Assembly: GCA_026985095.1 (NCBI GenBank)
Contig: JALSQW010000019.1
Location: 6,785-70,784, forward strand
Length of the DNA: 64,000 nt
Origin: Acidimicrobiia bacterium
GTDB taxonomy: Bacteria > Actinomycetota > Acidimicrobiia > Spongiisociales > UBA5794
Direction of reading: 5' to 3'
Shown: one piece after another, positions 1-64,000 of the stretch
Numbering within the stretch: the first letter of the stretch is position 1
How the letters are laid out: the number at the start of each line of letters is the position of its first letter
The notes under the pieces: generated by a model
Told to the model about the DNA's origin: nothing
Seen by the model: the letters and a program-made list of their open reading frames with translations, nothing else
The model's database searches: none
Made by a program: the position numbers and the translations under genes

Positions 1-2001
1 CGCCCAGTACTCGAGGATCTCGACGTTGCCCGTGTCGGGATCGACCTCCACGAGGGCCAGATGGCTCCCGAAGGGCCAGGTGGCGTTCCCGGGGCTGAAG
101 ACGGCCGTCGATTCGAGACCGCCTTCCATGCCGTCTGGGAGCGTGTGCGGCTGATAGGCCGACGTCGCGATCTCGGGCCAGGACACGGTCTTGTCCGGCG
201 AGCCGGCCACATGGGCTCCTCCGTCGGCGAACCGGATGTCCTCCGGGGCCGCCTCGAGGAGATGTGCCGCGATGGCCGCCGCCTTGTCCTTCACCCTGGC
301 GGATGCCTCGTAGGTGGCGGTGCCGTCGACCGCCAGCGAGCGGCTCCCGAAGGTGCCCACCCCGAAGGGAGACTCGGCGGTGTCCCCGTGGAGGACCTCG
401 ATCTGGTCGAGCTCGATGCCGAGCTGGTCGGAGACGATCTGTGCCCAGGTCGTCTCGTGACCCTGCCCGCTCGGGCCGGTGCCGATGATCACGGTGCAGG
501 AACCGTCCGGGTTGACCCGAACCACCCCCGAACCGTTGAACGCCGCGGGTTGCCCGTATTCGGACCACGAGAAACCGAGTCCGGCCAACGCCGAAGGCCC
601 GAAACCACAGACCTCGACGTAGGAGCTGAGCCCGATCCCCACGAGACGGCCTTCGGCCCTCGCCGCGTCACGACGAGCCTTCAGCCCCTCGTAGTCGACC
701 TTCTCGAGCAGTGCGTCGAGGTTCGCCGCGTAGTTCCCCGAGTCCATCGTCAGGCCGACGGCGGTCGTCGCCGGGAACTGGTCCGGCTGCCAGAAGTTCT
801 TCTTGCGCACCTCGGCGGGATCCATGCCGATCTCCCTGGCGTAGCGGTCGATGATCCGCTCCAGGTAGTAGGCGGCCTCCGGCCGCCCGGCGCCCCGGTA
901 GGCGTCGGTCGTCGGGGTGTTCGTCACCACGCAGGTGAGGGTGTACGCCGTCGGGATGTCGTACTGGCCGGGAGCGACGAACAGCCCGAGCAGCGGGATC
1001 GCCACGGTGAAGTTCTGGCTGTAGGCGCCCATGTCGCAGATGGCGTCCAGCTCGTATCCGAGGATCCGGCCGTCTCGGGTCCCGACGATGGTCGCCGTCC
1101 CGACCCATCCTCGTCCTTGGATCGACGAGGCCGGCGCCTCCCGTCGGGTCTCGGTCCAGCGCACCGGTCTGCCGAGCTCCTTGGAGGCGAAGCAACACAG
1201 GATCTCGTCGGGGTAGATGTTGAGCTTCAGCCCGAAGCCGCCCCCGACCTCGGGAGCGACGACCCGGACCTTGTTGGACGGCAGTCCGAAGATCTTGGCG
1301 ATCGCCCCGGCGAGCGCATGGGGGATCTGCGTCGAACTCCACAGCTCGAACGAGCCGTACCCGGCATGCCAGTTGGCCAGCACCGCCCGGGGTTCGATGG
1401 CCGTCGGGATGAGGCGCTGGTTCACCATCTCCAGCGACACCGTCACCGTGTCATCGCGGGCCTTCGCCTCCTCGATCGCCGGCTTGGCATCGGGAAGCTC
1501 GTCGGTGACCCCGGGCCACCAGTCCTGGCCGCTCCATGCGAGGAGAACGTTCGATACGCCCTCGTGGGCTTGGATCTCGTCGGCTGCGGCCGCTTTCAGA
1601 TCGACCACCGCAGGCAGCGGGTCGTAGTCGACGAAGATGGCGTCGACCGCGTCCTGGGCGATGTACCGATCGTCGGCGACCACCATCGCCACGGCCTCAC
1701 CGATGTGATGGACCGCGCCATCGGCCAACGGCGGACGCAGCGTCCCGACCGCGACCTGAGCGAGGACGGGACCGAGGTGCCGCACGTCGTCCGCGGTGTA
1801 CACGGCGTGGACGCCGTCCATGGCGATCGCCGCCGAGACGTCGATCGACGAGATGCGGGCATGGGCGAACGGACTTCTCACGAACGCCGCAGCCAGCTCC
1901 CCAGGGAGTTTGATGTCGTCGACGTACAGGCCTTCGCCACGGATCAAGGCCGGATCTTCCTTGCGGCGGACGACGCCGCCGAGAACGCTCGTCGTGCTCA
2001 T
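1..2001 (-). CDS. coxL: Xanthine dehydrogenase/aerobic CO dehydrogenase family large molybdopterin subunit (CoxL-like). Partial: C-terminus lies beyond the window edge.
   Basis: Hand translation from ATG at 2001 on the minus strand gives [72 protein letters not shown], a typical N-terminus of molybdopterin-binding CoxL/XdhA large subunits. The frame stays open to position 1. The start overlaps the coxS stop (ATGA). The track did not list it because no stop falls inside the window. Confidence 0.8.
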
Positions 2002-2498
2002 GACGGCACCTCCCAGTCCGGGGCGGGGGGTTCCTCGCCACGCATCTTGGCCGCCGCGTACTCGACGGCCCGGACGATGTTGTGATAGCCGGTGCACCGG
2101 CACAGGTTGCCTTCGATGGCGTGCCGGATCTCGCCTTCACCGGGCGCGGGGTTCTGCTCGAGCAGGGCCACCGAGGACATGATCATGCCCGGGGTGCAGA
2201 AGCCGCATTGGAGACCGTGACGCTCCCAGAACCCCTCCTGGACCGGATGCAGCGTCCCGTCGACGGCGACCCCTTCGACCGTGCGGACGTCGGCCCCGTC
2301 GGCGGCGACGGCGAGGTACGTGCACGACTTGACCGACCGACCATCCACGATCACGGTGCAGGCGCCGCAGTAGCTGGTGTCGCACCCGACGTGGGTCCCG
2401 GTGAGTCCGAGCTCTTCCCGGAGGAAATGGACCAACAAGGTTCTCGGTTCCACGTCCCTGTCGTATCTGGTGCCGTTGACCGTCATGGAAACGTTCAA
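1998..2498 (-). CDS. coxS: (2Fe-2S)-binding small subunit of a CO dehydrogenase/xanthine dehydrogenase family enzyme (CoxS-like)
   Basis: 166 aa with plant-ferredoxin-type and second 2Fe-2S cysteine motifs (CGACTV, CGFCTPG, CRCTGY) and the [13 protein letters not shown] motif typical of CoxS/XdhC small subunits. Confidence 0.9.
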
Positions 2499-2655
2499 GG
2501 ACCGCCTCCCTCCATGTGCTGGGCTCCGCGGGCGCGTGCACCCGCCTCTCTCGGGTCCAACCTACGCGCCTCACGGGTCGGGAGGGCGCGGAAAACGAGG
2601 GTTGCTTTTCGCGTTCTCGGCGGTCCCGGCCGCGGCCACGACGGCCCGGGGAGGG

Positions 2656-3219
2656 TCAGGAGCGGCCGAGGAGACGCCGCAACCACCCGACCACGGTGGC
2701 CCACAGGCTGGACAGGAACAGCGAGATGCCGCGGACTTCGGCCGCGGCCACGGCAGCCGCCTCGGCGGGCGTCTCGGCGGCCAGCTTCGCCTCGAGGCAG
2801 TGGACGAACTCGTCGATGAGCCGGCGGGACATCTCCTTGATCAGCCCCGTTCGCCCGAACTGGGCGGCGGCACCCGACAGCGCCACGTCGGCGACCACGT
2901 CGACGCGGGCGCCGCCGTCGACCGGGACGATGGTGTAGGTCATCTGCACCCTGCCCTGGCTCCCGCCGCGCCGATCGACGCCCTTGCCGCTGACGGTCCC
3001 GGTGCGCGACTCGTCGTCGGTCTCGACGATCGCCTCCCCCTCGAAGGTCGCCGACATCGGACCGAGCTTGGCGGTCACCTTCCCGCGATAGGCTCCCGTC
3101 TCGGTCGTCCCGAGGAGCTCCGCCCCCGGCAGGCATGCCGCCAACCCGGGGACGTCCTCGAACGCCTGCCACACCGCATCGACGTCCTGGCCGACGGTGA
3201 AGGACTCTTCGATCTTCAT
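2656..3219 (-). CDS. coxG: CoxG-like SRPBCC (carbon monoxide dehydrogenase subunit G) family protein
   Basis: The region MKIEESFTVGQDVDAVWQAFEDVPGLAACLPGAEL...GKVTAKLGPM...GEA matches the CoxG/SRPBCC family. I chose the internal ATG at 3219, which sits behind a GAGGAGGG Shine-Dalgarno, rather than the 5' extension in the track. Confidence 0.8.
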   Translation of the reverse strand: MKIEESFTVGQDVDAVWQAFEDVPGLAACLPGAELLGTTETGAYRGKVTAKLGPMSATFEGEAIVETDDESRTGTVSGKGVDRRGGSQGRVQMTYTIVPVDGGARVDVVADVALSGAAAQFGRTGLIKEMSRRLIDEFVHCLEAKLAAETPAEAAAVAAAEVRGISLFLSSLWATVVGWLRRLLGRS

Positions 3220-3232
3220 GCAACCGCCCTCC

Positions 3233-4021
3233 TCATTCGGTCCCCGCCTCCTCCCCGCGCTGGCGATGGATCCTCCCTTCCACGCCGCGCAGCGGCTCAC
3301 CGGTCCCGTGCCCGTACCTGACCTTGATCATCTCGGCGAGGATCGCGATGGCGGTCTCGGCAGGGGTCTCAGCTCCGATGTCGATCCCGATCGGTCCGTG
3401 GATCCGCTCGAGCTGTTCCTCGGACCATCCTCGACCGCGAAGCCGCTCCAGGCGGGCTCGGTGGGTCCGTCGCGATCCCATCGCGCCGATGTAGCGCACC
3501 GGGACGTCCCGGATCGCGGCGAAGACGGGTTCTTCGAAGCGGGCGTCGTGGCTCAGCAGGGCGACGTAGGTCCTCCGATCCGGCGGGAAGGCCTCGAGGA
3601 CGACGTCGGGCCAACCGACGATGAGGTGGTCCACCTCCGGGAACCGCTCGGCGGTGGCCCACGCCGCCCGGGCGTCTCCGACCACGACCCTGAACCCGGC
3701 CTCCTTGGCCATCCGTGACAGCGGTTGCGTGATGTGACCGGCACCGAACGCCAGCAGCACGGGGGGCGGAGCGACCGTCTCGATGAACACCCGGGTGTCG
3801 CCGTAGTCGAGGGCCCGGGACCGCTCGTGGTCCATGAGCTCGCCCGCATCGGCCAGAACGTCGTCGGCGATGTCCGCCGGCAGCTTCCCAGCGACGACCC
3901 CCGCGTCGGCATCCACGACCGCCTTGGTCCCGGTATCGGGACCGGCGATGACGGTGACCAGGGCGCCGAGGCGCTCATCGTCGGCGAGACGACGGACGGC
4001 ATCGAGGATCGGGTTCACCAT
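3233..4021 (-). CDS. XdhC/CoxI-family molybdoenzyme maturation accessory protein (both N and Rossmann C domains present)
   Basis: 262 aa. The N-terminal [20 protein letters not shown]...[13 protein letters not shown] and C-terminal [29 protein letters not shown]...[10 protein letters not shown] regions match the XdhC_CoxI and XdhC_C domains. Confidence 0.8.
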
Positions 4022-4323
4022 CGCTCGATGTAGATCTCGATGGTCCCACCGCAGGTGAGGCCGACCTCGAAGGCCTCGTCGTCGGCGATGCCGTAGGTGA
4101 CGAGCCGGGGCTCGTCGTCGGCGAGGACGGCCTCGGCGTGGAGGGCGACGTCGTTCTCGACGCAGCCGCCGCTCACCGATCCCTCCATCTCACCGGCGGA
4201 CGAGACGAGCAGCTTGGAGCCTTCGGGGCGGGGCGCGGATCCCTTGACCGACACGACGGTGGCCACCGCCACGTCCTTGCCCTCGCTCCGCCACCGGTCG
4301 TAGATCTCGAGCACGTCCCTCAT
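4015..4323 (-). CDS. XdhC/CoxI N-terminal-domain-only protein (small accessory protein)
   Basis: [60 protein letters not shown] matches the XdhC_CoxI N-domain. I used the internal ATG at 4323. Its stop overlaps the downstream XdhC start (ATGGTGA). Confidence 0.65.
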
Positions 4324-4390
4324 GTCCCAGACTCTAGTTCTCACCCGCCGCCGCCGCCCACGGTGGCACCACCGCCGAACCGTGGGCCGG

Positions 4391-4538
4391 CCACACCCCT
4401 CCAGGGGGTTCCCCAACCCAGGGTTCACCACACCCCTCCAGGGGGTTCCCCAACCCAGGGTTCACCACACCCCTCCAGGGGGTTCTCCAACCCAGGGTTC
4501 ACCACACCCCTTCAGGGGGGTCCCCAACCCAGGGTTCG
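4391..4538. repeat. Four tandem copies of a 37-bp unit (CCACACCCCTCCAGGGGGTTCCCCAACCCAGGGTTCA). Each unit contains two short palindromes (CCCCT-CC-AGGGG and AACCC-A-GGGTT).
   Basis: Direct reading: units at 4391-4427, 4428-4464, 4465-4501 (one C to T change) and 4502-4538 (degenerate). The array lies in the divergent intergenic region between the XdhC-N gene and the membrane protein gene at 4627. Confidence 0.85.
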
Positions 4539-4626
4539 CGGAGACGGTGCGGCGGTGGGGAACCGACTCGCCGTCGGCGGCGAGGCGGTTCATCATGCAG
4601 GAACCCGATCACACGAGGAGCCTGAC

Positions 4627-5355
4627 GTGAGCCGCGATCTCGTTCACTTCCTTCCGCTCGTCACCACGACGCTGTCCGTCCTGTTCGGCATCGTCCTGTT
4701 CCGCCACTGGCGGCGCAAGCCCCAGGCGACCTACCTGATGTGGTGGACCCTCGGGGTCGTCGTCTACGGGCTCGGCACCCTCAGCGAGAGCCTCACCTCG
4801 ATCAACGGCTGGAGCGAACCGGTCTTCCGGATGTGGTACATCACCGGTGCGCTGATGGGTGGCGTGTTCCTCGCCCAAGGAACCGTCTACCTCCTCCTCC
4901 GGCGCGCGACCGCCGACCGGTGGTCCAAGATCCTGGTCGCCTACCTCACCGTCGCCTCCGTGATGGTGCTGCTGACCCCGATCGACATGAGTGCGGTCGA
5001 GCCCTTCCGCCTCTCCGGCAAGGTCATGGAATGGCAGTGGGTACGGCTGTTCTCACCCTTCGTCAACACCTACGCCCTCTTCTGGCTCGTCGGTGGCGCC
5101 ATCTGGTCGGCCATCCGGTACTTCCGCCGCAGCACCGGAACGGCCCGACGGGTCTGGGGCAACGCGATCATCGCCGTCGGAGCGCTCCTCCCAGGCATCG
5201 GCGGGTCGTTCGCCAGGTTCGGTCGCGTCGAGGTGCTCTACGTCACCGAGCTGATCGGTCTCGCCCTGATCTGGGCCGGCTACCGCATGATCGTCACCGA
5301 CCGTACCCCCAGCATCCACGAAGCGCAGGTGTCAGCCGGCGAGATCACCGGCTGA
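4627..5355 (+). CDS. Hypothetical polytopic membrane protein (about 6 predicted TM helices)
   Basis: GTG start behind a GGAGG Shine-Dalgarno. The protein is rich in hydrophobic segments (LVTTTLSVLFGIVLF, MWWTLGVVVYGLGTL, WYITGALMGGVFLAQG and others). I recognised no family. The upstream 5' part of the track ORF is a shadow frame. Confidence 0.55.
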   Translation: MSRDLVHFLPLVTTTLSVLFGIVLFRHWRRKPQATYLMWWTLGVVVYGLGTLSESLTSINGWSEPVFRMWYITGALMGGVFLAQGTVYLLLRRATADRWSKILVAYLTVASVMVLLTPIDMSAVEPFRLSGKVMEWQWVRLFSPFVNTYALFWLVGGAIWSAIRYFRRSTGTARRVWGNAIIAVGALLPGIGGSFARFGRVEVLYVTELIGLALIWAGYRMIVTDRTPSIHEAQVSAGEITG

Positions 5356-5364
5356 CCTCGATCC

Positions 5365-6537
5365 TCAACGCCCGACCGCTCCTCGACGGGCCGGAACCGA
5401 CTCGAGGAGCCGGACGACCGTTCGCAGGTCCTGGACCGACGCCGCGGCCAGGAGATCGTCGACATGAGGAAGCACCGCCCGCATCCCCCGGGTCTCCGGT
5501 GCGTAGCCGGCGCGCCCCGCCAGCGGATTCAGCCAGATCACCCGATGCACGGACCGGGCGAACCGAGCCATCTCCGTGGCGAGCAGCTCCGGATCGCCGG
5601 TATCCCACCCGTCGGAGATCACCAGACCGATCGCGCCACCACGGGTGACCCGGCGCGACCATTCCCAGTTGAAGGTCCGCAGCGCCTCCCCGATCCTGGT
5701 CCCGCCCGACCAGTCCTCCACCGCCAACGACGCCTCCGAGATCGCCTCGGCCGGGCTCCTGCGCCGCATCTGCCTGGTGATCCGCGTCAGGCGCGTCGCG
5801 AACACGAAGGACTCCAGCCGACCCAGCCGTCCCTGAGCGGCATGGACGAAATGGAGGAACATCTCGGTGTAGCGCTCCATCGACCCGGAGATGTCGGCGA
5901 GGACCACCAACGGCCTCCGCCGGACCCGCGGGGCCCGGTACGACAGCTGCATCAGATCGCCCGACGGCCCGGCCAGGTTGCGAAGCGTCCGCCGAAGATC
6001 GGGACGGGATCCGTCCCGGGCGCCTCGCCACCGTCGGGATCGGGCATCGGCCGGGCGCCACACCATGCGAGCGATCAGGGCGCGGACCTCCTGCGCCTCC
6101 TCGTCGTCGAGGTCACCGAAATCCCGACCCGCGAGACGCTCCATGTACGAGCCTCCCACGATCTCCTCGATCATCGTCACGTCCCCGGCGACGTCCCCGA
6201 CGCCCTTGGACAGCACCGGCAGGGTCACGCGGACCGGATCTCCGTCGCCGGGAAGCGCCACCGTCTCGACGTCCCTCCGATCGACGACCGAACCTTCTCC
6301 GAAGAACCGATCGAAGACCTCGTCGAAGATCGGTCGTTCCGCCGGACGAACGACCGTCACCGCCCGGAACGCCGACCGCAGATCCTCACGATCGACCAGC
6401 CCGACGGCATCGACCGCGTCCGCCAAGGTGGCGGCCGTCCCCGGCCCGACCGCCATCCCTCGACCGCGCAGGGCTCGGACGAAACGCACCAGGTTCCGAC
6501 TCGCCACCGCGCCGTCGAGCGGACCGCCCTCGATCAC
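5365..6537 (-). CDS. coxE: VWA-domain protein of the CoxE family (CO dehydrogenase maturation)
   Basis: 390 aa. C-terminal von Willebrand A domain with a MIDAS-like motif (VVLADISGSM...VISDGWDTGD). The CoxE-like N-terminus pairs with the adjacent MoxR ATPase. Confidence 0.85.
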   Translation of the reverse strand: MIEGGPLDGAVASRNLVRFVRALRGRGMAVGPGTAATLADAVDAVGLVDREDLRSAFRAVTVVRPAERPIFDEVFDRFFGEGSVVDRRDVETVALPGDGDPVRVTLPVLSKGVGDVAGDVTMIEEIVGGSYMERLAGRDFGDLDDEEAQEVRALIARMVWRPADARSRRWRGARDGSRPDLRRTLRNLAGPSGDLMQLSYRAPRVRRRPLVVLADISGSMERYTEMFLHFVHAAQGRLGRLESFVFATRLTRITRQMRRRSPAEAISEASLAVEDWSGGTRIGEALRTFNWEWSRRVTRGGAIGLVISDGWDTGDPELLATEMARFARSVHRVIWLNPLAGRAGYAPETRGMRAVLPHVDDLLAAASVQDLRTVVRLLESVPARRGAVGR

Positions 6538-7445
6538 GACCAGAGCTCGTCGAGCCCCGCCGCGCGCACCCGTTCGACGTCCTCCTGGTACTTGAGCACG
6601 ACCCCGAGGGTCTCATCGACCACGTCGGCATCCAACTCGTGGACCCCCAAGATCCGCAGGGCGCCGGCCCAATCCAGCGTCTCGGCCACCCCAGGCGGCT
6701 TGAACAGGTCCATGTTCCGCAGGACCGTCATCGCCGACGAGAGCTGCCCAGCCAGCTCCTCATCGACCTCGGGAGCCTTCTGACGCAGGATCGCCATCTC
6801 CCGCTCGAAATCCGGGTAGTCGATCCAGTGGTAGATACATCGACGCTTCAGGGCGTCGTGGATCTCCCTCGTCCGGTTCGACGTGATCACCACGACCGGA
6901 GGGACCACCGCCTTGACGGTCTCCACCTCGGGGATCGTCACCTGGAAGTCCGATAGCAGCTCCAGGAGGTACGCCTCGAACTCCTCGTCCGCCCGGTCCA
7001 ACTCGTCGATCAGCAGCACCGGTCTGCGTCCCTGCGCCGCCAACTCGATGGCCTTGAGCAGCGGCCGGGCCACGAGGAACTCCCGCGACATGATGTCGGT
7101 GACCTCGGCGTGATCACCGCCGGATTCGAGCAGCCGGATCGCCAGCATCTGACGGGCGTAGTCCCATTCGTACAGCGCATGGGCCACATCGAGACCCTCG
7201 TAGCATTGGAGCCGGATCAGCTCCTCGTCGAGCATGGAGGCCAGCACCTTGGCGACCTCGGTCTTGCCGACCCCGGCTTCCCCCTCCAGGAACAGCGGCC
7301 GGCCCATCTGCAGAGCCAGGTGGATCGCCACCGCCAGGTTCCGGTCCGCGACGTACCGCTGCGCGACGAGCGCCTCCTGAACCGCGTCGACCGTCTCGGG
7401 GATCACGGACACGAGGGTATCAGCGTCCGCCGGTGCGCGACACAC
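6534..7445 (-). CDS. coxD: MoxR-like AAA+ ATPase (CoxD family)
   Basis: Walker A GEAGVGKTE and Walker B LLIDELDRA. This is a typical MoxR/CoxD family protein. The true start may be a few codons internal to the track start. Confidence 0.88.
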   Translation of the reverse strand: MCRAPADADTLVSVIPETVDAVQEALVAQRYVADRNLAVAIHLALQMGRPLFLEGEAGVGKTEVAKVLASMLDEELIRLQCYEGLDVAHALYEWDYARQMLAIRLLESGGDHAEVTDIMSREFLVARPLLKAIELAAQGRRPVLLIDELDRADEEFEAYLLELLSDFQVTIPEVETVKAVVPPVVVITSNRTREIHDALKRRCIYHWIDYPDFEREMAILRQKAPEVDEELAGQLSSAMTVLRNMDLFKPPGVAETLDWAGALRILGVHELDADVVDETLGVVLKYQEDVERVRAAGLDELWS

Positions 7446-7509
7446 ATCCGGGCACCGACGCGGGCGACCCGCCCGTGGACCATCGTCGGTCCGGTCCCCC
7501 CGGGGCGCC

Positions 7510-9216
7510 TCACACCGCGGCAGGCCGATAGGGCAGGTACGCCGGCATCCACATCGCCGCGTCGATCGCTCCCTCCAGGTCGTCCGGTTCGTCCGCCAAG
7601 CCCTCGGCGACCGCCTCCCGGGCCACGGCCACCGCCACCGCTCGAGAGACCGCTCGAACCGACGAGATGTCCGGATAGATCTGACCCTGGTCGATCAGGT
7701 CCGCAGAGACCGACGCCGCCAACACCTTGGCCGCGGCGAGGAACATCCGGTCACTCACCTTCCTGGCTCGGACCGTCAAGACGCCCAGACCCATGCCGGG
7801 GAAGATGAACACGTTGTTGGCCTGGCCGATCCGATGCGTCCGCCCGCCGTAGACCACCGGAGGAAACGGGCTCCCCGTCGCGACGATCGCTCGACCCTCC
7901 GACCATCTGAGGGCGTTCTCCGGGGTCACCTCCGTGTGGCTCGTCGGGTTCGACAAGGGCAGCACGATGGGCCGCTCGGTGTGCGCGGCCAGCTCCCTGA
8001 TCACGTCCTCGGTGAACAAACCGCTCTGGCCGCTCACCCCGACGAGAACCGTGGCCTTCGTGTTCCTCACCACGTCGAGGAGGTTCGGCGGGTCCTGCTC
8101 CACGGTCCACCCGTCGGTGACCTCGGCCGGGATCGCGAGCTCCTGCTTGATCGGACTGAGGTTCCCCCGCCCTTCGGTGACCAGTCCGCGACTGTCGAGC
8201 ACGAAGATGCGCCGTTCCGCCTCGGAGGAAGCGGTTCCCTCGTCCACCATGGCAGACAGGATCTGCTCGCGGATCCCGTGGCCCGCCGAACCCGCCCCCG
8301 CGATGACGATCGTCTGAGCACCCAGACGCTCCCCGATGTGCGCGGTGGCGGCGAGCAGGCCCGCGACCACCATCGCGGCGGTTCCCTGGATGTCGTCGTT
8401 GAACGACGGCAACACGTCGCGGTACGTGCGGAGGTTCGTGAAGCTCGTCCGGTTCGAGAAATCCTCCCACTGCAAGAGGGCGTCGGGGAACACCTCCTTG
8501 ACCGCCATCACGAACTCGGCGATGAGCGAATCGTACGCCTCCCCCCTCAGGCGCGGCTCGCGGAACCCCAGGTACAACGGATCGGCCAGCAGCTCCGCGT
8601 TGTTCGTCCCGACGTCCAACGAGATCGGGATGCAGCGGGTCGGGTGGATGCCCGCCGCCGCCGTGTACAGGGCGAGCTTGCCGATCGGGATCCCCATCCC
8701 ACCCGCCCCCTGGTCCCCGATCCCCAAGATGCGCTCGTTGTCGGTCACGACGATGACGGGCGTCTCCTCCACCGGGCGGGCGAGCAGCACCTCGGCGATG
8801 CGGCCGCGATCTCTCGGGGTGATGTAGATCCCGTGCGCGGTCCGGTAGATCCGGCTCCAGTACCGGCACGCCTTGGCGACGGTCGGCGTGTAGATGATCG
8901 GCACCGTCTCTTCGAGATGTTCGAGCACGAAGCGGTAGAAGAGGGTCTCGTTGCGATCCATGAGGCCATTCAGGTAGATGTTGCGCTCCAGATCCGTGCT
9001 CTTCTGGTCGATCTGGGAAGCCACGCGCATGAGCTGCTCCTCGATCGTCGCCACATGGTCGGGGAGGAGCCCACGCAAGCCGAACAGGTCCCGTTCCTCC
9101 CGAGTGAACGCGGCCCCCTTGTTCAAGAAGGGGTCGTGGAGCAGATCGTCTCCGCGGGTCGACACCGCGAGGTACGGCTCCCCGGTGACATGATCGACGA
9201 GCGAGCGGAAGTTCAT
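7510..9216 (-). CDS. NAD(P)-dependent malic enzyme
   Basis: 568 aa. The motifs FNDDIQGTAAMVVAGLLAA, IVIAGAGSAGHGI and NNVFIFPGMGLG are characteristic of malic enzymes. Confidence 0.9.
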   Translation of the reverse strand: MNFRSLVDHVTGEPYLAVSTRGDDLLHDPFLNKGAAFTREERDLFGLRGLLPDHVATIEEQLMRVASQIDQKSTDLERNIYLNGLMDRNETLFYRFVLEHLEETVPIIYTPTVAKACRYWSRIYRTAHGIYITPRDRGRIAEVLLARPVEETPVIVVTDNERILGIGDQGAGGMGIPIGKLALYTAAAGIHPTRCIPISLDVGTNNAELLADPLYLGFREPRLRGEAYDSLIAEFVMAVKEVFPDALLQWEDFSNRTSFTNLRTYRDVLPSFNDDIQGTAAMVVAGLLAATAHIGERLGAQTIVIAGAGSAGHGIREQILSAMVDEGTASSEAERRIFVLDSRGLVTEGRGNLSPIKQELAIPAEVTDGWTVEQDPPNLLDVVRNTKATVLVGVSGQSGLFTEDVIRELAAHTERPIVLPLSNPTSHTEVTPENALRWSEGRAIVATGSPFPPVVYGGRTHRIGQANNVFIFPGMGLGVLTVRARKVSDRMFLAAAKVLAASVSADLIDQGQIYPDISSVRAVSRAVAVAVAREAVAEGLADEPDDLEGAIDAAMWMPAYLPYRPAAV

Positions 9217-9348
9217 GACGATCTCCTGGTGACATGCGAGGTTGCAACGGTCAGGTTATCTCCCCGTCGGGTCGCGACCAGAGTCGAAGGGACATGTTCG
9301 TCCGTCGGATCGTGTCGTCGACCACACCGGAGCGGTACCTTGCGCTCC

Positions 9349-10587
9349 ATGGACGACCGCACCTTCCGGGTCTCGGAGCTGGCGACGGCCATCGGTGTCG
9401 CGCTCGAGCGTGCCTTCCCCGAGCCGGTCTGGGTGCGGGGAGAGATCCGGAACCTGACCCGCGCCGCCTCCGGCCACGTCTACTTCTCCCTCGTCGATCC
9501 CGACGCCGACGCCCGGCTCGACGTCACCTTGTTCTCCGGCGACAAGGTGGCGGTGAACCGGCTCCTCGTCCGCACCGGAGCGGTGCGCATGGCCGACGGG
9601 GTCGAGATCCGCATCCGCGGGACCGTGACCCACTACGCGCGGCGAGGCTCGACGCAGCTGCGGATGACCTGGATCGACCCCGAGTTCACCCTCGGGAAGC
9701 TCGCCGCGGAGCGCGAACGCGCCATCGCCGCCCTGCGGAGCGCCGGACTGCTCGACCGTCAACGGCACCTCCACCTCCCCGCGGTTCCCCGGCGCGTCGC
9801 GCTCGTCACCAGCGCCGGGAGTGCCGCGCAGGCCGACTTCGTCCACGAGCTGCAGCGCTCGGGCTTCTCATGGCAGGTGGCGCTCGTCGACTCACGGGTG
9901 CAGGGGCCCAACGCCGTGACCTCGCTCGTCGCCGCACTCGAGCAGGCACGGCGCTGGCGACCCGATGTGATCGCCCTGGTCCGAGGCGGAGGAGCCCGCA
10001 GCGACCTGGCCGTGTTCGACGACATCGAGCTGGCCAAAGCCGTCGCCGAGCTCCCGATCCCGGTGATCACCGGGATCGGCCACGAGATCGACACGTCGGT
10101 CGCGGATCTCGTCGCGCATCGGGCAGAGAAGACCCCCACAGCCTGCGCGGCGGCGCTCGTCACGGCCGTCACCGAGTTCCTGCTGCGCCTCGACAGAGCC
10201 GAGCGAGCGCTCCGGACGGCGACCCGCCGGCGACTCGACGATCTCGACGGGACCATCGAACGAGCCGCGACGCGCCTGGCGGCCGCCAGCCGCCGACAGC
10301 TCGCCACAGCGACCGCATCTGTCGACGCTTTGGATCGGCGCACCCGGCTCGCCGCCCGCGGCAGGCTCCGGTCGGCCGCCATCGCGATCGACCATCTGGC
10401 GGCGCGGGTCGATGCCGCCGACCCGCGCCGGCTCCTCCAGCGAGGGTTCTCCATCACCCGCACCGCACAGGGCGAGCTGGTGCGTTCGGCCGACGTCGAC
10501 GTGGGCACCGACCTGCGGACGACCACCGCGGCCGGCACCATCCGCTCGATCGTCGATGAACCTCCCCCACACGAAGGAGCGCCATGA
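9349..10587 (+). CDS. xseA: Exodeoxyribonuclease VII large subunit
   Basis: VSELATAIGVALERAFPEPVWVRGEIRNLTRAASGHVYFSL matches the OB-fold N-terminus, followed by ALVTSAGSAAQADF...ITGIGHEIDTSVADLVA and a coiled-coil C-terminus. This is only the in-frame C-terminal part of the 917-aa track ORF. The 5' rest of that ORF is antisense to the malic enzyme gene. Confidence 0.85.
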   Translation: MDDRTFRVSELATAIGVALERAFPEPVWVRGEIRNLTRAASGHVYFSLVDPDADARLDVTLFSGDKVAVNRLLVRTGAVRMADGVEIRIRGTVTHYARRGSTQLRMTWIDPEFTLGKLAAERERAIAALRSAGLLDRQRHLHLPAVPRRVALVTSAGSAAQADFVHELQRSGFSWQVALVDSRVQGPNAVTSLVAALEQARRWRPDVIALVRGGGARSDLAVFDDIELAKAVAELPIPVITGIGHEIDTSVADLVAHRAEKTPTACAAALVTAVTEFLLRLDRAERALRTATRRRLDDLDGTIERAATRLAAASRRQLATATASVDALDRRTRLAARGRLRSAAIAIDHLAARVDAADPRRLLQRGFSITRTAQGELVRSADVDVGTDLRTTTAAGTIRSIVDEPPPHEGAP

Positions 10588-10826
10588 ACGACCACCCGGA
10601 AGGTTTCCAGGATGCCGTGGACCGTTTGGAGACCATCGTCGCCCGACTCGAATCCGACGACGCCGATCTCGATGTCATGGCCGCCGACGTAGCGGCGGCC
10701 AGCGAGCTCATCCGCTCGCTGCGAGCACGGATCACCGCGACCGAGATGCAGCTCGAAGAACTGCTCGGCACCCTCGACGCTCCCGCCGACGACGGCACGG
10801 ACGAGGACCACCCTCCGGTCGGGTAG
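10584..10826 (+). CDS. xseB: Exodeoxyribonuclease VII small subunit
   Basis: 80 aa. FQDAVDRLETIVARLESDDADLD is a typical XseB sequence. ATGA overlap with xseA. Confidence 0.85.
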   Translation: MNDHPEGFQDAVDRLETIVARLESDDADLDVMAADVAAASELIRSLRARITATEMQLEELLGTLDAPADDGTDEDHPPVG

Positions 10827-10835
10827 CGTTCGCCC

Positions 10836-12881
10836 GTGCACGACATGTGGCTGTGGATCCTCGACAGACTCCGATCCCGCGGCACCGCCGCGTTCTTGTT
10901 CGCGTCGGTCGTGCTCGGCGTCCTCGTCGGTCTGGGCGCGGCGACCCTCGTCGTCTCCATCGAGGCCGTGCGTCGAGGCGTCGAATGGTTCGACCGGGTG
11001 TCCCCGATCGACGGCGTCTGGGTCTTCCTCATCACCGTCCCGATCGGCATGCTCGTGTCGTGGCTCCTCGACCGGAAGTTCGGTCCCGGTGTCGCCGGCG
11101 GCGGCGTGACCGAGGTGATGATGGGGCTCACCGTCGAATCCGGATACATCCCCACACGACTGACCTTCTCCAAGATCGCAGCCACCGCCGCCACCCTCGG
11201 CACCGGCGGCTCGGGAGGTCGGGAGGGCCCGATCGTCCTGATCGGCGGCGCCATCGGATCGTCGTTCGCCCGCTACACCCGATTCGGCCAGGATCAGATC
11301 CGCAGCCTGGTGGCCGCCGGCGCCGGCGCCGGCATCGGCGCCAGCTTCAATGCCCCGATCGCCGGGATGCTGTTCGCCATGGAGGTCATCCTCCAACAGT
11401 TCGCCGTCCGCCACCTCAACGCCGTCGTCATCGTGTCGGTCGCCGCGTCCGTGACGGCCCAACAGCTCGTCGGCGACGAGCCCTTCCTCCGGGCGCCTCC
11501 GCACCGCCTCGAGGATCCTCGTCAGCTCCTGCTGTTCGCCCTGCTCGGGCTCCTCGCCGTCGCCTTCGGCTATCTGTTCCTGCGGGTCCTGCACTACACC
11601 GAAACCAGCCGTCTCCCACCGCGGTTCCCGGCGCTGGCTCGCCCGCTCCTCGCCGGCGTCGTCGTTGCCGCCATCGGGCTCGGGTACGACCAGACCCTCG
11701 GCACGAGCCAGGACTTCCTCGCCGGCCTGCTCCGGCTCGAGAAGCCCGGCGACCTGGTCTGGTGGGCGTTGTTCGTCATCGCCGCCGCCAAAGCGGTGTC
11801 GGCGGCCATCACCCACGCCAGCGGCGGCAGCGTCGGGTCCTTCATGCCGTCGATGGTCGTCGGCGGTGCGATGGGGGCCGGGTTCGCCCAGGCCGTGCAG
11901 CCCTTCTGGCACCTGTCGGAGATCAACGTCGGGGCGTTCGCCGTCGTCGGCATGGCCGCCACCTTGGCGGTCGTCGCCCGCGCCCCGCTGACCTCCATCC
12001 TGCTCGTCTTCGAGATCACGAACAACTACGAGCTCGTCCTCCCCCTCATGCTGGCCGCCGTCGCCGCCACGGTCCTGGCCGACCGGGTCCATCCCGACAA
12101 CGCCTATCAGATGTCGCTGAAGGACCGCGGTGTTCATCTCCCCAAGAGCGAGGACATCGACCTCCTCGACACCGTGTTGGTCGAAGACGTCATGTCGCAG
12201 GTCCCGGCGGTGCCACCCTCAATGACCCTCGCAGAGCTCGCCAAGGTCCTCGAAGAGGGACACCACCATGGGCTCCCCGTCGTCGACGGCGGCAAGCTCG
12301 TCGGCATCGTGACCCTGACCGACATCGAACGGTTCGGCGGGCCGCGGAAGGACACCACGGTCGGTCAGGCGATGACCCCCAAGCCGATCACGGTCACCCC
12401 ATCGATGCCGGTGTCGTCGGCATTGGCTCGCATGGCCGCCCTCGGCATCGGAAGGATGCCGGTCGTCGATGAACACGATCCGAACAGGCTGCTCGGCATG
12501 TTCCGACGCGAATCGGTGGTGAAGGCGTACCACCACGCGCTCGGGACGACGACCGGACGAGAGCTGTACCGGGAACGGGTCCGTCTCCGACGCCAACCCG
12601 GAACCACCTTCTTCGAGATCCCCATCCTGCGCAACTCACCGCTGGCCGGACGAGCCGTCCGCGACCTCCGATGGCCCGAAGGCGCCACCTTGGTGTCGGT
12701 CCGCCGCGGCTCGTCGGTCATCATCCCCCATGGCAGCACGATGCTGCATGTCGGCGACGTCCTGACCCTGTTCGGCACCGGCGAGGCGCGCGAACAGATC
12801 GCGGCGCTGATGGAACCCACGGCCGATCGCACCGGGGAGTGGTTCCTCGGGAACGAAGGCACCGGCGGCGAACGTCCCTGA
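10836..12881 (+). CDS. ClC-family voltage-gated chloride channel/transporter with C-terminal CBS pair and TrkA-C-like domain
   Basis: GSGGREGPIV and GASFNAPIAGMLFAMEV are ClC selectivity motifs. The C-terminal half has two CBS motifs and a regulatory domain. Confidence 0.9.
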   Translation: MHDMWLWILDRLRSRGTAAFLFASVVLGVLVGLGAATLVVSIEAVRRGVEWFDRVSPIDGVWVFLITVPIGMLVSWLLDRKFGPGVAGGGVTEVMMGLTVESGYIPTRLTFSKIAATAATLGTGGSGGREGPIVLIGGAIGSSFARYTRFGQDQIRSLVAAGAGAGIGASFNAPIAGMLFAMEVILQQFAVRHLNAVVIVSVAASVTAQQLVGDEPFLRAPPHRLEDPRQLLLFALLGLLAVAFGYLFLRVLHYTETSRLPPRFPALARPLLAGVVVAAIGLGYDQTLGTSQDFLAGLLRLEKPGDLVWWALFVIAAAKAVSAAITHASGGSVGSFMPSMVVGGAMGAGFAQAVQPFWHLSEINVGAFAVVGMAATLAVVARAPLTSILLVFEITNNYELVLPLMLAAVAATVLADRVHPDNAYQMSLKDRGVHLPKSEDIDLLDTVLVEDVMSQVPAVPPSMTLAELAKVLEEGHHHGLPVVDGGKLVGIVTLTDIERFGGPRKDTTVGQAMTPKPITVTPSMPVSSALARMAALGIGRMPVVDEHDPNRLLGMFRRESVVKAYHHALGTTTGRELYRERVRLRRQPGTTFFEIPILRNSPLAGRAVRDLRWPEGATLVSVRRGSSVIIPHGSTMLHVGDVLTLFGTGEAREQIAALMEPTADRTGEWFLGNEGTGGERP

Positions 12882-12906
12882 GACGTCCCCCTCCGCAGGG
12901 TTCGGG

Positions 12907-14136
12907 TCAGTCGGCGTCTCCAGCGATACGGGCCAGCGCCGACACCACCCGATCGACCTCGCCGAGCGTCGAGTAGTTGACGAAACCGATCCGTACCAGC
13001 CCGTCGTCGGCCTTGCCGAGCCGACGCATCACCTCCACCGCGTAGTAGTCCCCCGCCCACACGAAGATCCCCTCGGCGCCCAGCACCTCGGCCACCCGGC
13101 CGGGAGCGACGCCGGCCACCTCGACCGCGAACGTCGGGGTCCTCACCGCCATGTCGGGTTCGGGAACCCCGTGACAGGTCACGCCGTCGATCGAGGCGAT
13201 GCCCTCGAGGAAGCGGGCCGCGAGCCGCTCCTCGTGACGGGCCGTGCGCACGAAGGCGTCGTCGAGGCGGCTCCGGCGGTCCCCGCCGGCGCCGAGCGAG
13301 GCCAGATGATCGACGGCGGCAGCGACGCCCGCCATGGCCTCGAAGGAAGCGGTCCCCGTCTCCCACCGCTCCGGCGGCTCGTCCGGCGCAGGTCGGACCT
13401 TGTAGGCGGGGAGTTCGGCCAGCAGCTCGGCTCGGCCGAAGAGACAGCCGGCATGCGGCCCGAAGAACTTGTACGGAGACACGGCCAGCAGGTCGCAGCC
13501 GATGCCGGCCACGTCGATCCGTCGGTGAGGCGCCGCATGGACGGCATCGACGAAGACGACGGCGCCGACGCGGTGACCGATCTCGGTCACCGTCGCGACG
13601 TCCACGACGGTCCCGAGCGCGTTCGATGCGTGGGTGACGGCGATCAGCCGGGTGCGGTCGTCGACGGTCGCCGACAGCTCGGCCAGGTCCAGCTGCGTGG
13701 TCTCGAGATCGAACCCGACGAAACGGACCTCGACCCCGGCGTCGCGAGCGGCCAGCATCCACGGCGACACGTTGGCGTCGTGATCGAGGCGGGTGAGCAC
13801 GATGTTGTCCCCCGACGTCCATGTCCGCCCCATCGCCCTGCTCATCGCGAAGGTGAGGGTCGTCATGTTGGGCCCGAACACGACCTCGTCGGGGCGGCAC
13901 CCGAGCAGGTCGGCCATCGCCTGGCGGGCGGCCGCGACGGTCTGCTCGCTGTCGATGCTCGCCGCGAACCGGCCGTGGACGTTCGACGCACCGCGACGCA
14001 TCGGTCCCGTCATCGCCTCGATGACCGTCGCAGGGACCTGCGTCCCTCCCGGCCCGTCCAGATAGGCCACCGGCCGGTCCCCGACGGTCCTGGACAGGGC
14101 AGGGAAGCCGCGACGCACGGCCTCGACGTCGAACAT
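12907..14136 (-). CDS. Class V aminotransferase-fold PLP enzyme, cysteine desulfurase/selenocysteine lyase family
   Basis: AYLDGPGGTQVPATVIEAM...VDAVHAAPH...SPYKFFGPHAGCLFGR matches the cysteine desulfurase (SufS/Csd) family. I used the internal ATG at 14136, which sits behind a GAGGAG Shine-Dalgarno. Confidence 0.8.
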   Translation of the reverse strand: MFDVEAVRRGFPALSRTVGDRPVAYLDGPGGTQVPATVIEAMTGPMRRGASNVHGRFAASIDSEQTVAAARQAMADLLGCRPDEVVFGPNMTTLTFAMSRAMGRTWTSGDNIVLTRLDHDANVSPWMLAARDAGVEVRFVGFDLETTQLDLAELSATVDDRTRLIAVTHASNALGTVVDVATVTEIGHRVGAVVFVDAVHAAPHRRIDVAGIGCDLLAVSPYKFFGPHAGCLFGRAELLAELPAYKVRPAPDEPPERWETGTASFEAMAGVAAAVDHLASLGAGGDRRSRLDDAFVRTARHEERLAARFLEGIASIDGVTCHGVPEPDMAVRTPTFAVEVAGVAPGRVAEVLGAEGIFVWAGDYYAVEVMRRLGKADDGLVRIGFVNYSTLGEVDRVVSALARIAGDAD

Positions 14137-14208
14137 CTCGGTCTCCTCGCTCGGGCGGCGCAGGGTACCGGGCTTTGCGCGGCCCCCGCGAACCGATACA
14201 TTCGCGCC

Positions 14209-15648
14209 ATGGATCGACATCGCACGGTCACCCCGGTGGTGCTCTCTGGAGGGTTCGGCACCCGACTGTGGCCCGCCTCACGGCGGCACCACCCCAAGCA
14301 ACTCCTCCCGCTCGTCGACGACCGGACCATGTTCCGCTCGACGATCGAACGCGTCTCCGGCCCGATGTTCGACCCACCGGTGGTCGTCTGCAACGACGAC
14401 CACCGCCTCGGCATCCAACGCGAGCTCCGCCGCGCCGGCATCGACGACGGACGGCTCATCCTGGAGCCCGTCGGGCGGAACACGGCGCCCGCCGCCGCGG
14501 CCGCCGCCGTCGACGCCCTCTGCCGCGGCGACGACCCGCTCCTGCTGATCCTCCCCGCCGACCACGTCATCGGCGACCTCGACGCCTTCCTCGACGCCGT
14601 CGAGGTGGCCGCCGACCTGGCGACACGGGGTCTGCTCATGACCTTCGGGGCCTCCCCGACCTACCCGGAGACCGGGTACGGGTACATCCGTTTCGGTGAG
14701 CCCGTCGGCGACGGACCGGCTCGCCGGGTCCTCGCCTTCAAGGAGAAGCCGGACCGGGAGACCGCCGAGCGGTACCTGGCGGAAGGTTCGTACCTGTGGA
14801 ACTCCGGCATGTTCGTCTTCCGCTCCTCGACGTACCTCGAGGAGCTCGAGCGGTTCCAGCCCGAGATCGTGACCGCGGTCCGCCGATCGCTCGACCTCGG
14901 ATCGCACCGCGACGTCGGACTCGAGCTCGAACCCGACGCCTTCGCCGCGTCTCCGTCGATCTCGATCGACTACGCCGTCATGGAACACACCGACCGAGCC
15001 GGCGTCGTACCGCTGGTCGCCGGATGGAGCGACGTCGGCTCCTGGTCCGCCCTGTGGGACCTCGAAGCACGCGACGACGATGGCAACGTCCTGGTCGGCG
15101 ACGTCGAGGCCCTCGACACGACCAACAGCTACATCCGGGCCGGAAGCCGCCTCGTGGCGACCGTCGGAGTCGAAGACGCGATCATCGTCGACACACCCGA
15201 CGCCCTGCTGGTGACGACCCGCGACCACGCCCAGGACGTCAAGACGCTGGTCGACCGCCTGACCGACGCCAAACGTTCCGAGGTCGAGACCGATGGTAGC
15301 GAGGACCGCCCGTGGGGCCGTTTCGTGACCCTGAAGAAGGGGCCCGGGTTCCGGGTCCTCCGGATGTGGCTCGATCCGGGCGGCAAGACATCGCTTCAGA
15401 CCCACGAGCATCGATCCGAATACTGGATCGTGGTGCGCGGCGTGGCGCGTGTCCGTACCGGGGACACGACCCGCCTGGTGCCGGCCCGGGAGTCCGTGTT
15501 CATCCCCGCCGGGGAGATCCACCGGCTGGAGAACCCGGAGGACGACGAGATGCTCGAGGTGATCGAAGTGGACGTGGGGACCTACGTCGGGGAGGACGAC
15601 ATCCGCCGCTTCGCCGACGTGTACGGACGCGGGGAGCGTCTGGGATGA
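14209..15648 (+). CDS. manC: Mannose-1-phosphate guanylyltransferase / mannose-6-phosphate isomerase (bifunctional, cupin C-terminus)
   Basis: N-terminal VVLSGGFGTRLWPASR nucleotidyltransferase motif, a cupin domain at the C-terminus (VIEVDVGTYVGEDDIRRF) and the SGMFVF motif. Only the C-terminal 479 aa of the 825-aa track ORF is used. Confidence 0.85.
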   Translation: MDRHRTVTPVVLSGGFGTRLWPASRRHHPKQLLPLVDDRTMFRSTIERVSGPMFDPPVVVCNDDHRLGIQRELRRAGIDDGRLILEPVGRNTAPAAAAAAVDALCRGDDPLLLILPADHVIGDLDAFLDAVEVAADLATRGLLMTFGASPTYPETGYGYIRFGEPVGDGPARRVLAFKEKPDRETAERYLAEGSYLWNSGMFVFRSSTYLEELERFQPEIVTAVRRSLDLGSHRDVGLELEPDAFAASPSISIDYAVMEHTDRAGVVPLVAGWSDVGSWSALWDLEARDDDGNVLVGDVEALDTTNSYIRAGSRLVATVGVEDAIIVDTPDALLVTTRDHAQDVKTLVDRLTDAKRSEVETDGSEDRPWGRFVTLKKGPGFRVLRMWLDPGGKTSLQTHEHRSEYWIVVRGVARVRTGDTTRLVPARESVFIPAGEIHRLENPEDDEMLEVIEVDVGTYVGEDDIRRFADVYGRGERLG

Positions 15649-16046
15649 CGACCGCCGTCGTGTTGATCATCCTCGCGTTCTTCGTGGTCCTGTTCGTCAT
15701 CAGTCGAGGCATGTCGCGGCGCAAGGAAGCCGCCAAACAGGACCTCCAGAAGGAACTGGAACGCATCAAGGAACGCGACATCATGGAGCTCGTCAAAGAG
15801 GAGGCGGCCGCCACGGGTGCCGACCGCATCCCCGGCGCCGAGCACGTCGACATCGTCGTCCGGCTCAAGGTCTTCCACCGCGACGCGGCGGTGAGGGAGG
15901 CATGCCCGGACCTCGACCGCCTCCGGTTCGTCGTCGCCGACGACGCACCCGGCGAGCCCGACGTGGAGCACGTCAGGTTGACGTTCGATCAGGAGGCGCC
16001 CGGATCGGCTTCGGGGACCTCCGGCGACGACCCCGACGCCAACTGA
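15645..16046 (+). CDS. Hypothetical small membrane-anchored protein (N-terminal TM helix, then a charged coiled-coil segment)
   Basis: ATGA coupling to the manC stop. MTTAVVLIILAFFVVLFVISRG is the TM helix. The 3' end overlaps the convergent ptrB gene by about 57 bp, so the C-terminus is doubtful. Confidence 0.45.
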   Translation: MTTAVVLIILAFFVVLFVISRGMSRRKEAAKQDLQKELERIKERDIMELVKEEAAATGADRIPGAEHVDIVVRLKVFHRDAAVREACPDLDRLRFVVADDAPGEPDVEHVRLTFDQEAPGSASGTSGDDPDAN

Positions 16047-18061
16047 TCGAGCATGAACGCCAACACGAACGCCTCGTCCTCCCACATCTCGTAGCGTCCC
16101 GAGCGGGCGAAATGGCCCGCGCCCATCTCCATCTTCAGCACGATGGGTCGCTTCCCCGTCGTCCGGTCACGGAGTCGAGCGACCCACTTGGCCGGTTCCC
16201 AGTAGCCGACCCTCGGATCGTTGAGGCCACCGGTGGCCAGGATCGCCGGGTGCTCGACGGCCGCCACGTTCTCGTACGGCGCGTACGCCGCCATCCATGC
16301 GTACTGCTCGGGGATCGACGGATCGCCCCATTCCTCCCATTCGACGATCGTCAGCGGCAGGCTCTCGTCGAGCATGGTGTTGATCACGTCGACGAACGGC
16401 ACCTCGGCCACGACGACCCGGAACATCGACGGGGCCAGGTTCACGACGGCCCCCATCGTCAAACCCCCGGCGCTGGCCCCACGCGCACCCACCCGATCTC
16501 GGGCCCCGTATCCGGACCCGACGAGATGCTCGGTGACCGCGACGAGATCCGTGAAGGTGTTCATCTTGTCGGCCATCCGTCCCCGACGGTGCCATCGTTT
16601 GCCCATCTCCCCACCGCCTCGAACGTGGGCGATGGCGTACACGACCCCGCGGTCGAGGAGGCTCAGCCGCGGGATCGAGAACCTCGGTGGGATGGAGATC
16701 CCGTAGGCGCCGTAGGCGTAGACGACCAGCGCCGCCGTGCCGTCGAGCGGGGTGTCGACGTGATGGACGACGCTGATGGGGATGCGACTCCCGTCGGGAG
16801 CGTCGGCCCACTCTCGGACCGCTCGATAGGACCCCAGATCCACGCCACCGAGAACCGGCGTGCGCTTCAGCAAGGTGCGTTCCCCCGTCACGACGTCCAC
16901 GTCGTAGACCGACGGCGGGATCACCGGCGATTCGAAGCCGACACGAACGACATCGGTGTCGAACTCGAGGTTGCGGCCGGGATCGAGCTGATACACCTCC
17001 TCGTCGAAGACCAGCGCCCGCGGCGGAACACCGTCGCGGACCACGAAGGCGGCAGACCGTCCGTCCTGACGTCCCCACACCATCACATGACCGGCGAAAC
17101 AGTCGGGAGCGACGAGGCGGCGCCCTTCGACGTGAGCCATCACCTCCACCGGTTCGCCGCCGTTCACCGGAACACGAACCAGCCGGCCGTCGAGGGCGTC
17201 GTGTTCGGTCACGATCCAGAACTCGTCGCCGCGGTGATCGACGCGGTACTCGATCCCGTCGACCCGTCCCGCCACCGAGCGCGGCTCGGCCGCCGGATCG
17301 TCGGCGTCGACGGCGAGCACCTCACTGGTCGTCGCCGATCCCGCCGCGATGAGCACATAGCCGCCGCTCCTCGTCCTCGACACGTCGAGGGAGAACCGCT
17401 CGTCGTCCTCTTGGTACACCAGCACGTCGCCACCGGGGTCGGTGCCCAGCCGATGCCGCCATACCTGCCACGGACGCATCGCGGCGTCGGGAACGGTGTA
17501 GAACAGATGCCGCCCGTCGCTGCTCCACGCGGCGGAGGAGGAGGCGAGAGGAACCTCGTCGGGAAGATCGCCGTCGCTTCCGGCCTCCCGGAACCGCACG
17601 ACGAAACGTTCCGACCCGTCGACGTCGACCGCGTAGGCGACGACCGCGTCGGTGGGATCCACCAGCAGATAGCCGAGACGGAAGTAGGCGTGCCCCGCCG
17701 CGGCCGCGTTCTCGTCGAGAAGGACCTGCTCGGGGCCGTCGGGCCCACCTTCCCGGCGGATCCAGATCCGGTACCCCTTGCCCTCCTCGGTCCGCGTCGC
17801 GTACCACCAGTCTCCCCGCCGAGCCGGAACCGACAGGTCCGTCTCGAGGGTGCGGGCCTCGAACTCGTCGTAGAGCTCCCGGCGGAGACCGGCCAGCTGC
17901 CCCGTCACGGCCGACGTGTAGCGGTTCTCCCGTTCGAGGTGCTCGAGGACGCCAGGGTCCTCCCGGTCCTTCATCCAGGCGTACTCGTCGACGACGGTGA
18001 CCCCGTGCAGGGTGCGCTCGACCGGTCTGCGGGCAGGGGTGGGGGCGTTCATCGCGACCAC
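15989..18061 (-). CDS. ptrB: Oligopeptidase B (S9A prolyl oligopeptidase family)
   Basis: 690 aa. N-terminal beta-propeller region and C-terminal catalytic domain with a GASAGGL serine motif. WWYATRTEEGKGY is typical of oligopeptidase B. Confidence 0.9.
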   Translation of the reverse strand: MVAMNAPTPARRPVERTLHGVTVVDEYAWMKDREDPGVLEHLERENRYTSAVTGQLAGLRRELYDEFEARTLETDLSVPARRGDWWYATRTEEGKGYRIWIRREGGPDGPEQVLLDENAAAAGHAYFRLGYLLVDPTDAVVAYAVDVDGSERFVVRFREAGSDGDLPDEVPLASSSAAWSSDGRHLFYTVPDAAMRPWQVWRHRLGTDPGGDVLVYQEDDERFSLDVSRTRSGGYVLIAAGSATTSEVLAVDADDPAAEPRSVAGRVDGIEYRVDHRGDEFWIVTEHDALDGRLVRVPVNGGEPVEVMAHVEGRRLVAPDCFAGHVMVWGRQDGRSAAFVVRDGVPPRALVFDEEVYQLDPGRNLEFDTDVVRVGFESPVIPPSVYDVDVVTGERTLLKRTPVLGGVDLGSYRAVREWADAPDGSRIPISVVHHVDTPLDGTAALVVYAYGAYGISIPPRFSIPRLSLLDRGVVYAIAHVRGGGEMGKRWHRRGRMADKMNTFTDLVAVTEHLVGSGYGARDRVGARGASAGGLTMGAVVNLAPSMFRVVVAEVPFVDVINTMLDESLPLTIVEWEEWGDPSIPEQYAWMAAYAPYENVAAVEHPAILATGGLNDPRVGYWEPAKWVARLRDRTTGKRPIVLKMEMGAGHFARSGRYEMWEDEAFVLAFMLDQLASGSSPEVPEADPGAS

Positions 18062-18096
18062 GCTACCGAGCCCGAGGAAGGTAGCGTGACCGCCGC

Positions 18097-18723
18097 ATGC
18101 CCGAGTTCGCCATCACCGCCGTCCTGTCGTTCCTCGTGATCATGGATCCGGTGGGCCTGGCGCCGTTGTTCATCTCGATCGCCGGCGACCGCGACCGTGC
18201 GCAGCGGCGCCGGATCGCCACCAGGGCGGTCCTCACCGCCGGCATCATCATCCTGACCTTCGGCGCCCTCGGGGCACCGCTGTTGGAGTACCTCGGTGTC
18301 ACCATCGACGCCCTCCGGATCGCCGGGGGGATCCTGTTGTTCAAGCTGGCGTTCGACATGATCCTCGCCCATCGGGTCCGTACCACCGCCGACGAGGTCG
18401 ACGAAGCCCACACCCGCACCGACGTCACGGTGTTCCCGTTGGCGATCCCGCTCCTGGCCGGGCCCGGTGCGTTCGCGACGATCCTCGTGCTGCTCGCCCA
18501 AGCCGCCGGCCGACCGGCGTACGTGGCGATCGTCTACGCCGGCGTCGTCGCGGTGCTGGTCGTCGCCTGGGTGATGCTCCGGATCGCCGACCGCGTGACC
18601 GACCGGCTCGGACACACCGGCATCAACGTCATCACCCGGGTCCTGGGGATCATCCTCGCCGCCCTCGCCGTGCAGCTCGTCGCAGACGGAGTGGTCGGCA
18701 TCTGGCGAGGATCAACCGCGTGA
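18097..18723 (+). CDS. marC: MarC-family integral membrane protein (UPF0056)
   Basis: 208 aa, six hydrophobic helices. The AITAVLSFLVIMDPVGLAPLFISI N-terminus is typical of MarC. Confidence 0.85.
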   Translation: MPEFAITAVLSFLVIMDPVGLAPLFISIAGDRDRAQRRRIATRAVLTAGIIILTFGALGAPLLEYLGVTIDALRIAGGILLFKLAFDMILAHRVRTTADEVDEAHTRTDVTVFPLAIPLLAGPGAFATILVLLAQAAGRPAYVAIVYAGVVAVLVVAWVMLRIADRVTDRLGHTGINVITRVLGIILAALAVQLVADGVVGIWRGSTA

Positions 18724-18742
18724 GACGGGTAGCCTCCAGCCG

Positions 18743-19282
18743 GTGGGGAAGATCATCGCCGTGTTCGGAGCGTCCCGGGTGGAACGGGACAGTGAGCTCT
18801 TCAAAGAGGGCGTCCTCTGCGGCCGCCTCCTTGCCGAGCGCGGCTACGCGGTGGCCACGGGAGGGTACGGCGGGTTGATGGAAGCCGTGTCGGCCGGTTG
18901 CCGGGACGCCGGGGGTGACGTCATCGGCGTGACCGCACCCAGCGTCTTCCCCGACCGGGACGGACCCAACGAGTGGGTCACCGAGGAGCGAAGGGCCAAC
19001 TCCCTGATCGAACGGATCCACGAGATGGTCGAGCTGTCCGCCGCCGCGATCGCTCTCCCCGGCAGCCTCGGCACCGCCACCGAACTCCTCGCCGCCTGGA
19101 ACCTGGCCTTCGTGGCGCGGTTCTCGGGTCTCCGACCCAAGCCGGTCGTCGCCGTCGGCCGAACCTGGGGGGCGGTCATCCCGGACCTCGCCGAGCGGCT
19201 CCGCACCGACGGGAGGCTCGTGACGCTCGTCGACGACGCGCGAGCGGCGGTCGACGAGATCGACCGCCGCCTCCAGACCTGA
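18743..19282 (+). CDS. LOG-family (TIGR00730) Rossmann-fold nucleotide-binding protein
   Basis: IAVFGASR...YAVATGGYGGLMEAVSAGCRDAGGDVIGVT...PGSLGTATEL matches the LOG/lysine-decarboxylase-like family. GTG start. Confidence 0.8.
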   Translation: MGKIIAVFGASRVERDSELFKEGVLCGRLLAERGYAVATGGYGGLMEAVSAGCRDAGGDVIGVTAPSVFPDRDGPNEWVTEERRANSLIERIHEMVELSAAAIALPGSLGTATELLAAWNLAFVARFSGLRPKPVVAVGRTWGAVIPDLAERLRTDGRLVTLVDDARAAVDEIDRRLQT

Positions 19283-19332
19283 TCGGCTTGGCCCGCAACA
19301 TCCCCGGCCCGAGCCCTCGACCCGGCCGCACC

Positions 19333-19788
19333 CTACGTGGAACGCAGCGCGCGGAGGATCTTGGACATGATCGAATCGAGCTGGAGGGTCTCGTCTCGGT
19401 CGATCACGTCGGCGAAGTGCCGCCGGATCCCGGCGAGGTGGACCGGTGCAGCTGCGGCGAACGCCGCCCGTCCCCGCGGGGTCAACGTGACGTTCGTCCC
19501 CCGCCCGTCCTTCGTGCAGGGGACCCGTTCGACGAGCCCCGCCCGCTCCATCCGATCGACGAAGCGGGTGGCTGCGCTGCGCGACAACAGCAGCGATTCG
19601 GCGAGCTGATGCATGCGGAGCCGCTCGTCGGGAGCCTCCACCAGGTAGAGCAGCACCTCGTACCAGTTCAGCGGCAGGCCCGTCGCCGACTCCATCTCCT
19701 TGCCCAGGCGGTCGATCAACTCCGCATGGGCCGTCAGCATCTTGCGCCATGCGGCCAGGGAGACCGGATCCACCCTCGTCGTCACCAT
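19333..19788 (-). CDS. MarR-family transcriptional regulator
   Basis: The winged-HTH region LPLNWYEVLLYLVEAPDERLRMHQLAESLLLSRSAATRFVDRMERAGLVER matches MarR. I used the internal ATG at 19788. The gene is divergent from the opuC-like operon. Confidence 0.85.
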   Translation of the reverse strand: MVTTRVDPVSLAAWRKMLTAHAELIDRLGKEMESATGLPLNWYEVLLYLVEAPDERLRMHQLAESLLLSRSAATRFVDRMERAGLVERVPCTKDGRGTNVTLTPRGRAAFAAAAPVHLAGIRRHFADVIDRDETLQLDSIMSKILRALRST

Positions 19789-19859
19789 GGCCCCAGGGTA
19801 GGGAGCTGCCGGCGGTGCGCGCCACATGCCGCCCACGCGTGCGCGAGACTCCAGAGCCG

Positions 19860-20951
19860 ATGATCGAGCTCACCGAGGTCACGAAACGGTTCCGAGGAAC
19901 CCGCGCGCCCGCGGTCGATCATCTCACCTTGACGATCACCGACGGCGAGGTCGTCGTGCTCGTCGGGCCGTCGGGATGCGGCAAGACCACGACGTTGAAG
20001 ATGATCAACCGCCTCATCGAACCCACCTCCGGCACCATCTCGATCGACGGTGTCGACGTGACCGGTCTCGAACCCCACGAGCTTCGCCGCGGCATCGGCT
20101 ACGTCATCCAGCAGATCGGGCTCTTCCCCCACCGGACGGTACGGGAGAACATCGCCACCGTCCCTCGCCTGCTCGGATGGGAGCAGGCCCGGGTCGAACG
20201 ACGGGTTCGGGAGCTCGCCGAGATCACCGACCTCGGCGCCGACATGCTCGATCGGTACCCGAGCGAGCTGTCCGGCGGCCAGCGTCAACGCGTCGGCGTC
20301 GCTCGCGCCCTCGCCGCGGATCCTCCGATCCTCCTCATGGACGAACCCTTCGGCGCCGTCGATCCCATCGTCCGGGCCAAGCTCCAAGACGAGCTCCTCG
20401 AACTGCAGCGGCGACTCCACAAGACGATCGTCCTGGTCACCCACGACATCGACGAAGCCATCCGGCTCGGCGACCGGGTGGCGATCCTGAGCGTCGGCGG
20501 CCATCTCGAGCAGTACGCCCCTCCCGAAGAGCTCCTGCGCGCCCCGGCCAACGACTTCGTCGCCGACTTCCTCGGCTCCGACCGGGGCATCAAGCGACTC
20601 TCACTCATCCGGATCGCCGACATCGACCTCGAACCCGGACCGGTCGTCCCACCGGGAACCGACGTCGAACGCGCCCGTGCGGTGATGGCCGAATACGACA
20701 CCGACTGGGTCGCCGTCGTCGAGGGCGACCGCATGCTCGGATGGGTCACCGACGACCGCCTCGACGGACGATCCACCATCGACGGCGTCGACCTCGAACC
20801 GTTCCTCACCCGCCTCACCCCGGACGACACCTTGGAGGAAGCCCTCGACGCCGCGATCTCGTCGCACACCGCCATCGCCGCCGTCTTCGACGACGAACGC
20901 TTCTTGGGCATGATCACCGTCGAGCGGATCAGCCGGGAGATCGTCCGATGA
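19860..20951 (+). CDS. Glycine betaine/choline/proline-type ABC transporter ATP-binding protein with C-terminal CBS pair (OpuCA/ProV-like)
   Basis: Walker A GPSGCGKTT, signature LSGGQRQRV, Walker B ILLMDEPFGAVD. The C-terminal tandem CBS domains are typical of osmoprotectant uptake ATPases. Confidence 0.9.
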   Translation: MIELTEVTKRFRGTRAPAVDHLTLTITDGEVVVLVGPSGCGKTTTLKMINRLIEPTSGTISIDGVDVTGLEPHELRRGIGYVIQQIGLFPHRTVRENIATVPRLLGWEQARVERRVRELAEITDLGADMLDRYPSELSGGQRQRVGVARALAADPPILLMDEPFGAVDPIVRAKLQDELLELQRRLHKTIVLVTHDIDEAIRLGDRVAILSVGGHLEQYAPPEELLRAPANDFVADFLGSDRGIKRLSLIRIADIDLEPGPVVPPGTDVERARAVMAEYDTDWVAVVEGDRMLGWVTDDRLDGRSTIDGVDLEPFLTRLTPDDTLEEALDAAISSHTAIAAVFDDERFLGMITVERISREIVR

Positions 20952-21628
20952 TCGCCCAGGTCGCCGACCAGCCGTTCGTCCGCTGGGACTGGATCGTCGA
21001 CCACGTCGACGACATCTGGGCCGCGACGTGGGAGCACATCGTGTTGACGGCGATCGCCGTCGGCGTGGGGTTCGTCATCTCCCTCGCCCTGTCGATGCTG
21101 GCGCTCCGCCACCGCCGGACCTACGGACCGATCACCTGGGTGACGGGCATCTTGTACACCATCCCGAGCCTGGCCCTGTTCGCCTTCCTCGTGCCGATCA
21201 CCGGCCTCACGACGCTCACTGCCGAGATCGGCCTCGTCTCGTACACCCTGCTCATCCTGATCCGCAACATCGTCGCCGGCATCGACGGGGTCCCCGCCTC
21301 GGTCCGCGAATCCGCCGTCGGGATGGGCTACACCCGACGGCGCCTGTTCCTCGAGATCGAGCTACCCCTGGCGCTGCCGGTCATCGTCGCCGGGATCCGC
21401 ATCGCCGCGGTGACGACCATCGGTCTGGTGACCATCACCGCGCTCATCGGCAAGGGCGGGCTCGGGTTCCTCATCCTCCGCGGCCTCAACCTGTTCTACT
21501 CGCCGGTGGGAACGACCCAGATCGTCGTCGGCACCGTCATGTCGGTGCTCTTGGCCGTCGCCGTGGACCTGTCCCTCGTCGGGGCGGAACGGGCGATGAC
21601 CCCGTGGGCGCGGAGTCGGCACCGATGA
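20948..21628 (+). CDS. ABC transporter permease (OpuCB/ProW-like)
   Basis: ATGA overlap with the ATPase gene. Polytopic protein with an EAA-like loop (ESAVGMGYTRRRLFLEIELPLALP). Confidence 0.85.
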   Translation: MIAQVADQPFVRWDWIVDHVDDIWAATWEHIVLTAIAVGVGFVISLALSMLALRHRRTYGPITWVTGILYTIPSLALFAFLVPITGLTTLTAEIGLVSYTLLILIRNIVAGIDGVPASVRESAVGMGYTRRRLFLEIELPLALPVIVAGIRIAAVTTIGLVTITALIGKGGLGFLILRGLNLFYSPVGTTQIVVGTVMSVLLAVAVDLSLVGAERAMTPWARSRHR

Positions 21629-22356
21629 TCGACTTCCTCGGCGACGTCGTCGCATGGTTCCTCGATCCAGCCCACTGGCTCGGCAGCGGCGGCATCCTCG
21701 GCCGGACCTGGGAACACGTCCAGATCTCGGCGTTCTCGACGGTCGCAGCGGCCCTCGTCGCGCTCCCCCCGGCGATCTGGATGGGTCACCGGCGTCGCGG
21801 CGGGATCGTCGCCGTCGCCGTGGTCAACATCGGCCGCGCGATCCCGTCGTTCGCGATCATCGCCCTGGCCCTCCCGATCAGCATCCGCCTCGGCCTCGGC
21901 CTCGGGTTCTGGCCCACGTTCCTGGCCCTGTTCGCCCTCGCGCTCCCCCCCATGTTCACGAACACCTACACCGGGATCGCCGAGGTCGACCCTGCGCTCG
22001 TCGAAGCGGCCCGCGGGATGGGCATGACCGAATCCCAGATCACCACCCGCGTCGAGATCCCCGTCGCGGCACCCGTGATCGTGACCGCCATCCGGGTCTC
22101 CGCCGTCCAGGTCGTGGCCACCGCCACCCTCGCCGCGCTCGTCGCCTGGGGTGGCCTCGGTCGGTTCATCATCGACGGCTTCGCCATCCAGGACAACGTC
22201 ATGGTCTTCGCCGGCGGACTCCTCGTCGCCGGACTCGCGATCGCCACCGAACTCGGTTTCGCCGCCTTCGAACGGCGCTTCGTTCCCTCGACGGCCAGCC
22301 GATCCACGAGCGAGGATCTCCTCGCCGACGTCACCGTCGCGCCTCAACACGGCTAG
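21625..22356 (+). CDS. ABC transporter permease (OpuCD-like, second membrane subunit)
   Basis: ATGA overlap with the previous permease. EAARGMGMTESQITTRVEIPVAAPVI is the EAA motif. Confidence 0.85.
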   Translation: MIDFLGDVVAWFLDPAHWLGSGGILGRTWEHVQISAFSTVAAALVALPPAIWMGHRRRGGIVAVAVVNIGRAIPSFAIIALALPISIRLGLGLGFWPTFLALFALALPPMFTNTYTGIAEVDPALVEAARGMGMTESQITTRVEIPVAAPVIVTAIRVSAVQVVATATLAALVAWGGLGRFIIDGFAIQDNVMVFAGGLLVAGLAIATELGFAAFERRFVPSTASRSTSEDLLADVTVAPQHG

Positions 22357-22415
22357 GTTGCACCTCTCGGCCCCTTCATGGGGCGATCCATCCCGCGATA
22401 GGAAGGGGAATACCC

Positions 22416-23327
22416 ATGCGGAACTACCTCCGCAAGAGCGCCATCGGGGCGGTCCTCCTGTCCGTGGCCCTCGTGGCTGCGGCATGTGGATCGGGTGATG
22501 GCGCAGGAGCCAAGGAAGGCCCGACGATCACGGTCGGTTCGGCCAACTTCTCGGAGAATGCGCTGTTGGCCGAGATCTACGCCCAAGCCCTCGAGAACGC
22601 CGGCTATCGGGTGCAGCGGAACCTGAACGTGGGCAACCGCGAGGTGTACTTCGCGGCGCTCGAGAGCGGTGACCTGTCCCTGGTCCCCGAGTACGTCGGG
22701 ACCGTCACGACGTTCCTCGGCGGTTCGGCGTCCTCCGACAGCGACGCGACGTATCAGACGCTCCTCGGCCTGCTCGGCGACAAGGGTCTGACCGCGGCCT
22801 CCTACGCCTCGGCGCAGGACAAGAACGGCATCGTCGTCCGCAAGGACACCGCCGACGAGTTCGGTCTGTCCAAGGTCTCCGATCTGGCACAGTACAACGG
22901 CCAGTTCATCTTCGGCGGGCCTCCCGAATGCCCGAACCGAGAGTTCTGTCTCATCGGCCTCCAGGACGTCTACGGCCTGCAGTTCGCCGACTTCAAACCC
23001 CTCGACGTCGGGGGACCGCTCACGGTCGCCGCCCTCGAAGGCGACGAGATCCAGGTCGCGCTGCTCTTCACGTCCGACGGCGTGATCGCCGCCAAGGGGT
23101 TCGTGCTGCTCGACGATGACAAGGGCCTGCAACCGGCCGAGAACGTGACACCGGTGCTCCGCAAGGACATCGTCGACGCCTACGGGGACGATCTCATCGC
23201 CGTGCTCGACGCCGTCAGCGCCAAGATGACCACCGAGGAACTCACCGCACTCAACAAGCGGGTGGGATTCGACGGTGAGGACCCCGATGCGGTGGCGACC
23301 GACTGGCTCGCCGCGAACGTCGGCTGA
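22416..23327 (+). CDS. Glycine betaine/osmoprotectant ABC transporter substrate-binding lipoprotein (OpuCC-like)
   Basis: Lipobox LVAAACGS, AGGAAGGGG Shine-Dalgarno. TVGSANFSENALLAEIYAQALENAGY is a typical OpuAC/OpuCC fold sequence. Confidence 0.85.
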   Translation: MRNYLRKSAIGAVLLSVALVAAACGSGDGAGAKEGPTITVGSANFSENALLAEIYAQALENAGYRVQRNLNVGNREVYFAALESGDLSLVPEYVGTVTTFLGGSASSDSDATYQTLLGLLGDKGLTAASYASAQDKNGIVVRKDTADEFGLSKVSDLAQYNGQFIFGGPPECPNREFCLIGLQDVYGLQFADFKPLDVGGPLTVAALEGDEIQVALLFTSDGVIAAKGFVLLDDDKGLQPAENVTPVLRKDIVDAYGDDLIAVLDAVSAKMTTEELTALNKRVGFDGEDPDAVATDWLAANVG

Positions 23328-23340
23328 ACCCACCGACCGA

Positions 23341-24204
23341 TCACGACGATGGAGGAGGGCGAACGCCCTCCTCCATCGCGTCCGACGTCCGCATCGCCAA
23401 CGCCACGCCGACCACCGCCACGATCCCTCCCGCCGCGATCTCGGCCAGGCTCCACCTCCGCAGCGGCGCGACGAGGCGCCCGACGAGCATCAGCGCGACC
23501 TCCTGGCGGCCGCCGTCGCCCAATCCGGCGACGGCGGAACCGCCGATCCGGCCCGAGACCGCCAGCGCAACGAGCCCGCTTCCCAAGATCCCTACGCCCA
23601 CGGCCGCCACGGCCGCCGATGGGGACCGCCGCACCACGGAACCCACGACCACGACCGCGGCGACGAGGCCGACCCACGCGACGACGACCAGGCCCACCAG
23701 GTCCGGCGGTCGGGGCAGCCGGTTGGCCTCCACCAGCACCACCGGAGCGAACACTGCATCGGGGACGGCATCGGCGAGTTCGGGAGCCACCGCTTCGAGC
23801 GGCGCCAGGATGTCGTCTCGCCACGGTGCCAGTTCGATCACCACCGGGGCGCCGTCGGCCTCCAGCAGCACCCGATGCAACGACCGCGCGGAGAACTCCG
23901 CCAGCGGCTCGAACACCGGCGAGGCCAGCACCCCGGCGATCGCGGATTCCGCAGGTGCCCGCACGATCGCGAAGGCCGGTTCGGCCGCGACGATCCGATC
24001 GACGATCTCGCTCGCCAGGTTCCTCCGGGACGGCTCCGAGCGCAGCACGTCGCTCGCCTCAACCACGAATCGGTCCTCGTCGAGGACCATGGTCGCGTAC
24101 CACCGCCCGACGGTGACCACGGCCCCGAACACGACGAGCAGCACGACCACGGCGACACTCGGGCCGACGACGCGGCGGCTCTGCGGGGACGGTGACTGAC
24201 GCAT
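23341..24204 (-). CDS. Hypothetical membrane protein
   Basis: N-terminal TM helix (VAVVVLLVVFGAVVTV) and a C-terminal hydrophobic cluster. No recognisable family. Divergent from the ATPase gene at 24390. Confidence 0.5.
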   Translation of the reverse strand: MRQSPSPQSRRVVGPSVAVVVLLVVFGAVVTVGRWYATMVLDEDRFVVEASDVLRSEPSRRNLASEIVDRIVAAEPAFAIVRAPAESAIAGVLASPVFEPLAEFSARSLHRVLLEADGAPVVIELAPWRDDILAPLEAVAPELADAVPDAVFAPVVLVEANRLPRPPDLVGLVVVAWVGLVAAVVVVGSVVRRSPSAAVAAVGVGILGSGLVALAVSGRIGGSAVAGLGDGGRQEVALMLVGRLVAPLRRWSLAEIAAGGIVAVVGVALAMRTSDAMEEGVRPPPSS

Positions 24205-24389
24205 CGCCGCCGACCCTACATCGCTCCTCGGGAGGCATCGCCCTCGGCGCTCGTTCCCCGGCCGGCGAGGTCGACCATCTCGCCTCGTGCCACCGGCGCA
24301 CCGGCGACGACACCCATCACGACCGAGCTACCGTGTAGCCGGCCGCCGACCGCGGTCGTGGCACGACGGATCATCAGGGGGCACAGCGC

Positions 24390-26759
24390 ATGCCAGACCT
24401 CTTCCTCGGAGGGCCGGTCGACCCCACGACGGGCGACCGGATCGACAACGAACGACTCCTCTACGACGCCTCGGACCTGACGACCCACGGGGTGATCGTC
24501 GGGATGACCGGATCGGGCAAGACCGGCCTCGGGGTGATCTTCCTCGAGGAGGCGCTGAGGGCCGGCATCCCCACCCTCGTCCTCGATCCCAAAGGTGACA
24601 TGACGAACCTGGCGCTGCGGTTCCCCTCCCTGGCTCCCGAGGACTTCGAGCCGTGGATCGATCCCGCGGTCACCGCCGACGCGGGCACCACCGTGGTGGA
24701 ACTGGCGACCGAGACGGCCCGACGCTGGCGCGACGGTCTCGCCTCGTGGGGGCTGTCGGAGGACGACATCGCCGAGCTCGACCGCTCCTCGGAGGTGACG
24801 ATCTACACGCCCGGATCGTCCGCCGGCGTTCCGCTCGACATCGTCGGTAGGCTCGACGTCCCCGACCTCGACTGGGAGACCGACGGAGAGACGATCCGCG
24901 ACGAGATCCAGGGGTTCGCCTCCGGCCTTCTCGGGCTCATCGGGATCGACGCGGACCCGGTCACGTCCCGGGAGCACATCTTGATCTCGAACCTGGTCGA
25001 GCGTGCGTGGAGAGACGGCCGGTCCCTCGATATGGCCACGCTGTTGGGATGGATCCAGCGTCCGCCGATGCGCAAGCTCGGCGTGTTCGACGTCGATGCG
25101 TTCTTCCCTCCCGACGATCGGATGGAGCTCGCCATGCGCCTCAACGGCCTCCTCGCCTCACCGGGCTTCGCCACCTGGATGGAAGGCGAACCGCTCGACA
25201 TCCAACGGCTCTTGTGGGACGGCGAGGGACGACCCAAGGCAGCCGTCGTCTACCTCGCCCACCTGACCGAGGAGGAGCGTCAGTTCGTCGTCACCTCGGT
25301 CCTGACCAAGGTCGTCACCTGGATGCGTTCCCAAAGCGGCACCGGCGAGCTGCGAGCTCTCGTGTACATGGACGAGGTGTTCGGGTTCGTCCCTCCGACG
25401 GCGATGCCGCCGGCCAAGAAGCCCATCCTGACGCTCCTCAAGCAAGCACGTGCCTTCGGGGTGGGCCTGTTGCTGTCCACCCAGAACCCCGTCGACCTCG
25501 ACTACAAGGCCATGTCCAACGCCGGCACCTGGGCCATCGGGAGGCTGCAGACCGAACGTGACAAGGCCCGGATCCTCGAGGCGCTCCGTTCGGCCGGCGG
25601 CGACGTCGATGTCGAGGAACTCGACGCGCAGATCACGGGTCTCGGGAAGCGACGGTTCCTCCTCCACGACGTCCACGAACCCGCGCCCGTCCCGTTCACG
25701 ACCCGCTGGGCGATGTCGTACCTCCGAGGGCCGCTGACGAAGGATCAGATCGAGACGCTCACGGCCCGTCGTCGGCCATCGAACGACGCGGGGCGTCGAA
25801 CGCCGCGACGAACCCAGCCCGCGACCTCGACGCTGCCCGACGACGTCGTCCCCGCCATGCCCCCGATCGCCGACGGGATCCCGGTCGCCTTCGTCGACGC
25901 GGCCGCGCCCTGGGCACAAGAACTCGGTGCCGATCCGACCTCCCACGTCTGGGAGGCGGGACTGGCGGCACGGGTGACCGTCCGCTACGACGAACGACGA
26001 GCCGACATCGATCACGTCGAGGAATGGGAGGCCATCTACTTCCCCGCCCCCGAGCCGTTCGACGCCTCGTCCGGCATCGAGGTGGACTACGACGAACGGG
26101 ATCTCCAGAAGGAGGCGCCGCCCGAGGCCGGCTACCGACTGCCTGCCGCCCCCGTCGACGATCCCTCGTACTTCCGAGACGCGAAGAAGGCCATCGCCGC
26201 GTTCCTCCGGCGGGAATCCACCCTCGAGATCCTCCACAACGCCGCGCTCAAGCTCTGGTCCCGACCGGGGGAGGATCTCACCGGCTTCCAGGCACGGTGC
26301 GTCGCGGTGGCCGAGGACCGGATCGACGAGGAGCTCGCCAAGCTCAGAGACCGGTACGCGACGAAGGTCAAGACCTTGCAGCGGAGGCTCCGGCGCGCCC
26401 AACAGCGTGCCGCCACCGCCGAGGAAGCGGCGGAGGCTTCCCGTCAGGAGGAGCTGATGGGCCAGGCCGGAGCCGTCGTCGACCTCCTGCTGGGTCGTCG
26501 GCCCCGCCGGTCGGTGGCCGCCCGCTCGCGCAGCCGTCGCAGCGCCATCGCTCGCGCCGAAGCAGCCCAGGAGAAGGTCCTCGACGTTCAGGAGGACCTG
26601 GCCGATCTGGAGGCCGATCTGGCCGACGACGTCGAAGAGATCACCGACCGGTGGATGGCACGAGCAGCCGAGATCGAATCGGTGGACATCGGACTGGAGT
26701 CCGATGACATCGACGTCCGAGAGCTCCGGGTCGTCTGGGTTCCGGTCCCGGTGGATTGA
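24390..26759 (+). CDS. FtsK/HerA-superfamily P-loop ATPase (DUF87/HerA-like central domain) with long coiled-coil C-terminal region
   Basis: Walker A GMTGSGKTG, Walker B LVYMDEVFGF, and an LLSTQNPVDLD motif that resembles the ATQRP motif of HerA/FtsK/VirB4 ATPases. The C-terminal third is Ala/Glu/Arg-rich and predicted coiled-coil. Confidence 0.7.
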   Translation: MPDLFLGGPVDPTTGDRIDNERLLYDASDLTTHGVIVGMTGSGKTGLGVIFLEEALRAGIPTLVLDPKGDMTNLALRFPSLAPEDFEPWIDPAVTADAGTTVVELATETARRWRDGLASWGLSEDDIAELDRSSEVTIYTPGSSAGVPLDIVGRLDVPDLDWETDGETIRDEIQGFASGLLGLIGIDADPVTSREHILISNLVERAWRDGRSLDMATLLGWIQRPPMRKLGVFDVDAFFPPDDRMELAMRLNGLLASPGFATWMEGEPLDIQRLLWDGEGRPKAAVVYLAHLTEEERQFVVTSVLTKVVTWMRSQSGTGELRALVYMDEVFGFVPPTAMPPAKKPILTLLKQARAFGVGLLLSTQNPVDLDYKAMSNAGTWAIGRLQTERDKARILEALRSAGGDVDVEELDAQITGLGKRRFLLHDVHEPAPVPFTTRWAMSYLRGPLTKDQIETLTARRRPSNDAGRRTPRRTQPATSTLPDDVVPAMPPIADGIPVAFVDAAAPWAQELGADPTSHVWEAGLAARVTVRYDERRADIDHVEEWEAIYFPAPEPFDASSGIEVDYDERDLQKEAPPEAGYRLPAAPVDDPSYFRDAKKAIAAFLRRESTLEILHNAALKLWSRPGEDLTGFQARCVAVAEDRIDEELAKLRDRYATKVKTLQRRLRRAQQRAATAEEAAEASRQEELMGQAGAVVDLLLGRRPRRSVAARSRSRRSAIARAEAAQEKVLDVQEDLADLEADLADDVEEITDRWMARAAEIESVDIGLESDDIDVRELRVVWVPVPVD

Positions 26760-26796
26760 CCGGCACCGCGCCCCGGCGCGCGGTAGCCTGCCGCTC

Positions 26797-27180
26797 ATGA
26801 ACGACAGGCCGGCGATCGTCAGCATCCAAGGCAGCGAGGTCGACGGTGACACCGTGGTCACCGTCACGCTGAGCTGGCAGGACGAGGAGTGCACCGGCGA
26901 AGCGGTCGGCCCGACGGACCCGACGACCCTCCCTCGGCTCGTCGGCGAAGCGACCCTCCGAGCCGTCGAGCGGGTCGCTCACGGGAACATCCGCCTCGAC
27001 CTGACGGCCGTCGCGACCACGCAGCTCGGCGACGCCCAGGTGGCGATGGCGCAAGTCGAGATGGAGGGAGACGAGGGACGTTTCGTCGGCAGCGCGATCC
27101 TCGATGGCACCGACTCGGCGGCAGCGACCGTCAAGGCGGTTCTCGATGCGATCAATCGTCGACTGGAACGGATCCTCTGA
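26797..27180 (+). CDS. Tandem DUF1876-like (Rv2632c-like) small protein
   Basis: Two repeats resemble the DUF1876 pattern (L.W...G...VG.G.A.LDP...A...A...): VTVTLSWQDEECTGEAVGPTDPTTLPRLVGEATLRAVERV and AQVEMEGDEGRFVGSAILDGTDSAAATVKAVLDAINRRL. This is a recollection-based family call. Start at the internal ATG 26797. Confidence 0.5.
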   Translation: MNDRPAIVSIQGSEVDGDTVVTVTLSWQDEECTGEAVGPTDPTTLPRLVGEATLRAVERVAHGNIRLDLTAVATTQLGDAQVAMAQVEMEGDEGRFVGSAILDGTDSAAATVKAVLDAINRRLERIL

Positions 27181-27228
27181 GTCGGCCGGCGGCGATCGAA
27201 GACCGCCCGACGAGGCGCGGGCCCGCCT

Positions 27229-27603
27229 TCAGGACCCGTTGGTCAACGCCCAGAGGAGATCTCGGACGTCGACGATCCCGAGGAGTTCATCGGCGGTCAT
27301 CACCGGAAGATGCCGGTAGCCCGCTTCGAGCATCCACTGGGCGGCCTCGGCAACGCGCACGTCGGGTGCCATGACGTCGGGCGCCTCGCTCATCCAATCC
27401 TGAACCATCTCTCCGGAGGCGTCGTCGGCTTCGGCCAGGGCCCGGGTCAGATCGCGGTCGGTGAGGATGCCGACCATCTCGCGGTCGGCGACCACGGCGA
27501 CGGCCGAGACGTCGCGATCGAGCATGAGCGCGGCCGCGTCCGCCAGGCAGGTCTCGGGACCGACCACCTCCGTGGCGCCGCCGACCAGCGATTCCAACCT
27601 CAC
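27229..27603 (-). CDS. CBS-domain pair protein
   Basis: 124 aa with two CBS motifs (VSAVAVVADREMVGILTDRDL and HLPVMTADELLGIVDVRDLL). Confidence 0.8.
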   Translation of the reverse strand: MRLESLVGGATEVVGPETCLADAAALMLDRDVSAVAVVADREMVGILTDRDLTRALAEADDASGEMVQDWMSEAPDVMAPDVRVAEAAQWMLEAGYRHLPVMTADELLGIVDVRDLLWALTNGS

Positions 27604-27669
27604 CTCACACCTCCCAACAGCAGGCTACCCGCCCCGCACGACCTCGGACCAGGGGCCGAAGGTCCCGCC

Positions 27670-27745
27670 CACCCGCCGTGACCCGCCAACCCAGGGTTCG
27701 CCACCCCCCTAAAGGGGGTTCTGCAACCCAGGGTTCGGGGATCGC
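27670..27745. repeat. Dispersed copy (about 1.5 units) of the same double-palindrome element seen at 4391-4538
   Basis: AACCCAGGGTTCGCCACCCCCCTAAAGGGGGTTCTGCAACCCAGGGTTCGGGG shares the AACCCAGGGTTC and CCCCYYMAGGGGGTTC modules and their order with the 37-bp unit. It lies between the sigma factor 3' end and the CBS gene start. Confidence 0.7.
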
Positions 27746-27746
27746 C

Positions 27747-28796
27747 TCAGACGAGGTCCTGTTCGCGGATGCCGAAGCTCGGATGGCGGAGACGGCACAA
27801 CGCGAGCTTCTCGAGCTGACGGATCCGTTCCCGCGTGAGGTTGAACTCCTCGCCGATCTCCTCGAGCGTCCTCGGCACCCCGTCGTAGAACCCGTACCGC
27901 AGCGCCAGGATCCGACCCTCCCGCTCGGGAAGCCGCTCGATCGAGATGCGGAGGCTGTTGGCGATGTCCATCTCCTCGGTCACCTTGACCGGATCGACCG
28001 CGTCCTCGTCCTCGATGAAATCACCGAGCTGGGCACCATCCTCACCGATCGGCTGCTCCAACGACACGGTGTCGGCCACACCGAGGGCGAGCTCCACCTT
28101 GGCCACCTCGACGCCCGCCTCCTCGGCGATCTCCTCCGGCTTGGGATCGCGACCGAGTTCCGCCTTGAGACTGGCCTGAGCAGCTCGCACCGCCGCCAGC
28201 GTGTCGTGGAGATGCACGGGGATGCGAACGGTCCGGGACTTGTCGGCGATGGCCCGAGTGATCGCCTGACGGATCCACCACGTGGCGTACGTCGAGAACT
28301 TGAACCCCTTGCGCCAATCGAACTTCTCGACCGCCCGGATCAACCCCAGGTTCCCCTCCTGGATGAGATCGAGGAAATCGATCCCGGAGGTGTTGGCGTA
28401 ACGACGAGCATTGGCCACCACGAGGCGCAGGTTGGCGGTGAGGAAGGCATCCTTCGCCTCCTGGCCACGCCTGACCTGGCGGCGCAGGGCGATCTCCTCC
28501 GCCTTGCCCTGGTACTCGCCCGCATCGAGCTTCTCCTGGGCACGTTGACCGCCCTCGATCTTCTGGGCGTACTCGACCTCCTTCTCGGCGGTCAGCAGCT
28601 CGTACTCGCCGATCGCCGTCAGGTACTGGCTGACCAGGTCGGTGGTGAGCCTGCCACGGTCGTCGGTGAGCTTGTTGCGGTCCCGATCACGTCGGGTCCG
28701 GGTCAGCGTGTCCCGCTCGATCCGTTCCTTGGCTTCCTCCCGTTCGCGCTGCGCGCGAGTCACCACCGCCTTGCGCGGCTTTCCCACTGACGCCAT
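27747..28796 (-). CDS. RNA polymerase sigma-70 factor, group 1/2 (RpoD/SigA-SigB-like)
   Basis: Regions 1.2 to 4 are present: region 2 [30 protein letters not shown] and region 4 [25 protein letters not shown] used the internal ATG at 28796 behind a GGAGG Shine-Dalgarno. Confidence 0.85.
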
Positions 28797-29024
28797 GTAC
28801 GAGTCCTCCAGCGAAGGTTTCCGAACCACCAGCCCCCGATCCCGTACGGGGCGGGACACGAGCGCACCCCACTATCACATACGACGGGCCGTTTGTGAAC
28901 CCCCTGATTTCCCAGGAGGCAGCGAGGTCGCCAGCCTATCGGCGGGAACCAGGTAGCCGCAGCCGACCACCACACCGCCACACATCCACTCAACCGGCCG
29001 AGATCCCCGACCGATGAGCATCGG

Positions 29025-30461
29025 ATGACGGCGCCACGGCCCCTCGAACGCGTCTCGGACGATCTCCACGGCTACATCGAGCGTCTCCCCGTGGGGGTGT
29101 TCCAGACGACCCCCGACGGGCGGATCGTGATGGGCAATCCGGCCCTGGCCGAGCTCCTCGGTGCCCCTGACGTCGCCACCCTCCTCGACCTGTCCGTCAG
29201 GGACCTGTACGTCGAGCCCGAGATCCGCGACGGGTTCTTCGCCTCGTCGATCGACCGACCCATCCAACGGGACATCCAACTCGAGACCCTCGACGGTCGG
29301 ACCATCTGGGCCCGTTCGACCTGCCGTCCCATCTCGGGCCCCGACGGCGAGACCGTCCTCCTCGAAGGCATCCTCGAAGACGTCACCGACCGATACGAAA
29401 CCCAACGGCGTCTCGCCGACTCCGAACGCCTGTTCCGCACCGCCTTCCTCGACGCCCCCATCGGGATGATCATCAACTCCCCCGACCTGTCGGTCGTCCG
29501 CGCCAACCCCGCCTTCCTCGCCATGGTCGGGCTCCCTCCCGGAGCGGACCGGCTCCAGATCCGAGCGCTCGTCGACCGTAACGACATCGACGACATCCAG
29601 CGACGCCACGCCGCCATGACCGGCGGGACCCTCGACACCTACACCACCGATCGTCGCCTCCGCCGCACCGACGGAACGACCATCCCGGTGCGACTCCACG
29701 TCTCGGCCATCCGCTCGGCCGACAGAACCCTCCAATCGATCCTCACCCAGGTCGTCGACCAGTCCGACGCCGTCCGCTCCGAACGCGAGCTTCGCGAACT
29801 CGCCCGCTCGAAGGACGATCTCGTCCGGTCCGTCAGTCACGAGCTCCGGACCCCGCTGACGACCATCGTCGGCCTCGCCGCCGAACTCCACGAGCGTGCC
29901 GGTGACTTCTCCGACGCCGAACGCACCGAGCTCACCCGTCTGCTGGCGACGCAAGCCGACGAGATGGCCGACCTCGTCGACGACCTCCTCGCCGCCGCCC
30001 GCAGCGACGTCCTCGCCCTCGAGCTCAGGCTTCGGCCGACCGACATCGCCGCCGAGGTGCGGACCGTCACCGAGGCGTGGCGTCAGGGTGATCCCGAGCT
30101 GGCGCTGCCGGGGTCGCCCTGCATGGCGACGGTCGATCCGTTCCGGCTTCGCCAGATCATCCGCAACCTCCTCTCCAACGCCCACAAGTACGGCTCGGAA
30201 CCGATCACCGTCACCGTCGAGCACGACCACCCCGGCTGGTGTGCCATCCACGTCGCCGACGCCGGACAAGGGCTCCCCGAGAGCGAATGGGAAGCGATCT
30301 TCGAGCGGTACTACCGGGTGACCGATCTCCCCGGACTGCCCGGGTCGCTGGGCCTCGGCCTGGCCCTCGGGCGCCAACTCGCCCGCATGATGTCGGGCGA
30401 TCTCCGCTATCGCGTCGTCGACGGTCGCTCCGTGTTCACCCTCACCCTCCCCGCCGCCTGA
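29025..30461 (+). CDS. Soluble sensor histidine kinase with tandem PAS domains (HisKA + HATPase_c)
   Basis: H-box RSVSHELRTPLTTIVGLA, N/G boxes IRNLLSNAHKYG and GLGLGLALGRQLA, two PAS-like segments upstream, and no TM helices. No response regulator gene is adjacent. Confidence 0.85.
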   Translation: MTAPRPLERVSDDLHGYIERLPVGVFQTTPDGRIVMGNPALAELLGAPDVATLLDLSVRDLYVEPEIRDGFFASSIDRPIQRDIQLETLDGRTIWARSTCRPISGPDGETVLLEGILEDVTDRYETQRRLADSERLFRTAFLDAPIGMIINSPDLSVVRANPAFLAMVGLPPGADRLQIRALVDRNDIDDIQRRHAAMTGGTLDTYTTDRRLRRTDGTTIPVRLHVSAIRSADRTLQSILTQVVDQSDAVRSERELRELARSKDDLVRSVSHELRTPLTTIVGLAAELHERAGDFSDAERTELTRLLATQADEMADLVDDLLAAARSDVLALELRLRPTDIAAEVRTVTEAWRQGDPELALPGSPCMATVDPFRLRQIIRNLLSNAHKYGSEPITVTVEHDHPGWCAIHVADAGQGLPESEWEAIFERYYRVTDLPGLPGSLGLGLALGRQLARMMSGDLRYRVVDGRSVFTLTLPAA

Positions 30462-30519
30462 CCGCACCCGCAAGCGCCTCACTACCATCGGTCCCCGTTC
30501 CGTCCGACGGAGGTGGCCG

Positions 30520-31761
30520 GTGAGCGAGGTCGAGTTCGGGAAGGCCCTGGCCGAGATCGCCCTCCTCCTCGGGATCGGCTTCGCCCTCGGCACCGCCTTC
30601 GATCGGGTCCGCGTCCCCCGCATCCTCGCTTCCCTGTTCGTCGGCATGGGCGCTCACCTCGTCATCGGCAACCCCGATCCCTCCAGCCCCGTCGGATCCA
30701 TCCTCGGCCTCCTCGGGCAACTCGGCGTCCTGTGGCTGCTTCTCCTTATCGGCCTGGAGGTCGATCTGAAGGAGATGTCGCGCATGGGCGGCGACATCAT
30801 CCTCCTGACGGTTCTCAACACGACGGTGCCCTTCCTGCTCGGATTCGGGTTCATGGTGTCCCTGGGATACGGCGTGTTCCTGTCGTTGTTCATCGGCATG
30901 ACCCGGATGCCGACCGCCGAAGCCGTCGTCGTCCCCATCCTCGACGAGTTCGGCATGGTCAACACCCGGGTCGGTCGGTTCATCGTCGGCGCCGGCGTCC
31001 TCGACGACGTCATCGAGGTCATCTTGGTCGTCGTCACCTCGGTGTGGATCGGGACCGTGGCTGCCGGGAACCAGGGTCCGATCTCGGCCACGATCGAACA
31101 CGACATCTCCGACGTCCTGATCGGCGGTGTCGCCTTCGCCGTCGCCGCCTACACCGCCTACCGGTGGCTCCTGCCCTTCCTGGCGTCATGGACCCATCGG
31201 AAACCCCGCGAGCTCCTGCTGTTGAGCTCCGTGACGCTGTTCGCCCTCGGCGGCCTCGCCCAGTACGTCGGCCTCGGGCTCGTGGTCGGCGCCCTCATCA
31301 CCGGTGTCGTCCTACGACCGACCGTCGATGGGGATCGGCCCGAGCGAAGCGCCGTGCGTAACGCCATCGATCTGGGGGCCTACGGCTTCTTCGGCCCGAT
31401 CTTCTTCCTCTGGGTGGGCCTCTCGGTCGACCTGAGCGGCATGCTGAAAGCGCCCTGGTTGGCGGTCGGTCTGTTCTCGGCAGCGTTCTTCGGCAAGTTG
31501 ATCGGCGCCTGGCTGCTGGTTCCCTTCGGGCGAGCCACCAAGAGAGAGGCCCTCGCCACCGGCGTCGGGCTCAACGCCCGTCTCACGACCGAGATCATCG
31601 TCGCCCAGCTCCTCCTCACCGCCGGGATCATCAACGACCAGCTCTTCACCGCCCTCGTCGCCGCCTCAGGACTGTCGACGCTGCTCGTGCCGCCGCTGTT
31701 CGCCATCATGCTCGACCGCTGGGGACCCTCCCTCCGACCCGCCGAAACCGCCGCCGGATGA
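30520..31761 (+). CDS. Cation:proton antiporter (Na+/H+ exchanger, CPA family)
   Basis: 413 aa, about 12 TM helices. GTG start. ATGA overlap with the downstream P-type ATPase. Confidence 0.78.
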   Translation: MSEVEFGKALAEIALLLGIGFALGTAFDRVRVPRILASLFVGMGAHLVIGNPDPSSPVGSILGLLGQLGVLWLLLLIGLEVDLKEMSRMGGDIILLTVLNTTVPFLLGFGFMVSLGYGVFLSLFIGMTRMPTAEAVVVPILDEFGMVNTRVGRFIVGAGVLDDVIEVILVVVTSVWIGTVAAGNQGPISATIEHDISDVLIGGVAFAVAAYTAYRWLLPFLASWTHRKPRELLLLSSVTLFALGGLAQYVGLGLVVGALITGVVLRPTVDGDRPERSAVRNAIDLGAYGFFGPIFFLWVGLSVDLSGMLKAPWLAVGLFSAAFFGKLIGAWLLVPFGRATKREALATGVGLNARLTTEIIVAQLLLTAGIINDQLFTALVAASGLSTLLVPPLFAIMLDRWGPSLRPAETAAG

Positions 31762-34505
31762 GCGACCGCACCACCTCCACCGCCGCCAGCGCCGCCTCTG
31801 CGCCGACGTCATGGCATGCGATGCCCATCGATGACGTCGCCGGCGCCCTCGACACCGACATCGACCGCGGACTGACGTCGATCGACGCCGCCAAACGCCT
31901 CGACCGGTACGGGCCGAATCGGCTCGAGGAGGTGGGGAAGGAACCGTGGTGGAAGGCCCTCGCCCGACAGTTCCTCGATCCGCTGATCGGGATCCTCGCG
32001 GTCGCCGCCGTCATCTCGGTCGGCGTCGGCGACAGCGTCGACGCGATCGTCATCGTCGCCATCGTCGTCCTCAACGGACTGCTCGGCTTCGTCCAGGAGT
32101 ACCGGGCCGAGAAGGCCCTCGAGGCGCTGAAGCGGATGCTGACGCCGACCTGCATCGTGATCAGAGACGGCACGGAGCGGACGGTCTCCGCCGAGAGCCT
32201 CGTCCCCGGCGACGTCGTCGTGCTCGAGGTCGGCGACCAGGTTCCCGCCGACCTGCGTCTCGGTACCTCCCTCAACCTCCGGATCGACGAGTCGGCCCTG
32301 ACCGGCGAATCGGTCCCCGTCGCGAAGTCCACCGAACCGGTACCTCCCGACGCCCCCTTGGCGGAACGATCCGACATGGCCTTCATGGGGACGGTCGTCG
32401 TCAACGGTCGCGGCACCGGGATCGTGGTCGCCACCGCCATGGCCACCGAGTTCGGGCACATCGCCCGTCTGTCCCAAGAGCTCGGCACCGAGGAGACGCC
32501 GCTCCAGCGGCGGCTCGAGGGTCTCGGCAGACGCCTCGGTGCTTTGGTCGTCGTCATCGGCGTCATCGTGTTCGTCGGCGGTGTCCTCGCCGGCAAGCCC
32601 CCGCTCGAGATGTTCCTCACCGGCGTGTCGCTGGCGGTGGCCGCCGTCCCCGAGGGCCTCCCCGCGGTGGTGACGATCACCCTCGGCCTCGGGGTCCGCA
32701 ACATGGTGCGACGCAACGCGCTCATCCGCCGCCTACGGTCGGCCGAGACCCTGGGATCAGCGGACGTCATCTGCACCGACAAGACCGGCACCCTCACCGA
32801 GAACGAGATGACCGTCACCGAGATCTGGTTACCCGCCGGACCGGTCGTCGTCACCGGCACCGGCTACGACCCCGCAGGTCACTTCGAGGAACCCGGCCAT
32901 CTCGCCCACGGGAATCCCAGGCACAACCGCCGGGTGGACTACAAGCGGCGACCCGACCTGCGGGCACTGCTCGAGACCGGCCTGTACTGCAACCACGCGG
33001 CGCTCCAGCGAGATGAGCGCGGATGGCACGCGATCGGCGATCCGACCGAGGTGGCGCTCATCGTGGCCGCCTACAAGGCGTGGCTCAGTCCCAACGACCG
33101 AGACGAGCCGATCGCCGAGATCTCCTTCAACTCCCAGCGGAAACGCATGACCGTCGTCGTCCGCCACGATCACGGCCCGGTCGTCGCCCACATCAAGGGC
33201 GCCCCCGAGGTGATCCTCGAACGATGCACCAAGATCCTCGACGGCGATCACGAGCGGGCCATCACCGACGAGGACCGTGCGCGGGCGACTCGCGCCTTCC
33301 AGGAACTCGCCGAACGCGGCCTCCGCACGCTGGCGTTGGCTCGCCGACCGCTCGACCCCGACACGCCGATGGACGAAGCACACGTCGAGAACGACCTGAC
33401 GTTCCTCGGCATCGTCGGCATCATCGATCCGCCCCGTCCCGAGGTCCGTCCCGCCATCGAGGTCGCCAAGGGAGCCGGGATCCGCACCATCATGATCACC
33501 GGCGACGCCGCCGAGACCGCCCTCGCCGTCGCCCGGCGCATCGGCCTCCACGCCGATCGAGCCGTCATCGGTACCGACCTCGACGGCATGTCCGACGACG
33601 AGCTCGCCGAGGTCGTACGCGAGCCCGTGCTGTTCGCCCGCACCGCGCCCGAGCACAAACTCCGCATCGTCTCGGCCTTGCAACACCAAGGCGGCGTGGT
33701 CGCCATGACCGGTGACGGGGTCAACGACGCACCGGCCTTGAAGCAGGCCGACATCGGCGTGGCGATGGGTCGGCGCGGTACCGACGTCGCCAAGGCTGCC
33801 GCCGACATGGTCCTCACCGACGACAACTACGCCACGATCGTCGCCGCGGTCGAAGAGGGACGGCGCCTCTACGACAACATCCAGAAGTTCATCCGCTATC
33901 TGCTGTCATCGAACACCGGTGAGGTGCTGGCCATCTTCGCCAACATCCTCATCGGCGGCCCGCTCATCCTGCTCCCGGTGCAGATCCTGTGGATGAACCT
34001 GATCACCGACGGCATGACCGCCGTCGCGCTCGGGGTCGAACCGGCCGAACCCGACATCATGCGCCAGCCTCCCCGCGACCCGCGGGCCCCGATCCTGAGC
34101 CGGCATGCCATGACCCAGATCGGGCTCCTCGGCAGCTACGTCGGGATCGCCACCCTGGTCGTCTTCACGATCTACCTCGCCGGCAGCGACCTCCACGTCA
34201 CCAAGGCCCACACGATGGCCTTCACCGGCATCGTCATCTTCGAGAAACTGAACGTGTTCAACTTCCGCTCGCTTCGGTTGCCCCTGTACCGGATCGGGTT
34301 CCTGTCCAACCGATGGCTCCTGGCGGCGTGGGCGACCACGGTCTCGCTTCAGGTCCTCGCCGTGTACGCGCCGCCGCTGCAGCGGGCGCTCGGGACGGTG
34401 CCACTGCATGTGAACGACTGGCTCGTGATCTTCGCCGTGGGCGCCCCGATCTTCGTCATCACCGAGGGAGTGAAATGGTGGGGATCGCGGCGTGGGCGGC
34501 GCTAG
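31758..34505 (+). CDS. P2-type cation-translocating ATPase (calcium-transporting, SERCA/PMCA-like)
   Basis: 915 aa. DKTGTLTEN phosphorylation motif, TGDAAETA, GDGVNDAPALKQADIGVAMG, and N-terminal cation ATPase domain motifs (TGESVPV). Confidence 0.9.
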   Translation: MSDRTTSTAASAASAPTSWHAMPIDDVAGALDTDIDRGLTSIDAAKRLDRYGPNRLEEVGKEPWWKALARQFLDPLIGILAVAAVISVGVGDSVDAIVIVAIVVLNGLLGFVQEYRAEKALEALKRMLTPTCIVIRDGTERTVSAESLVPGDVVVLEVGDQVPADLRLGTSLNLRIDESALTGESVPVAKSTEPVPPDAPLAERSDMAFMGTVVVNGRGTGIVVATAMATEFGHIARLSQELGTEETPLQRRLEGLGRRLGALVVVIGVIVFVGGVLAGKPPLEMFLTGVSLAVAAVPEGLPAVVTITLGLGVRNMVRRNALIRRLRSAETLGSADVICTDKTGTLTENEMTVTEIWLPAGPVVVTGTGYDPAGHFEEPGHLAHGNPRHNRRVDYKRRPDLRALLETGLYCNHAALQRDERGWHAIGDPTEVALIVAAYKAWLSPNDRDEPIAEISFNSQRKRMTVVVRHDHGPVVAHIKGAPEVILERCTKILDGDHERAITDEDRARATRAFQELAERGLRTLALARRPLDPDTPMDEAHVENDLTFLGIVGIIDPPRPEVRPAIEVAKGAGIRTIMITGDAAETALAVARRIGLHADRAVIGTDLDGMSDDELAEVVREPVLFARTAPEHKLRIVSALQHQGGVVAMTGDGVNDAPALKQADIGVAMGRRGTDVAKAAADMVLTDDNYATIVAAVEEGRRLYDNIQKFIRYLLSSNTGEVLAIFANILIGGPLILLPVQILWMNLITDGMTAVALGVEPAEPDIMRQPPRDPRAPILSRHAMTQIGLLGSYVGIATLVVFTIYLAGSDLHVTKAHTMAFTGIVIFEKLNVFNFRSLRLPLYRIGFLSNRWLLAAWATTVSLQVLAVYAPPLQRALGTVPLHVNDWLVIFAVGAPIFVITEGVKWWGSRRGRR

Positions 34506-35440
34506 GCGGCGCCGGGGATCGTCGCTTCCAGTTCCAGCACCTCGGGTACGGTCGGCAGCGCGAGGCCGCGTTCGGACACCGAGCGAGCCGCCGCCGCGTT
34601 CGCGAACCTGACGGCTTCCGGCCAGCCCTCTCCGGTGGCCCGACGGACGGCGAGCGCGGCGATGAAGACGTCGCCGGCCCCGGTCTCGTCCACCGCCCGA
34701 ACGGGCGCGGTCGGGACGTGGCGGGTCCCCAGCGTGGTGTCCACCAGCAGGGAACCATGGGCCCCGAGCTTCACGACCGCCCGTTCGATCCCCAGGTCGA
34801 CCAGTTCGCGGGCCCCGAGCCATGGGGCCGCCTGGGTGGTGAGATCCCGACCGGTGAGCGCTGCCGCCTCCTCCCGATCAGGGGTGATGACCTCTGCCCG
34901 CTGCAATGCAGAGAGCGTGACCTGCTCGGGCGAGGCAGGATCCAGATAGACCGGGATGCCCTTCCCCGAGGCCCAGGTGAGGAGCCGATCCACCACGTCG
35001 GGAGGAACCTCCCCTTGGGTGAGCAGCACGTCGCGATCGGCGAGCTTCGCCAGCGCGGCCTCGACGTCGTTCCACGTGAGGTGGTTGTTGACGCCCGGTG
35101 AGAACACGAGTGAGACGTGATGGCCCTCGACGAGGCGGATCACGACGAAACCGGTCCGTTCGCCGGCGGTCACCGCGACGCCGTCGGCATCGACCCCGTC
35201 GCCCTCGACCGCGGCGACGCACAGATGGCCGAACTCGTCGTCGCCCACCCGTCCGACGAGAACGACGTCGGCGCCGAGCCTGGCTGCGGCCCGAGCCTGG
35301 TTGGCGCCCTTGCCTCCCGGTTCGATCAGGTAGTGGTCGGCGAGGTAGACGGCACCCACTCCCGGTTCCTCGACACCGAACAGGTGGATGTCCATGTTGA
35401 GGCCGCCGACGACGCCGATCCGGACCGGGTCGCCGTTCAC
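34502..35440 (-). CDS. Ribokinase/pfkB-family carbohydrate kinase
   Basis: VRIGVVGGLNMD N-terminus, GGKGANQA, and a C-terminal DTTGAGD-like motif (VDETGAGDVFIAALA). I chose the GTG at 35440, which overlaps the upstream stop (GTGA). The ATG at 35397 is an alternative start. Confidence 0.8.
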   Translation of the reverse strand: MNGDPVRIGVVGGLNMDIHLFGVEEPGVGAVYLADHYLIEPGGKGANQARAAARLGADVVLVGRVGDDEFGHLCVAAVEGDGVDADGVAVTAGERTGFVVIRLVEGHHVSLVFSPGVNNHLTWNDVEAALAKLADRDVLLTQGEVPPDVVDRLLTWASGKGIPVYLDPASPEQVTLSALQRAEVITPDREEAAALTGRDLTTQAAPWLGARELVDLGIERAVVKLGAHGSLLVDTTLGTRHVPTAPVRAVDETGAGDVFIAALAVRRATGEGWPEAVRFANAAAARSVSERGLALPTVPEVLELEATIPGAA

Positions 35441-36570
35441 GAGACCGCGACCCCCAGCAACGTGCCGATACCGAAGGTGACGGCGGCGGCAGCGAGCCCG
35501 AATCCCATCTGCCGGAACCCCGAGAACCAGACGTTGCGACCGGTCATCAGCGAGATCGCGGCACCGAGCCCGAAGAGTCCGAGGCCGCTGAGGACGATCG
35601 CCCCCCAGATCGCCGGAGCACCGGCGGACACGAGGAACGGGAACACCGGCAAGATCGCACCGGCGGAGAACAGGAAGAACGAGGCGAGGGCCGCCTCCCA
35701 CGGCGACCCACCGAGCTCGTCGGGATCGATCCCCAGCTCCTCACGGGCCATCGTGTCGAGTGCCTTCTCCTCGTCCTGCATCACCCGAGCCGCCAACTCC
35801 GCCGCCTGATCGGCCGGCATCCCCTTCGACTCGTAGATCAGCGCCAGCTCCTCGGCCTCCTCCTCGGGGATCTCGCGGATCTCACGTCGTTCGATCTCGA
35901 TCTGTCGTTCGTACAGCTCGCGCGACGACTGGACCGAGATCCATTCCCCCAGGGCCATCGAGATGGCTCCCGCGAGGAGACCCGCGACGCCGGCGATGAC
36001 GATGGAGCTGTTGGCGTCGGTGGCGCCGGCGACGCCCATGACCAGCGACATGTTCGACACGAGGCCGTCGTTGGCTCCCAGCACCGCCGCCCTGAGGGCG
36101 TTACCTCCGACGGCCGAATGGCGGCCCTCGATACGGGCGAGGACGGGACCGGTGATCGTCTTGGGCCCTTCGCCGGCCAGCTGGGCCAGGATCCGGGCAT
36201 GGGACCGCTCATCGGCGGGAAGGCTCGTGCCCTGCGTCTCGGGCTGGTCGTCGTACATGAACTGCCCGGCCTTCTCCTCGGCAGCCATGGTCGTGACCAG
36301 GACGTTGGTGCCGAGGCGCTTGGCCAGCCAGATGAGGATCTTGGCGCGCCGGGAAGGTTCGGGTTCGCCGAGTTCGACGCCGCCGGCGGCGAGCTTGTCG
36401 CGCCAGAACGCGGCGTGCCGCTCCTCGGTGGTGGCGAGCTTCCGGTAGAGCTCCTGCAGTGCCGGGTCCGACTCCATGTCGGCCAGCGCCCGGTACATCG
36501 CCGCGCCGTCGATCTCGTCCTGGTAGTTCTCTCGGTACCGTGCGATGTCCTCGGCGGTCGCCATGTCCAC
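35437..36570 (-). CDS. Ferritin-like (rubrerythrin/erythrin-type) domain fused to VIT1/CCC1-family iron/manganese transporter
   Basis: N-terminal ferritin-like four-helix segment (AAMYRALADMES...TTEERHAAFWRDK) followed by a VIT1 membrane domain (GANDGLVSNMSLVMGVAG...). Confidence 0.85.
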   Translation of the reverse strand: MDMATAEDIARYRENYQDEIDGAAMYRALADMESDPALQELYRKLATTEERHAAFWRDKLAAGGVELGEPEPSRRAKILIWLAKRLGTNVLVTTMAAEEKAGQFMYDDQPETQGTSLPADERSHARILAQLAGEGPKTITGPVLARIEGRHSAVGGNALRAAVLGANDGLVSNMSLVMGVAGATDANSSIVIAGVAGLLAGAISMALGEWISVQSSRELYERQIEIERREIREIPEEEAEELALIYESKGMPADQAAELAARVMQDEEKALDTMAREELGIDPDELGGSPWEAALASFFLFSAGAILPVFPFLVSAGAPAIWGAIVLSGLGLFGLGAAISLMTGRNVWFSGFRQMGFGLAAAAVTFGIGTLLGVAVS

Positions 36571-36636
36571 ACCCTTTCGCGAAGCACCTGCAGACTACCG
36601 GAGGCACCGAGCCCAGCCGGGCGCCCGCGACGCATG

Positions 36637-36662
36637 CCCACCCCGGGTGGGGTGGTATACTC
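36637..36662 (+). promoter_or_regulatory. GC-rich inverted repeat CCACCCC-GGGT-GGGGTGG directly abutting a TATACT -10-like hexamer, upstream of the cytochrome c/copper-ATPase pair. It resembles CsoR-type copper-repressor operators.
   Basis: Read directly: 7-bp perfect arms with a 4-nt spacer at 36638-36655, then TATACT at 36656-36661, about 80 bp upstream of the cytochrome c ATG. Confidence 0.4.
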
Positions 36663-36738
36663 CCGGGTGCCCCGCCCCCGATGGCGTCGACGCCGTCGGG
36701 TCGATGGTCCCATCCCGAACCCCACCGAAGGTCCCTCG

Positions 36739-37122
36739 ATGCGCCGCATGATCATCGGAGTCACGATCGCCGCCATCGCGCTGATCGCTCTCGCCTTCGC
36801 CCTCGGCGACGGCGACGGCGACGGATCCGGCGCCCTGCCGGCCGGCGACCCGGTGCGAGGCCAGACGCTCTTCGAGCAACGATGTGCCGCCTGCCACGGC
36901 ACCGACGCCGAGGGGACGACCCAGGGGCCGCCACTGGTCCATCCCTTCTACCGGCCCGGCCACCACGCCGACGGCGCGTTCCTGATCGCCGTTCGACGAG
37001 GCGTGACCCCGCACCATTGGAACTTCGGACCGATGCCCGCCATCCCGGATCTCTCCGAACAGGCCATCGCCGACATCACCCGCTACGTCCGCGGCCTGCA
37101 GGAGGCCGCCGGAATCCGCTGA
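36739..37122 (+). CDS. Class I c-type cytochrome (monoheme, secreted/membrane-anchored)
   Basis: Signal/anchor MRRMIIGVTIAAIALIALAFA, heme-binding CAACHG, downstream Met ligand region. Only the last 127 aa of the 334-aa track ORF is used. The stop lies 12 bp before the ATPase start, which has a GAGGAG Shine-Dalgarno. Confidence 0.8.
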   Translation: MRRMIIGVTIAAIALIALAFALGDGDGDGSGALPAGDPVRGQTLFEQRCAACHGTDAEGTTQGPPLVHPFYRPGHHADGAFLIAVRRGVTPHHWNFGPMPAIPDLSEQAIADITRYVRGLQEAAGIR

Positions 37123-37136
37123 CGAGGAGATCGACC

Positions 37137-39194
37137 ATGCACGACCACACCGACCACGACCGACCCGCGGCGACCGGCACCGGCTCGCCCCCCGCCGAAC
37201 GCGACCAGCACGCAGACCACGGCGGCCACGACAAGCACGAGGGTCACTCACCCGAGATGTTCCGCGACCTGCTCGCGATCAGCATCGCCCTCACCCTGCC
37301 GATCCTGTACTTCTCGCCGCAGATCCAGACGTGGTTCGGATACGAAGCGATCACGTTCCCCGGGTCGTGGCTCATCACCCCGGTCCTGGCAACGATCCTG
37401 TACTTCTACGGCGGTCGGCCGTTCCTCGTCGGCGCCCGCCGCGAGCTGCGTGCCCGCATGCCCGGCATGATGACCCTGATCACGGTCGCCATCACCGTCG
37501 CGTACGCCTACAGCATCGCCGTCACGTTCGGGTTCCCCGGCGAACCGTTCTACTGGGAACTGTCGACGCTGATCGTCGTCATGCTCCTCGGCCACTGGAT
37601 CGAGATGCGGTCGGTCCAGAGCGCCTCTCGCGCCCTCGACGAGCTCGCCAAGCTCCTCCCCACCGAGGCGCATCGCCTCGACCCCGACGGGTCGATCGTG
37701 GACGTTCCGATCGACCAGCTCCAGATCGGTGACCGGATCCTCGTCCGTCCGGGCGAGCAGATCCCCGCCGACGGGTTCGTACAAGAGGGCCGTTCGTCGG
37801 TCAACGAGGCGTTCCTGACCGGCGAGTCGCGGCCCGTCACCAAACAGGAAGGCGACGAGGTCGTCGCCGGCGCGATCAACGGCGAGGGAGCGCTCACCAT
37901 CGAGGTGTCCCGCGTCGGCGGCGACACCACGCTGTCGCAGATCATGCGGCTCGTCGAGGAGGCTCAGCGATCCCGATCGCGGTTCCAGGTCCTGGCCGAC
38001 CGGGCAGCGTTCTGGCTCACGGTGATCGCCCTCGGCGTCGCCGCTCCCACCTTCCTGATCTGGTTCGGCGTCGGCGCAGGGGTGACCTTCGCGGTCACCC
38101 GGATGGTCACCGTCCTCGTCATCGCCTGCCCTCACGCCCTCGGCCTGGCCATCCCCCTGGTCACGGCCAACGCCACCTCGATGGCCGCATCCCACGGCGT
38201 GCTCGTCCGCAACCGAGAAGCCTTCGAGCGCGGCTATGCCGTCGACGTCGTGGCCCTCGACAAGACCGGCACCCTCACCGAGGGTCGGTTCGCCGTCTCC
38301 GCGATCGGCACCGACCGCATCGACGCCGACCGAGCCCTGGCCCTGGCCGCCGCCATCGAACGATCCTCCGAGCACCCCCTCGCCTCGGCCATCGTCGACG
38401 CCGCCACCGAACGCGGCGTCGACGTCCCCACCGCGACCGACGTCGCCGCGGTCCCCGGACGCGGCATCCAGGCCCGCATCGACGGCATCGCCTACGCCGT
38501 CGGAGCACCCGAATGGGCGGCGGAACTCGACGCCACCGTCCCACCGGCGGTGCGAGAGGAGCTCGCCGAAGCCGACCGCCGCGGCGAATCGGCCGTCGTG
38601 GTCATGTCCGAAGGGAAGGCCATCGCCGCGATCCGACTGGCCGACAGGATCCGGCCCACCGCGGCGGCCGCCATCCGGGCGCTCCGCGAGATGGGTGTCG
38701 AACCGGTCATGATCACCGGCGACGCCGAAGCCGTGGCCCGCACCGTGGCCGGAGAGCTCGGCATCGAGCGCTACTTCGCCAGGGTCCTGCCCCAGGACAA
38801 GGCCCGCATCGTCGCCGACCTGAAGAAGACCGGGAAGGTGGCCTTCGTCGGAGACGGCATCAACGACGCACCCGCCCTGGTCAACGCCGACCTGGGCATC
38901 GCCATCGGGGCAGGCACGAACGTGGCCATCGAATCGGCCGACCTCGTGCTGGTCGAAGACGACCCCCGCGGCGTCCCCCGGGCCCTTCGATTGGCACGTC
39001 TCACCCGCCGCAAGATGGTGCAGAACCTGGCGTGGGCTACGGGCTACAACGTCATCGCCATCCCCCTCGCCGCCGGGGTCGCCTACACCGCCGGGCTCGT
39101 CCTCTCTCCCGCGGTCGGCGCGTTGTTCATGTCGCTGTCGACGGTGATCGTGGCGGTCAACGCCATGGCGATGCGCCGCGTCGATCTGACGTGA
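37137..39194 (+). CDS. Heavy-metal (copper) translocating P1B-type ATPase, CopB-like (P1B-3: His-rich N-terminus, CPH motif)
   Basis: His-rich N-terminus (HTDHDRP...HADHGGHDKHEGH), TM6 CPHALG, DKTGTLTEG, GDGINDAPAL, HPLASAI. The CPH motif plus the His-rich tail are characteristic of P1B-3/CopB pumps. Confidence 0.88.
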   Translation: MHDHTDHDRPAATGTGSPPAERDQHADHGGHDKHEGHSPEMFRDLLAISIALTLPILYFSPQIQTWFGYEAITFPGSWLITPVLATILYFYGGRPFLVGARRELRARMPGMMTLITVAITVAYAYSIAVTFGFPGEPFYWELSTLIVVMLLGHWIEMRSVQSASRALDELAKLLPTEAHRLDPDGSIVDVPIDQLQIGDRILVRPGEQIPADGFVQEGRSSVNEAFLTGESRPVTKQEGDEVVAGAINGEGALTIEVSRVGGDTTLSQIMRLVEEAQRSRSRFQVLADRAAFWLTVIALGVAAPTFLIWFGVGAGVTFAVTRMVTVLVIACPHALGLAIPLVTANATSMAASHGVLVRNREAFERGYAVDVVALDKTGTLTEGRFAVSAIGTDRIDADRALALAAAIERSSEHPLASAIVDAATERGVDVPTATDVAAVPGRGIQARIDGIAYAVGAPEWAAELDATVPPAVREELAEADRRGESAVVVMSEGKAIAAIRLADRIRPTAAAAIRALREMGVEPVMITGDAEAVARTVAGELGIERYFARVLPQDKARIVADLKKTGKVAFVGDGINDAPALVNADLGIAIGAGTNVAIESADLVLVEDDPRGVPRALRLARLTRRKMVQNLAWATGYNVIAIPLAAGVAYTAGLVLSPAVGALFMSLSTVIVAVNAMAMRRVDLT

Positions 39195-39252
39195 CGCTGC
39201 ATCGATAGCGACCCACCACGCGTAGGCTGCCCCCGATGGAGGAACGATCCCG

Positions 39253-39855
39253 ATGAGCAACGCACCGAAGAAGACCCGATCGAAGCGGCCGGCCGCCCAG
39301 CAGCGGCAGACCCCAACCACCCCTTCGCCGTGGCCCAAACGCATCCTCGTCGGCCTCGGCACGATCGTCGGCCTCGCGCTCGTCGTCATGATCGCGTTCC
39401 AGCCCCAACCCCTCCGCGGGGTACCCGACGGGACCGAGGAGGTCGCCGTGGCGTCCGGGCAACACGTCGACGCCGACATCTACGGCGCCGACGAGGTCCC
39501 CGCCGGCGGGCCGCACTCGTCCATCTGGCAGAACTGTGGGTTCTACGACCAGCCGATCGAAGCCGAGAACGCGACCCACTCTCTCGAACATGGCGCCGTC
39601 TGGGTGACCTACCGTCCCGGCGACGTGGACGGCTCGACCCTGAAGCGGTTCGTCGGTCGAGTCGACAAGGTGATCGTCAGTCCGGTGGCCGGTCAAGAAG
39701 CGCCGATCATGGCCACCGCCTGGGGTCATCGCCTCACGTTCGACGACCCCGACGACCCGAAGCTCGAGCAGTTCGTCAACGAGTTCAAGGGATCCAGCGA
39801 AGCTCCCGAGCCCGCAGGCGCCTGCAACGGTGGCGTGGGCCAGCCCAGCTTCTAG
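39253..39855 (+). CDS. DUF3105 domain-containing membrane-anchored protein
   Basis: N-terminal TM helix, then [35 protein letters not shown], which matches the DUF3105 family. This is a recollection-based call. Confidence 0.7.
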
Positions 39856-39941
39856 ACCGGCGTCCGACATCGCGACCGAACCACACGCCCCCTGGCGTGC
39901 ACGCGGACACCCGGCGGCGTCCATGGCGCATCCCTCGACGC

Positions 39942-39993
39942 CAGACACCGGTACCGTGGGACGATGACAGACACCGGTACCGTGGGACGATGA
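39942..39993 (+). repeat. Perfect 26-bp tandem duplication (CAGACACCGGTACCGTGGGACGATGA x2) overlapping the start codon of the downstream gene
   Basis: Read directly. Copy 2 contains the annotated ATG (39990). Copy 1 supplies an upstream ATG (39964) that opens a 9-codon uORF ending in TGA at 39991-39993, overlapping the main ATG (ATGA). Confidence 0.8.
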
Positions 39994-42062
39994 ACCGACT
40001 GGCCGATGCAGCATCTCCCTACCTGGCCCAGCATGCCGACAACCCGGTCGACTGGTACCCGTGGAGCGACGAGGCGTTCGCCGCGGCCCGGGACCGCGAT
40101 GTCCCCATCTTGCTGTCGGTCGGCTACTCAGCATGCCACTGGTGCCACGTCATGGCCCACGAGTCCTTCGAGGACCCCGAAACGGCCGACTACCTGAACG
40201 CCCACTACGTCAGCATCAAGGTCGACCGAGAGGAACGTCCCGACGTCGATCGCATCTACATGGACGCCGTCCAAGCCCTCACCGGCCGAGGTGGCTGGCC
40301 GATGACGGTCTTCCTCACTCCCGACGGCCGTCCGTTCTACGGTGGCACCTACTTCCCCAAGAGCCCGCGGCCGGGCATGGTGTCGTTCCGCCAGCTCCTC
40401 GAACGCATCCATGAGCTGTGGGAACGCGAGCGCCACGCCCTCGTCGACCAGGCCGACCGTCTGACCGCGGCGATCCGCGAGGCCGTGCCGCCGGCAGGCG
40501 ACACCCCGCACCGAGAAGCCCTCGACCAGGCCATCGACCGGATCTCGGCGACCTACGACGGCGAGCTCGGTGGGTTCGGGAACGCACCGAAGTTCCCGCA
40601 GCCCTCCACCCTCGAGTACCTGCTCCGCTACGCCGCCATCGGAGGCGATCCCGATCGGCGGGCCTTGGCCACCCGGATGGCGACCGTCACCCTCGACCAC
40701 ATGCAGCGAGGCGGCATCCACGATCAGCTCGGTGGGGGGTTCGCTCGCTATTCGGTCGACCGGCACTGGTTGGTGCCGCACTTCGAGAAGATGCTCTACG
40801 ACAACGCCCTCCTGGCGCGGGTCTACCTCCGGGCATGGCAGATCACCGCCGACACGACCTTCCTGGCCACGGCACGCTCGACATATGGGTATCTCCTGTC
40901 CGATATGTCCGATCCCCTCGGTGGATTCCACTCCGCCGAAGACGCCGACTCCGAGGGGACCGAGGGGCGCTACTACGTGTGGACCTGGGAGGAGCTCGGC
41001 GCCGCTGTCGGGGACCGTCGCGACATCGCCGCCCGTATCTACGGCGCCACCCCGGAAGGGAACTTCGACGGAGCCAACATCCTCCATCTCCCCCGGCCAC
41101 TGCCCGAGACCGCCCGGCTCCTCGGTGTCGACGCGGATCAACTCGCGATGGTGAAAGCGTCCATCGACGACGATCTGCGAGCCGCCCGATCCGCGCGGAC
41201 TCGTCCCGACCGGGACGACAAGCTCGTGACCGCCTGGAACGCGTTGGCGCTCCGTTCCTTCGCCGAGGCGGCTGCCATCTTGGACGACCCCGCCTACCTC
41301 GCCGCCGCCACCCGCATCGCCGAGTACCTGGTGGATGCCGCAGCCGAGCCCGACGGCCTCCGCCGGAGCCGCCGCGGGCACCAGCTCGGACCGCGCGCGT
41401 TCTGTGACGACCATGCGGCCTCGGCCATCGGCCTGTTCACGCTGTTCGGCGTCGACGGGAACGAACGGTGGTTCCGAGCCGCCGAGCAACACGTCGCCAC
41501 CCTCCTCGGGGACTTCGCCGATCCCGACGGCGGGTTCTTCGCCACCCGCGCCGACGGCGAGACCCTCATCGCTCGACCGAAGAACCTCCAGGACAGCCCG
41601 GTTCCCTCCGACAACGCGCTCGCGGCCGAGGCGCTCCTCATGCATCATGCACTCACCGGCGACGACGACGCCGTCGTGGCACTCGAAGCCACGGTCCGGG
41701 CCGCCGCCACCACCGCGATCGCGCATCCGACCTTCTCGGGTCACCTCCTCGCAACGTGGCTCACCTACACCGCCGGCATCGACGAGGTCGCCATCGTCGG
41801 AGACGCCGAACGTCGGCGACCCCTCGAGCGGGTCGTGTGGGAACGGTTCCGGCCCACCGCGATCGTCGCCGTCGGCGACGGCACCCCCACCGACGTCCCG
41901 CTCCTGGAGGACCGTCCGGGCGGGGCCACCGCTACCGCCCACGTCTGCCACGACCTGATCTGCGAGCTTCCCGTGTCCGATCCCGACGCGCTCCGCGTGC
42001 TGCTCGAGACCCGACCGACGACCTCGCCAGGTCACCGCCGAGATCCCGAAATCCTTGGCTAG
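39990..42062 (+). CDS. Thioredoxin-domain protein of the DUF255/YyaL family (N-acylglucosamine-2-epimerase-like six-hairpin C-terminal domain)
   Basis: [69 protein letters not shown] is the canonical DUF255 thioredoxin-like N-terminus. Only the 3' 690 aa of the 910-aa track ORF is used. Confidence 0.85.
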
Positions 42063-42089
42063 CCAGGATCGGTCCGTAAGCTCGACGCC

Positions 42090-43139
42090 ATGACGACATC
42101 GGTCGATCTCCCACTCTGCGTCTTCTGCGGCACCGCACGACCTGCCGACATCTCCCGCTGCCCCACCTGCGGCCGGACCTGGATCGACATCCGGGTCGGA
42201 GAAGCCGTCACCGTCGGCGTCGGTGTCGCCAACGGCACCGAACCCGCCCCCACCGTGAGACCGGTCGCCACTGCACCGACCGCCGAGGAACCCGACCACG
42301 TCACCGAGGAGATCCCGATCGTGGCTGCGCCGGTGGACGCCCCGGGCGACATCGACCCGTGGGAGCCACCCAAACGACAGCGTGACCTCTCGAAATGGGC
42401 GATCCCCGCCATCCTCGCGACCGCGGTTCTCGTCGTCTATGGGCTCATCGCCTCCGGCCTCCTCGACGGCGACGAACCGGCCGGGACCACGACCGCGTCG
42501 GTCGTGCCCGTCACCACGCTGCCCCCGGCACCCGAGACGACCGTACCGACCACGACCGAAGTACCCACCACCACCGAGGCCACGACCACGACGACCACCA
42601 CGATCCCCGCCCCCGGGCCGGACGCGTTCGCCGCCTCCGGCTCACCCATCGCGCCCTCGCAGCTCGATCTCAAGGCCGGAGGCATCGGACCTCTCGCCAT
42701 CGGCGCCCCGCTCGGAGAGGTCGCGGGCCGCCTCACCGCCAGTCTCGGCACCCCCGACGAGACCGGATACGCCACCGCCGAAACCGGCCTGTGTCCGGGC
42801 ACCGACGGCCTCTGGGTCCGGTGGGGCTCATTGACGGCGCTCTTCGCAGGCGATCTCGACACGGGAACGTTCGCCGGTTACCGCTACGAGCATCCCTCGA
42901 CCGGTCCGACGGACCAGGCGACGCTGGAAACGCTGTCCGGACTGACCCTCGGCGACACGGTGGCCGACCTCAATCGCATCTACTCGGCCTACCGGATCGT
43001 CTACGGTCCCGTCGACGGTCGCCTCGCGTTCGAGCTGTACGACGGCGACGAGCTGCTCCTGTGGGGTCCCGTCAGCTCCGCAGAGGACACGGGCACCGTC
43101 CTGGGCATCTACTCGCCGATGGTGTGCGCCGAGAACTGA
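42090..43139 (+). CDS. Hypothetical bitopic membrane protein: cytoplasmic C4 zinc-ribbon, one TM helix, Thr/Pro-rich linker, conserved extracytoplasmic two-Cys domain (paralog A)
   Basis: CVFCGT-x9-CPTCG N-terminal zinc ribbon. TM helix AIPAILATAVLVVYGLIASGLL. Linker TTTASVVPVTTLPPAPETTVPTTTEVPTTTEATTTTTTTIPAPGP. The C-terminal domain shares GRLTAS.G.P, G.C.G, ETLSGL..GDT, LLLWGPV and VLGI..P.VC with the protein at 45190. Confidence 0.6.
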   Translation: MTTSVDLPLCVFCGTARPADISRCPTCGRTWIDIRVGEAVTVGVGVANGTEPAPTVRPVATAPTAEEPDHVTEEIPIVAAPVDAPGDIDPWEPPKRQRDLSKWAIPAILATAVLVVYGLIASGLLDGDEPAGTTTASVVPVTTLPPAPETTVPTTTEVPTTTEATTTTTTTIPAPGPDAFAASGSPIAPSQLDLKAGGIGPLAIGAPLGEVAGRLTASLGTPDETGYATAETGLCPGTDGLWVRWGSLTALFAGDLDTGTFAGYRYEHPSTGPTDQATLETLSGLTLGDTVADLNRIYSAYRIVYGPVDGRLAFELYDGDELLLWGPVSSAEDTGTVLGIYSPMVCAEN

Positions 43140-43218
43140 GCGGCCATGATCCGGTTCGTCGACTCGGGACGTAACATCTGAGCGGCGATCGGGACGACCG
43201 AGGTACGAGGGGGATCCG

Positions 43219-45153
43219 ATGCCAGCGCACCGCAACCGATCTCGACTGCGCCGCATCTTCGCACCCGGCAACGTCCTCTCCGTCGCTGCCGGCACGATCG
43301 TCTTCGTCCTCGGGGTCGTCGGCTGGCCGACCAACCGTGGCGCGTTGATCTCCGCGATCGTCGCGGCGACGGTCTCCGGAGCGGTCTGGCTCGTCTGGTG
43401 GAGGACGTCGAGCCCCCCTCGGCTCGATCGACTCGTCTCGGCCGATGAGCTGGGATCCATCCCGACCGACGACTCCAGTCCCGCCCCGACCATCGCCGAC
43501 CCGACCTCCGGAAGCGCCGACTCGTACCGGCGGACCCTGTCGGCCCTCGAGAGCAGAACCCACGGCCAGGTCCTCCTCGTCACCTCGCCATCACCCGGGC
43601 AAGGAGCGACCACCGTCGCCATCAACCTCGCGGCCGCGGCGACCCAAGCCGGCCGTCGGGTGCTCCTCGTCGACGGAGACCCCGCCCGCGGAGGGGTGTC
43701 TCGGTTCCTCGGCACCGGCCCCGAACCGGGCCTGACCGACCTCGCGGAAGGAGCCGACCTGGGTGATGTCGCCCGGCTGTGGGAGGTCGGACCCGACGCG
43801 CTCCTGCCGGTGATCCCGTCGGGTTCCGCCTCCGACGATCCCGCCGAGGTGCTCTCGAACCCGCGGCTGGGCGAGATGATCGAACGGGTCGGAGAGCGAG
43901 CCGACCTGGTGCTCGTGGACTCGCCGCCGGTCCTGTGGAACGGAGCATCGGGACCCCTCGCGACCCATGCCGACGGGGCGCTCCTCGTCGTCTCCGAGCA
44001 CGCGCCGCGCGACGGGGTCTCCGAGACGGCCGAGCGTCTCGAGGCCGCCGGAGCGCCCGTCCTCGGGTACGTGGTGAACCGTGCGGACATGCGGAGTCGG
44101 TTCTGGCGGCACCCGCTGGTTCGGGCCGCCAAGCGGACCCTCGGCGCCTTCGTCGTCATCGTCACCTTGTACGCAACCTTCACCGGCGCCCAGCTCCTGC
44201 GGTCCTGGCAGGACGTCGACCGTGGCATCCTCAACGTCGACGCGGCACAGTCCCTGCTCCCCCTCCCCGAGATCGGCCCCGATCTCATCGAAGGTGACGG
44301 CGGCACCAACGAGGAGCTCGCCGGTTTCGTCGTCGGCACACCGGCGACCGGCGAGACCCAGGCCTTCCTGGTGATCGGCGGCGACCAGGTCGCCGGCGCT
44401 GCCGACGTGATCATGCTGATGGTCCTCCCCGGCGACGGGTCCAAGCCCTTCATGGTGTCGCTCCCCCGCGACCTGTACCTGCCGAATCGTTGTACCGGGG
44501 GCTACACGAGGATCAACGCCACCATCCACGGCTGCGACGACATCAGCGGACCGACGCTCCTCGCCTTGACCGTCGAGGATTTCACCGGGATCGAGGTCGA
44601 CCACTTCGCGATGTTCGACTTCGAGGGGTTCAAGCGGATCATCGACGGCGTAGGCGGAGTCGAGATCTGCGTCGAGTACCCGGTCCGGGACAGCAAGTCC
44701 GGCCTCGACCTTCCCGCCGGATGCACCAACGCCACCGGCGAGCAGGCCCTCGCCTGGGTTCGTTCGCGCCATACCCAGCAGAAGGTCGACGGCCGGTGGC
44801 GCTCGGTGCCCGGAGCCGGAGATCTTCTCCGCAACCAGCATCAGCAAGAGGTCATCTTGCAGTTGTTCTCGAAGCTCAAGACCTTCGACTCACCGTCGGA
44901 TCTGACCCGCAAGGTCGCCGAGCTCAGCGACAACTTCACGCTCGACGACCAGCTGGGCCTTACCGACGCCATCGCCCTCGCGTGGCAGCTCCGTGACCTC
45001 GACCTGAAGGACATCAACCGCCTGACGATCCCTGTCAGGCTCACCAGCAACAAGAAGGGCCAATCGATCCTCGTTCCGACGGCACCGTTCGCCGACGTCC
45101 TCGCCGAGGCCTACCCCGACCTCGCCGGATCTCCCTCGGCAGCCGCCAACTGA
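43219..45153 (+). CDS. Fusion protein: Wzz/CpsC-like TM hairpin + degenerate BY-kinase (CpsD/Wzc-like ParA/MinD-fold) domain + TM helix + extracytoplasmic LytR-CpsA-Psr (LCP) phosphotransferase domain
   Basis: Two N-terminal TM helices. The BY-kinase catalytic-domain pattern has K to A in Walker A (LLVTSPSPGQGATTVAINLAAAATQAG, nt 43597-43611 read as GGA GCG ACC), Walker A' RVLLVDGDPARG, Walker B DLVLVDSPPV, then LLVVSEHAPRD...VLGYVVNRAD. No C-terminal Tyr cluster. A third TM (LGAFVVIVTLYATFTG) precedes the LCP domain (FLVIGGD...VIMLMVLPGDGSKPFMVSLPRDLYLP...DHFAMFDFEGFKRIIDGVGGVEICVEYPV...GEQALAWVRSRH). Confidence 0.85.
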   Translation: MPAHRNRSRLRRIFAPGNVLSVAAGTIVFVLGVVGWPTNRGALISAIVAATVSGAVWLVWWRTSSPPRLDRLVSADELGSIPTDDSSPAPTIADPTSGSADSYRRTLSALESRTHGQVLLVTSPSPGQGATTVAINLAAAATQAGRRVLLVDGDPARGGVSRFLGTGPEPGLTDLAEGADLGDVARLWEVGPDALLPVIPSGSASDDPAEVLSNPRLGEMIERVGERADLVLVDSPPVLWNGASGPLATHADGALLVVSEHAPRDGVSETAERLEAAGAPVLGYVVNRADMRSRFWRHPLVRAAKRTLGAFVVIVTLYATFTGAQLLRSWQDVDRGILNVDAAQSLLPLPEIGPDLIEGDGGTNEELAGFVVGTPATGETQAFLVIGGDQVAGAADVIMLMVLPGDGSKPFMVSLPRDLYLPNRCTGGYTRINATIHGCDDISGPTLLALTVEDFTGIEVDHFAMFDFEGFKRIIDGVGGVEICVEYPVRDSKSGLDLPAGCTNATGEQALAWVRSRHTQQKVDGRWRSVPGAGDLLRNQHQQEVILQLFSKLKTFDSPSDLTRKVAELSDNFTLDDQLGLTDAIALAWQLRDLDLKDINRLTIPVRLTSNKKGQSILVPTAPFADVLAEAYPDLAGSPSAAAN

Positions 45154-45189
45154 CCGTACAATGGCCGCCGGACCTGGAGGACCCCGACC

Positions 45190-46104
45190 GTGAGCGATCC
45201 CCGCGAACCCTACGAACCGAATCCGCCCGGCTGGACCGATCCGTACGCCGACCTGGCGGATCTGACCGGCGACGAGCCCATGCCGCGACTCGAGGATCCC
45301 TCGGTACCCCCGGCCCAGCCGCCCGCGTCACCGCTGCTCACGGGACTCATCATCGGGCTCCTGCTGATCGCGCTGTCGGTGGCCGTCTTCCAGCTCCTCG
45401 GAAAGGACGCCACCGACGAAGCGACCGCCCCCGGCACCGCCACGACGGCGCCGGGCGTCACCGCACCGGGCGACGCCACGTCGACCACCGGCGGCACCGG
45501 CAGTTCCACCTCGACACCGGGCACCACCGTCACCACCCTTCCATCGACGCCGTACCCCCCGATCGAACCTGCCATCCCGGTGGATCGTCTGAAGCTGATG
45601 AGCAACGGGATCCGGGTCAACAAGAACGATGTCAAGGATTTCGTCTTCGGAACCCCCGCAGGGGACGTGATCGGTCGACTCACCGCCAGCTTCGGCAGCC
45701 CCAGCGAGGACACCGGATGGCAGGTGTCGACCGGCCGATGGGGGGTCTGCGAAGGCGACCAGGAACGGATCATCCGCTTCGGACCGTTCCATGCGATCAT
45801 CACCCAGCCCGGCGGCAAGGACACCTTCAACGGCTACCGGCAGGACATCACCGTCGGGGATCTCGACTCGCCCGCCAAGGACTTCGAGACCCTCAGCGGC
45901 CTCAAGGCCGGCGACACGATCAAGCAGCTCGAGGAGATCTACGCCAACCAGGACGTGACGTACTCGACCGATCCTCTCCTCGGCGACATCTTCGAGCTTC
46001 GGTCCAAGCAATCGAGCGAGCTGCTGCTGTGGGGTCCGGTCCGGGGGATCTCGGAGGACGATCAGGTCCTCGGCATCTTCGCTCCCGACGTCTGCGACCG
46101 CTGA
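45190..46104 (+). CDS. Hypothetical bitopic membrane protein with Pro-rich cytoplasmic N-terminus, one TM helix, Thr/Gly/Pro-rich linker and the same conserved extracytoplasmic two-Cys domain (paralog B)
   Basis: TM helix LLTGLIIGLLLIALSVAVFQLL. Linker ATAPGTATTAPGVTAPGDATSTTGGTGSSTSTPGTTVTTLPSTPYPP. The C-terminal domain aligns with paralog A (GRLTASFGSPSEDTG...GVCEG...FNGYR...ETLSGLKAGDT...LLLWGPV...VLGIFAPDVC). Confidence 0.6.
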   Translation: MSDPREPYEPNPPGWTDPYADLADLTGDEPMPRLEDPSVPPAQPPASPLLTGLIIGLLLIALSVAVFQLLGKDATDEATAPGTATTAPGVTAPGDATSTTGGTGSSTSTPGTTVTTLPSTPYPPIEPAIPVDRLKLMSNGIRVNKNDVKDFVFGTPAGDVIGRLTASFGSPSEDTGWQVSTGRWGVCEGDQERIIRFGPFHAIITQPGGKDTFNGYRQDITVGDLDSPAKDFETLSGLKAGDTIKQLEEIYANQDVTYSTDPLLGDIFELRSKQSSELLLWGPVRGISEDDQVLGIFAPDVCDR

Positions 46105-46145
46105 GGATCCGACGCGACCTGCGGGCCGACTAACATCGCCGCACC

Positions 46146-46874
46146 ATGGAGCGACACCCAGCTGCAGCCTTCATCAACGGCGCCGTGGCAGGCACCGTCA
46201 TCGCCCTCGGCCTGGCCGTCTGGTTCACGGCGTTCGTCGCGACCGAGACGGTCACCGCCGTCGAGCTCGCCCCTGGGGTGGCCCAACCGGTGTTCGTCGC
46301 CACCGCCACGTCGATGTGGCTCCTCGTGGTGGTCGTGTCGTTCCTCGGCGGTCTGGCGCTGACCGGGTTGGCGTACGGGATCGGCAGGATCCTCGAGCCC
46401 GAGGCACGGCGCTTCCCGCTCCGGTACCTGATCCCGATCGGCGTGATCTTGTCGATCGTCCTCGGGTTCGCAGCGACCGCGTTCTCCGTGACCGTTGCCG
46501 GCGACATCTCCATCGACGGGATCGTGACCATCCCGGTGGGGACGATGTTCATCATCGCCGGGATCGCCGGCCTAGTCGTCGGTACCATCACGGTACCCGT
46601 CGTCGACGCCCTGGCTCGACCCGCGGTGGTCGGCGGGAACGAGGCGTTGCCGGCATCCGCACGGGACGTGTGGACCGACATGGCCCGGGCCGTCGGGGTA
46701 CCCCTCATCGCCGTCATCATCATCGTGCTGCTGGCCGTCTCACTCGCCCAGGTGCTGTTGAACTCGCCATCGCCGACCGTGTCGGTCGCGGTGTTCGCCC
46801 TCGTGGCAACAGCCATCCTCGGAGGGACCACGGCCCTCGCGCTGCGCCCGTGGGATCGGAACGGAACGACCTGA
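46146..46874 (+). CDS. Hypothetical polytopic membrane protein (about 6 TM helices), last gene of the four-gene plus-strand module
   Basis: 242 aa, strongly hydrophobic, with no recognised family. 42 bp downstream of paralog B on the same strand. Confidence 0.5.
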   Translation: MERHPAAAFINGAVAGTVIALGLAVWFTAFVATETVTAVELAPGVAQPVFVATATSMWLLVVVVSFLGGLALTGLAYGIGRILEPEARRFPLRYLIPIGVILSIVLGFAATAFSVTVAGDISIDGIVTIPVGTMFIIAGIAGLVVGTITVPVVDALARPAVVGGNEALPASARDVWTDMARAVGVPLIAVIIIVLLAVSLAQVLLNSPSPTVSVAVFALVATAILGGTTALALRPWDRNGTT

Positions 46875-46882
46875 CCGCGCCG

Positions 46883-47206
46883 CTAGGAAGCGTCCTCGAT
46901 CGCGGTGGCCACGAATCGCCCGTCGGGCGCCTTCTCGTAGAAGACCCTGACCGGGTCGCCCGACACGACGTGGGACGTCAGATGACTCAGCGGCCCCCCA
47001 TCGAACGTGACCTCCTCGGCCGGGAAGAACCGCACCTGTGTGCCCTCCTCGGTGAGGAGGGTGAACGATCGGACGGTCGTCAGGTCCCCGTCCACCTCCA
47101 GCACGACCCCGACCGTCGATGGCCCCTTGCCGCCGCCGCATCCGGCGATCGTCGACGCCGCGATCAGCACCACCGCCACGAGGGAGGCGAGACGGATCAC
47201 CCTCAT
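46883..47206 (-). CDS. Small lipoprotein (hypothetical)
   Basis: Lipobox LIAASTIAGCGGG. 107 aa. Its start overlaps the ctaG stop (ATGA). Only the 3' part of the 279-aa track ORF is used. Confidence 0.55.
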   Translation of the reverse strand: MRVIRLASLVAVVLIAASTIAGCGGGKGPSTVGVVLEVDGDLTTVRSFTLLTEEGTQVRFFPAEEVTFDGGPLSHLTSHVVSGDPVRVFYEKAPDGRFVATAIEDAS

Positions 47207-48024
47207 CGTCGGGGACGTTGGAGAACCGCCGGCCCGCGCTCGAACCGTTGCTCCTCGTTGTACCACGAGAACCAGACCCACCCGATGAATCCCCACAGCC
47301 ACAGGGTGCCGCCGATCTTCATGATCAACCCGGCGAGGATCTGGTCGGTCATCACATCGATCCCCCACAGTCGCGGGAACGTCTCGTAGATCGGGTACAG
47401 CGGCGACGACCCGAGGGTCATGAACGCGGCGGGGATGTTCGGCACGATGCCCTGCAGGAACAGGTACCCCATCTTGCCCATCGGGGTCAACGTCCGGGTG
47501 TCCGGGATCGGCTCCATCACCGGCCACCACATCATGATGGCCGTCAGGAACAAGGTGGCATGGGCGAAGAAATGGAAGAAGCTGTTGGTGTCCATCGCCA
47601 CGACCACCGACGGCACATGGATGAACGCCAACCACACGTTGAACGCCAGCAACGCCACGATGGGCCGGGTGAGGACCTTCACGAGCGGCAGCACCGGGCG
47701 CACGATCGCACGCAGGAACCACCAGGGGATGCCGACCAGCAGCATCGGAGGAACCACGAAGGCGAACATCAGGTGCTCCACCATGTGGAACATGAACAGA
47801 CGCTGCTCCGCGATGTCGTGGAACGGCCAGATCGACACGATGACCAGCACCACCAACCCGCCGTGGAACAGCAGGCGTTGGCGCGCCGTGACGGGAGGTT
47901 CGTCGACCGGGCAGTAGCGGCCCGCGAGCCTACGGATGCCGTACTCGTAGCCCACCGCGAGCGCCCCGATCAGGCCGAGGACATCCAGGTGAAGGTGGAA
48001 CGGAGGAAGGCCGCCTGCACCCAT
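47203..48024 (-). CDS. ctaG: Caa3-type cytochrome c oxidase assembly factor CtaG-like membrane protein
   Basis: Polytopic His/Trp-rich membrane protein (HDIAEQRLFMFHMVEHLMFAFVVPPMLL, HFFAHATLFLTAIMMWWPV) matching the Caa3_CtaG family. I used the internal ATG at 48024. The upstream extension in the track ORF is an implausible W/C/S-rich sequence. Confidence 0.75.
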   Translation of the reverse strand: MGAGGLPPFHLHLDVLGLIGALAVGYEYGIRRLAGRYCPVDEPPVTARQRLLFHGGLVVLVIVSIWPFHDIAEQRLFMFHMVEHLMFAFVVPPMLLVGIPWWFLRAIVRPVLPLVKVLTRPIVALLAFNVWLAFIHVPSVVVAMDTNSFFHFFAHATLFLTAIMMWWPVMEPIPDTRTLTPMGKMGYLFLQGIVPNIPAAFMTLGSSPLYPIYETFPRLWGIDVMTDQILAGLIMKIGGTLWLWGFIGWVWFSWYNEEQRFERGPAVLQRPRR

Positions 48025-48025
48025 G

Positions 48026-48313
48026 TCAGAAGGCGCGGAAGCTCGCCAGGACCACGGCGAACACGACGGTCGCACCGGCCAGGCCGATGAGGAAATAGAA
48101 CCGATACGCCTTGAGGTCGTAGCGAAGGTGCATGAACACGGCCACCACCACCGCGAACTTGGCGGAACCAAGGAGGATCAGAAGGACGGCTCGGATCGGA
48201 TCGAGCGCATCGATGTACGGGACGGTGACCTCGATGGCGGTGACGATCCCGAGGAAGAGCGCGATCAGCCAGTAGGTCTTGGCCGTCGGATGGGCGTGGG
48301 TCGCGGTAGCCAT
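48026..48313 (-). CDS. Cytochrome c oxidase subunit IV (small prokaryotic/actinobacterial type)
   Basis: 95 aa with two TM helices. It sits directly downstream of ctaE in the oxidase operon, and HAHPTAKTYWLIALFLGIVTAIEV resembles bacterial subunit IV proteins. Confidence 0.7.
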   Translation of the reverse strand: MATATHAHPTAKTYWLIALFLGIVTAIEVTVPYIDALDPIRAVLLILLGSAKFAVVVAVFMHLRYDLKAYRFYFLIGLAGATVVFAVVLASFRAF

Positions 48314-48315
48314 GG

Positions 48316-48917
<602 letters not shown>

Positions 48918-48918
<1 letters not shown>

Positions 48919-50816
48919 CAGTGGGCCTCCTTGGTGATCGGTTCGCCCGCCCACCCCATGAACCCCCACAGGGAGACGATCGCGCCGAGGGCGAGGAGAC
49001 CGAACCCGATGGCGCCCGAGGAGATGAACACGAGGCCGGCTCCGAGGATGACCACACCAGCCGACGCGATGATCGGGAAGTAGGAGGGCGACGGCATGTG
49101 GATGTCGTGCGCATCTGCGTCGCCGTCTTCCCCTCCGGTGTCGGTGTCGACCGTCAACGCCCCGCCGCTCACCTCGGGCATCTTGACGGCTCGCCCGTCC
49201 TCGTCGATCCCGTACTTGCGGTACCAGAAGTCGTCGACGTGGTGAACGACGGGGACCTCGTCGAAGTTGTGCACCGGCGGCGGTGACGATGTGGTCCATT
49301 CCAGGGTCCGACCGTCCCACGGATCGTTGCCGGCCGGCTCGCCGTTGCGCCAACTCCGGATGATGTTCCAGATGAACACGAGGACGCCGACGGCGATCAG
49401 GTAGGACCCGATCGTCGACATCAAGTTCCATCCGTCCCATCCGAGCCCGGCGTCGTAGCGGTACGTGCGCCGAGGCATGCCGTCGAGGCCGAGGATGTGC
49501 TGTGGGGCGAAGGTGAGGTTGAACCCGATGAGCGTGATCCAGAAGTGCCATTTCCCGATCGTCTCGCTCAGCATCTTGCCGGTCCACTTCGGGAACCAGT
49601 AGTAGGCGCCGGCCATGTAGCCCAGCACCGCCCCACCGAACAACACGTAGTGGAAGTGGGCGACGATGTAGTAGCTGTCGTGCTGTTGGGTGTCGGCGGG
49701 CACGATCGAGTGGGTGACACCCGACAGGCCACCGATGACGAACATGGAGATGAACCCGAGGGAGAACAGCATGGGGGTGGTGAGCTTCAATCGCCCACCC
49801 CACGTCGTGCCGATCCAGTTGAAGATCTTCACCCCGGTGGGGATGGCGATGAGCATCGTGGCGAGACCGAACCCGGCTTCGGCGACCGGGCCGAGCCCCG
49901 CGGTGAACATGTGGTGCGCCCAGACACCGAACCCGAGGAAGCCGATGGCGATCCCCGAGAAGACGACGAACGCGTACCCGAACAGCGGCTTGCGGCTCAT
50001 GACCGGCAGGATCTCCGAGACGATGCCCATGGCCGGCAGGATCAGCACGTACACCTCGGGATGCCCGAAGATCCAGAACAGGTGTTGCCACAGGAGCGGA
50101 TCGCCTTGCGCCTGGGCGGCGTAGAACAACGTTCCGAAGTTGCGGTCGAACAGCAACTGCCAGAGGCCGACGCCGATGACCGGCAACGAGAGGATCAGCA
50201 GGAACGAGGTGACGACCGTCATCCACACGAAGACGGGCATCCGCATCAGGCTCATCCCCGGTGCCCGCATCGTGAAGATCGTGGCGATGAAGTTGATGGA
50301 ACCCGCCAGCGACGCCACACCGAGGAGCTGCGCGCCGACCGAGTAGTAGTCCATCCTGACGTACTCGGTGAGCTGGGTCGACAGCGGCGCGTAGCCGACC
50401 CAGGCGCCGTCGGGGGCGCCTCCGAACAGGAAGGACGTGTAGAGGAACAGGGCGCTGAAGAAGAACAGCCAGAAGGCGAAGGCGTTGATGCGAGGGAACG
50501 CCACGTCCCTGGCTCCGATCTGGAGCGGGACGAAGTAGTTCTGGAAGGCGGCGGCGATCGGCATGATCACGGCGAACACCATGGTCAGGCCGTGCATGGT
50601 GAAGATCTGGTTGTACGCCTCGGCCGACAGCACCGTCCCGTTGGGGCCGGCGAGCTGCGTCCGGATCAACAGCGCTTCGAAGCCGCCGACCAGGAAGAAG
50701 ATGAAGGCGGCGACGGCGTACATGATGCCGATCCGCTTGTGGTCGACGGTGGTGATCCAACTCCACACGCCCCGGTCGGCCGCGGCCGGTGCCTGCTCTC
50801 TCGTCGCTACCGCCAT
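48918..50816 (-). CDS. ctaD: Cytochrome c oxidase subunit I (heme-copper oxidase catalytic subunit) with about 60-aa C-terminal hydrophobic extension
   Basis: 632 aa. WITTVDHKRIGIMY, WFFGHPEVYVLILPAMG, HHMFT, HFHYVLFGG. The C-terminal tail PSPSYFPIIASAGVVILGAGLVFISS...LWGFMGWAGEPITKEAH adds two extra TM-like segments. Confidence 0.95.
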
Positions 50817-50841
50817 CGTTCACCTCGTTGGGTCATCGTCG

Positions 50842-51915
50842 TCACTTCCAGGACTCCAGCAGCTCGACGAGCTCGGTGATCTGGTCCGGGTCGAGCCCGT
50901 AGTCGGGCATCCCGAGGACCCGTCCCCGGTCGAGGTCGTTCAGTTCGGGGGCCATGGGCTTGAGGGAGGACGGATCGTCGATCCAGGCGGCGAGATGCTC
51001 GGCGGTGTTCTCGAGGATGCCCGCACCGAAGGTGTCGCGACTCCCGAAGTGGGTCAGATCGGGACCGACCGCGTTCCCGATCGTCTCGACGGTCCCGTCG
51101 GGTCGACGCACATTGGCCTGATGACAGGTGGTGCACACCCCCGAGAACGTCTCGAAGCCCGCGGCGGCGGCACCAGCCGTGGGCATCGGTGCAGGTTCGA
51201 GCTGGCCCGCCGTCCACGCCTCGAAGTCGGCGGGGGCATCGACGTGGACCTTGACCCGCATGTCGGCGTGACCGAGCCAACAGTACTCGGCGCACTGGCC
51301 GGGGATCACCTCGCCGGCAGCCGACTCCAGCGGCGTGATCTTGATGTAGGTCGTCAGACCGGGGACGAGATCCCGTTTCCCCGCCAAGGGCGGTACCCAG
51401 AACGAATGGATGACGTCGGCGGAGGTCATCTCGAGCTCGGTGGTCTTACCGGCGGGGATGTGGAGCTCGTTGGCGGTGATCAGGGGGCGACCGTCCGGTC
51501 CGACGATGTCGGGGTACTCGAACTCCCACCACCATTGGTGGCCGGTCACCTTGACGCGGAGCACGTCGCCGGTTGCGGGGGCCCGCAGCTCGAACAACGT
51601 CCGCAGGGTCGGAACTGCGATGACGGCGAGGATGACCGCGGGGATGATCGTCCACACGATCTCGAGGCGGGTGTTGCCGTGGGTCTGTTTCGGCTCCGAG
51701 TCGTCCCCGGGACGCCGGCGCCAGCGGATGATCGAAACGATCAACGCGATCTGCACGGCGAAGAAGATGACCGTGGCGATCGAGAACACGAGGATCCACA
51801 GGCCGTCGATCTTCTGGGCCTCCACCGACTTGGGGTTGAGCGACGACTGGGGAAGGTTGCTCGAGCACGATGCCAGGACGAGCCCGAGCGCGACGATCGA
51901 CACGATCCGGCGCAT
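50842..51915 (-). CDS. ctaC: Cytochrome c oxidase subunit II with fused C-terminal cytochrome c domain (caa3-type)
   Basis: Lipoprotein-like signal LVLASCSS, two TM helices, a CuA site (HSFWVPPLAGKRD...CAEYCWLGHADM) and C-terminal heme c CTTCHQ. I used the internal ATG at 51915. Confidence 0.9.
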   Translation of the reverse strand: MRRIVSIVALGLVLASCSSNLPQSSLNPKSVEAQKIDGLWILVFSIATVIFFAVQIALIVSIIRWRRRPGDDSEPKQTHGNTRLEIVWTIIPAVILAVIAVPTLRTLFELRAPATGDVLRVKVTGHQWWWEFEYPDIVGPDGRPLITANELHIPAGKTTELEMTSADVIHSFWVPPLAGKRDLVPGLTTYIKITPLESAAGEVIPGQCAEYCWLGHADMRVKVHVDAPADFEAWTAGQLEPAPMPTAGAAAAGFETFSGVCTTCHQANVRRPDGTVETIGNAVGPDLTHFGSRDTFGAGILENTAEHLAAWIDDPSSLKPMAPELNDLDRGRVLGMPDYGLDPDQITELVELLESWK

Positions 51916-52047
51916 CGTCGTCGCGGACCTACGGGCGGGGGTCGTCTGGTTCGATCGGATCACGCTGGCGGGTTCCTGTGGGTGTTCGGCTGGCTGGGAT
52001 GGTAAACGCTGCGGGCGGCGACACAAACCGCGGCCCACGCCGGGTCG

Positions 52048-52890
52048 TCAGCTCAGGGCGGCGTCGAGTTCCCCGGGCCCGAGGGCACCCTCGAAGCGGG
52101 CTCGTACGGTCCCGTCGCCGTCGACGACGAACACCCATGGTTCGGTGGGCAGGTTCCAGGCCAGGACCGCCGGAGCGAGGTGGGCGGTGTCGGGTGCGAA
52201 CCCTGGCTCGCGGAAGCCCTCGTAGACCTCGACGTGCACGAAATCGACGTTCGGATGATCGTCGATGGCCGCCTTGACCTGATCGAGCATCGGGCCGCAC
52301 GCCGCCGTCTGACAGAACGCCGGAGTGGCGAACACCACCACCGTGGGCGTGCCGTTGCCGATCGCATCGGCCAATGACATGCCGTAGAGGCGTTCGTCGG
52401 GGTCGGGATCGGTCGTCAAGCGGTCGAGGGGCAGATCGTCGAGCGTCGGCGAGCCCACGACGGGGGCCGGTTCCCCGACCGCGACCGTGAAGGGTCGGTC
52501 ACGCACGTCGACGACAGTGGGACGGACCGTCGAGCCGTCCTCGGGCGCGAGTCCCACCGTCCATGCCCCGACCTCGTCGAAGTCGACGACCGCCGCGTAG
52601 AGGCCGGACACGCCTGGAACGACCGGGACCCAGAAGGCGTCGTACGAACGCAGGTCGGTCGGATCCGACGGCGGCGCCACCTCGATCTCGACGGGGTCGG
52701 TCTCGGAGCCGAGCCTGGTCCCATCGGGGAGCGAAGCCCCGAGAAGGAGCCGCTGGCGTCCGACGGCGAGGTCGGACGAGGCCCGGACGGTGACGGCGCC
52801 GTGCGGGAACGCCAGATCCCCGCTGGGATCCGCCGACGAGCAGGCGGCAGCCACGAGGGCGAGGACGGTGAGCCAGGCGAGCGACTTCAT
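52048..52890 (-). CDS. Thioredoxin-like-fold lipoprotein, putative oxidase-assembly/Sco-TlpA-like redox protein (function uncertain)
   Basis: Lipobox LVAAACSS. C-terminal domain has TVVVFATPAFCQTAACGPMLDQV (CxxxxC in a thioredoxin-like beta-alpha context). It is the first gene of the oxidase operon. The family assignment is tentative. Confidence 0.5.
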   Translation of the reverse strand: MKSLAWLTVLALVAAACSSADPSGDLAFPHGAVTVRASSDLAVGRQRLLLGASLPDGTRLGSETDPVEIEVAPPSDPTDLRSYDAFWVPVVPGVSGLYAAVVDFDEVGAWTVGLAPEDGSTVRPTVVDVRDRPFTVAVGEPAPVVGSPTLDDLPLDRLTTDPDPDERLYGMSLADAIGNGTPTVVVFATPAFCQTAACGPMLDQVKAAIDDHPNVDFVHVEVYEGFREPGFAPDTAHLAPAVLAWNLPTEPWVFVVDGDGTVRARFEGALGPGELDAALS

Positions 52891-52940
52891 GGTCGGCCAC
52901 GGTAGCGTTGTCCGCTCGCTCTGGTTGCGAGGTTCCCTCC

Positions 52941-53660
52941 ATGCCGATCATCGCCTGGGTCGCCGCCATCGTCGTCACCGCGTTCGCCGCCGCCGTGCAG
53001 GGCTCGGTCGGGATCGGGTTCGCGATCATCTCGGTCCCGATCCTGTCGCTGATCGATCCGTCCCTGGCCCCGGTTCCCCAGATGCTGGTGACCATGTTCC
53101 TGACGATCCCGATGGCATGGCGGGAGCGGAGCCACATCGAGCTCGACGGCATCGCGTGGATCTTGGCAGGACGGGTACCAGGCGCGCTGGTCGGCCTGGG
53201 CCTCCTGCTCGTGGCCACCCAGCGGACCTTGGATGTGGCGACCGCCGCGCTGGTCCTGGTGGCGGTGGCCATCATCGCCTCGGGCTCCCACCTCCGACGG
53301 ACTGCAGCGACCGAGTTCGCGGCAGGCGTGTTCTCGGGGGCAGCCGCCCTGGTCTCGTCGATCGGGGGCCCGCCCCTGGCCCTCTTGTACACCGACGAAG
53401 AGCGTGCCGGCACGGTGCGGGCCAGCCTCGCCGCCGTGTTCACGATCGGGATCACGATCTCGATCGTGACCAGGGCGCTGGGTGGCTTCATCGGCGCCAA
53501 CGACATCCGTGTCGCCGTGATCATCTTCCCGGCCATGCTCGTCGGCTACGCCCTGAGCGGCTCCCTCAAGGAACGAGTCGGGCCGCGCCAGCTCCGGTTC
53601 GCGATCCTGACCTTGTCGTCCGTCGCGGCGCTGGGTCTCCTGCTTCGGGCGTTCAGCTGA
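52941..53660 (+). CDS. TSUP-family (TauE/SafE) anion exporter
   Basis: Repeated 4-TM modules with GIGFAIISVPIL and GGPPLALLYT motifs. I used the internal ATG at 52941. Confidence 0.8.
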   Translation: MPIIAWVAAIVVTAFAAAVQGSVGIGFAIISVPILSLIDPSLAPVPQMLVTMFLTIPMAWRERSHIELDGIAWILAGRVPGALVGLGLLLVATQRTLDVATAALVLVAVAIIASGSHLRRTAATEFAAGVFSGAAALVSSIGGPPLALLYTDEERAGTVRASLAAVFTIGITISIVTRALGGFIGANDIRVAVIIFPAMLVGYALSGSLKERVGPRQLRFAILTLSSVAALGLLLRAFS

Positions 53661-54294
53661 CGAGTCGCTGGGCGAAGGCGGAGACGTCGTCGGGGTTCTT
53701 CTTGAACGTATCGACGAAGTCGCCGAGCGCGGCGCCGAGTTCCCCGAGGGCCCACAGCAGGATCCACGCCATCACGACGAAAGCGACGACGGTGAGGGCG
53801 CCCCGCAGGTAGCCGAGCCACGGTTCGTCGGGGTCGAACAGGATCGAGCGGTAGCGGGCGAGACGATCGAGGGGTCCGGCGGGCACGGCAGCCAGTTCGC
53901 CCGTCTGGGGTGTGACCGCAGCAGTGACCGGCGCGGCCGTGCCGACCGGCATCGGCGGAACGGCCATCGCCTCGGTGGGCCCGTCGAGGAAGGGATCGGG
54001 AGGACCCGGCTGGTCGGGATGGTCCGAAGTGGCGGGAGGAACGATCGAAGCCGTCACCGGCTCGGAGGCCTCGTTCCCTTCGGCGAGCCGGTGGAGCAGA
54101 GTCGCGTCGAGGCCGAGGGCCTCGGCGAGTCGTTCCCGGACCTCGTCCGACGGCATCGACTCGTCACGCTCCCACCGGCGCACCGACGCCGCCGTCCGGC
54201 CGACTTCACCGGCGAGCTGGCCGAGCGAGAGCCGGCGAGCGATCCGGGCGTCACGGACGACGCTGCCGAAGGTGCGGTCGGTTCCGGTGGTCAC
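53653..54294 (-). CDS. XRE-family helix-turn-helix protein with Pro-rich linker and C-terminal TM helix (RodZ-like architecture)
   Basis: N-terminal HTH FGSVVRDARIARRLSLGQLAGEVGRTAASVRRWERDESMP, a Pro-rich middle, and TM helix ALTVVAFVVMAWILLWALG near the C-terminus. Confidence 0.65.
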   Translation of the reverse strand: MTTGTDRTFGSVVRDARIARRLSLGQLAGEVGRTAASVRRWERDESMPSDEVRERLAEALGLDATLLHRLAEGNEASEPVTASIVPPATSDHPDQPGPPDPFLDGPTEAMAVPPMPVGTAAPVTAAVTPQTGELAAVPAGPLDRLARYRSILFDPDEPWLGYLRGALTVVAFVVMAWILLWALGELGAALGDFVDTFKKNPDDVSAFAQRLVS

Positions 54295-54451
54295 ATCGTG
54301 AGGTTATCGGGTCGTGGGAGATGTCCAAGGAGGCCTCTGCCCCCCGGCTCGCGCCATCCCGTCGTCCCGCCGAGGCCCCGAGGACACCGACGAGGGAACG
54401 CACCGGTGGCCGGTTGGTAGCCTGGGCGTCACGATCGACAAGGAGCAGTGC

Positions 54452-56233
54452 ATGGCGGCGACCGATCTGGCGACCCTGCAACGGCAGGCGTGTGACCGCT
54501 ACGGCGACAACCCGCTGTTCGGGACCCGCGCCGAGGACGGGACGTGGAGCTGGTTGACCTACCGCGACTTCGGCGCCATGGTCGAGCGCGCCCGGTCGGG
54601 TCTCGCCCACCTCGGTGTGGGCAAGGGCGACCGGGTAGCCACCATCTCGGACAATCGCGTCGAATGGGCCGTCGGCGCCTACGCCACCTACGGGCTCGGG
54701 GCGGCCTGGGTGCCGATGTACGAGAAGCAGCATCCCTCCGAGTGGCACTACATCTTGTCCGATTGCGGTGCCCGTATCGTGTTCGTCGGCGACGACAAGA
54801 TCCGGATGCGACTCCACGAGCTCCGCGACGACCTCCCGATCGAACATGTCGTCGTCATGGAAGGTCCGGCCGGTGAGGGCGCCATCGGCTTCGAGGAGTT
54901 CCTGACCCTCGGCGGCCCACCGCCCGATCTGGTGCCCGACTCCGACGACCTCGCCGGCTTGATCTACACCTCGGGCACCACGGGTAACCCGAAGGGCGTG
55001 ATGCTGTCTCACGGCAACATCACCAGCAACATCAACGCCCTCAACGAGGTGTTCCCGCTCGAGGAATCCGACCGGTCGGCGTCGTTCCTGCCCTGGGCAC
55101 ACTCGTTCGGTCAGACCGTCGAGCTGCACACGCTGTTCTCTCAGGGGGCATCGACCGGCCTGACATCCGCCAAGACCCTGCTGCGCGACCTGCCGGAGAT
55201 CCGACCGACGATCCTCGTTTCGGTCCCCGCGGTCTTCAACCGCATCTACGACGCCCTCCTCAAACGCATGAGCGACGAGAGCGGCGTGACCCGTGCGATC
55301 TTCAACGCCGCGTTGGCCAACGAGAACCGACGCCGAGAGCTCCACGAGCAGGGCAAGACGACCCGCTGGGTCGAGATGAAGCACGATCTGTTCGACAAAC
55401 TCGTGTTCTCGAAGGTCAGGGACGGTTTCGGGGGGCGCCTCAGGTACGCGTTCTCGGGCGGCGCGGCGATCTCGGGCGAGGTCGCTCGCCTCATCGATTC
55501 GCTCGGGATCCTCGTGTACGAGGGCTACGGCCTGACCGAGACGTCACCGGTGGTGACCGCCAACACCCGCGACGCTCGCAAGCTCGGCAGCGTCGGCCGA
55601 CCCCTCCCGGGGGTTCGGGTCGACATCGACACGGACGCCACGGGCGATCCGTCGGTGGGTGAGATCGTCGTTCACGGACCGAACGTGATGATGGGCTACT
55701 TCGGGCTTCCGGAGGAGAACGCCAAGGTCTTCACCGACGACGGCGGGTTCCGGACCGGGGATCTGGGACATCTCGACGACGAGGGATTCCTGTTCATCCG
55801 AGGGAGGATCAAGGAGCAGTACAAGCTGGAGAACGGCAAGTACGTGGTGCCGTCGCCGATCGAGGAGCAGCTGACCCTGTCGGGCTTCATCAGTCAGGCG
55901 ATGGTCTACGGCGAGCAACGGCCGTTCAACGTGGCGGTGATCGTGCCCGACACCGAGGCCGTGCGGAAGTGGGCCGACGCCGAGGGGATCACGACCCACG
56001 ACCTAGGAGAACTGCTGGAACATCCCAAGGTGCGCGAGCTGTTCGAAGACGAGATCTCCAAGGCGTCCACCAAGATCAAGGGATACGAGCGCGTGAAGCG
56101 GTTCGTGCTGGTGTCGGAGGAGTTCACTCCCGAGAACGGCCTCCTCACGCCGAGCTTGAAGGTGAAGCGTCGATCGGTCCTGTCGACCTACGGCGACGAC
56201 ATCGACCGCCTGTACGAAGACGCGATGCACTGA
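54452..56233 (+). CDS. Long-chain-fatty-acid--CoA ligase (AMP-dependent synthetase/ligase)
   Basis: AMP-binding motifs LIYTSGTTGNPKGVMLSH, YEGYGLTET, GDLGHLDDEGFLFIRGRIKE, plus a C-terminal lid region. AAGGAGCAG Shine-Dalgarno before the ATG at 54452. Confidence 0.9.
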   Translation: MAATDLATLQRQACDRYGDNPLFGTRAEDGTWSWLTYRDFGAMVERARSGLAHLGVGKGDRVATISDNRVEWAVGAYATYGLGAAWVPMYEKQHPSEWHYILSDCGARIVFVGDDKIRMRLHELRDDLPIEHVVVMEGPAGEGAIGFEEFLTLGGPPPDLVPDSDDLAGLIYTSGTTGNPKGVMLSHGNITSNINALNEVFPLEESDRSASFLPWAHSFGQTVELHTLFSQGASTGLTSAKTLLRDLPEIRPTILVSVPAVFNRIYDALLKRMSDESGVTRAIFNAALANENRRRELHEQGKTTRWVEMKHDLFDKLVFSKVRDGFGGRLRYAFSGGAAISGEVARLIDSLGILVYEGYGLTETSPVVTANTRDARKLGSVGRPLPGVRVDIDTDATGDPSVGEIVVHGPNVMMGYFGLPEENAKVFTDDGGFRTGDLGHLDDEGFLFIRGRIKEQYKLENGKYVVPSPIEEQLTLSGFISQAMVYGEQRPFNVAVIVPDTEAVRKWADAEGITTHDLGELLEHPKVRELFEDEISKASTKIKGYERVKRFVLVSEEFTPENGLLTPSLKVKRRSVLSTYGDDIDRLYEDAMH

Positions 56234-56315
56234 GCCGGAGTACCGCCAGGCGCCGGGCCGGAATACCGCCGGGCCTCGATGCGGTTGTCTCGGCGACCGG
56301 AGGGTGGAGGACCAC

Positions 56316-57626
56316 ATGCACGACCGCAAGGCGGCGCTCCTACGCGAGCTCGAGGAACGACGGGCCAGGAGCCATGAGCTGCTGGCGGTCCTCGACGACG
56401 AGACCCTGCACCGACAGTTCGATCCGATCATGTCGCCGCTGGTATGGGATGTCGGACACATCGGCAACTTCGAGGAGATCTGGCTGCTTCGCCGCCTGGG
56501 CGGTCATGCGCCCCACGACCTGCGCTACGACGAGCTGTACAACCCCTTCGACAATCCCCGATGGGTGCGTGGGGATCTCCCGCTGCTCGATCGGGCCGCG
56601 GCCACCGCCTACGCGGCGGAGGTCAGGGGTGAAGCCCGCCACCTCCTCTCACGCCTGGAGTTCGACCCCACCGATCCGCTCCTCCGCGACGGGTACGTCG
56701 TCGGCATGGTCGCCCAGCACGAAGCGCAGCATCAAGAGACCATGCTCCAAGCCCTCGATCTGGCGCCGGACCTCGGACCGTATGCCCTCGCCGCCCGTCC
56801 CCTGCGTCGCCGTGCCCGCGCGGCGGACGACACCGAGCGGGTCACGGTCGACGGCGGGCCTTTCGATCTGGGGACCGACGATACGGCAACCACGTACGAC
56901 AACGAACGGCCTCGACATCGGGTCGAGCTGGCCGGCTTCCAGATCGACCGGTTCCCGGTCACCAACCGCCGCTACGGTCGGTTCGTCGCCGAGGGCGGCT
57001 ACCGGCGCCGGGAGCTGTGGAGTGACGACGGTTGGGCGTGGCGCCAGCAGGTCGATCACGACGCTCCACAGGGATGGATCCCGGAACCGGACGGTTCCTG
57101 GTCGGTCCGTCGCCTCGGTTGGCGCCGACCGTTGGATCCCGCCGAACCGGTGATGCACGTCTCGTGGTTCGAAGCCGAGGCGTTCGCCCGGTTCGAAGGC
57201 GGGCGCCTACCGACCGAAGCCGAGTGGGAGAAGGCGGCGACATGGGGCCCCCGAGCGAATCGGCCGCGACGCTACCCGTGGGGCGATGCTCCGCCGACAC
57301 CCGATCGGGCCAATCTCGGTCACCACGGTTGGGGTCCGGCGCCGGTGGGCTCGTATCCCGCCGGGGCCTCCGCCTACGGGGTCGAGCAGCTCGTCGGCGA
57401 CGTCTACGAATGGACGGCTTCCCGGTTCCTCCCCTACCCCGGCTACCGCACGTTCCCGTACCCGGAGTACTCCGAGGTCTTCTTCGACGATCCCGAGTTC
57501 CGGGTCCTGCGCGGCGCGTCGTGGGCGACGTCGCCGAACGTGGCCCGAGCGACCTTCCGCAACTGGGACTACCGGAAGCGCCGCCAGATCATGTCCGGGA
57601 TCCGACTCGCGTGGGACCTGCGGTGA
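56316..57626 (+). CDS. egtB: Ergothioneine biosynthesis sulfoxide synthase EgtB (DinB_2 + FGE-sulfatase domains)
   Basis: N-terminal DinB_2 (WDVGHIGNFEEIWLL, VAQHEAQHQETM) and a C-terminal FGE-sulfatase-like domain (NERPRHRVELAGFQIDRFPVTNRRY...MHVSWFEAEAFARFEGGRLPTEAEWE...LRGASW). GTGA overlap with egtD. GGAGG Shine-Dalgarno before the ATG at 56316. Confidence 0.85.
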   Translation: MHDRKAALLRELEERRARSHELLAVLDDETLHRQFDPIMSPLVWDVGHIGNFEEIWLLRRLGGHAPHDLRYDELYNPFDNPRWVRGDLPLLDRAAATAYAAEVRGEARHLLSRLEFDPTDPLLRDGYVVGMVAQHEAQHQETMLQALDLAPDLGPYALAARPLRRRARAADDTERVTVDGGPFDLGTDDTATTYDNERPRHRVELAGFQIDRFPVTNRRYGRFVAEGGYRRRELWSDDGWAWRQQVDHDAPQGWIPEPDGSWSVRRLGWRRPLDPAEPVMHVSWFEAEAFARFEGGRLPTEAEWEKAATWGPRANRPRRYPWGDAPPTPDRANLGHHGWGPAPVGSYPAGASAYGVEQLVGDVYEWTASRFLPYPGYRTFPYPEYSEVFFDDPEFRVLRGASWATSPNVARATFRNWDYRKRRQIMSGIRLAWDLR

Positions 57627-58585
57627 GCTTCGAGCTGATCCGCCTCTCCGATCCCGTCGACCATCGGGCCGAGCTGGCCGTCGATGTGAGACACGGGCTG
57701 GGTCGTCGCCCGAAGCGGCTGCCTTCCAAGTGGTTCTACGACGATCGCGGTTCGGCGTTGTTCGAGCAGATCACCGAGCTCCCCGAGTACTACCTGACCC
57801 GCGCCGAGACCGAGATCCTCCGGGCTCGGGCCGATGAGATCGTCGCGACGGTGGCACCGGACGAGATCGTGGAGCTGGGTTCCGGCTCGTCGACGAAGAC
57901 CCGGATGCTGCTCGAGGCGATGCGCCGGACCGGCACCGGGTGTCGCTACGCCGCCATCGACGTGTCCGAGGGAGCGCTGAAGGATGCCGGCTCGAGCCTG
58001 GTCGACGACTACCCGTGGCTCGAGGTCGAAGGCGTGCTGGGCGATCTCGGGAGGGATCTTCCACGGGTTCCGCGCCACGGCCGCCGGCTGGTGATCTTCC
58101 TCGGCTCCACCGTCGGCAATCTCGCGCCGAGGGACCGGCCGGCGTTCTTCCGCACGATCCGGGAGGGTCTCGAGGCCGATGACGCCTTCCTGCTCGGGGT
58201 CGACCTCGTCAAGGACGAGGCCACGATGGTGGCGGCCTACGACGACGCGGCCGGGGTGAGCGCGGCGTTCAACCGCAACGTCCTGGTGGTGATCAACCGG
58301 ACCCTGGACGCCGACCTGCCCATCGACGCCTTCGAGCACGTGACCCGTTGGGTTCCGGGTGCCTCCGCGATGGTCCAGAGCCTCCGTGCCACTCGCCGGG
58401 TCACCGCCAGGATCGGGGCGCTCGATCTCGAGGTGTCCCTTGCCGAGGGCGAGGAGATCCACACCGAGTGGTCCTGCAAGTTCACCGAGGAGCATCTGGC
58501 CGACGAACTCGATGACGCGGGCCTCACTATCGAGCGCTGGTGGACCGACGTGGGGGACCGTTTCGGGTTGGCCCTGATCCGCTGA
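57623..58585 (+). CDS. egtD: L-histidine N-alpha-methyltransferase EgtD
   Basis: LPSKWFYDDRGSALFEQITELPEYYLTRAE...ELGSGSSTKTRMLLEA...FLGSTVGNL are canonical EgtD motifs. Only the 3' 320 aa of the 517-aa track ORF is used. GTG start. Confidence 0.9.
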   Translation: MSFELIRLSDPVDHRAELAVDVRHGLGRRPKRLPSKWFYDDRGSALFEQITELPEYYLTRAETEILRARADEIVATVAPDEIVELGSGSSTKTRMLLEAMRRTGTGCRYAAIDVSEGALKDAGSSLVDDYPWLEVEGVLGDLGRDLPRVPRHGRRLVIFLGSTVGNLAPRDRPAFFRTIREGLEADDAFLLGVDLVKDEATMVAAYDDAAGVSAAFNRNVLVVINRTLDADLPIDAFEHVTRWVPGASAMVQSLRATRRVTARIGALDLEVSLAEGEEIHTEWSCKFTEEHLADELDDAGLTIERWWTDVGDRFGLALIR

Positions 58586-58603
58586 TCGCAGGATCGAGCG
58601 ACG

Positions 58604-59236
58604 TCAGACCGACAGCGTGACCGAGCCGAAGTCGGGGATCTGGACCAGCTCGATGTCTGCGTCGACGGCGAGGCCCATCCCGGCGATGGTGTAGGTCATC
58701 TCCCGACCCGGGCCACTCAGCGGCCAGTCGTGGATCGGGACGACGTACCGGGGGCGAACCAGACGCACCCGGTCCACCGCCGCGGTGACCGAGCCCCAGG
58801 GAGCGACGAAGGGCATCGCCAGGATCGGCATCGTCTCGACGAAACCGTGGCTGTCCCCGGGATGCGACAGTGCCTCGGCGACGTGGAAGCCGGTGTTGTC
58901 GGGTCCGGGACCCATCGGGACGCGCTCGTGAGGTGCGGCGAACCGGGGGGTGCCTTCGGTGACCGCCGGGATCCCTGCCTCGGCGAGAACGCCGGCGAGG
59001 GCCCCGGTGGTCTCGACCACGGCACCGGGGGACCGCTCGAGGACGGCCGCGACCAGGTCGACGGCGACGTGGTCCGCGTGTTCGTGGGTGATGAGGATCC
59101 GATCGATCCCTTCGAGGTGTGCCAGGTCGAGGCGGTCGTCGTTCCACGTGAAGACCCCGGGGTCGAGGAGGAGTCGCGATCCGTCGACCTCGACGAGCAG
59201 GCAGGCATGGACGAGCTTGGTGATGGTGACCTCCAT
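58604..59236 (-). CDS. MBL-fold metallo-hydrolase
   Basis: HEHADHV (HxHxDH) motif and overall beta-lactamase-fold pattern. 210 aa. Confidence 0.8.
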   Translation of the reverse strand: MEVTITKLVHACLLVEVDGSRLLLDPGVFTWNDDRLDLAHLEGIDRILITHEHADHVAVDLVAAVLERSPGAVVETTGALAGVLAEAGIPAVTEGTPRFAAPHERVPMGPGPDNTGFHVAEALSHPGDSHGFVETMPILAMPFVAPWGSVTAAVDRVRLVRPRYVVPIHDWPLSGPGREMTYTIAGMGLAVDADIELVQIPDFGSVTLSV

Positions 59237-59317
59237 GCCCCGAATCTACCGCAGGACCTCGGGCGAACCGGCCGCGGGCCCGGTCGCTGCCTCACCAGGC
59301 GCGAAACGACGCCATGT

Positions 59318-59413
59318 CGCGGAGGTGGACGGGAATCGAACCCGCCAGGGCACATGCGCACCCTCACCGGTTTTGAAGACCGGGGGACCCACCAGGCGTC
59401 CGGACACCTCCGC
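59318..59413 (-). tRNA. selC: Candidate selenocysteine tRNA (tRNA-Sec, anticodon UCA), about 95 nt with long variable arm
   Basis: Hand fold of the minus strand: GCGGAGGTG...CACCTCCGC forms a perfect 8-9 bp acceptor stem. Anticodon stem CCGGT/ACCGG with loop CTTCAAA (U33, anticodon TCA, A37). 7-bp variable-arm hairpin AGGGTGC-GCAT-GTGCCCT. T-arm GGCGGG-TTCGATT-CCCGTC. Discriminator G, no encoded CCA. The D-arm folds only as a 4-bp stem by hand, so the call needs software confirmation. Confidence 0.6.
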
Positions 59414-59505
59414 CGCGAAGCGTAGCGGGGACCACGGCTCCCGACGCGGCCGTCACACTCGCCGCCATCGGGGACCCCGAAGGCAACGAGCGCTGCGTTC
59501 ACTGA

Positions 59506-59937
59506 TCAGGACGTGATGTACCGCTCGAGCTGGTCGATCAGATCCTGCTGCTCGGCGATGACGGCCTTGACGATGTCGCCGATCGACACGATCCCGACCA
59601 GCCGGTCGCCGTCCATGACCGGTAGGTGTCGGATCCGATGGTCGGTCATGAGCTGCATGCACTCCGAGACCGTCGTCTGCGGCGAGATCGTGAACACCTC
59701 CGACGTCATGATGTCCTCGACCCGGGTCTCCTTCGACCCCCGATCCATGAGGATCACCTTGCGGGCGTAGTCACGCTCGGACATGATGCCGACCAACCGA
59801 TCACCGTCGAGGACGACCACCGCCCCGATGTTGTGGTCCGCCATCCGCCGAAGCGCCTCGTACACGGTGTCGTCGGGTGCCACCCCGACGATCTCGGGGG
59901 GCTTGTCGCCGAGGATCCCGGCCACGGTTCGTTGCAT
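59506..59937 (-). CDS. CBS-domain pair protein
   Basis: 143 aa with two CBS motifs (IGAVVVLDGDRLVGIMSERD and HLPVMDGDRLVGIVSIGD). Confidence 0.8.
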   Translation of the reverse strand: MQRTVAGILGDKPPEIVGVAPDDTVYEALRRMADHNIGAVVVLDGDRLVGIMSERDYARKVILMDRGSKETRVEDIMTSEVFTISPQTTVSECMQLMTDHRIRHLPVMDGDRLVGIVSIGDIVKAVIAEQQDLIDQLERYITS

Positions 59938-59981
59938 CGCTCCTCCTTACGCCCCAATGTACCAATCGAGGAGGCCGCCTG

Positions 59982-61217
59982 TCAGGCCAGGACGGTCTTG
60001 TCCTCCATCGCCCGGGGTTCCCGGTCGACGGCGAAGAAGCTCATCGGCACGTCCGTGTCGTACTCGGCTCGCTCGCCGGTGAGGTACGCGGCGACCATGG
60101 CTCCGATCATGGGGCTCTCCTTGAAGCCGTGGCCGGAGAAGCCGTTGGCGACCACGAAGCCCTCCAGGTCGGTGGGACCCACCACCGGCAGGACGTCCTG
60201 GCGGTTGACGGTGTACAGGCCGGCCATCCCGCCGAGCCGCCCCCGGTGGGGAAGCGATGGGATCCGGTGATGGAGTGCGTGGATCTTGGTGTCGACGAAC
60301 GCCCGGTCGGCGTTCGTGTCGTAGGTGTCGGGATCCGTCGCCTCCCGCTCGTCCTCCTCGAGGATCGAGCCGGCGATGATCTGCTGGTCGCCCGCCTCGG
60401 GACGGAAGTAGATCCCTCCGGCGGCGTCGCCGACGACCGGGAGCGGTCGGGGAACCTCCGCGGGCAGGTCCCGGTACATGACCTGGACGCGGGTGGGGAC
60501 GAGGTCCCACCCCAGTTCGACGCCGGCCATCGCCGAGACCCGGTTGCACCATGGGCCGGCAGCGTTGACGATCGTCCCGGCCGACAGCCGGGTTCCGTCT
60601 GCCAGGGTCACCCCGGTGGCTCGACCTCGGGTCACGGTCACGTCGACGACCTCGCTGCGGAGCCGCACGTCCACTCCCTTCGCCCGGGCCGCCTCGGCCA
60701 GATCCTCGAGGGCGCCGGTGGCATCGAAGTACCCGGTGTCGCGTTCGAGGAGGAACGCCTCACCGTCGCGGCATTCGTGCGGGACCTCGCCGGTGAGGTC
60801 GAAGGGGACCATGCAGGTCGACAAGGCGGGGAACAGCTCATGAACGTCGGCCGCAGCGAGCACGGCCGCGTCGATGCCTTCGGCGGCGAGACGATCGCGA
60901 TCGGCGGCGACCACGGCAGGGTCGTCGTCGAGCATCCACAGGACCCCGATGGGATGGAACACGGCCCGGGGGGAGTCGAGGCCCGTGTACTCGGCCCAGT
61001 TCCGGAACACGACGTTGGCATCGCGGGCGATCCGCACGTTCTCGATGAGCGAGTACCGCTGTCGGGTGATCGCCGCCGACGCACCGGTGGACCCCTCACC
61101 GAGCCCGGCGCCCTTGTCGAGGACCACGACCGACAGGGCGCTGCGACGGGCGATCTGGTAGGCGATCGACATTCCGATGATGCCCCCACCGACGACGACG
61201 ACGTCCGCGGTCTCCAT
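59982..61217 (-). CDS. FAD-dependent oxidoreductase (DAO family; sarcosine/glycine oxidase beta-subunit-like)
   Basis: N-terminal dinucleotide-binding DVVVVGGGIIGMSIAYQIA and a C-terminal GHGFKESPMIG motif typical of the DAO family. Confidence 0.8.
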   Translation of the reverse strand: METADVVVVGGGIIGMSIAYQIARRSALSVVVLDKGAGLGEGSTGASAAITRQRYSLIENVRIARDANVVFRNWAEYTGLDSPRAVFHPIGVLWMLDDDPAVVAADRDRLAAEGIDAAVLAAADVHELFPALSTCMVPFDLTGEVPHECRDGEAFLLERDTGYFDATGALEDLAEAARAKGVDVRLRSEVVDVTVTRGRATGVTLADGTRLSAGTIVNAAGPWCNRVSAMAGVELGWDLVPTRVQVMYRDLPAEVPRPLPVVGDAAGGIYFRPEAGDQQIIAGSILEEDEREATDPDTYDTNADRAFVDTKIHALHHRIPSLPHRGRLGGMAGLYTVNRQDVLPVVGPTDLEGFVVANGFSGHGFKESPMIGAMVAAYLTGERAEYDTDVPMSFFAVDREPRAMEDKTVLA

Positions 61218-61222
61218 ACGGT

Positions 61223-61948
61223 TCAGTCGGCCTGACCGAGGTAGGCGCGTCGGAGATCCTCGTTGGCGAGGAGGTTCTCCGCGGTGTCCTCGAGCACGAT
61301 CTGGCCCGTCTGGAGCACGTAGCCGCGGTCGGCGATCGACAGCGCCATGTTGGCGTTCTGCTCCACCATGAAGACGGTCATCCCGGCGTCGTTGATCTGT
61401 TCGATGATGTCGAAGTTCTGCTGCACGAGGATCGGAGCCAACCCCATCGACGGTTCGTCCATGAGCAGCAACTTGGGCCGGGACATGAGCGCCCGACCGA
61501 CCGCGACCATCTGCTGCTCTCCTCCCGACAACGTGCCGGCCTTCTGCCCGAGCCGCTCCTTGACCCGAGGGAACATGTCGAAGACCTTCTCCATGTCCTC
61601 CTCCACGTCGTCGTCGTCCCGGAGGTAGGCGCCGATCTCGAGGTTCTCCTTGACGGTCATCCGCTTGAAGAGACGCCGGTTCTCCGGCACCATCGAGATG
61701 CCTCTCATCACGACGTCGGCGGTCGGCCGGCCGGTCATGACCTCGCCGTCGACGAGCACGTCACCGCTGGAGGGGACGACCATCCCGAGGATGGTCTTCA
61801 GCGTCGTGGTCTTGCCGGAGGCATTGCCACCGAGGAGGCACACGAGCTCCCCCGGGAAGATCTGCATCGAGACGTCCTTGAGGATGTGCACCGGACCGTA
61901 GTGGGTGTGGACGTTCCGGAACTCGAGGACGGGAACGCGGTCGCTCAT
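61223..61948 (-). CDS. livF: Branched-chain amino acid ABC transporter ATP-binding protein (LivF-like)
   Basis: Walker A GGNASGKTT, signature LSGGEQQMVAV, Walker B LLLMDEPSMGLAP. ATGA-type overlap with the upstream ATPase gene. Confidence 0.85.
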   Translation of the reverse strand: MSDRVPVLEFRNVHTHYGPVHILKDVSMQIFPGELVCLLGGNASGKTTTLKTILGMVVPSSGDVLVDGEVMTGRPTADVVMRGISMVPENRRLFKRMTVKENLEIGAYLRDDDDVEEDMEKVFDMFPRVKERLGQKAGTLSGGEQQMVAVGRALMSRPKLLLMDEPSMGLAPILVQQNFDIIEQINDAGMTVFMVEQNANMALSIADRGYVLQTGQIVLEDTAENLLANEDLRRAYLGQAD

Positions 61949-62730
61949 GCGCCCTCCTCGGCGGGACGGCCCAGGTACGCCTCGATCACGTCCGGGTTCG
62001 AAGAGACCTCGTCGTAGCTGCCTTCGGCGATCTTGACCCCATGGTCGAGGACGACGACGCGATCCGAGACGTCTCGGACGACCCGCATCTCATGTTCGAT
62101 GACGACGATGGTGAAGCCCTTCTCGTCGCGGAGCTTCCGGATGAGTCCGGTCAGCTCGGCGGTCTCCTTCGGGTTCATCCCCGCGGTGGGTTCGTCGAGG
62201 AGGAGAAGTCGAGGCATCGTCCCCATCGCCCTGGCGATCTCGAGGCGCCTCCGGTTGGCGTACGACAGCACGTAGGCCGGTTGGCGGAACCGGTAGCCGG
62301 TGAGGCGGGTCCCGAAGAACCCGAGGATGTCCTTCGCCCGCTCCTCGATGGCCCGCTCCTCGTTGCGGAACGTCGGCGTGTTGAACAGGGCCCCCCACAC
62401 CCCGGTCTCGGTGCGGCAATGCTGGGCGACCATGACGTTCTCGAGGATGGTCATGTCGGGGAACAGCCGCACGTTCTGGAAGGTTCGGGCGATACCGCGT
62501 TTGGTGATCTCGCTGGGTTCGAGGCCGGCGATGTCCTCGTCCTCAAAGACGATCCGTCCTTCGTCGGGGACGACGAGACCGGAGATGGTGTTGAAGAACG
62601 TGGTCTTCCCCGCTCCGTTCGGTCCGATGACCGAGACGATCTCGAGCTCGTCGATGTGGAAGTCGACGCCGCCGAGTGCTTGGAGTCCGCCGAAGGACTT
62701 GGTCAGACCGGTGATCTCGAGGAGATGCAT
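61945..62730 (-). CDS. livG: Branched-chain amino acid ABC transporter ATP-binding protein (LivG-like)
   Basis: Walker A GPNGAGKTT, signature YANRRRLEIARAM, Walker B LLLLDEPTAGMNP. Confidence 0.85.
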   Translation of the reverse strand: MHLLEITGLTKSFGGLQALGGVDFHIDELEIVSVIGPNGAGKTTFFNTISGLVVPDEGRIVFEDEDIAGLEPSEITKRGIARTFQNVRLFPDMTILENVMVAQHCRTETGVWGALFNTPTFRNEERAIEERAKDILGFFGTRLTGYRFRQPAYVLSYANRRRLEIARAMGTMPRLLLLDEPTAGMNPKETAELTGLIRKLRDEKGFTIVVIEHEMRVVRDVSDRVVVLDHGVKIAEGSYDEVSSNPDVIEAYLGRPAEEGA

Positions 62731-63959
62731 CAGCGCTCCCCCGCGGAGTCCGCGGCTGCTTCGGCCTTCAGCCAGGCATCCTGCAGGATCTCCTCTTGAT
62801 GGAGCTCACGCTGTCGCTGCACGCTCGGCCACAGTCCCTCGGGGCGACGCAGCATCATGAACACGAGCAAGGCCCCATAGATGAGGAGCTTGAACTCACC
62901 GAACTCGGCGAGGAGCCCTGGCTGGGTGGGACCTCCGAGGATCCCGATCAACACCAACGATCCGACGACGACCCCGGGGATGGAACCCATGCCGCCGACG
63001 ATGACGATGACCAGGACGATGATCGAGACGATGAGCTTGAAGCTCGATGGGAACACCGAGCCGACCTTCACCGCGAAGATCATCCCGCCGAACGACGCCA
63101 AGATGGCCCCGGTGATGAACGCGAGCAGTTTCATCTTGGTGGTCTCGACGCCCATCGCCTCGGCGACGTCCTCGTCCTCGCGGAGGGCAGCCCAGGCCCG
63201 ACCGATCCGGGAGTGGTAGAGACGCCAGGCGACGTAGACGGCGATGCCGACGAAGATGACGACGAGGTAGAAGATCGTCTGGGGTTTCGTTCCGTTGATC
63301 TCGGCGGGTCCGGCGACGGCAGCGGGGATGTTGCGGATCCCCTGGGCTCCTCCGAAGGCCGGAGCGAGCCAGTCGGAGAGGAACAGGATGCGAACGATCT
63401 CGCCGAAGCCGAGCGTGACGATCGCCAGGTAGTCGCCTCGCAGCCGGATGACGGGCGTCCCGACGACGAGTCCCGACAGGGCGGCGACGGCGACGACGAC
63501 GACCATCACCACCCAACCTTCGATCGAGAAGAAGTCGAGCGTCAGCATGGGCGTCCACTTCGGCGACAGCGGTGAGGTGAGGATGGCGGTGGTGTAGGCG
63601 CCGACGGCGAAGAACGCGACGTAGCCGAGATCGAGAAGTCCGGCGTACCCGACGACGAGGTTGAGGCCGAGCGCCATCAAGAGGAAGAGCCCGACGTTGG
63701 CGAGCAGTTCGTTGGTGAGCCCGCCCAGGACCATGGGAAGGACGACCGCCAGCACCAGGCCGACCGCCCCGGCGATGAGGTTGAACCGCTTCCTCTCGTC
63801 CCCTTCCATCGTGGCGTATCGGGTCCGGAACCGGACGACGGCGTCTCCCTCCGAGCGCACCGACGAGAGGGCTGCGAGAGCGCCGACGACGATGGCCCCG
63901 GCGATGGTGACCCCGCCGTTCTTGGCGTAGATCCAGTCGCTGATGACCGTCAGGCGCAA
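62730..63959 (-). CDS. livM: Branched-chain amino acid ABC transporter permease (LivM-like). The 5' boundary is uncertain.
   Basis: Polytopic permease. LLDLGYVAFFAVGAYTTAIL is typical of LivM. The track start is a TTG, and the reading frame stays open to the window edge (64000). The true start, or the end of an upstream livH, cannot be fixed from this window. Confidence 0.7.
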   Translation of the reverse strand: MRLTVISDWIYAKNGGVTIAGAIVVGALAALSSVRSEGDAVVRFRTRYATMEGDERKRFNLIAGAVGLVLAVVLPMVLGGLTNELLANVGLFLLMALGLNLVVGYAGLLDLGYVAFFAVGAYTTAILTSPLSPKWTPMLTLDFFSIEGWVVMVVVVAVAALSGLVVGTPVIRLRGDYLAIVTLGFGEIVRILFLSDWLAPAFGGAQGIRNIPAAVAGPAEINGTKPQTIFYLVVIFVGIAVYVAWRLYHSRIGRAWAALREDEDVAEAMGVETTKMKLLAFITGAILASFGGMIFAVKVGSVFPSSFKLIVSIIVLVIVIVGGMGSIPGVVVGSLVLIGILGGPTQPGLLAEFGEFKLLIYGALLVFMMLRRPEGLWPSVQRQRELHQEEILQDAWLKAEAAADSAGER

Positions 63960-64000
63960 CGATTCGAAGATGTCGACGACGGCGATCTCGACGAGCGCGA

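Follow-up and report, generated by a model that had tools for sequence, protein, structure and literature searches.

An intact bacterial selC gene between a CBS-domain gene and an MBL-fold hydrolase gene in a high-GC actinobacterium, probably of the Acidimicrobiia

The minus-strand interval 59320-59411 of the DNA analysed here (a 64-kb stretch, hereafter the window) is a real, intact bacterial selC gene, far beyond anything expected by chance, and encodes tRNA-Sec with the anticodon UCA. A sequence-only reading had placed a minus-strand tRNA at 59318-59413 and proposed this identity for it, and both the tRNA and its identity are borne out. ARAGORN, a check proposed with that reading, calls one gene in the 64-kb window, a tRNA-SeC with anticodon tca at 59319..59411 (-). 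When all 4227 Rfam families were scanned at their gathering thresholds, the sole match in the window was the tRNA-Sec family RF01852 at 59321..59411 (-), which scored 73.6 bits against a gathering threshold of 47 bits (E 3.4e-13) and covered model positions 1-91 of 91, in independent agreement with ARAGORN. [quoted passage not shown] Since two independent predictors, all the tRNA-Sec hallmarks and strong covariation on 36 tRNAs agree, the selC reading is well supported. The same gene, identical in sequence, was found in two independent samples. It is an ordinary gene of a known kind and unsurprising to a specialist. Very probably, it is the functional selC of an uncultured high-GC actinobacterium, likely a member of the Acidimicrobiia, whose selA, selB, selD and selenoprotein genes would lie elsewhere in the genome. 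The parts of the gene are as follows.

59320..59411, minus strand: selC, tRNA-Sec(UCA), 92 nt including the discriminator G73 (ARAGORN, Rfam, MFE fold, 3' tail analysis)
59405..59411, minus strand: 5' strand of the acceptor stem, positions 1-7, pairing with 59321-59327 (positions 85-91) (Rfam, fold)
59385..59401, minus strand: D arm, positions 11-27, with a 6-bp stem, a bulged G15 and the 4-nt loop UGGU (Rfam alignment, MFE, covariation)
59367..59383, minus strand: anticodon arm, positions 29-45, with a 5-bp stem and the loop CUUCAAA; UCA at 59374-59376 (ARAGORN, Rfam, fold)
59347..59364, minus strand: long variable arm, positions 48-65, with a 7-bp stem and a 4-nt loop (fold; 5/5 outer pairs covary)
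59328..59346, minus strand: T arm, positions 66-84, with a 6-bp stem and the loop UUCGAUU (fold)

The minimum free energy structure computed with ViennaRNA is a cloverleaf that coincides with the centroid structure, at -47.4 kcal/mol and a z-score of -2.6 relative to shuffled sequences. Several elements of the fold proposed from the letters alone reappear in it, namely the anticodon loop CUUCAAA with its UCA, the T arm GGGTTCGATTCCC, and the 7-bp stem of the variable arm, which closes a 4-nt loop. Two others had to be revised. The D arm had been described as non-canonical, with a 4-bp stem and a 9-nt loop; that fold reaches -44.1 kcal/mol, 3.3 kcal/mol worse than the optimum, and the D arm is instead the 6-bp stem and 4-nt loop typical of tRNA-Sec, in which five of the six pairs covary. 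Its pairs are G11-C27, G12-C26, A13-U25, C14-G24, C16-G23 and C17-G22, with pair probabilities of 0.95-0.99, and it is preceded by the linker U8 C9 C10 that follows the acceptor stem. The acceptor stem, in turn, had been given as a perfect stem of 8-9 bp, a count that includes G-2 and C-1 pairing with G73 and the next base. Comparison with 101 relatives shows this extension to be accidental: no constraint is visible on the two bases just 5' of the tRNA, and 73 of the 101 have G-CCA as their 3' tail. Because the outer two "pairs" use these freely varying flanking bases, the mature tRNA should have seven Watson-Crick acceptor pairs. The discriminator G73 lies at window position 59320, and the acceptor stem is followed by GCGA, so that CCA is not encoded by this selC.

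Ordinary tRNAs have an acceptor/T stack of 12 pairs, and a stack of 13 is a hallmark of tRNA-Sec. The tRNA described here has 13 pairs, seven in the acceptor stem and six in the T stem (G66-C84, G67.U83, C68-G82, G69-C81, G70-C80 and G71-C79). The strict 8/5 partition does not describe it: U8 (59404) faces C84 (59328), a mismatch where the classical 8/5 model has its eighth acceptor pair. The stack is divided 7+6 because G66 can pair with C84 (pair probability 0.95) while U8 opposes the same base. Folding energies favour 7/6 over 8/5 by 2.1 kcal/mol; as 7/6 is also the computed fold of a control tRNA in which A8 could pair with U84, nearest-neighbour folding does not separate the two arrangements. 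The combination U8/C84/G66 occurs in 61 of 121 related selC genes, including those of other Actinomycetota and of a few other phyla, and is therefore a lineage trait and not damage. G66, the base separating the variable arm from the T stem, is present in every one of these genes (121/121), whatever base stands at position 84. Positions 8 and 84 are U8/C84 in 61 genes, C8-G84 in 28 and A8/C84 in 13, so most genes of this sample, which is biased by the search pattern, have no Watson-Crick pair where the bacterial 8/5 model places its eighth "pair". A 7/6 arrangement was published for mycobacterial tRNA-Sec in July 2026 (PMC13449736), and its presence here, in a different class than the mycobacteria and in half of the sampled selC genes, is an incremental extension of that finding.

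Two collections of relatives were assembled. A pattern scan of species-representative genomes gave 120 loci, all of them called tRNA-SeC by ARAGORN. The nearest copies, in an Acidimicrobiia MAG (L032) and in L024, are 89% identical to the window tRNA and have an identical D arm; they are followed by copies in unclassified Actinomycetota/Actinomycetes MAGs and then in Streptosporangiaceae, Kocuria, Arthrobacter, Micromonospora and Mycobacterium. When metagenome contigs were scanned for the D-arm/anticodon-arm sequence of the subtype, 110 loci were obtained, 105 of them with a tRNA-SeC, at up to 95.7% identity. In an alignment of 36 distinct related tRNAs, 94.9% of the stem cells form standard pairs and 14 of the 29 pairs show double-sided, compensatory changes. 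None of 500 shuffles reached any of the observed covariation measures, and pairing was at most 55% in a control in which partners were slid by 1-3 columns. The anticodon stem and the T loop were fixed by the search pattern and are uninformative in this respect; the signal includes five of the six D-stem pairs and all five outer pairs of the variable arm. Among the closest relatives (85-96% identical), every substitution is either compensatory or located in the variable loop. The compensatory changes affect pair 6:86 (U-A/C-G), pair 13:25 (A-U/G-C) and pairs of the variable stem, and at 6:86 the window tRNA has U-A where most relatives have C-G. Such a substitution pattern is the signature expected of a tRNA that has been kept functional.

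The same comparisons bear on the identity of the organism. The GC content of the window is about 68%, and its principal sigma factor (sigma-70, 27747-28859) shares 88.7% identity across 302 residues with its counterpart in an Acidimicrobiia MAG (L044); this MAG also has a selC, about 6.5 kb from its sigma factor gene. The nearest tRNAs also come from Acidimicrobiia and Actinomycetota MAGs, in line with the actinobacterial origin proposed earlier. The organism is thus placed in the Actinomycetota, probably in the Acidimicrobiia.

Among known tRNAs, the closest counterpart in architecture is the mycobacterial tRNA-Sec (PMC13449736), with which the window tRNA shares the UCA anticodon, G73, the long variable arm, the 6-bp D stem, the 7+6 stack and the bases U8, G66 and C84; it is 80% identical to the tRNA of Mycobacterium asiaticum. 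The bulged G15, the U-A pair at 6:86 in place of C-G, and the unencoded CCA set it apart from that tRNA. With the classical 8/5 tRNA-Sec of Escherichia coli it shares the family (RF01852), the anticodon loop, G73, the 6-bp D stem with a 4-nt loop, the long variable arm, the 13 stacked pairs and a G.U as the first pair of the 5-bp T-stem core. The E. coli molecule differs in its Watson-Crick eighth pair (C-G), whereas here U8 stands opposite C84, with which G66 can pair.

The gene lies, as had been proposed, between a CBS-domain gene and an MBL hydrolase gene, in the following order.

59506..59937, minus strand: gene for a CBS-pair protein, directly upstream of selC (Pfam PF00571)
58604..59236, minus strand: MBL-fold hydrolase gene, downstream of selC (Pfam Lactamase_B_3)
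57623-58585, plus strand: egtD, convergent to selC and the MBL gene (TIGR03438, 338 bits vs 291)
56304-57626, plus strand: egtB, convergent to selC and the MBL gene (TIGR03440, 402 bits vs 360)
54314-56233: acyl-CoA ligase gene

Past egtB, the acyl-CoA ligase gene is accompanied by genes for an HTH regulator, TauE, a thioredoxin-like protein and cytochrome oxidase; on the other side, past the CBS gene, lie genes for a DAO-family flavoprotein and a Liv-type ABC transporter. Synteny with this arrangement was confined to metagenome relatives. A CBS homologue, 65-66% identical, adjoins selC in L131, L153 and L180, and these three loci and L124 have the order CBS-selC-acyl-CoA ligase in common with the window, the ligase being 64% identical. 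Neither CBS nor MBL synteny with selC was seen in the 120 genome loci. The MBL gene has no tblastn match in 230 related selC loci, and the syntenic relatives L180, L131 and L124 have only a 71-aa membrane protein in place of MBL-egtD-egtB. Since the MBL gene and the egtB-egtD pair are absent from the syntenic relatives, the stretch 3' of selC is variable.

An acyl-CoA ligase homologue of lower identity (30-38%) also adjoins selC in L029, L061, L003, L120, L037, L020 and L006, among them several Streptosporangiaceae and Actinomycetes genomes, and the linkage between selC and the ligase gene seems to be old within the Actinomycetota. A promoter scan gave a weak match to a promoter-like site at 59956-59985 (-), ahead of the CBS gene, and nothing resembling a terminator was seen between the CBS gene and selC; from this slight evidence, co-transcription of CBS and selC is possible. 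A link between selC and egtB/egtD through selenoneine was considered and rejected as coincidence: the EgtB model is passed with 402 bits vs 360, the SenA model gives only 321 bits against a cutoff of 420, senB and senC are absent, and the syntenic relatives have no egt genes.

The search for the remainder of the Sec machinery covered window coordinates -8002..69937, that is, about 78 kb made up of the 64-kb window and 6 kb and 8 kb beyond its ends. The additional flanks were taken from contig k141_300494 (179,672 bp) of ENA ERZ27262647, in which the window corresponds to 59,530-123,529 read on the opposite strand. Neither SelA, SelB, SelD nor a molybdopterin formate dehydrogenase was detected by Pfam and NCBIfam models on about 55 GC3-selected ORFs of the window. 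The Pfam-verified SelA, SelB and SelD of M. asiaticum and a Flexivirga FdhA fragment gave no tblastn match in the window or in L001, and the 6 kb and 8 kb beyond the window ends held no sel genes. Two scans of the 64 kb plus 6 kb for in-frame TGA codons with coding signal on both sides returned artefacts only: the candidates at 5353(+) and 56651(-) lie in frames antisense to coxE and egtB, the one at 16044(+) belongs to an ORF overlapping a peptidase gene on the opposite strand, and the one at 43137(+) is an ordinary gene end. The absence of selA, selB, selD and any obvious selenoprotein gene from the window, remarked on in the sequence-only reading, is thus confirmed by Pfam, tblastn and TGA scans, and extends over the ~78 kb.

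The same reading had suggested that a gene it placed at 12907-14136, here 12907-14277 (-), could encode a selenocysteine lyase. This suggestion fails, as the SclA model NF040779 gives 93 bits against a cutoff of 525. The product has a class-V aminotransferase fold and matches TIGR01976, "cysteine desulfurase-like protein", with 464 bits vs 352; nothing ties it to selenium.

The rest of the window holds a cox/xanthine-dehydrogenase-type cluster and genes for malic enzyme, a ClC channel, P-type ATPases, the sigma-70 factor and others. The first of these is a complete molybdenum hydroxylase cluster of the cox/xanthine-dehydrogenase family at 1-7445 (-), which continues beyond the window start (L233) and comprises the large, small and FAD subunits, CoxG, XdhC, a CoxE-VWA protein and a CoxD-like AAA protein. 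Four sizeable ORFs have no Pfam match despite good coding signal; those on the plus strand at 42090-43139, 45190-46104 and 46146-46874 flank a ParA/CbiA-LytR_cpsA_psr fusion protein (43219-45153, plus strand), and that at 23341-24204 lies beside a 789-aa HerA/DUF87-like ATPase (24390-26759). The GC skew changes sign near 47-48 kb, at the cumulative skew minimum, within a dip in GC content from about 0.69 to 0.64 (about 44000-50000). This switch could reflect a reversal of gene orientation or mark a feature related to replication; dnaA was not seen.

Separation of selC from the sel genes is not unusual, and a stand-alone selC is normal in the closest lineage. Among 121 related loci, 64 have a sel or fdh gene within the 8-kb tile around selC and 57 have none; as the tiles are fixed, 57/121 is an upper bound on stand-alone selC. 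The ten nearest genome relatives (L032, L024, L036, L014, L105, L100, L015, L019, L044 and L056) are all among those whose tiles are free of sel and fdh genes, and an adjacent sel gene was found in only one of the 105 metagenome relatives. Since the ten nearest genome relatives and nearly all the metagenome relatives have no adjacent sel genes, the stand-alone position of the window selC is unremarkable. The one exception, L152, has the order selC-selD-selA, and its tRNA is 92.6% identical to the window tRNA, differing only in the variable arm. Beside a divergent selD (AIRS and AIRS_C domains, 48.7% identical to mycobacterial SelD), it carries the start of selA (Se-cys_synth_N, 25.6 bits vs 22). 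In M. asiaticum (L021) a tRNA of the same U8/C84/G66 type lies inside a selB-selA-selC-selD-fdh cluster, with Pfam matches to SelA (326 bits), SelB-wing_3 and AIRS/AIRS_C, whereas the window selC stands by itself between the CBS and MBL genes. A parallel in arrangement is Actinomarina, also of the class Acidimicrobiia, whose complete Sec system has a selC that is dispersed from selA and selD and lies in or near variable regions (bioRxiv 10.64898/2026.04.03.716425). The two cases differ in that selA, selB and selD were shown there in complete genomes of ~1.1 Mbp, while the organism of the window has ~68% GC and is seen over ~78 kb.

We also weighed readings in which the gene does not serve selenoprotein synthesis. 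One is that selA, selB and selD were lost and that the tRNA persists as an undecayed remnant. Such a history would account for the Sec machinery and selenoprotein genes not being found in ~78 kb, and the Sec trait is often gained and lost, for example within the mycobacteria (PMC13449736). Yet 78 kb is a small part of a genome, no pair of the tRNA is disrupted apart from lineage-wide features, and its changes relative to close relatives are compensatory or lie in loops. A syntenic copy has moreover been retained while the CBS neighbour diverged to 65% amino-acid identity, and in published surveys selC coincided with selA/selD and selenoproteins (PMC1273633, PMC5330540). We consider this loss unlikely. 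There is only a slim chance of a variant in which selC is under purifying selection in a genome devoid of selA, selB and selD, for instance because the tRNA suppresses UGA once charged by SerRS or because the gene provides an attachment site in the chromosome.

The tRNA might instead belong to one of the classes that resemble tRNA-Sec, being an allo-tRNA, a SelC*-type tRNA-Cys(UCA) or an opal suppressor that inserts serine via EF-Tu. Such tRNAs resemble tRNA-Sec in their D arm, have a long variable arm and in some cases carry the UCA anticodon; they first came to light when tRNA-Sec searches picked them up as false positives (PMC5389517), and the window gene likewise combines a UCA anticodon and a long variable arm with the lack of adjacent sel genes. 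Allo-tRNAs, however, have an acceptor branch of 12 bp, split 8/4 or 9/3, and the SelC* tRNA-Cys has U73 (Mukai et al., NAR 2017, PMC5389517). The window tRNA has neither, and its 13 stacked pairs and G73 largely refute both assignments. These classes have been described in Clostridia, Proteobacteria, Acidobacteria, Firmicutes, Thermodesulfobacteria and Nitrospirae but not in Actinobacteria, and the tRNA type seen here is embedded in bona fide sel clusters, which makes a look-alike very unlikely. Least credible, to the point of being nearly negligible, is an integration remnant or pseudo-tRNA, in which a mobile element with its attachment site in selC would have left a tRNA end behind, either partial or duplicated. 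The lineage does offer a setting for it: in L210, whose tRNA is 95.7% identical, a tyrosine integrase gene (2392-3630, minus strand) lies directly 3' of selC (2253-2345), L024 has a C-terminal integrase fragment (4887-5054) about 2.7 kb downstream of its selC, and the 3' flank of the window selC (MBL, egtD, egtB) differs from that of the syntenic relatives. From these sequences, integration at selC appears to occur in this lineage, as it does in enterobacteria. The window gene itself, though, is full length (Rfam model 1-91 of 91), the window has no second copy of the tRNA 3' end with 3 mismatches allowed, and around selC there are neither meaningful direct repeats nor, in its neighbourhood, an integrase.

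A functional selC, then, is the reading we favour, and what we counted against it is the ~78 kb without sel genes, the U8/C84 mismatch, the unencoded CCA and the weak promoter-like match. In surveys, selC and selB are the signatures of the Sec trait and always coincide with selA, selD and selenoproteins (PMC1273633), and a tRNA-Sec with G73, an essential base, accurately marks genomes that use Sec (PMC5330540). Given that selC is recognised in the literature as a signature of this trait (PMC1273633, PMC5330540), it is reasonable to expect selA, selB, selD and selenoprotein genes elsewhere in the genome of this organism.

With the sequence, fold, conservation and covariation of the tRNA observed as above, we take the steps of processing, charging, conversion and delivery from the established bacterial Sec pathway. 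The selC transcript would be matured by RNase P, by 3' processing and by post-transcriptional addition of CCA, the last being expected because the gene reads GCGA after the acceptor stem. SerRS, recognising G73 and the long variable arm, would charge the tRNA with serine, and SelA, recognising the D arm, would convert Ser-tRNA to Sec-tRNA with selenophosphate made by SelD. The 13-bp stack is rejected by EF-Tu but accepted by SelB, which would then deliver Sec-tRNA to an in-frame UGA followed by a SECIS hairpin, typically in a formate dehydrogenase mRNA.

The 7+6 arrangement is widespread (61/121 sampled genes) and bears on how the tRNA is recognised by RNase P and SelB. For the organism itself, the gene flags a likely user of selenocysteine, and some UGA "stops" in its genome should be re-read as Sec at annotation.
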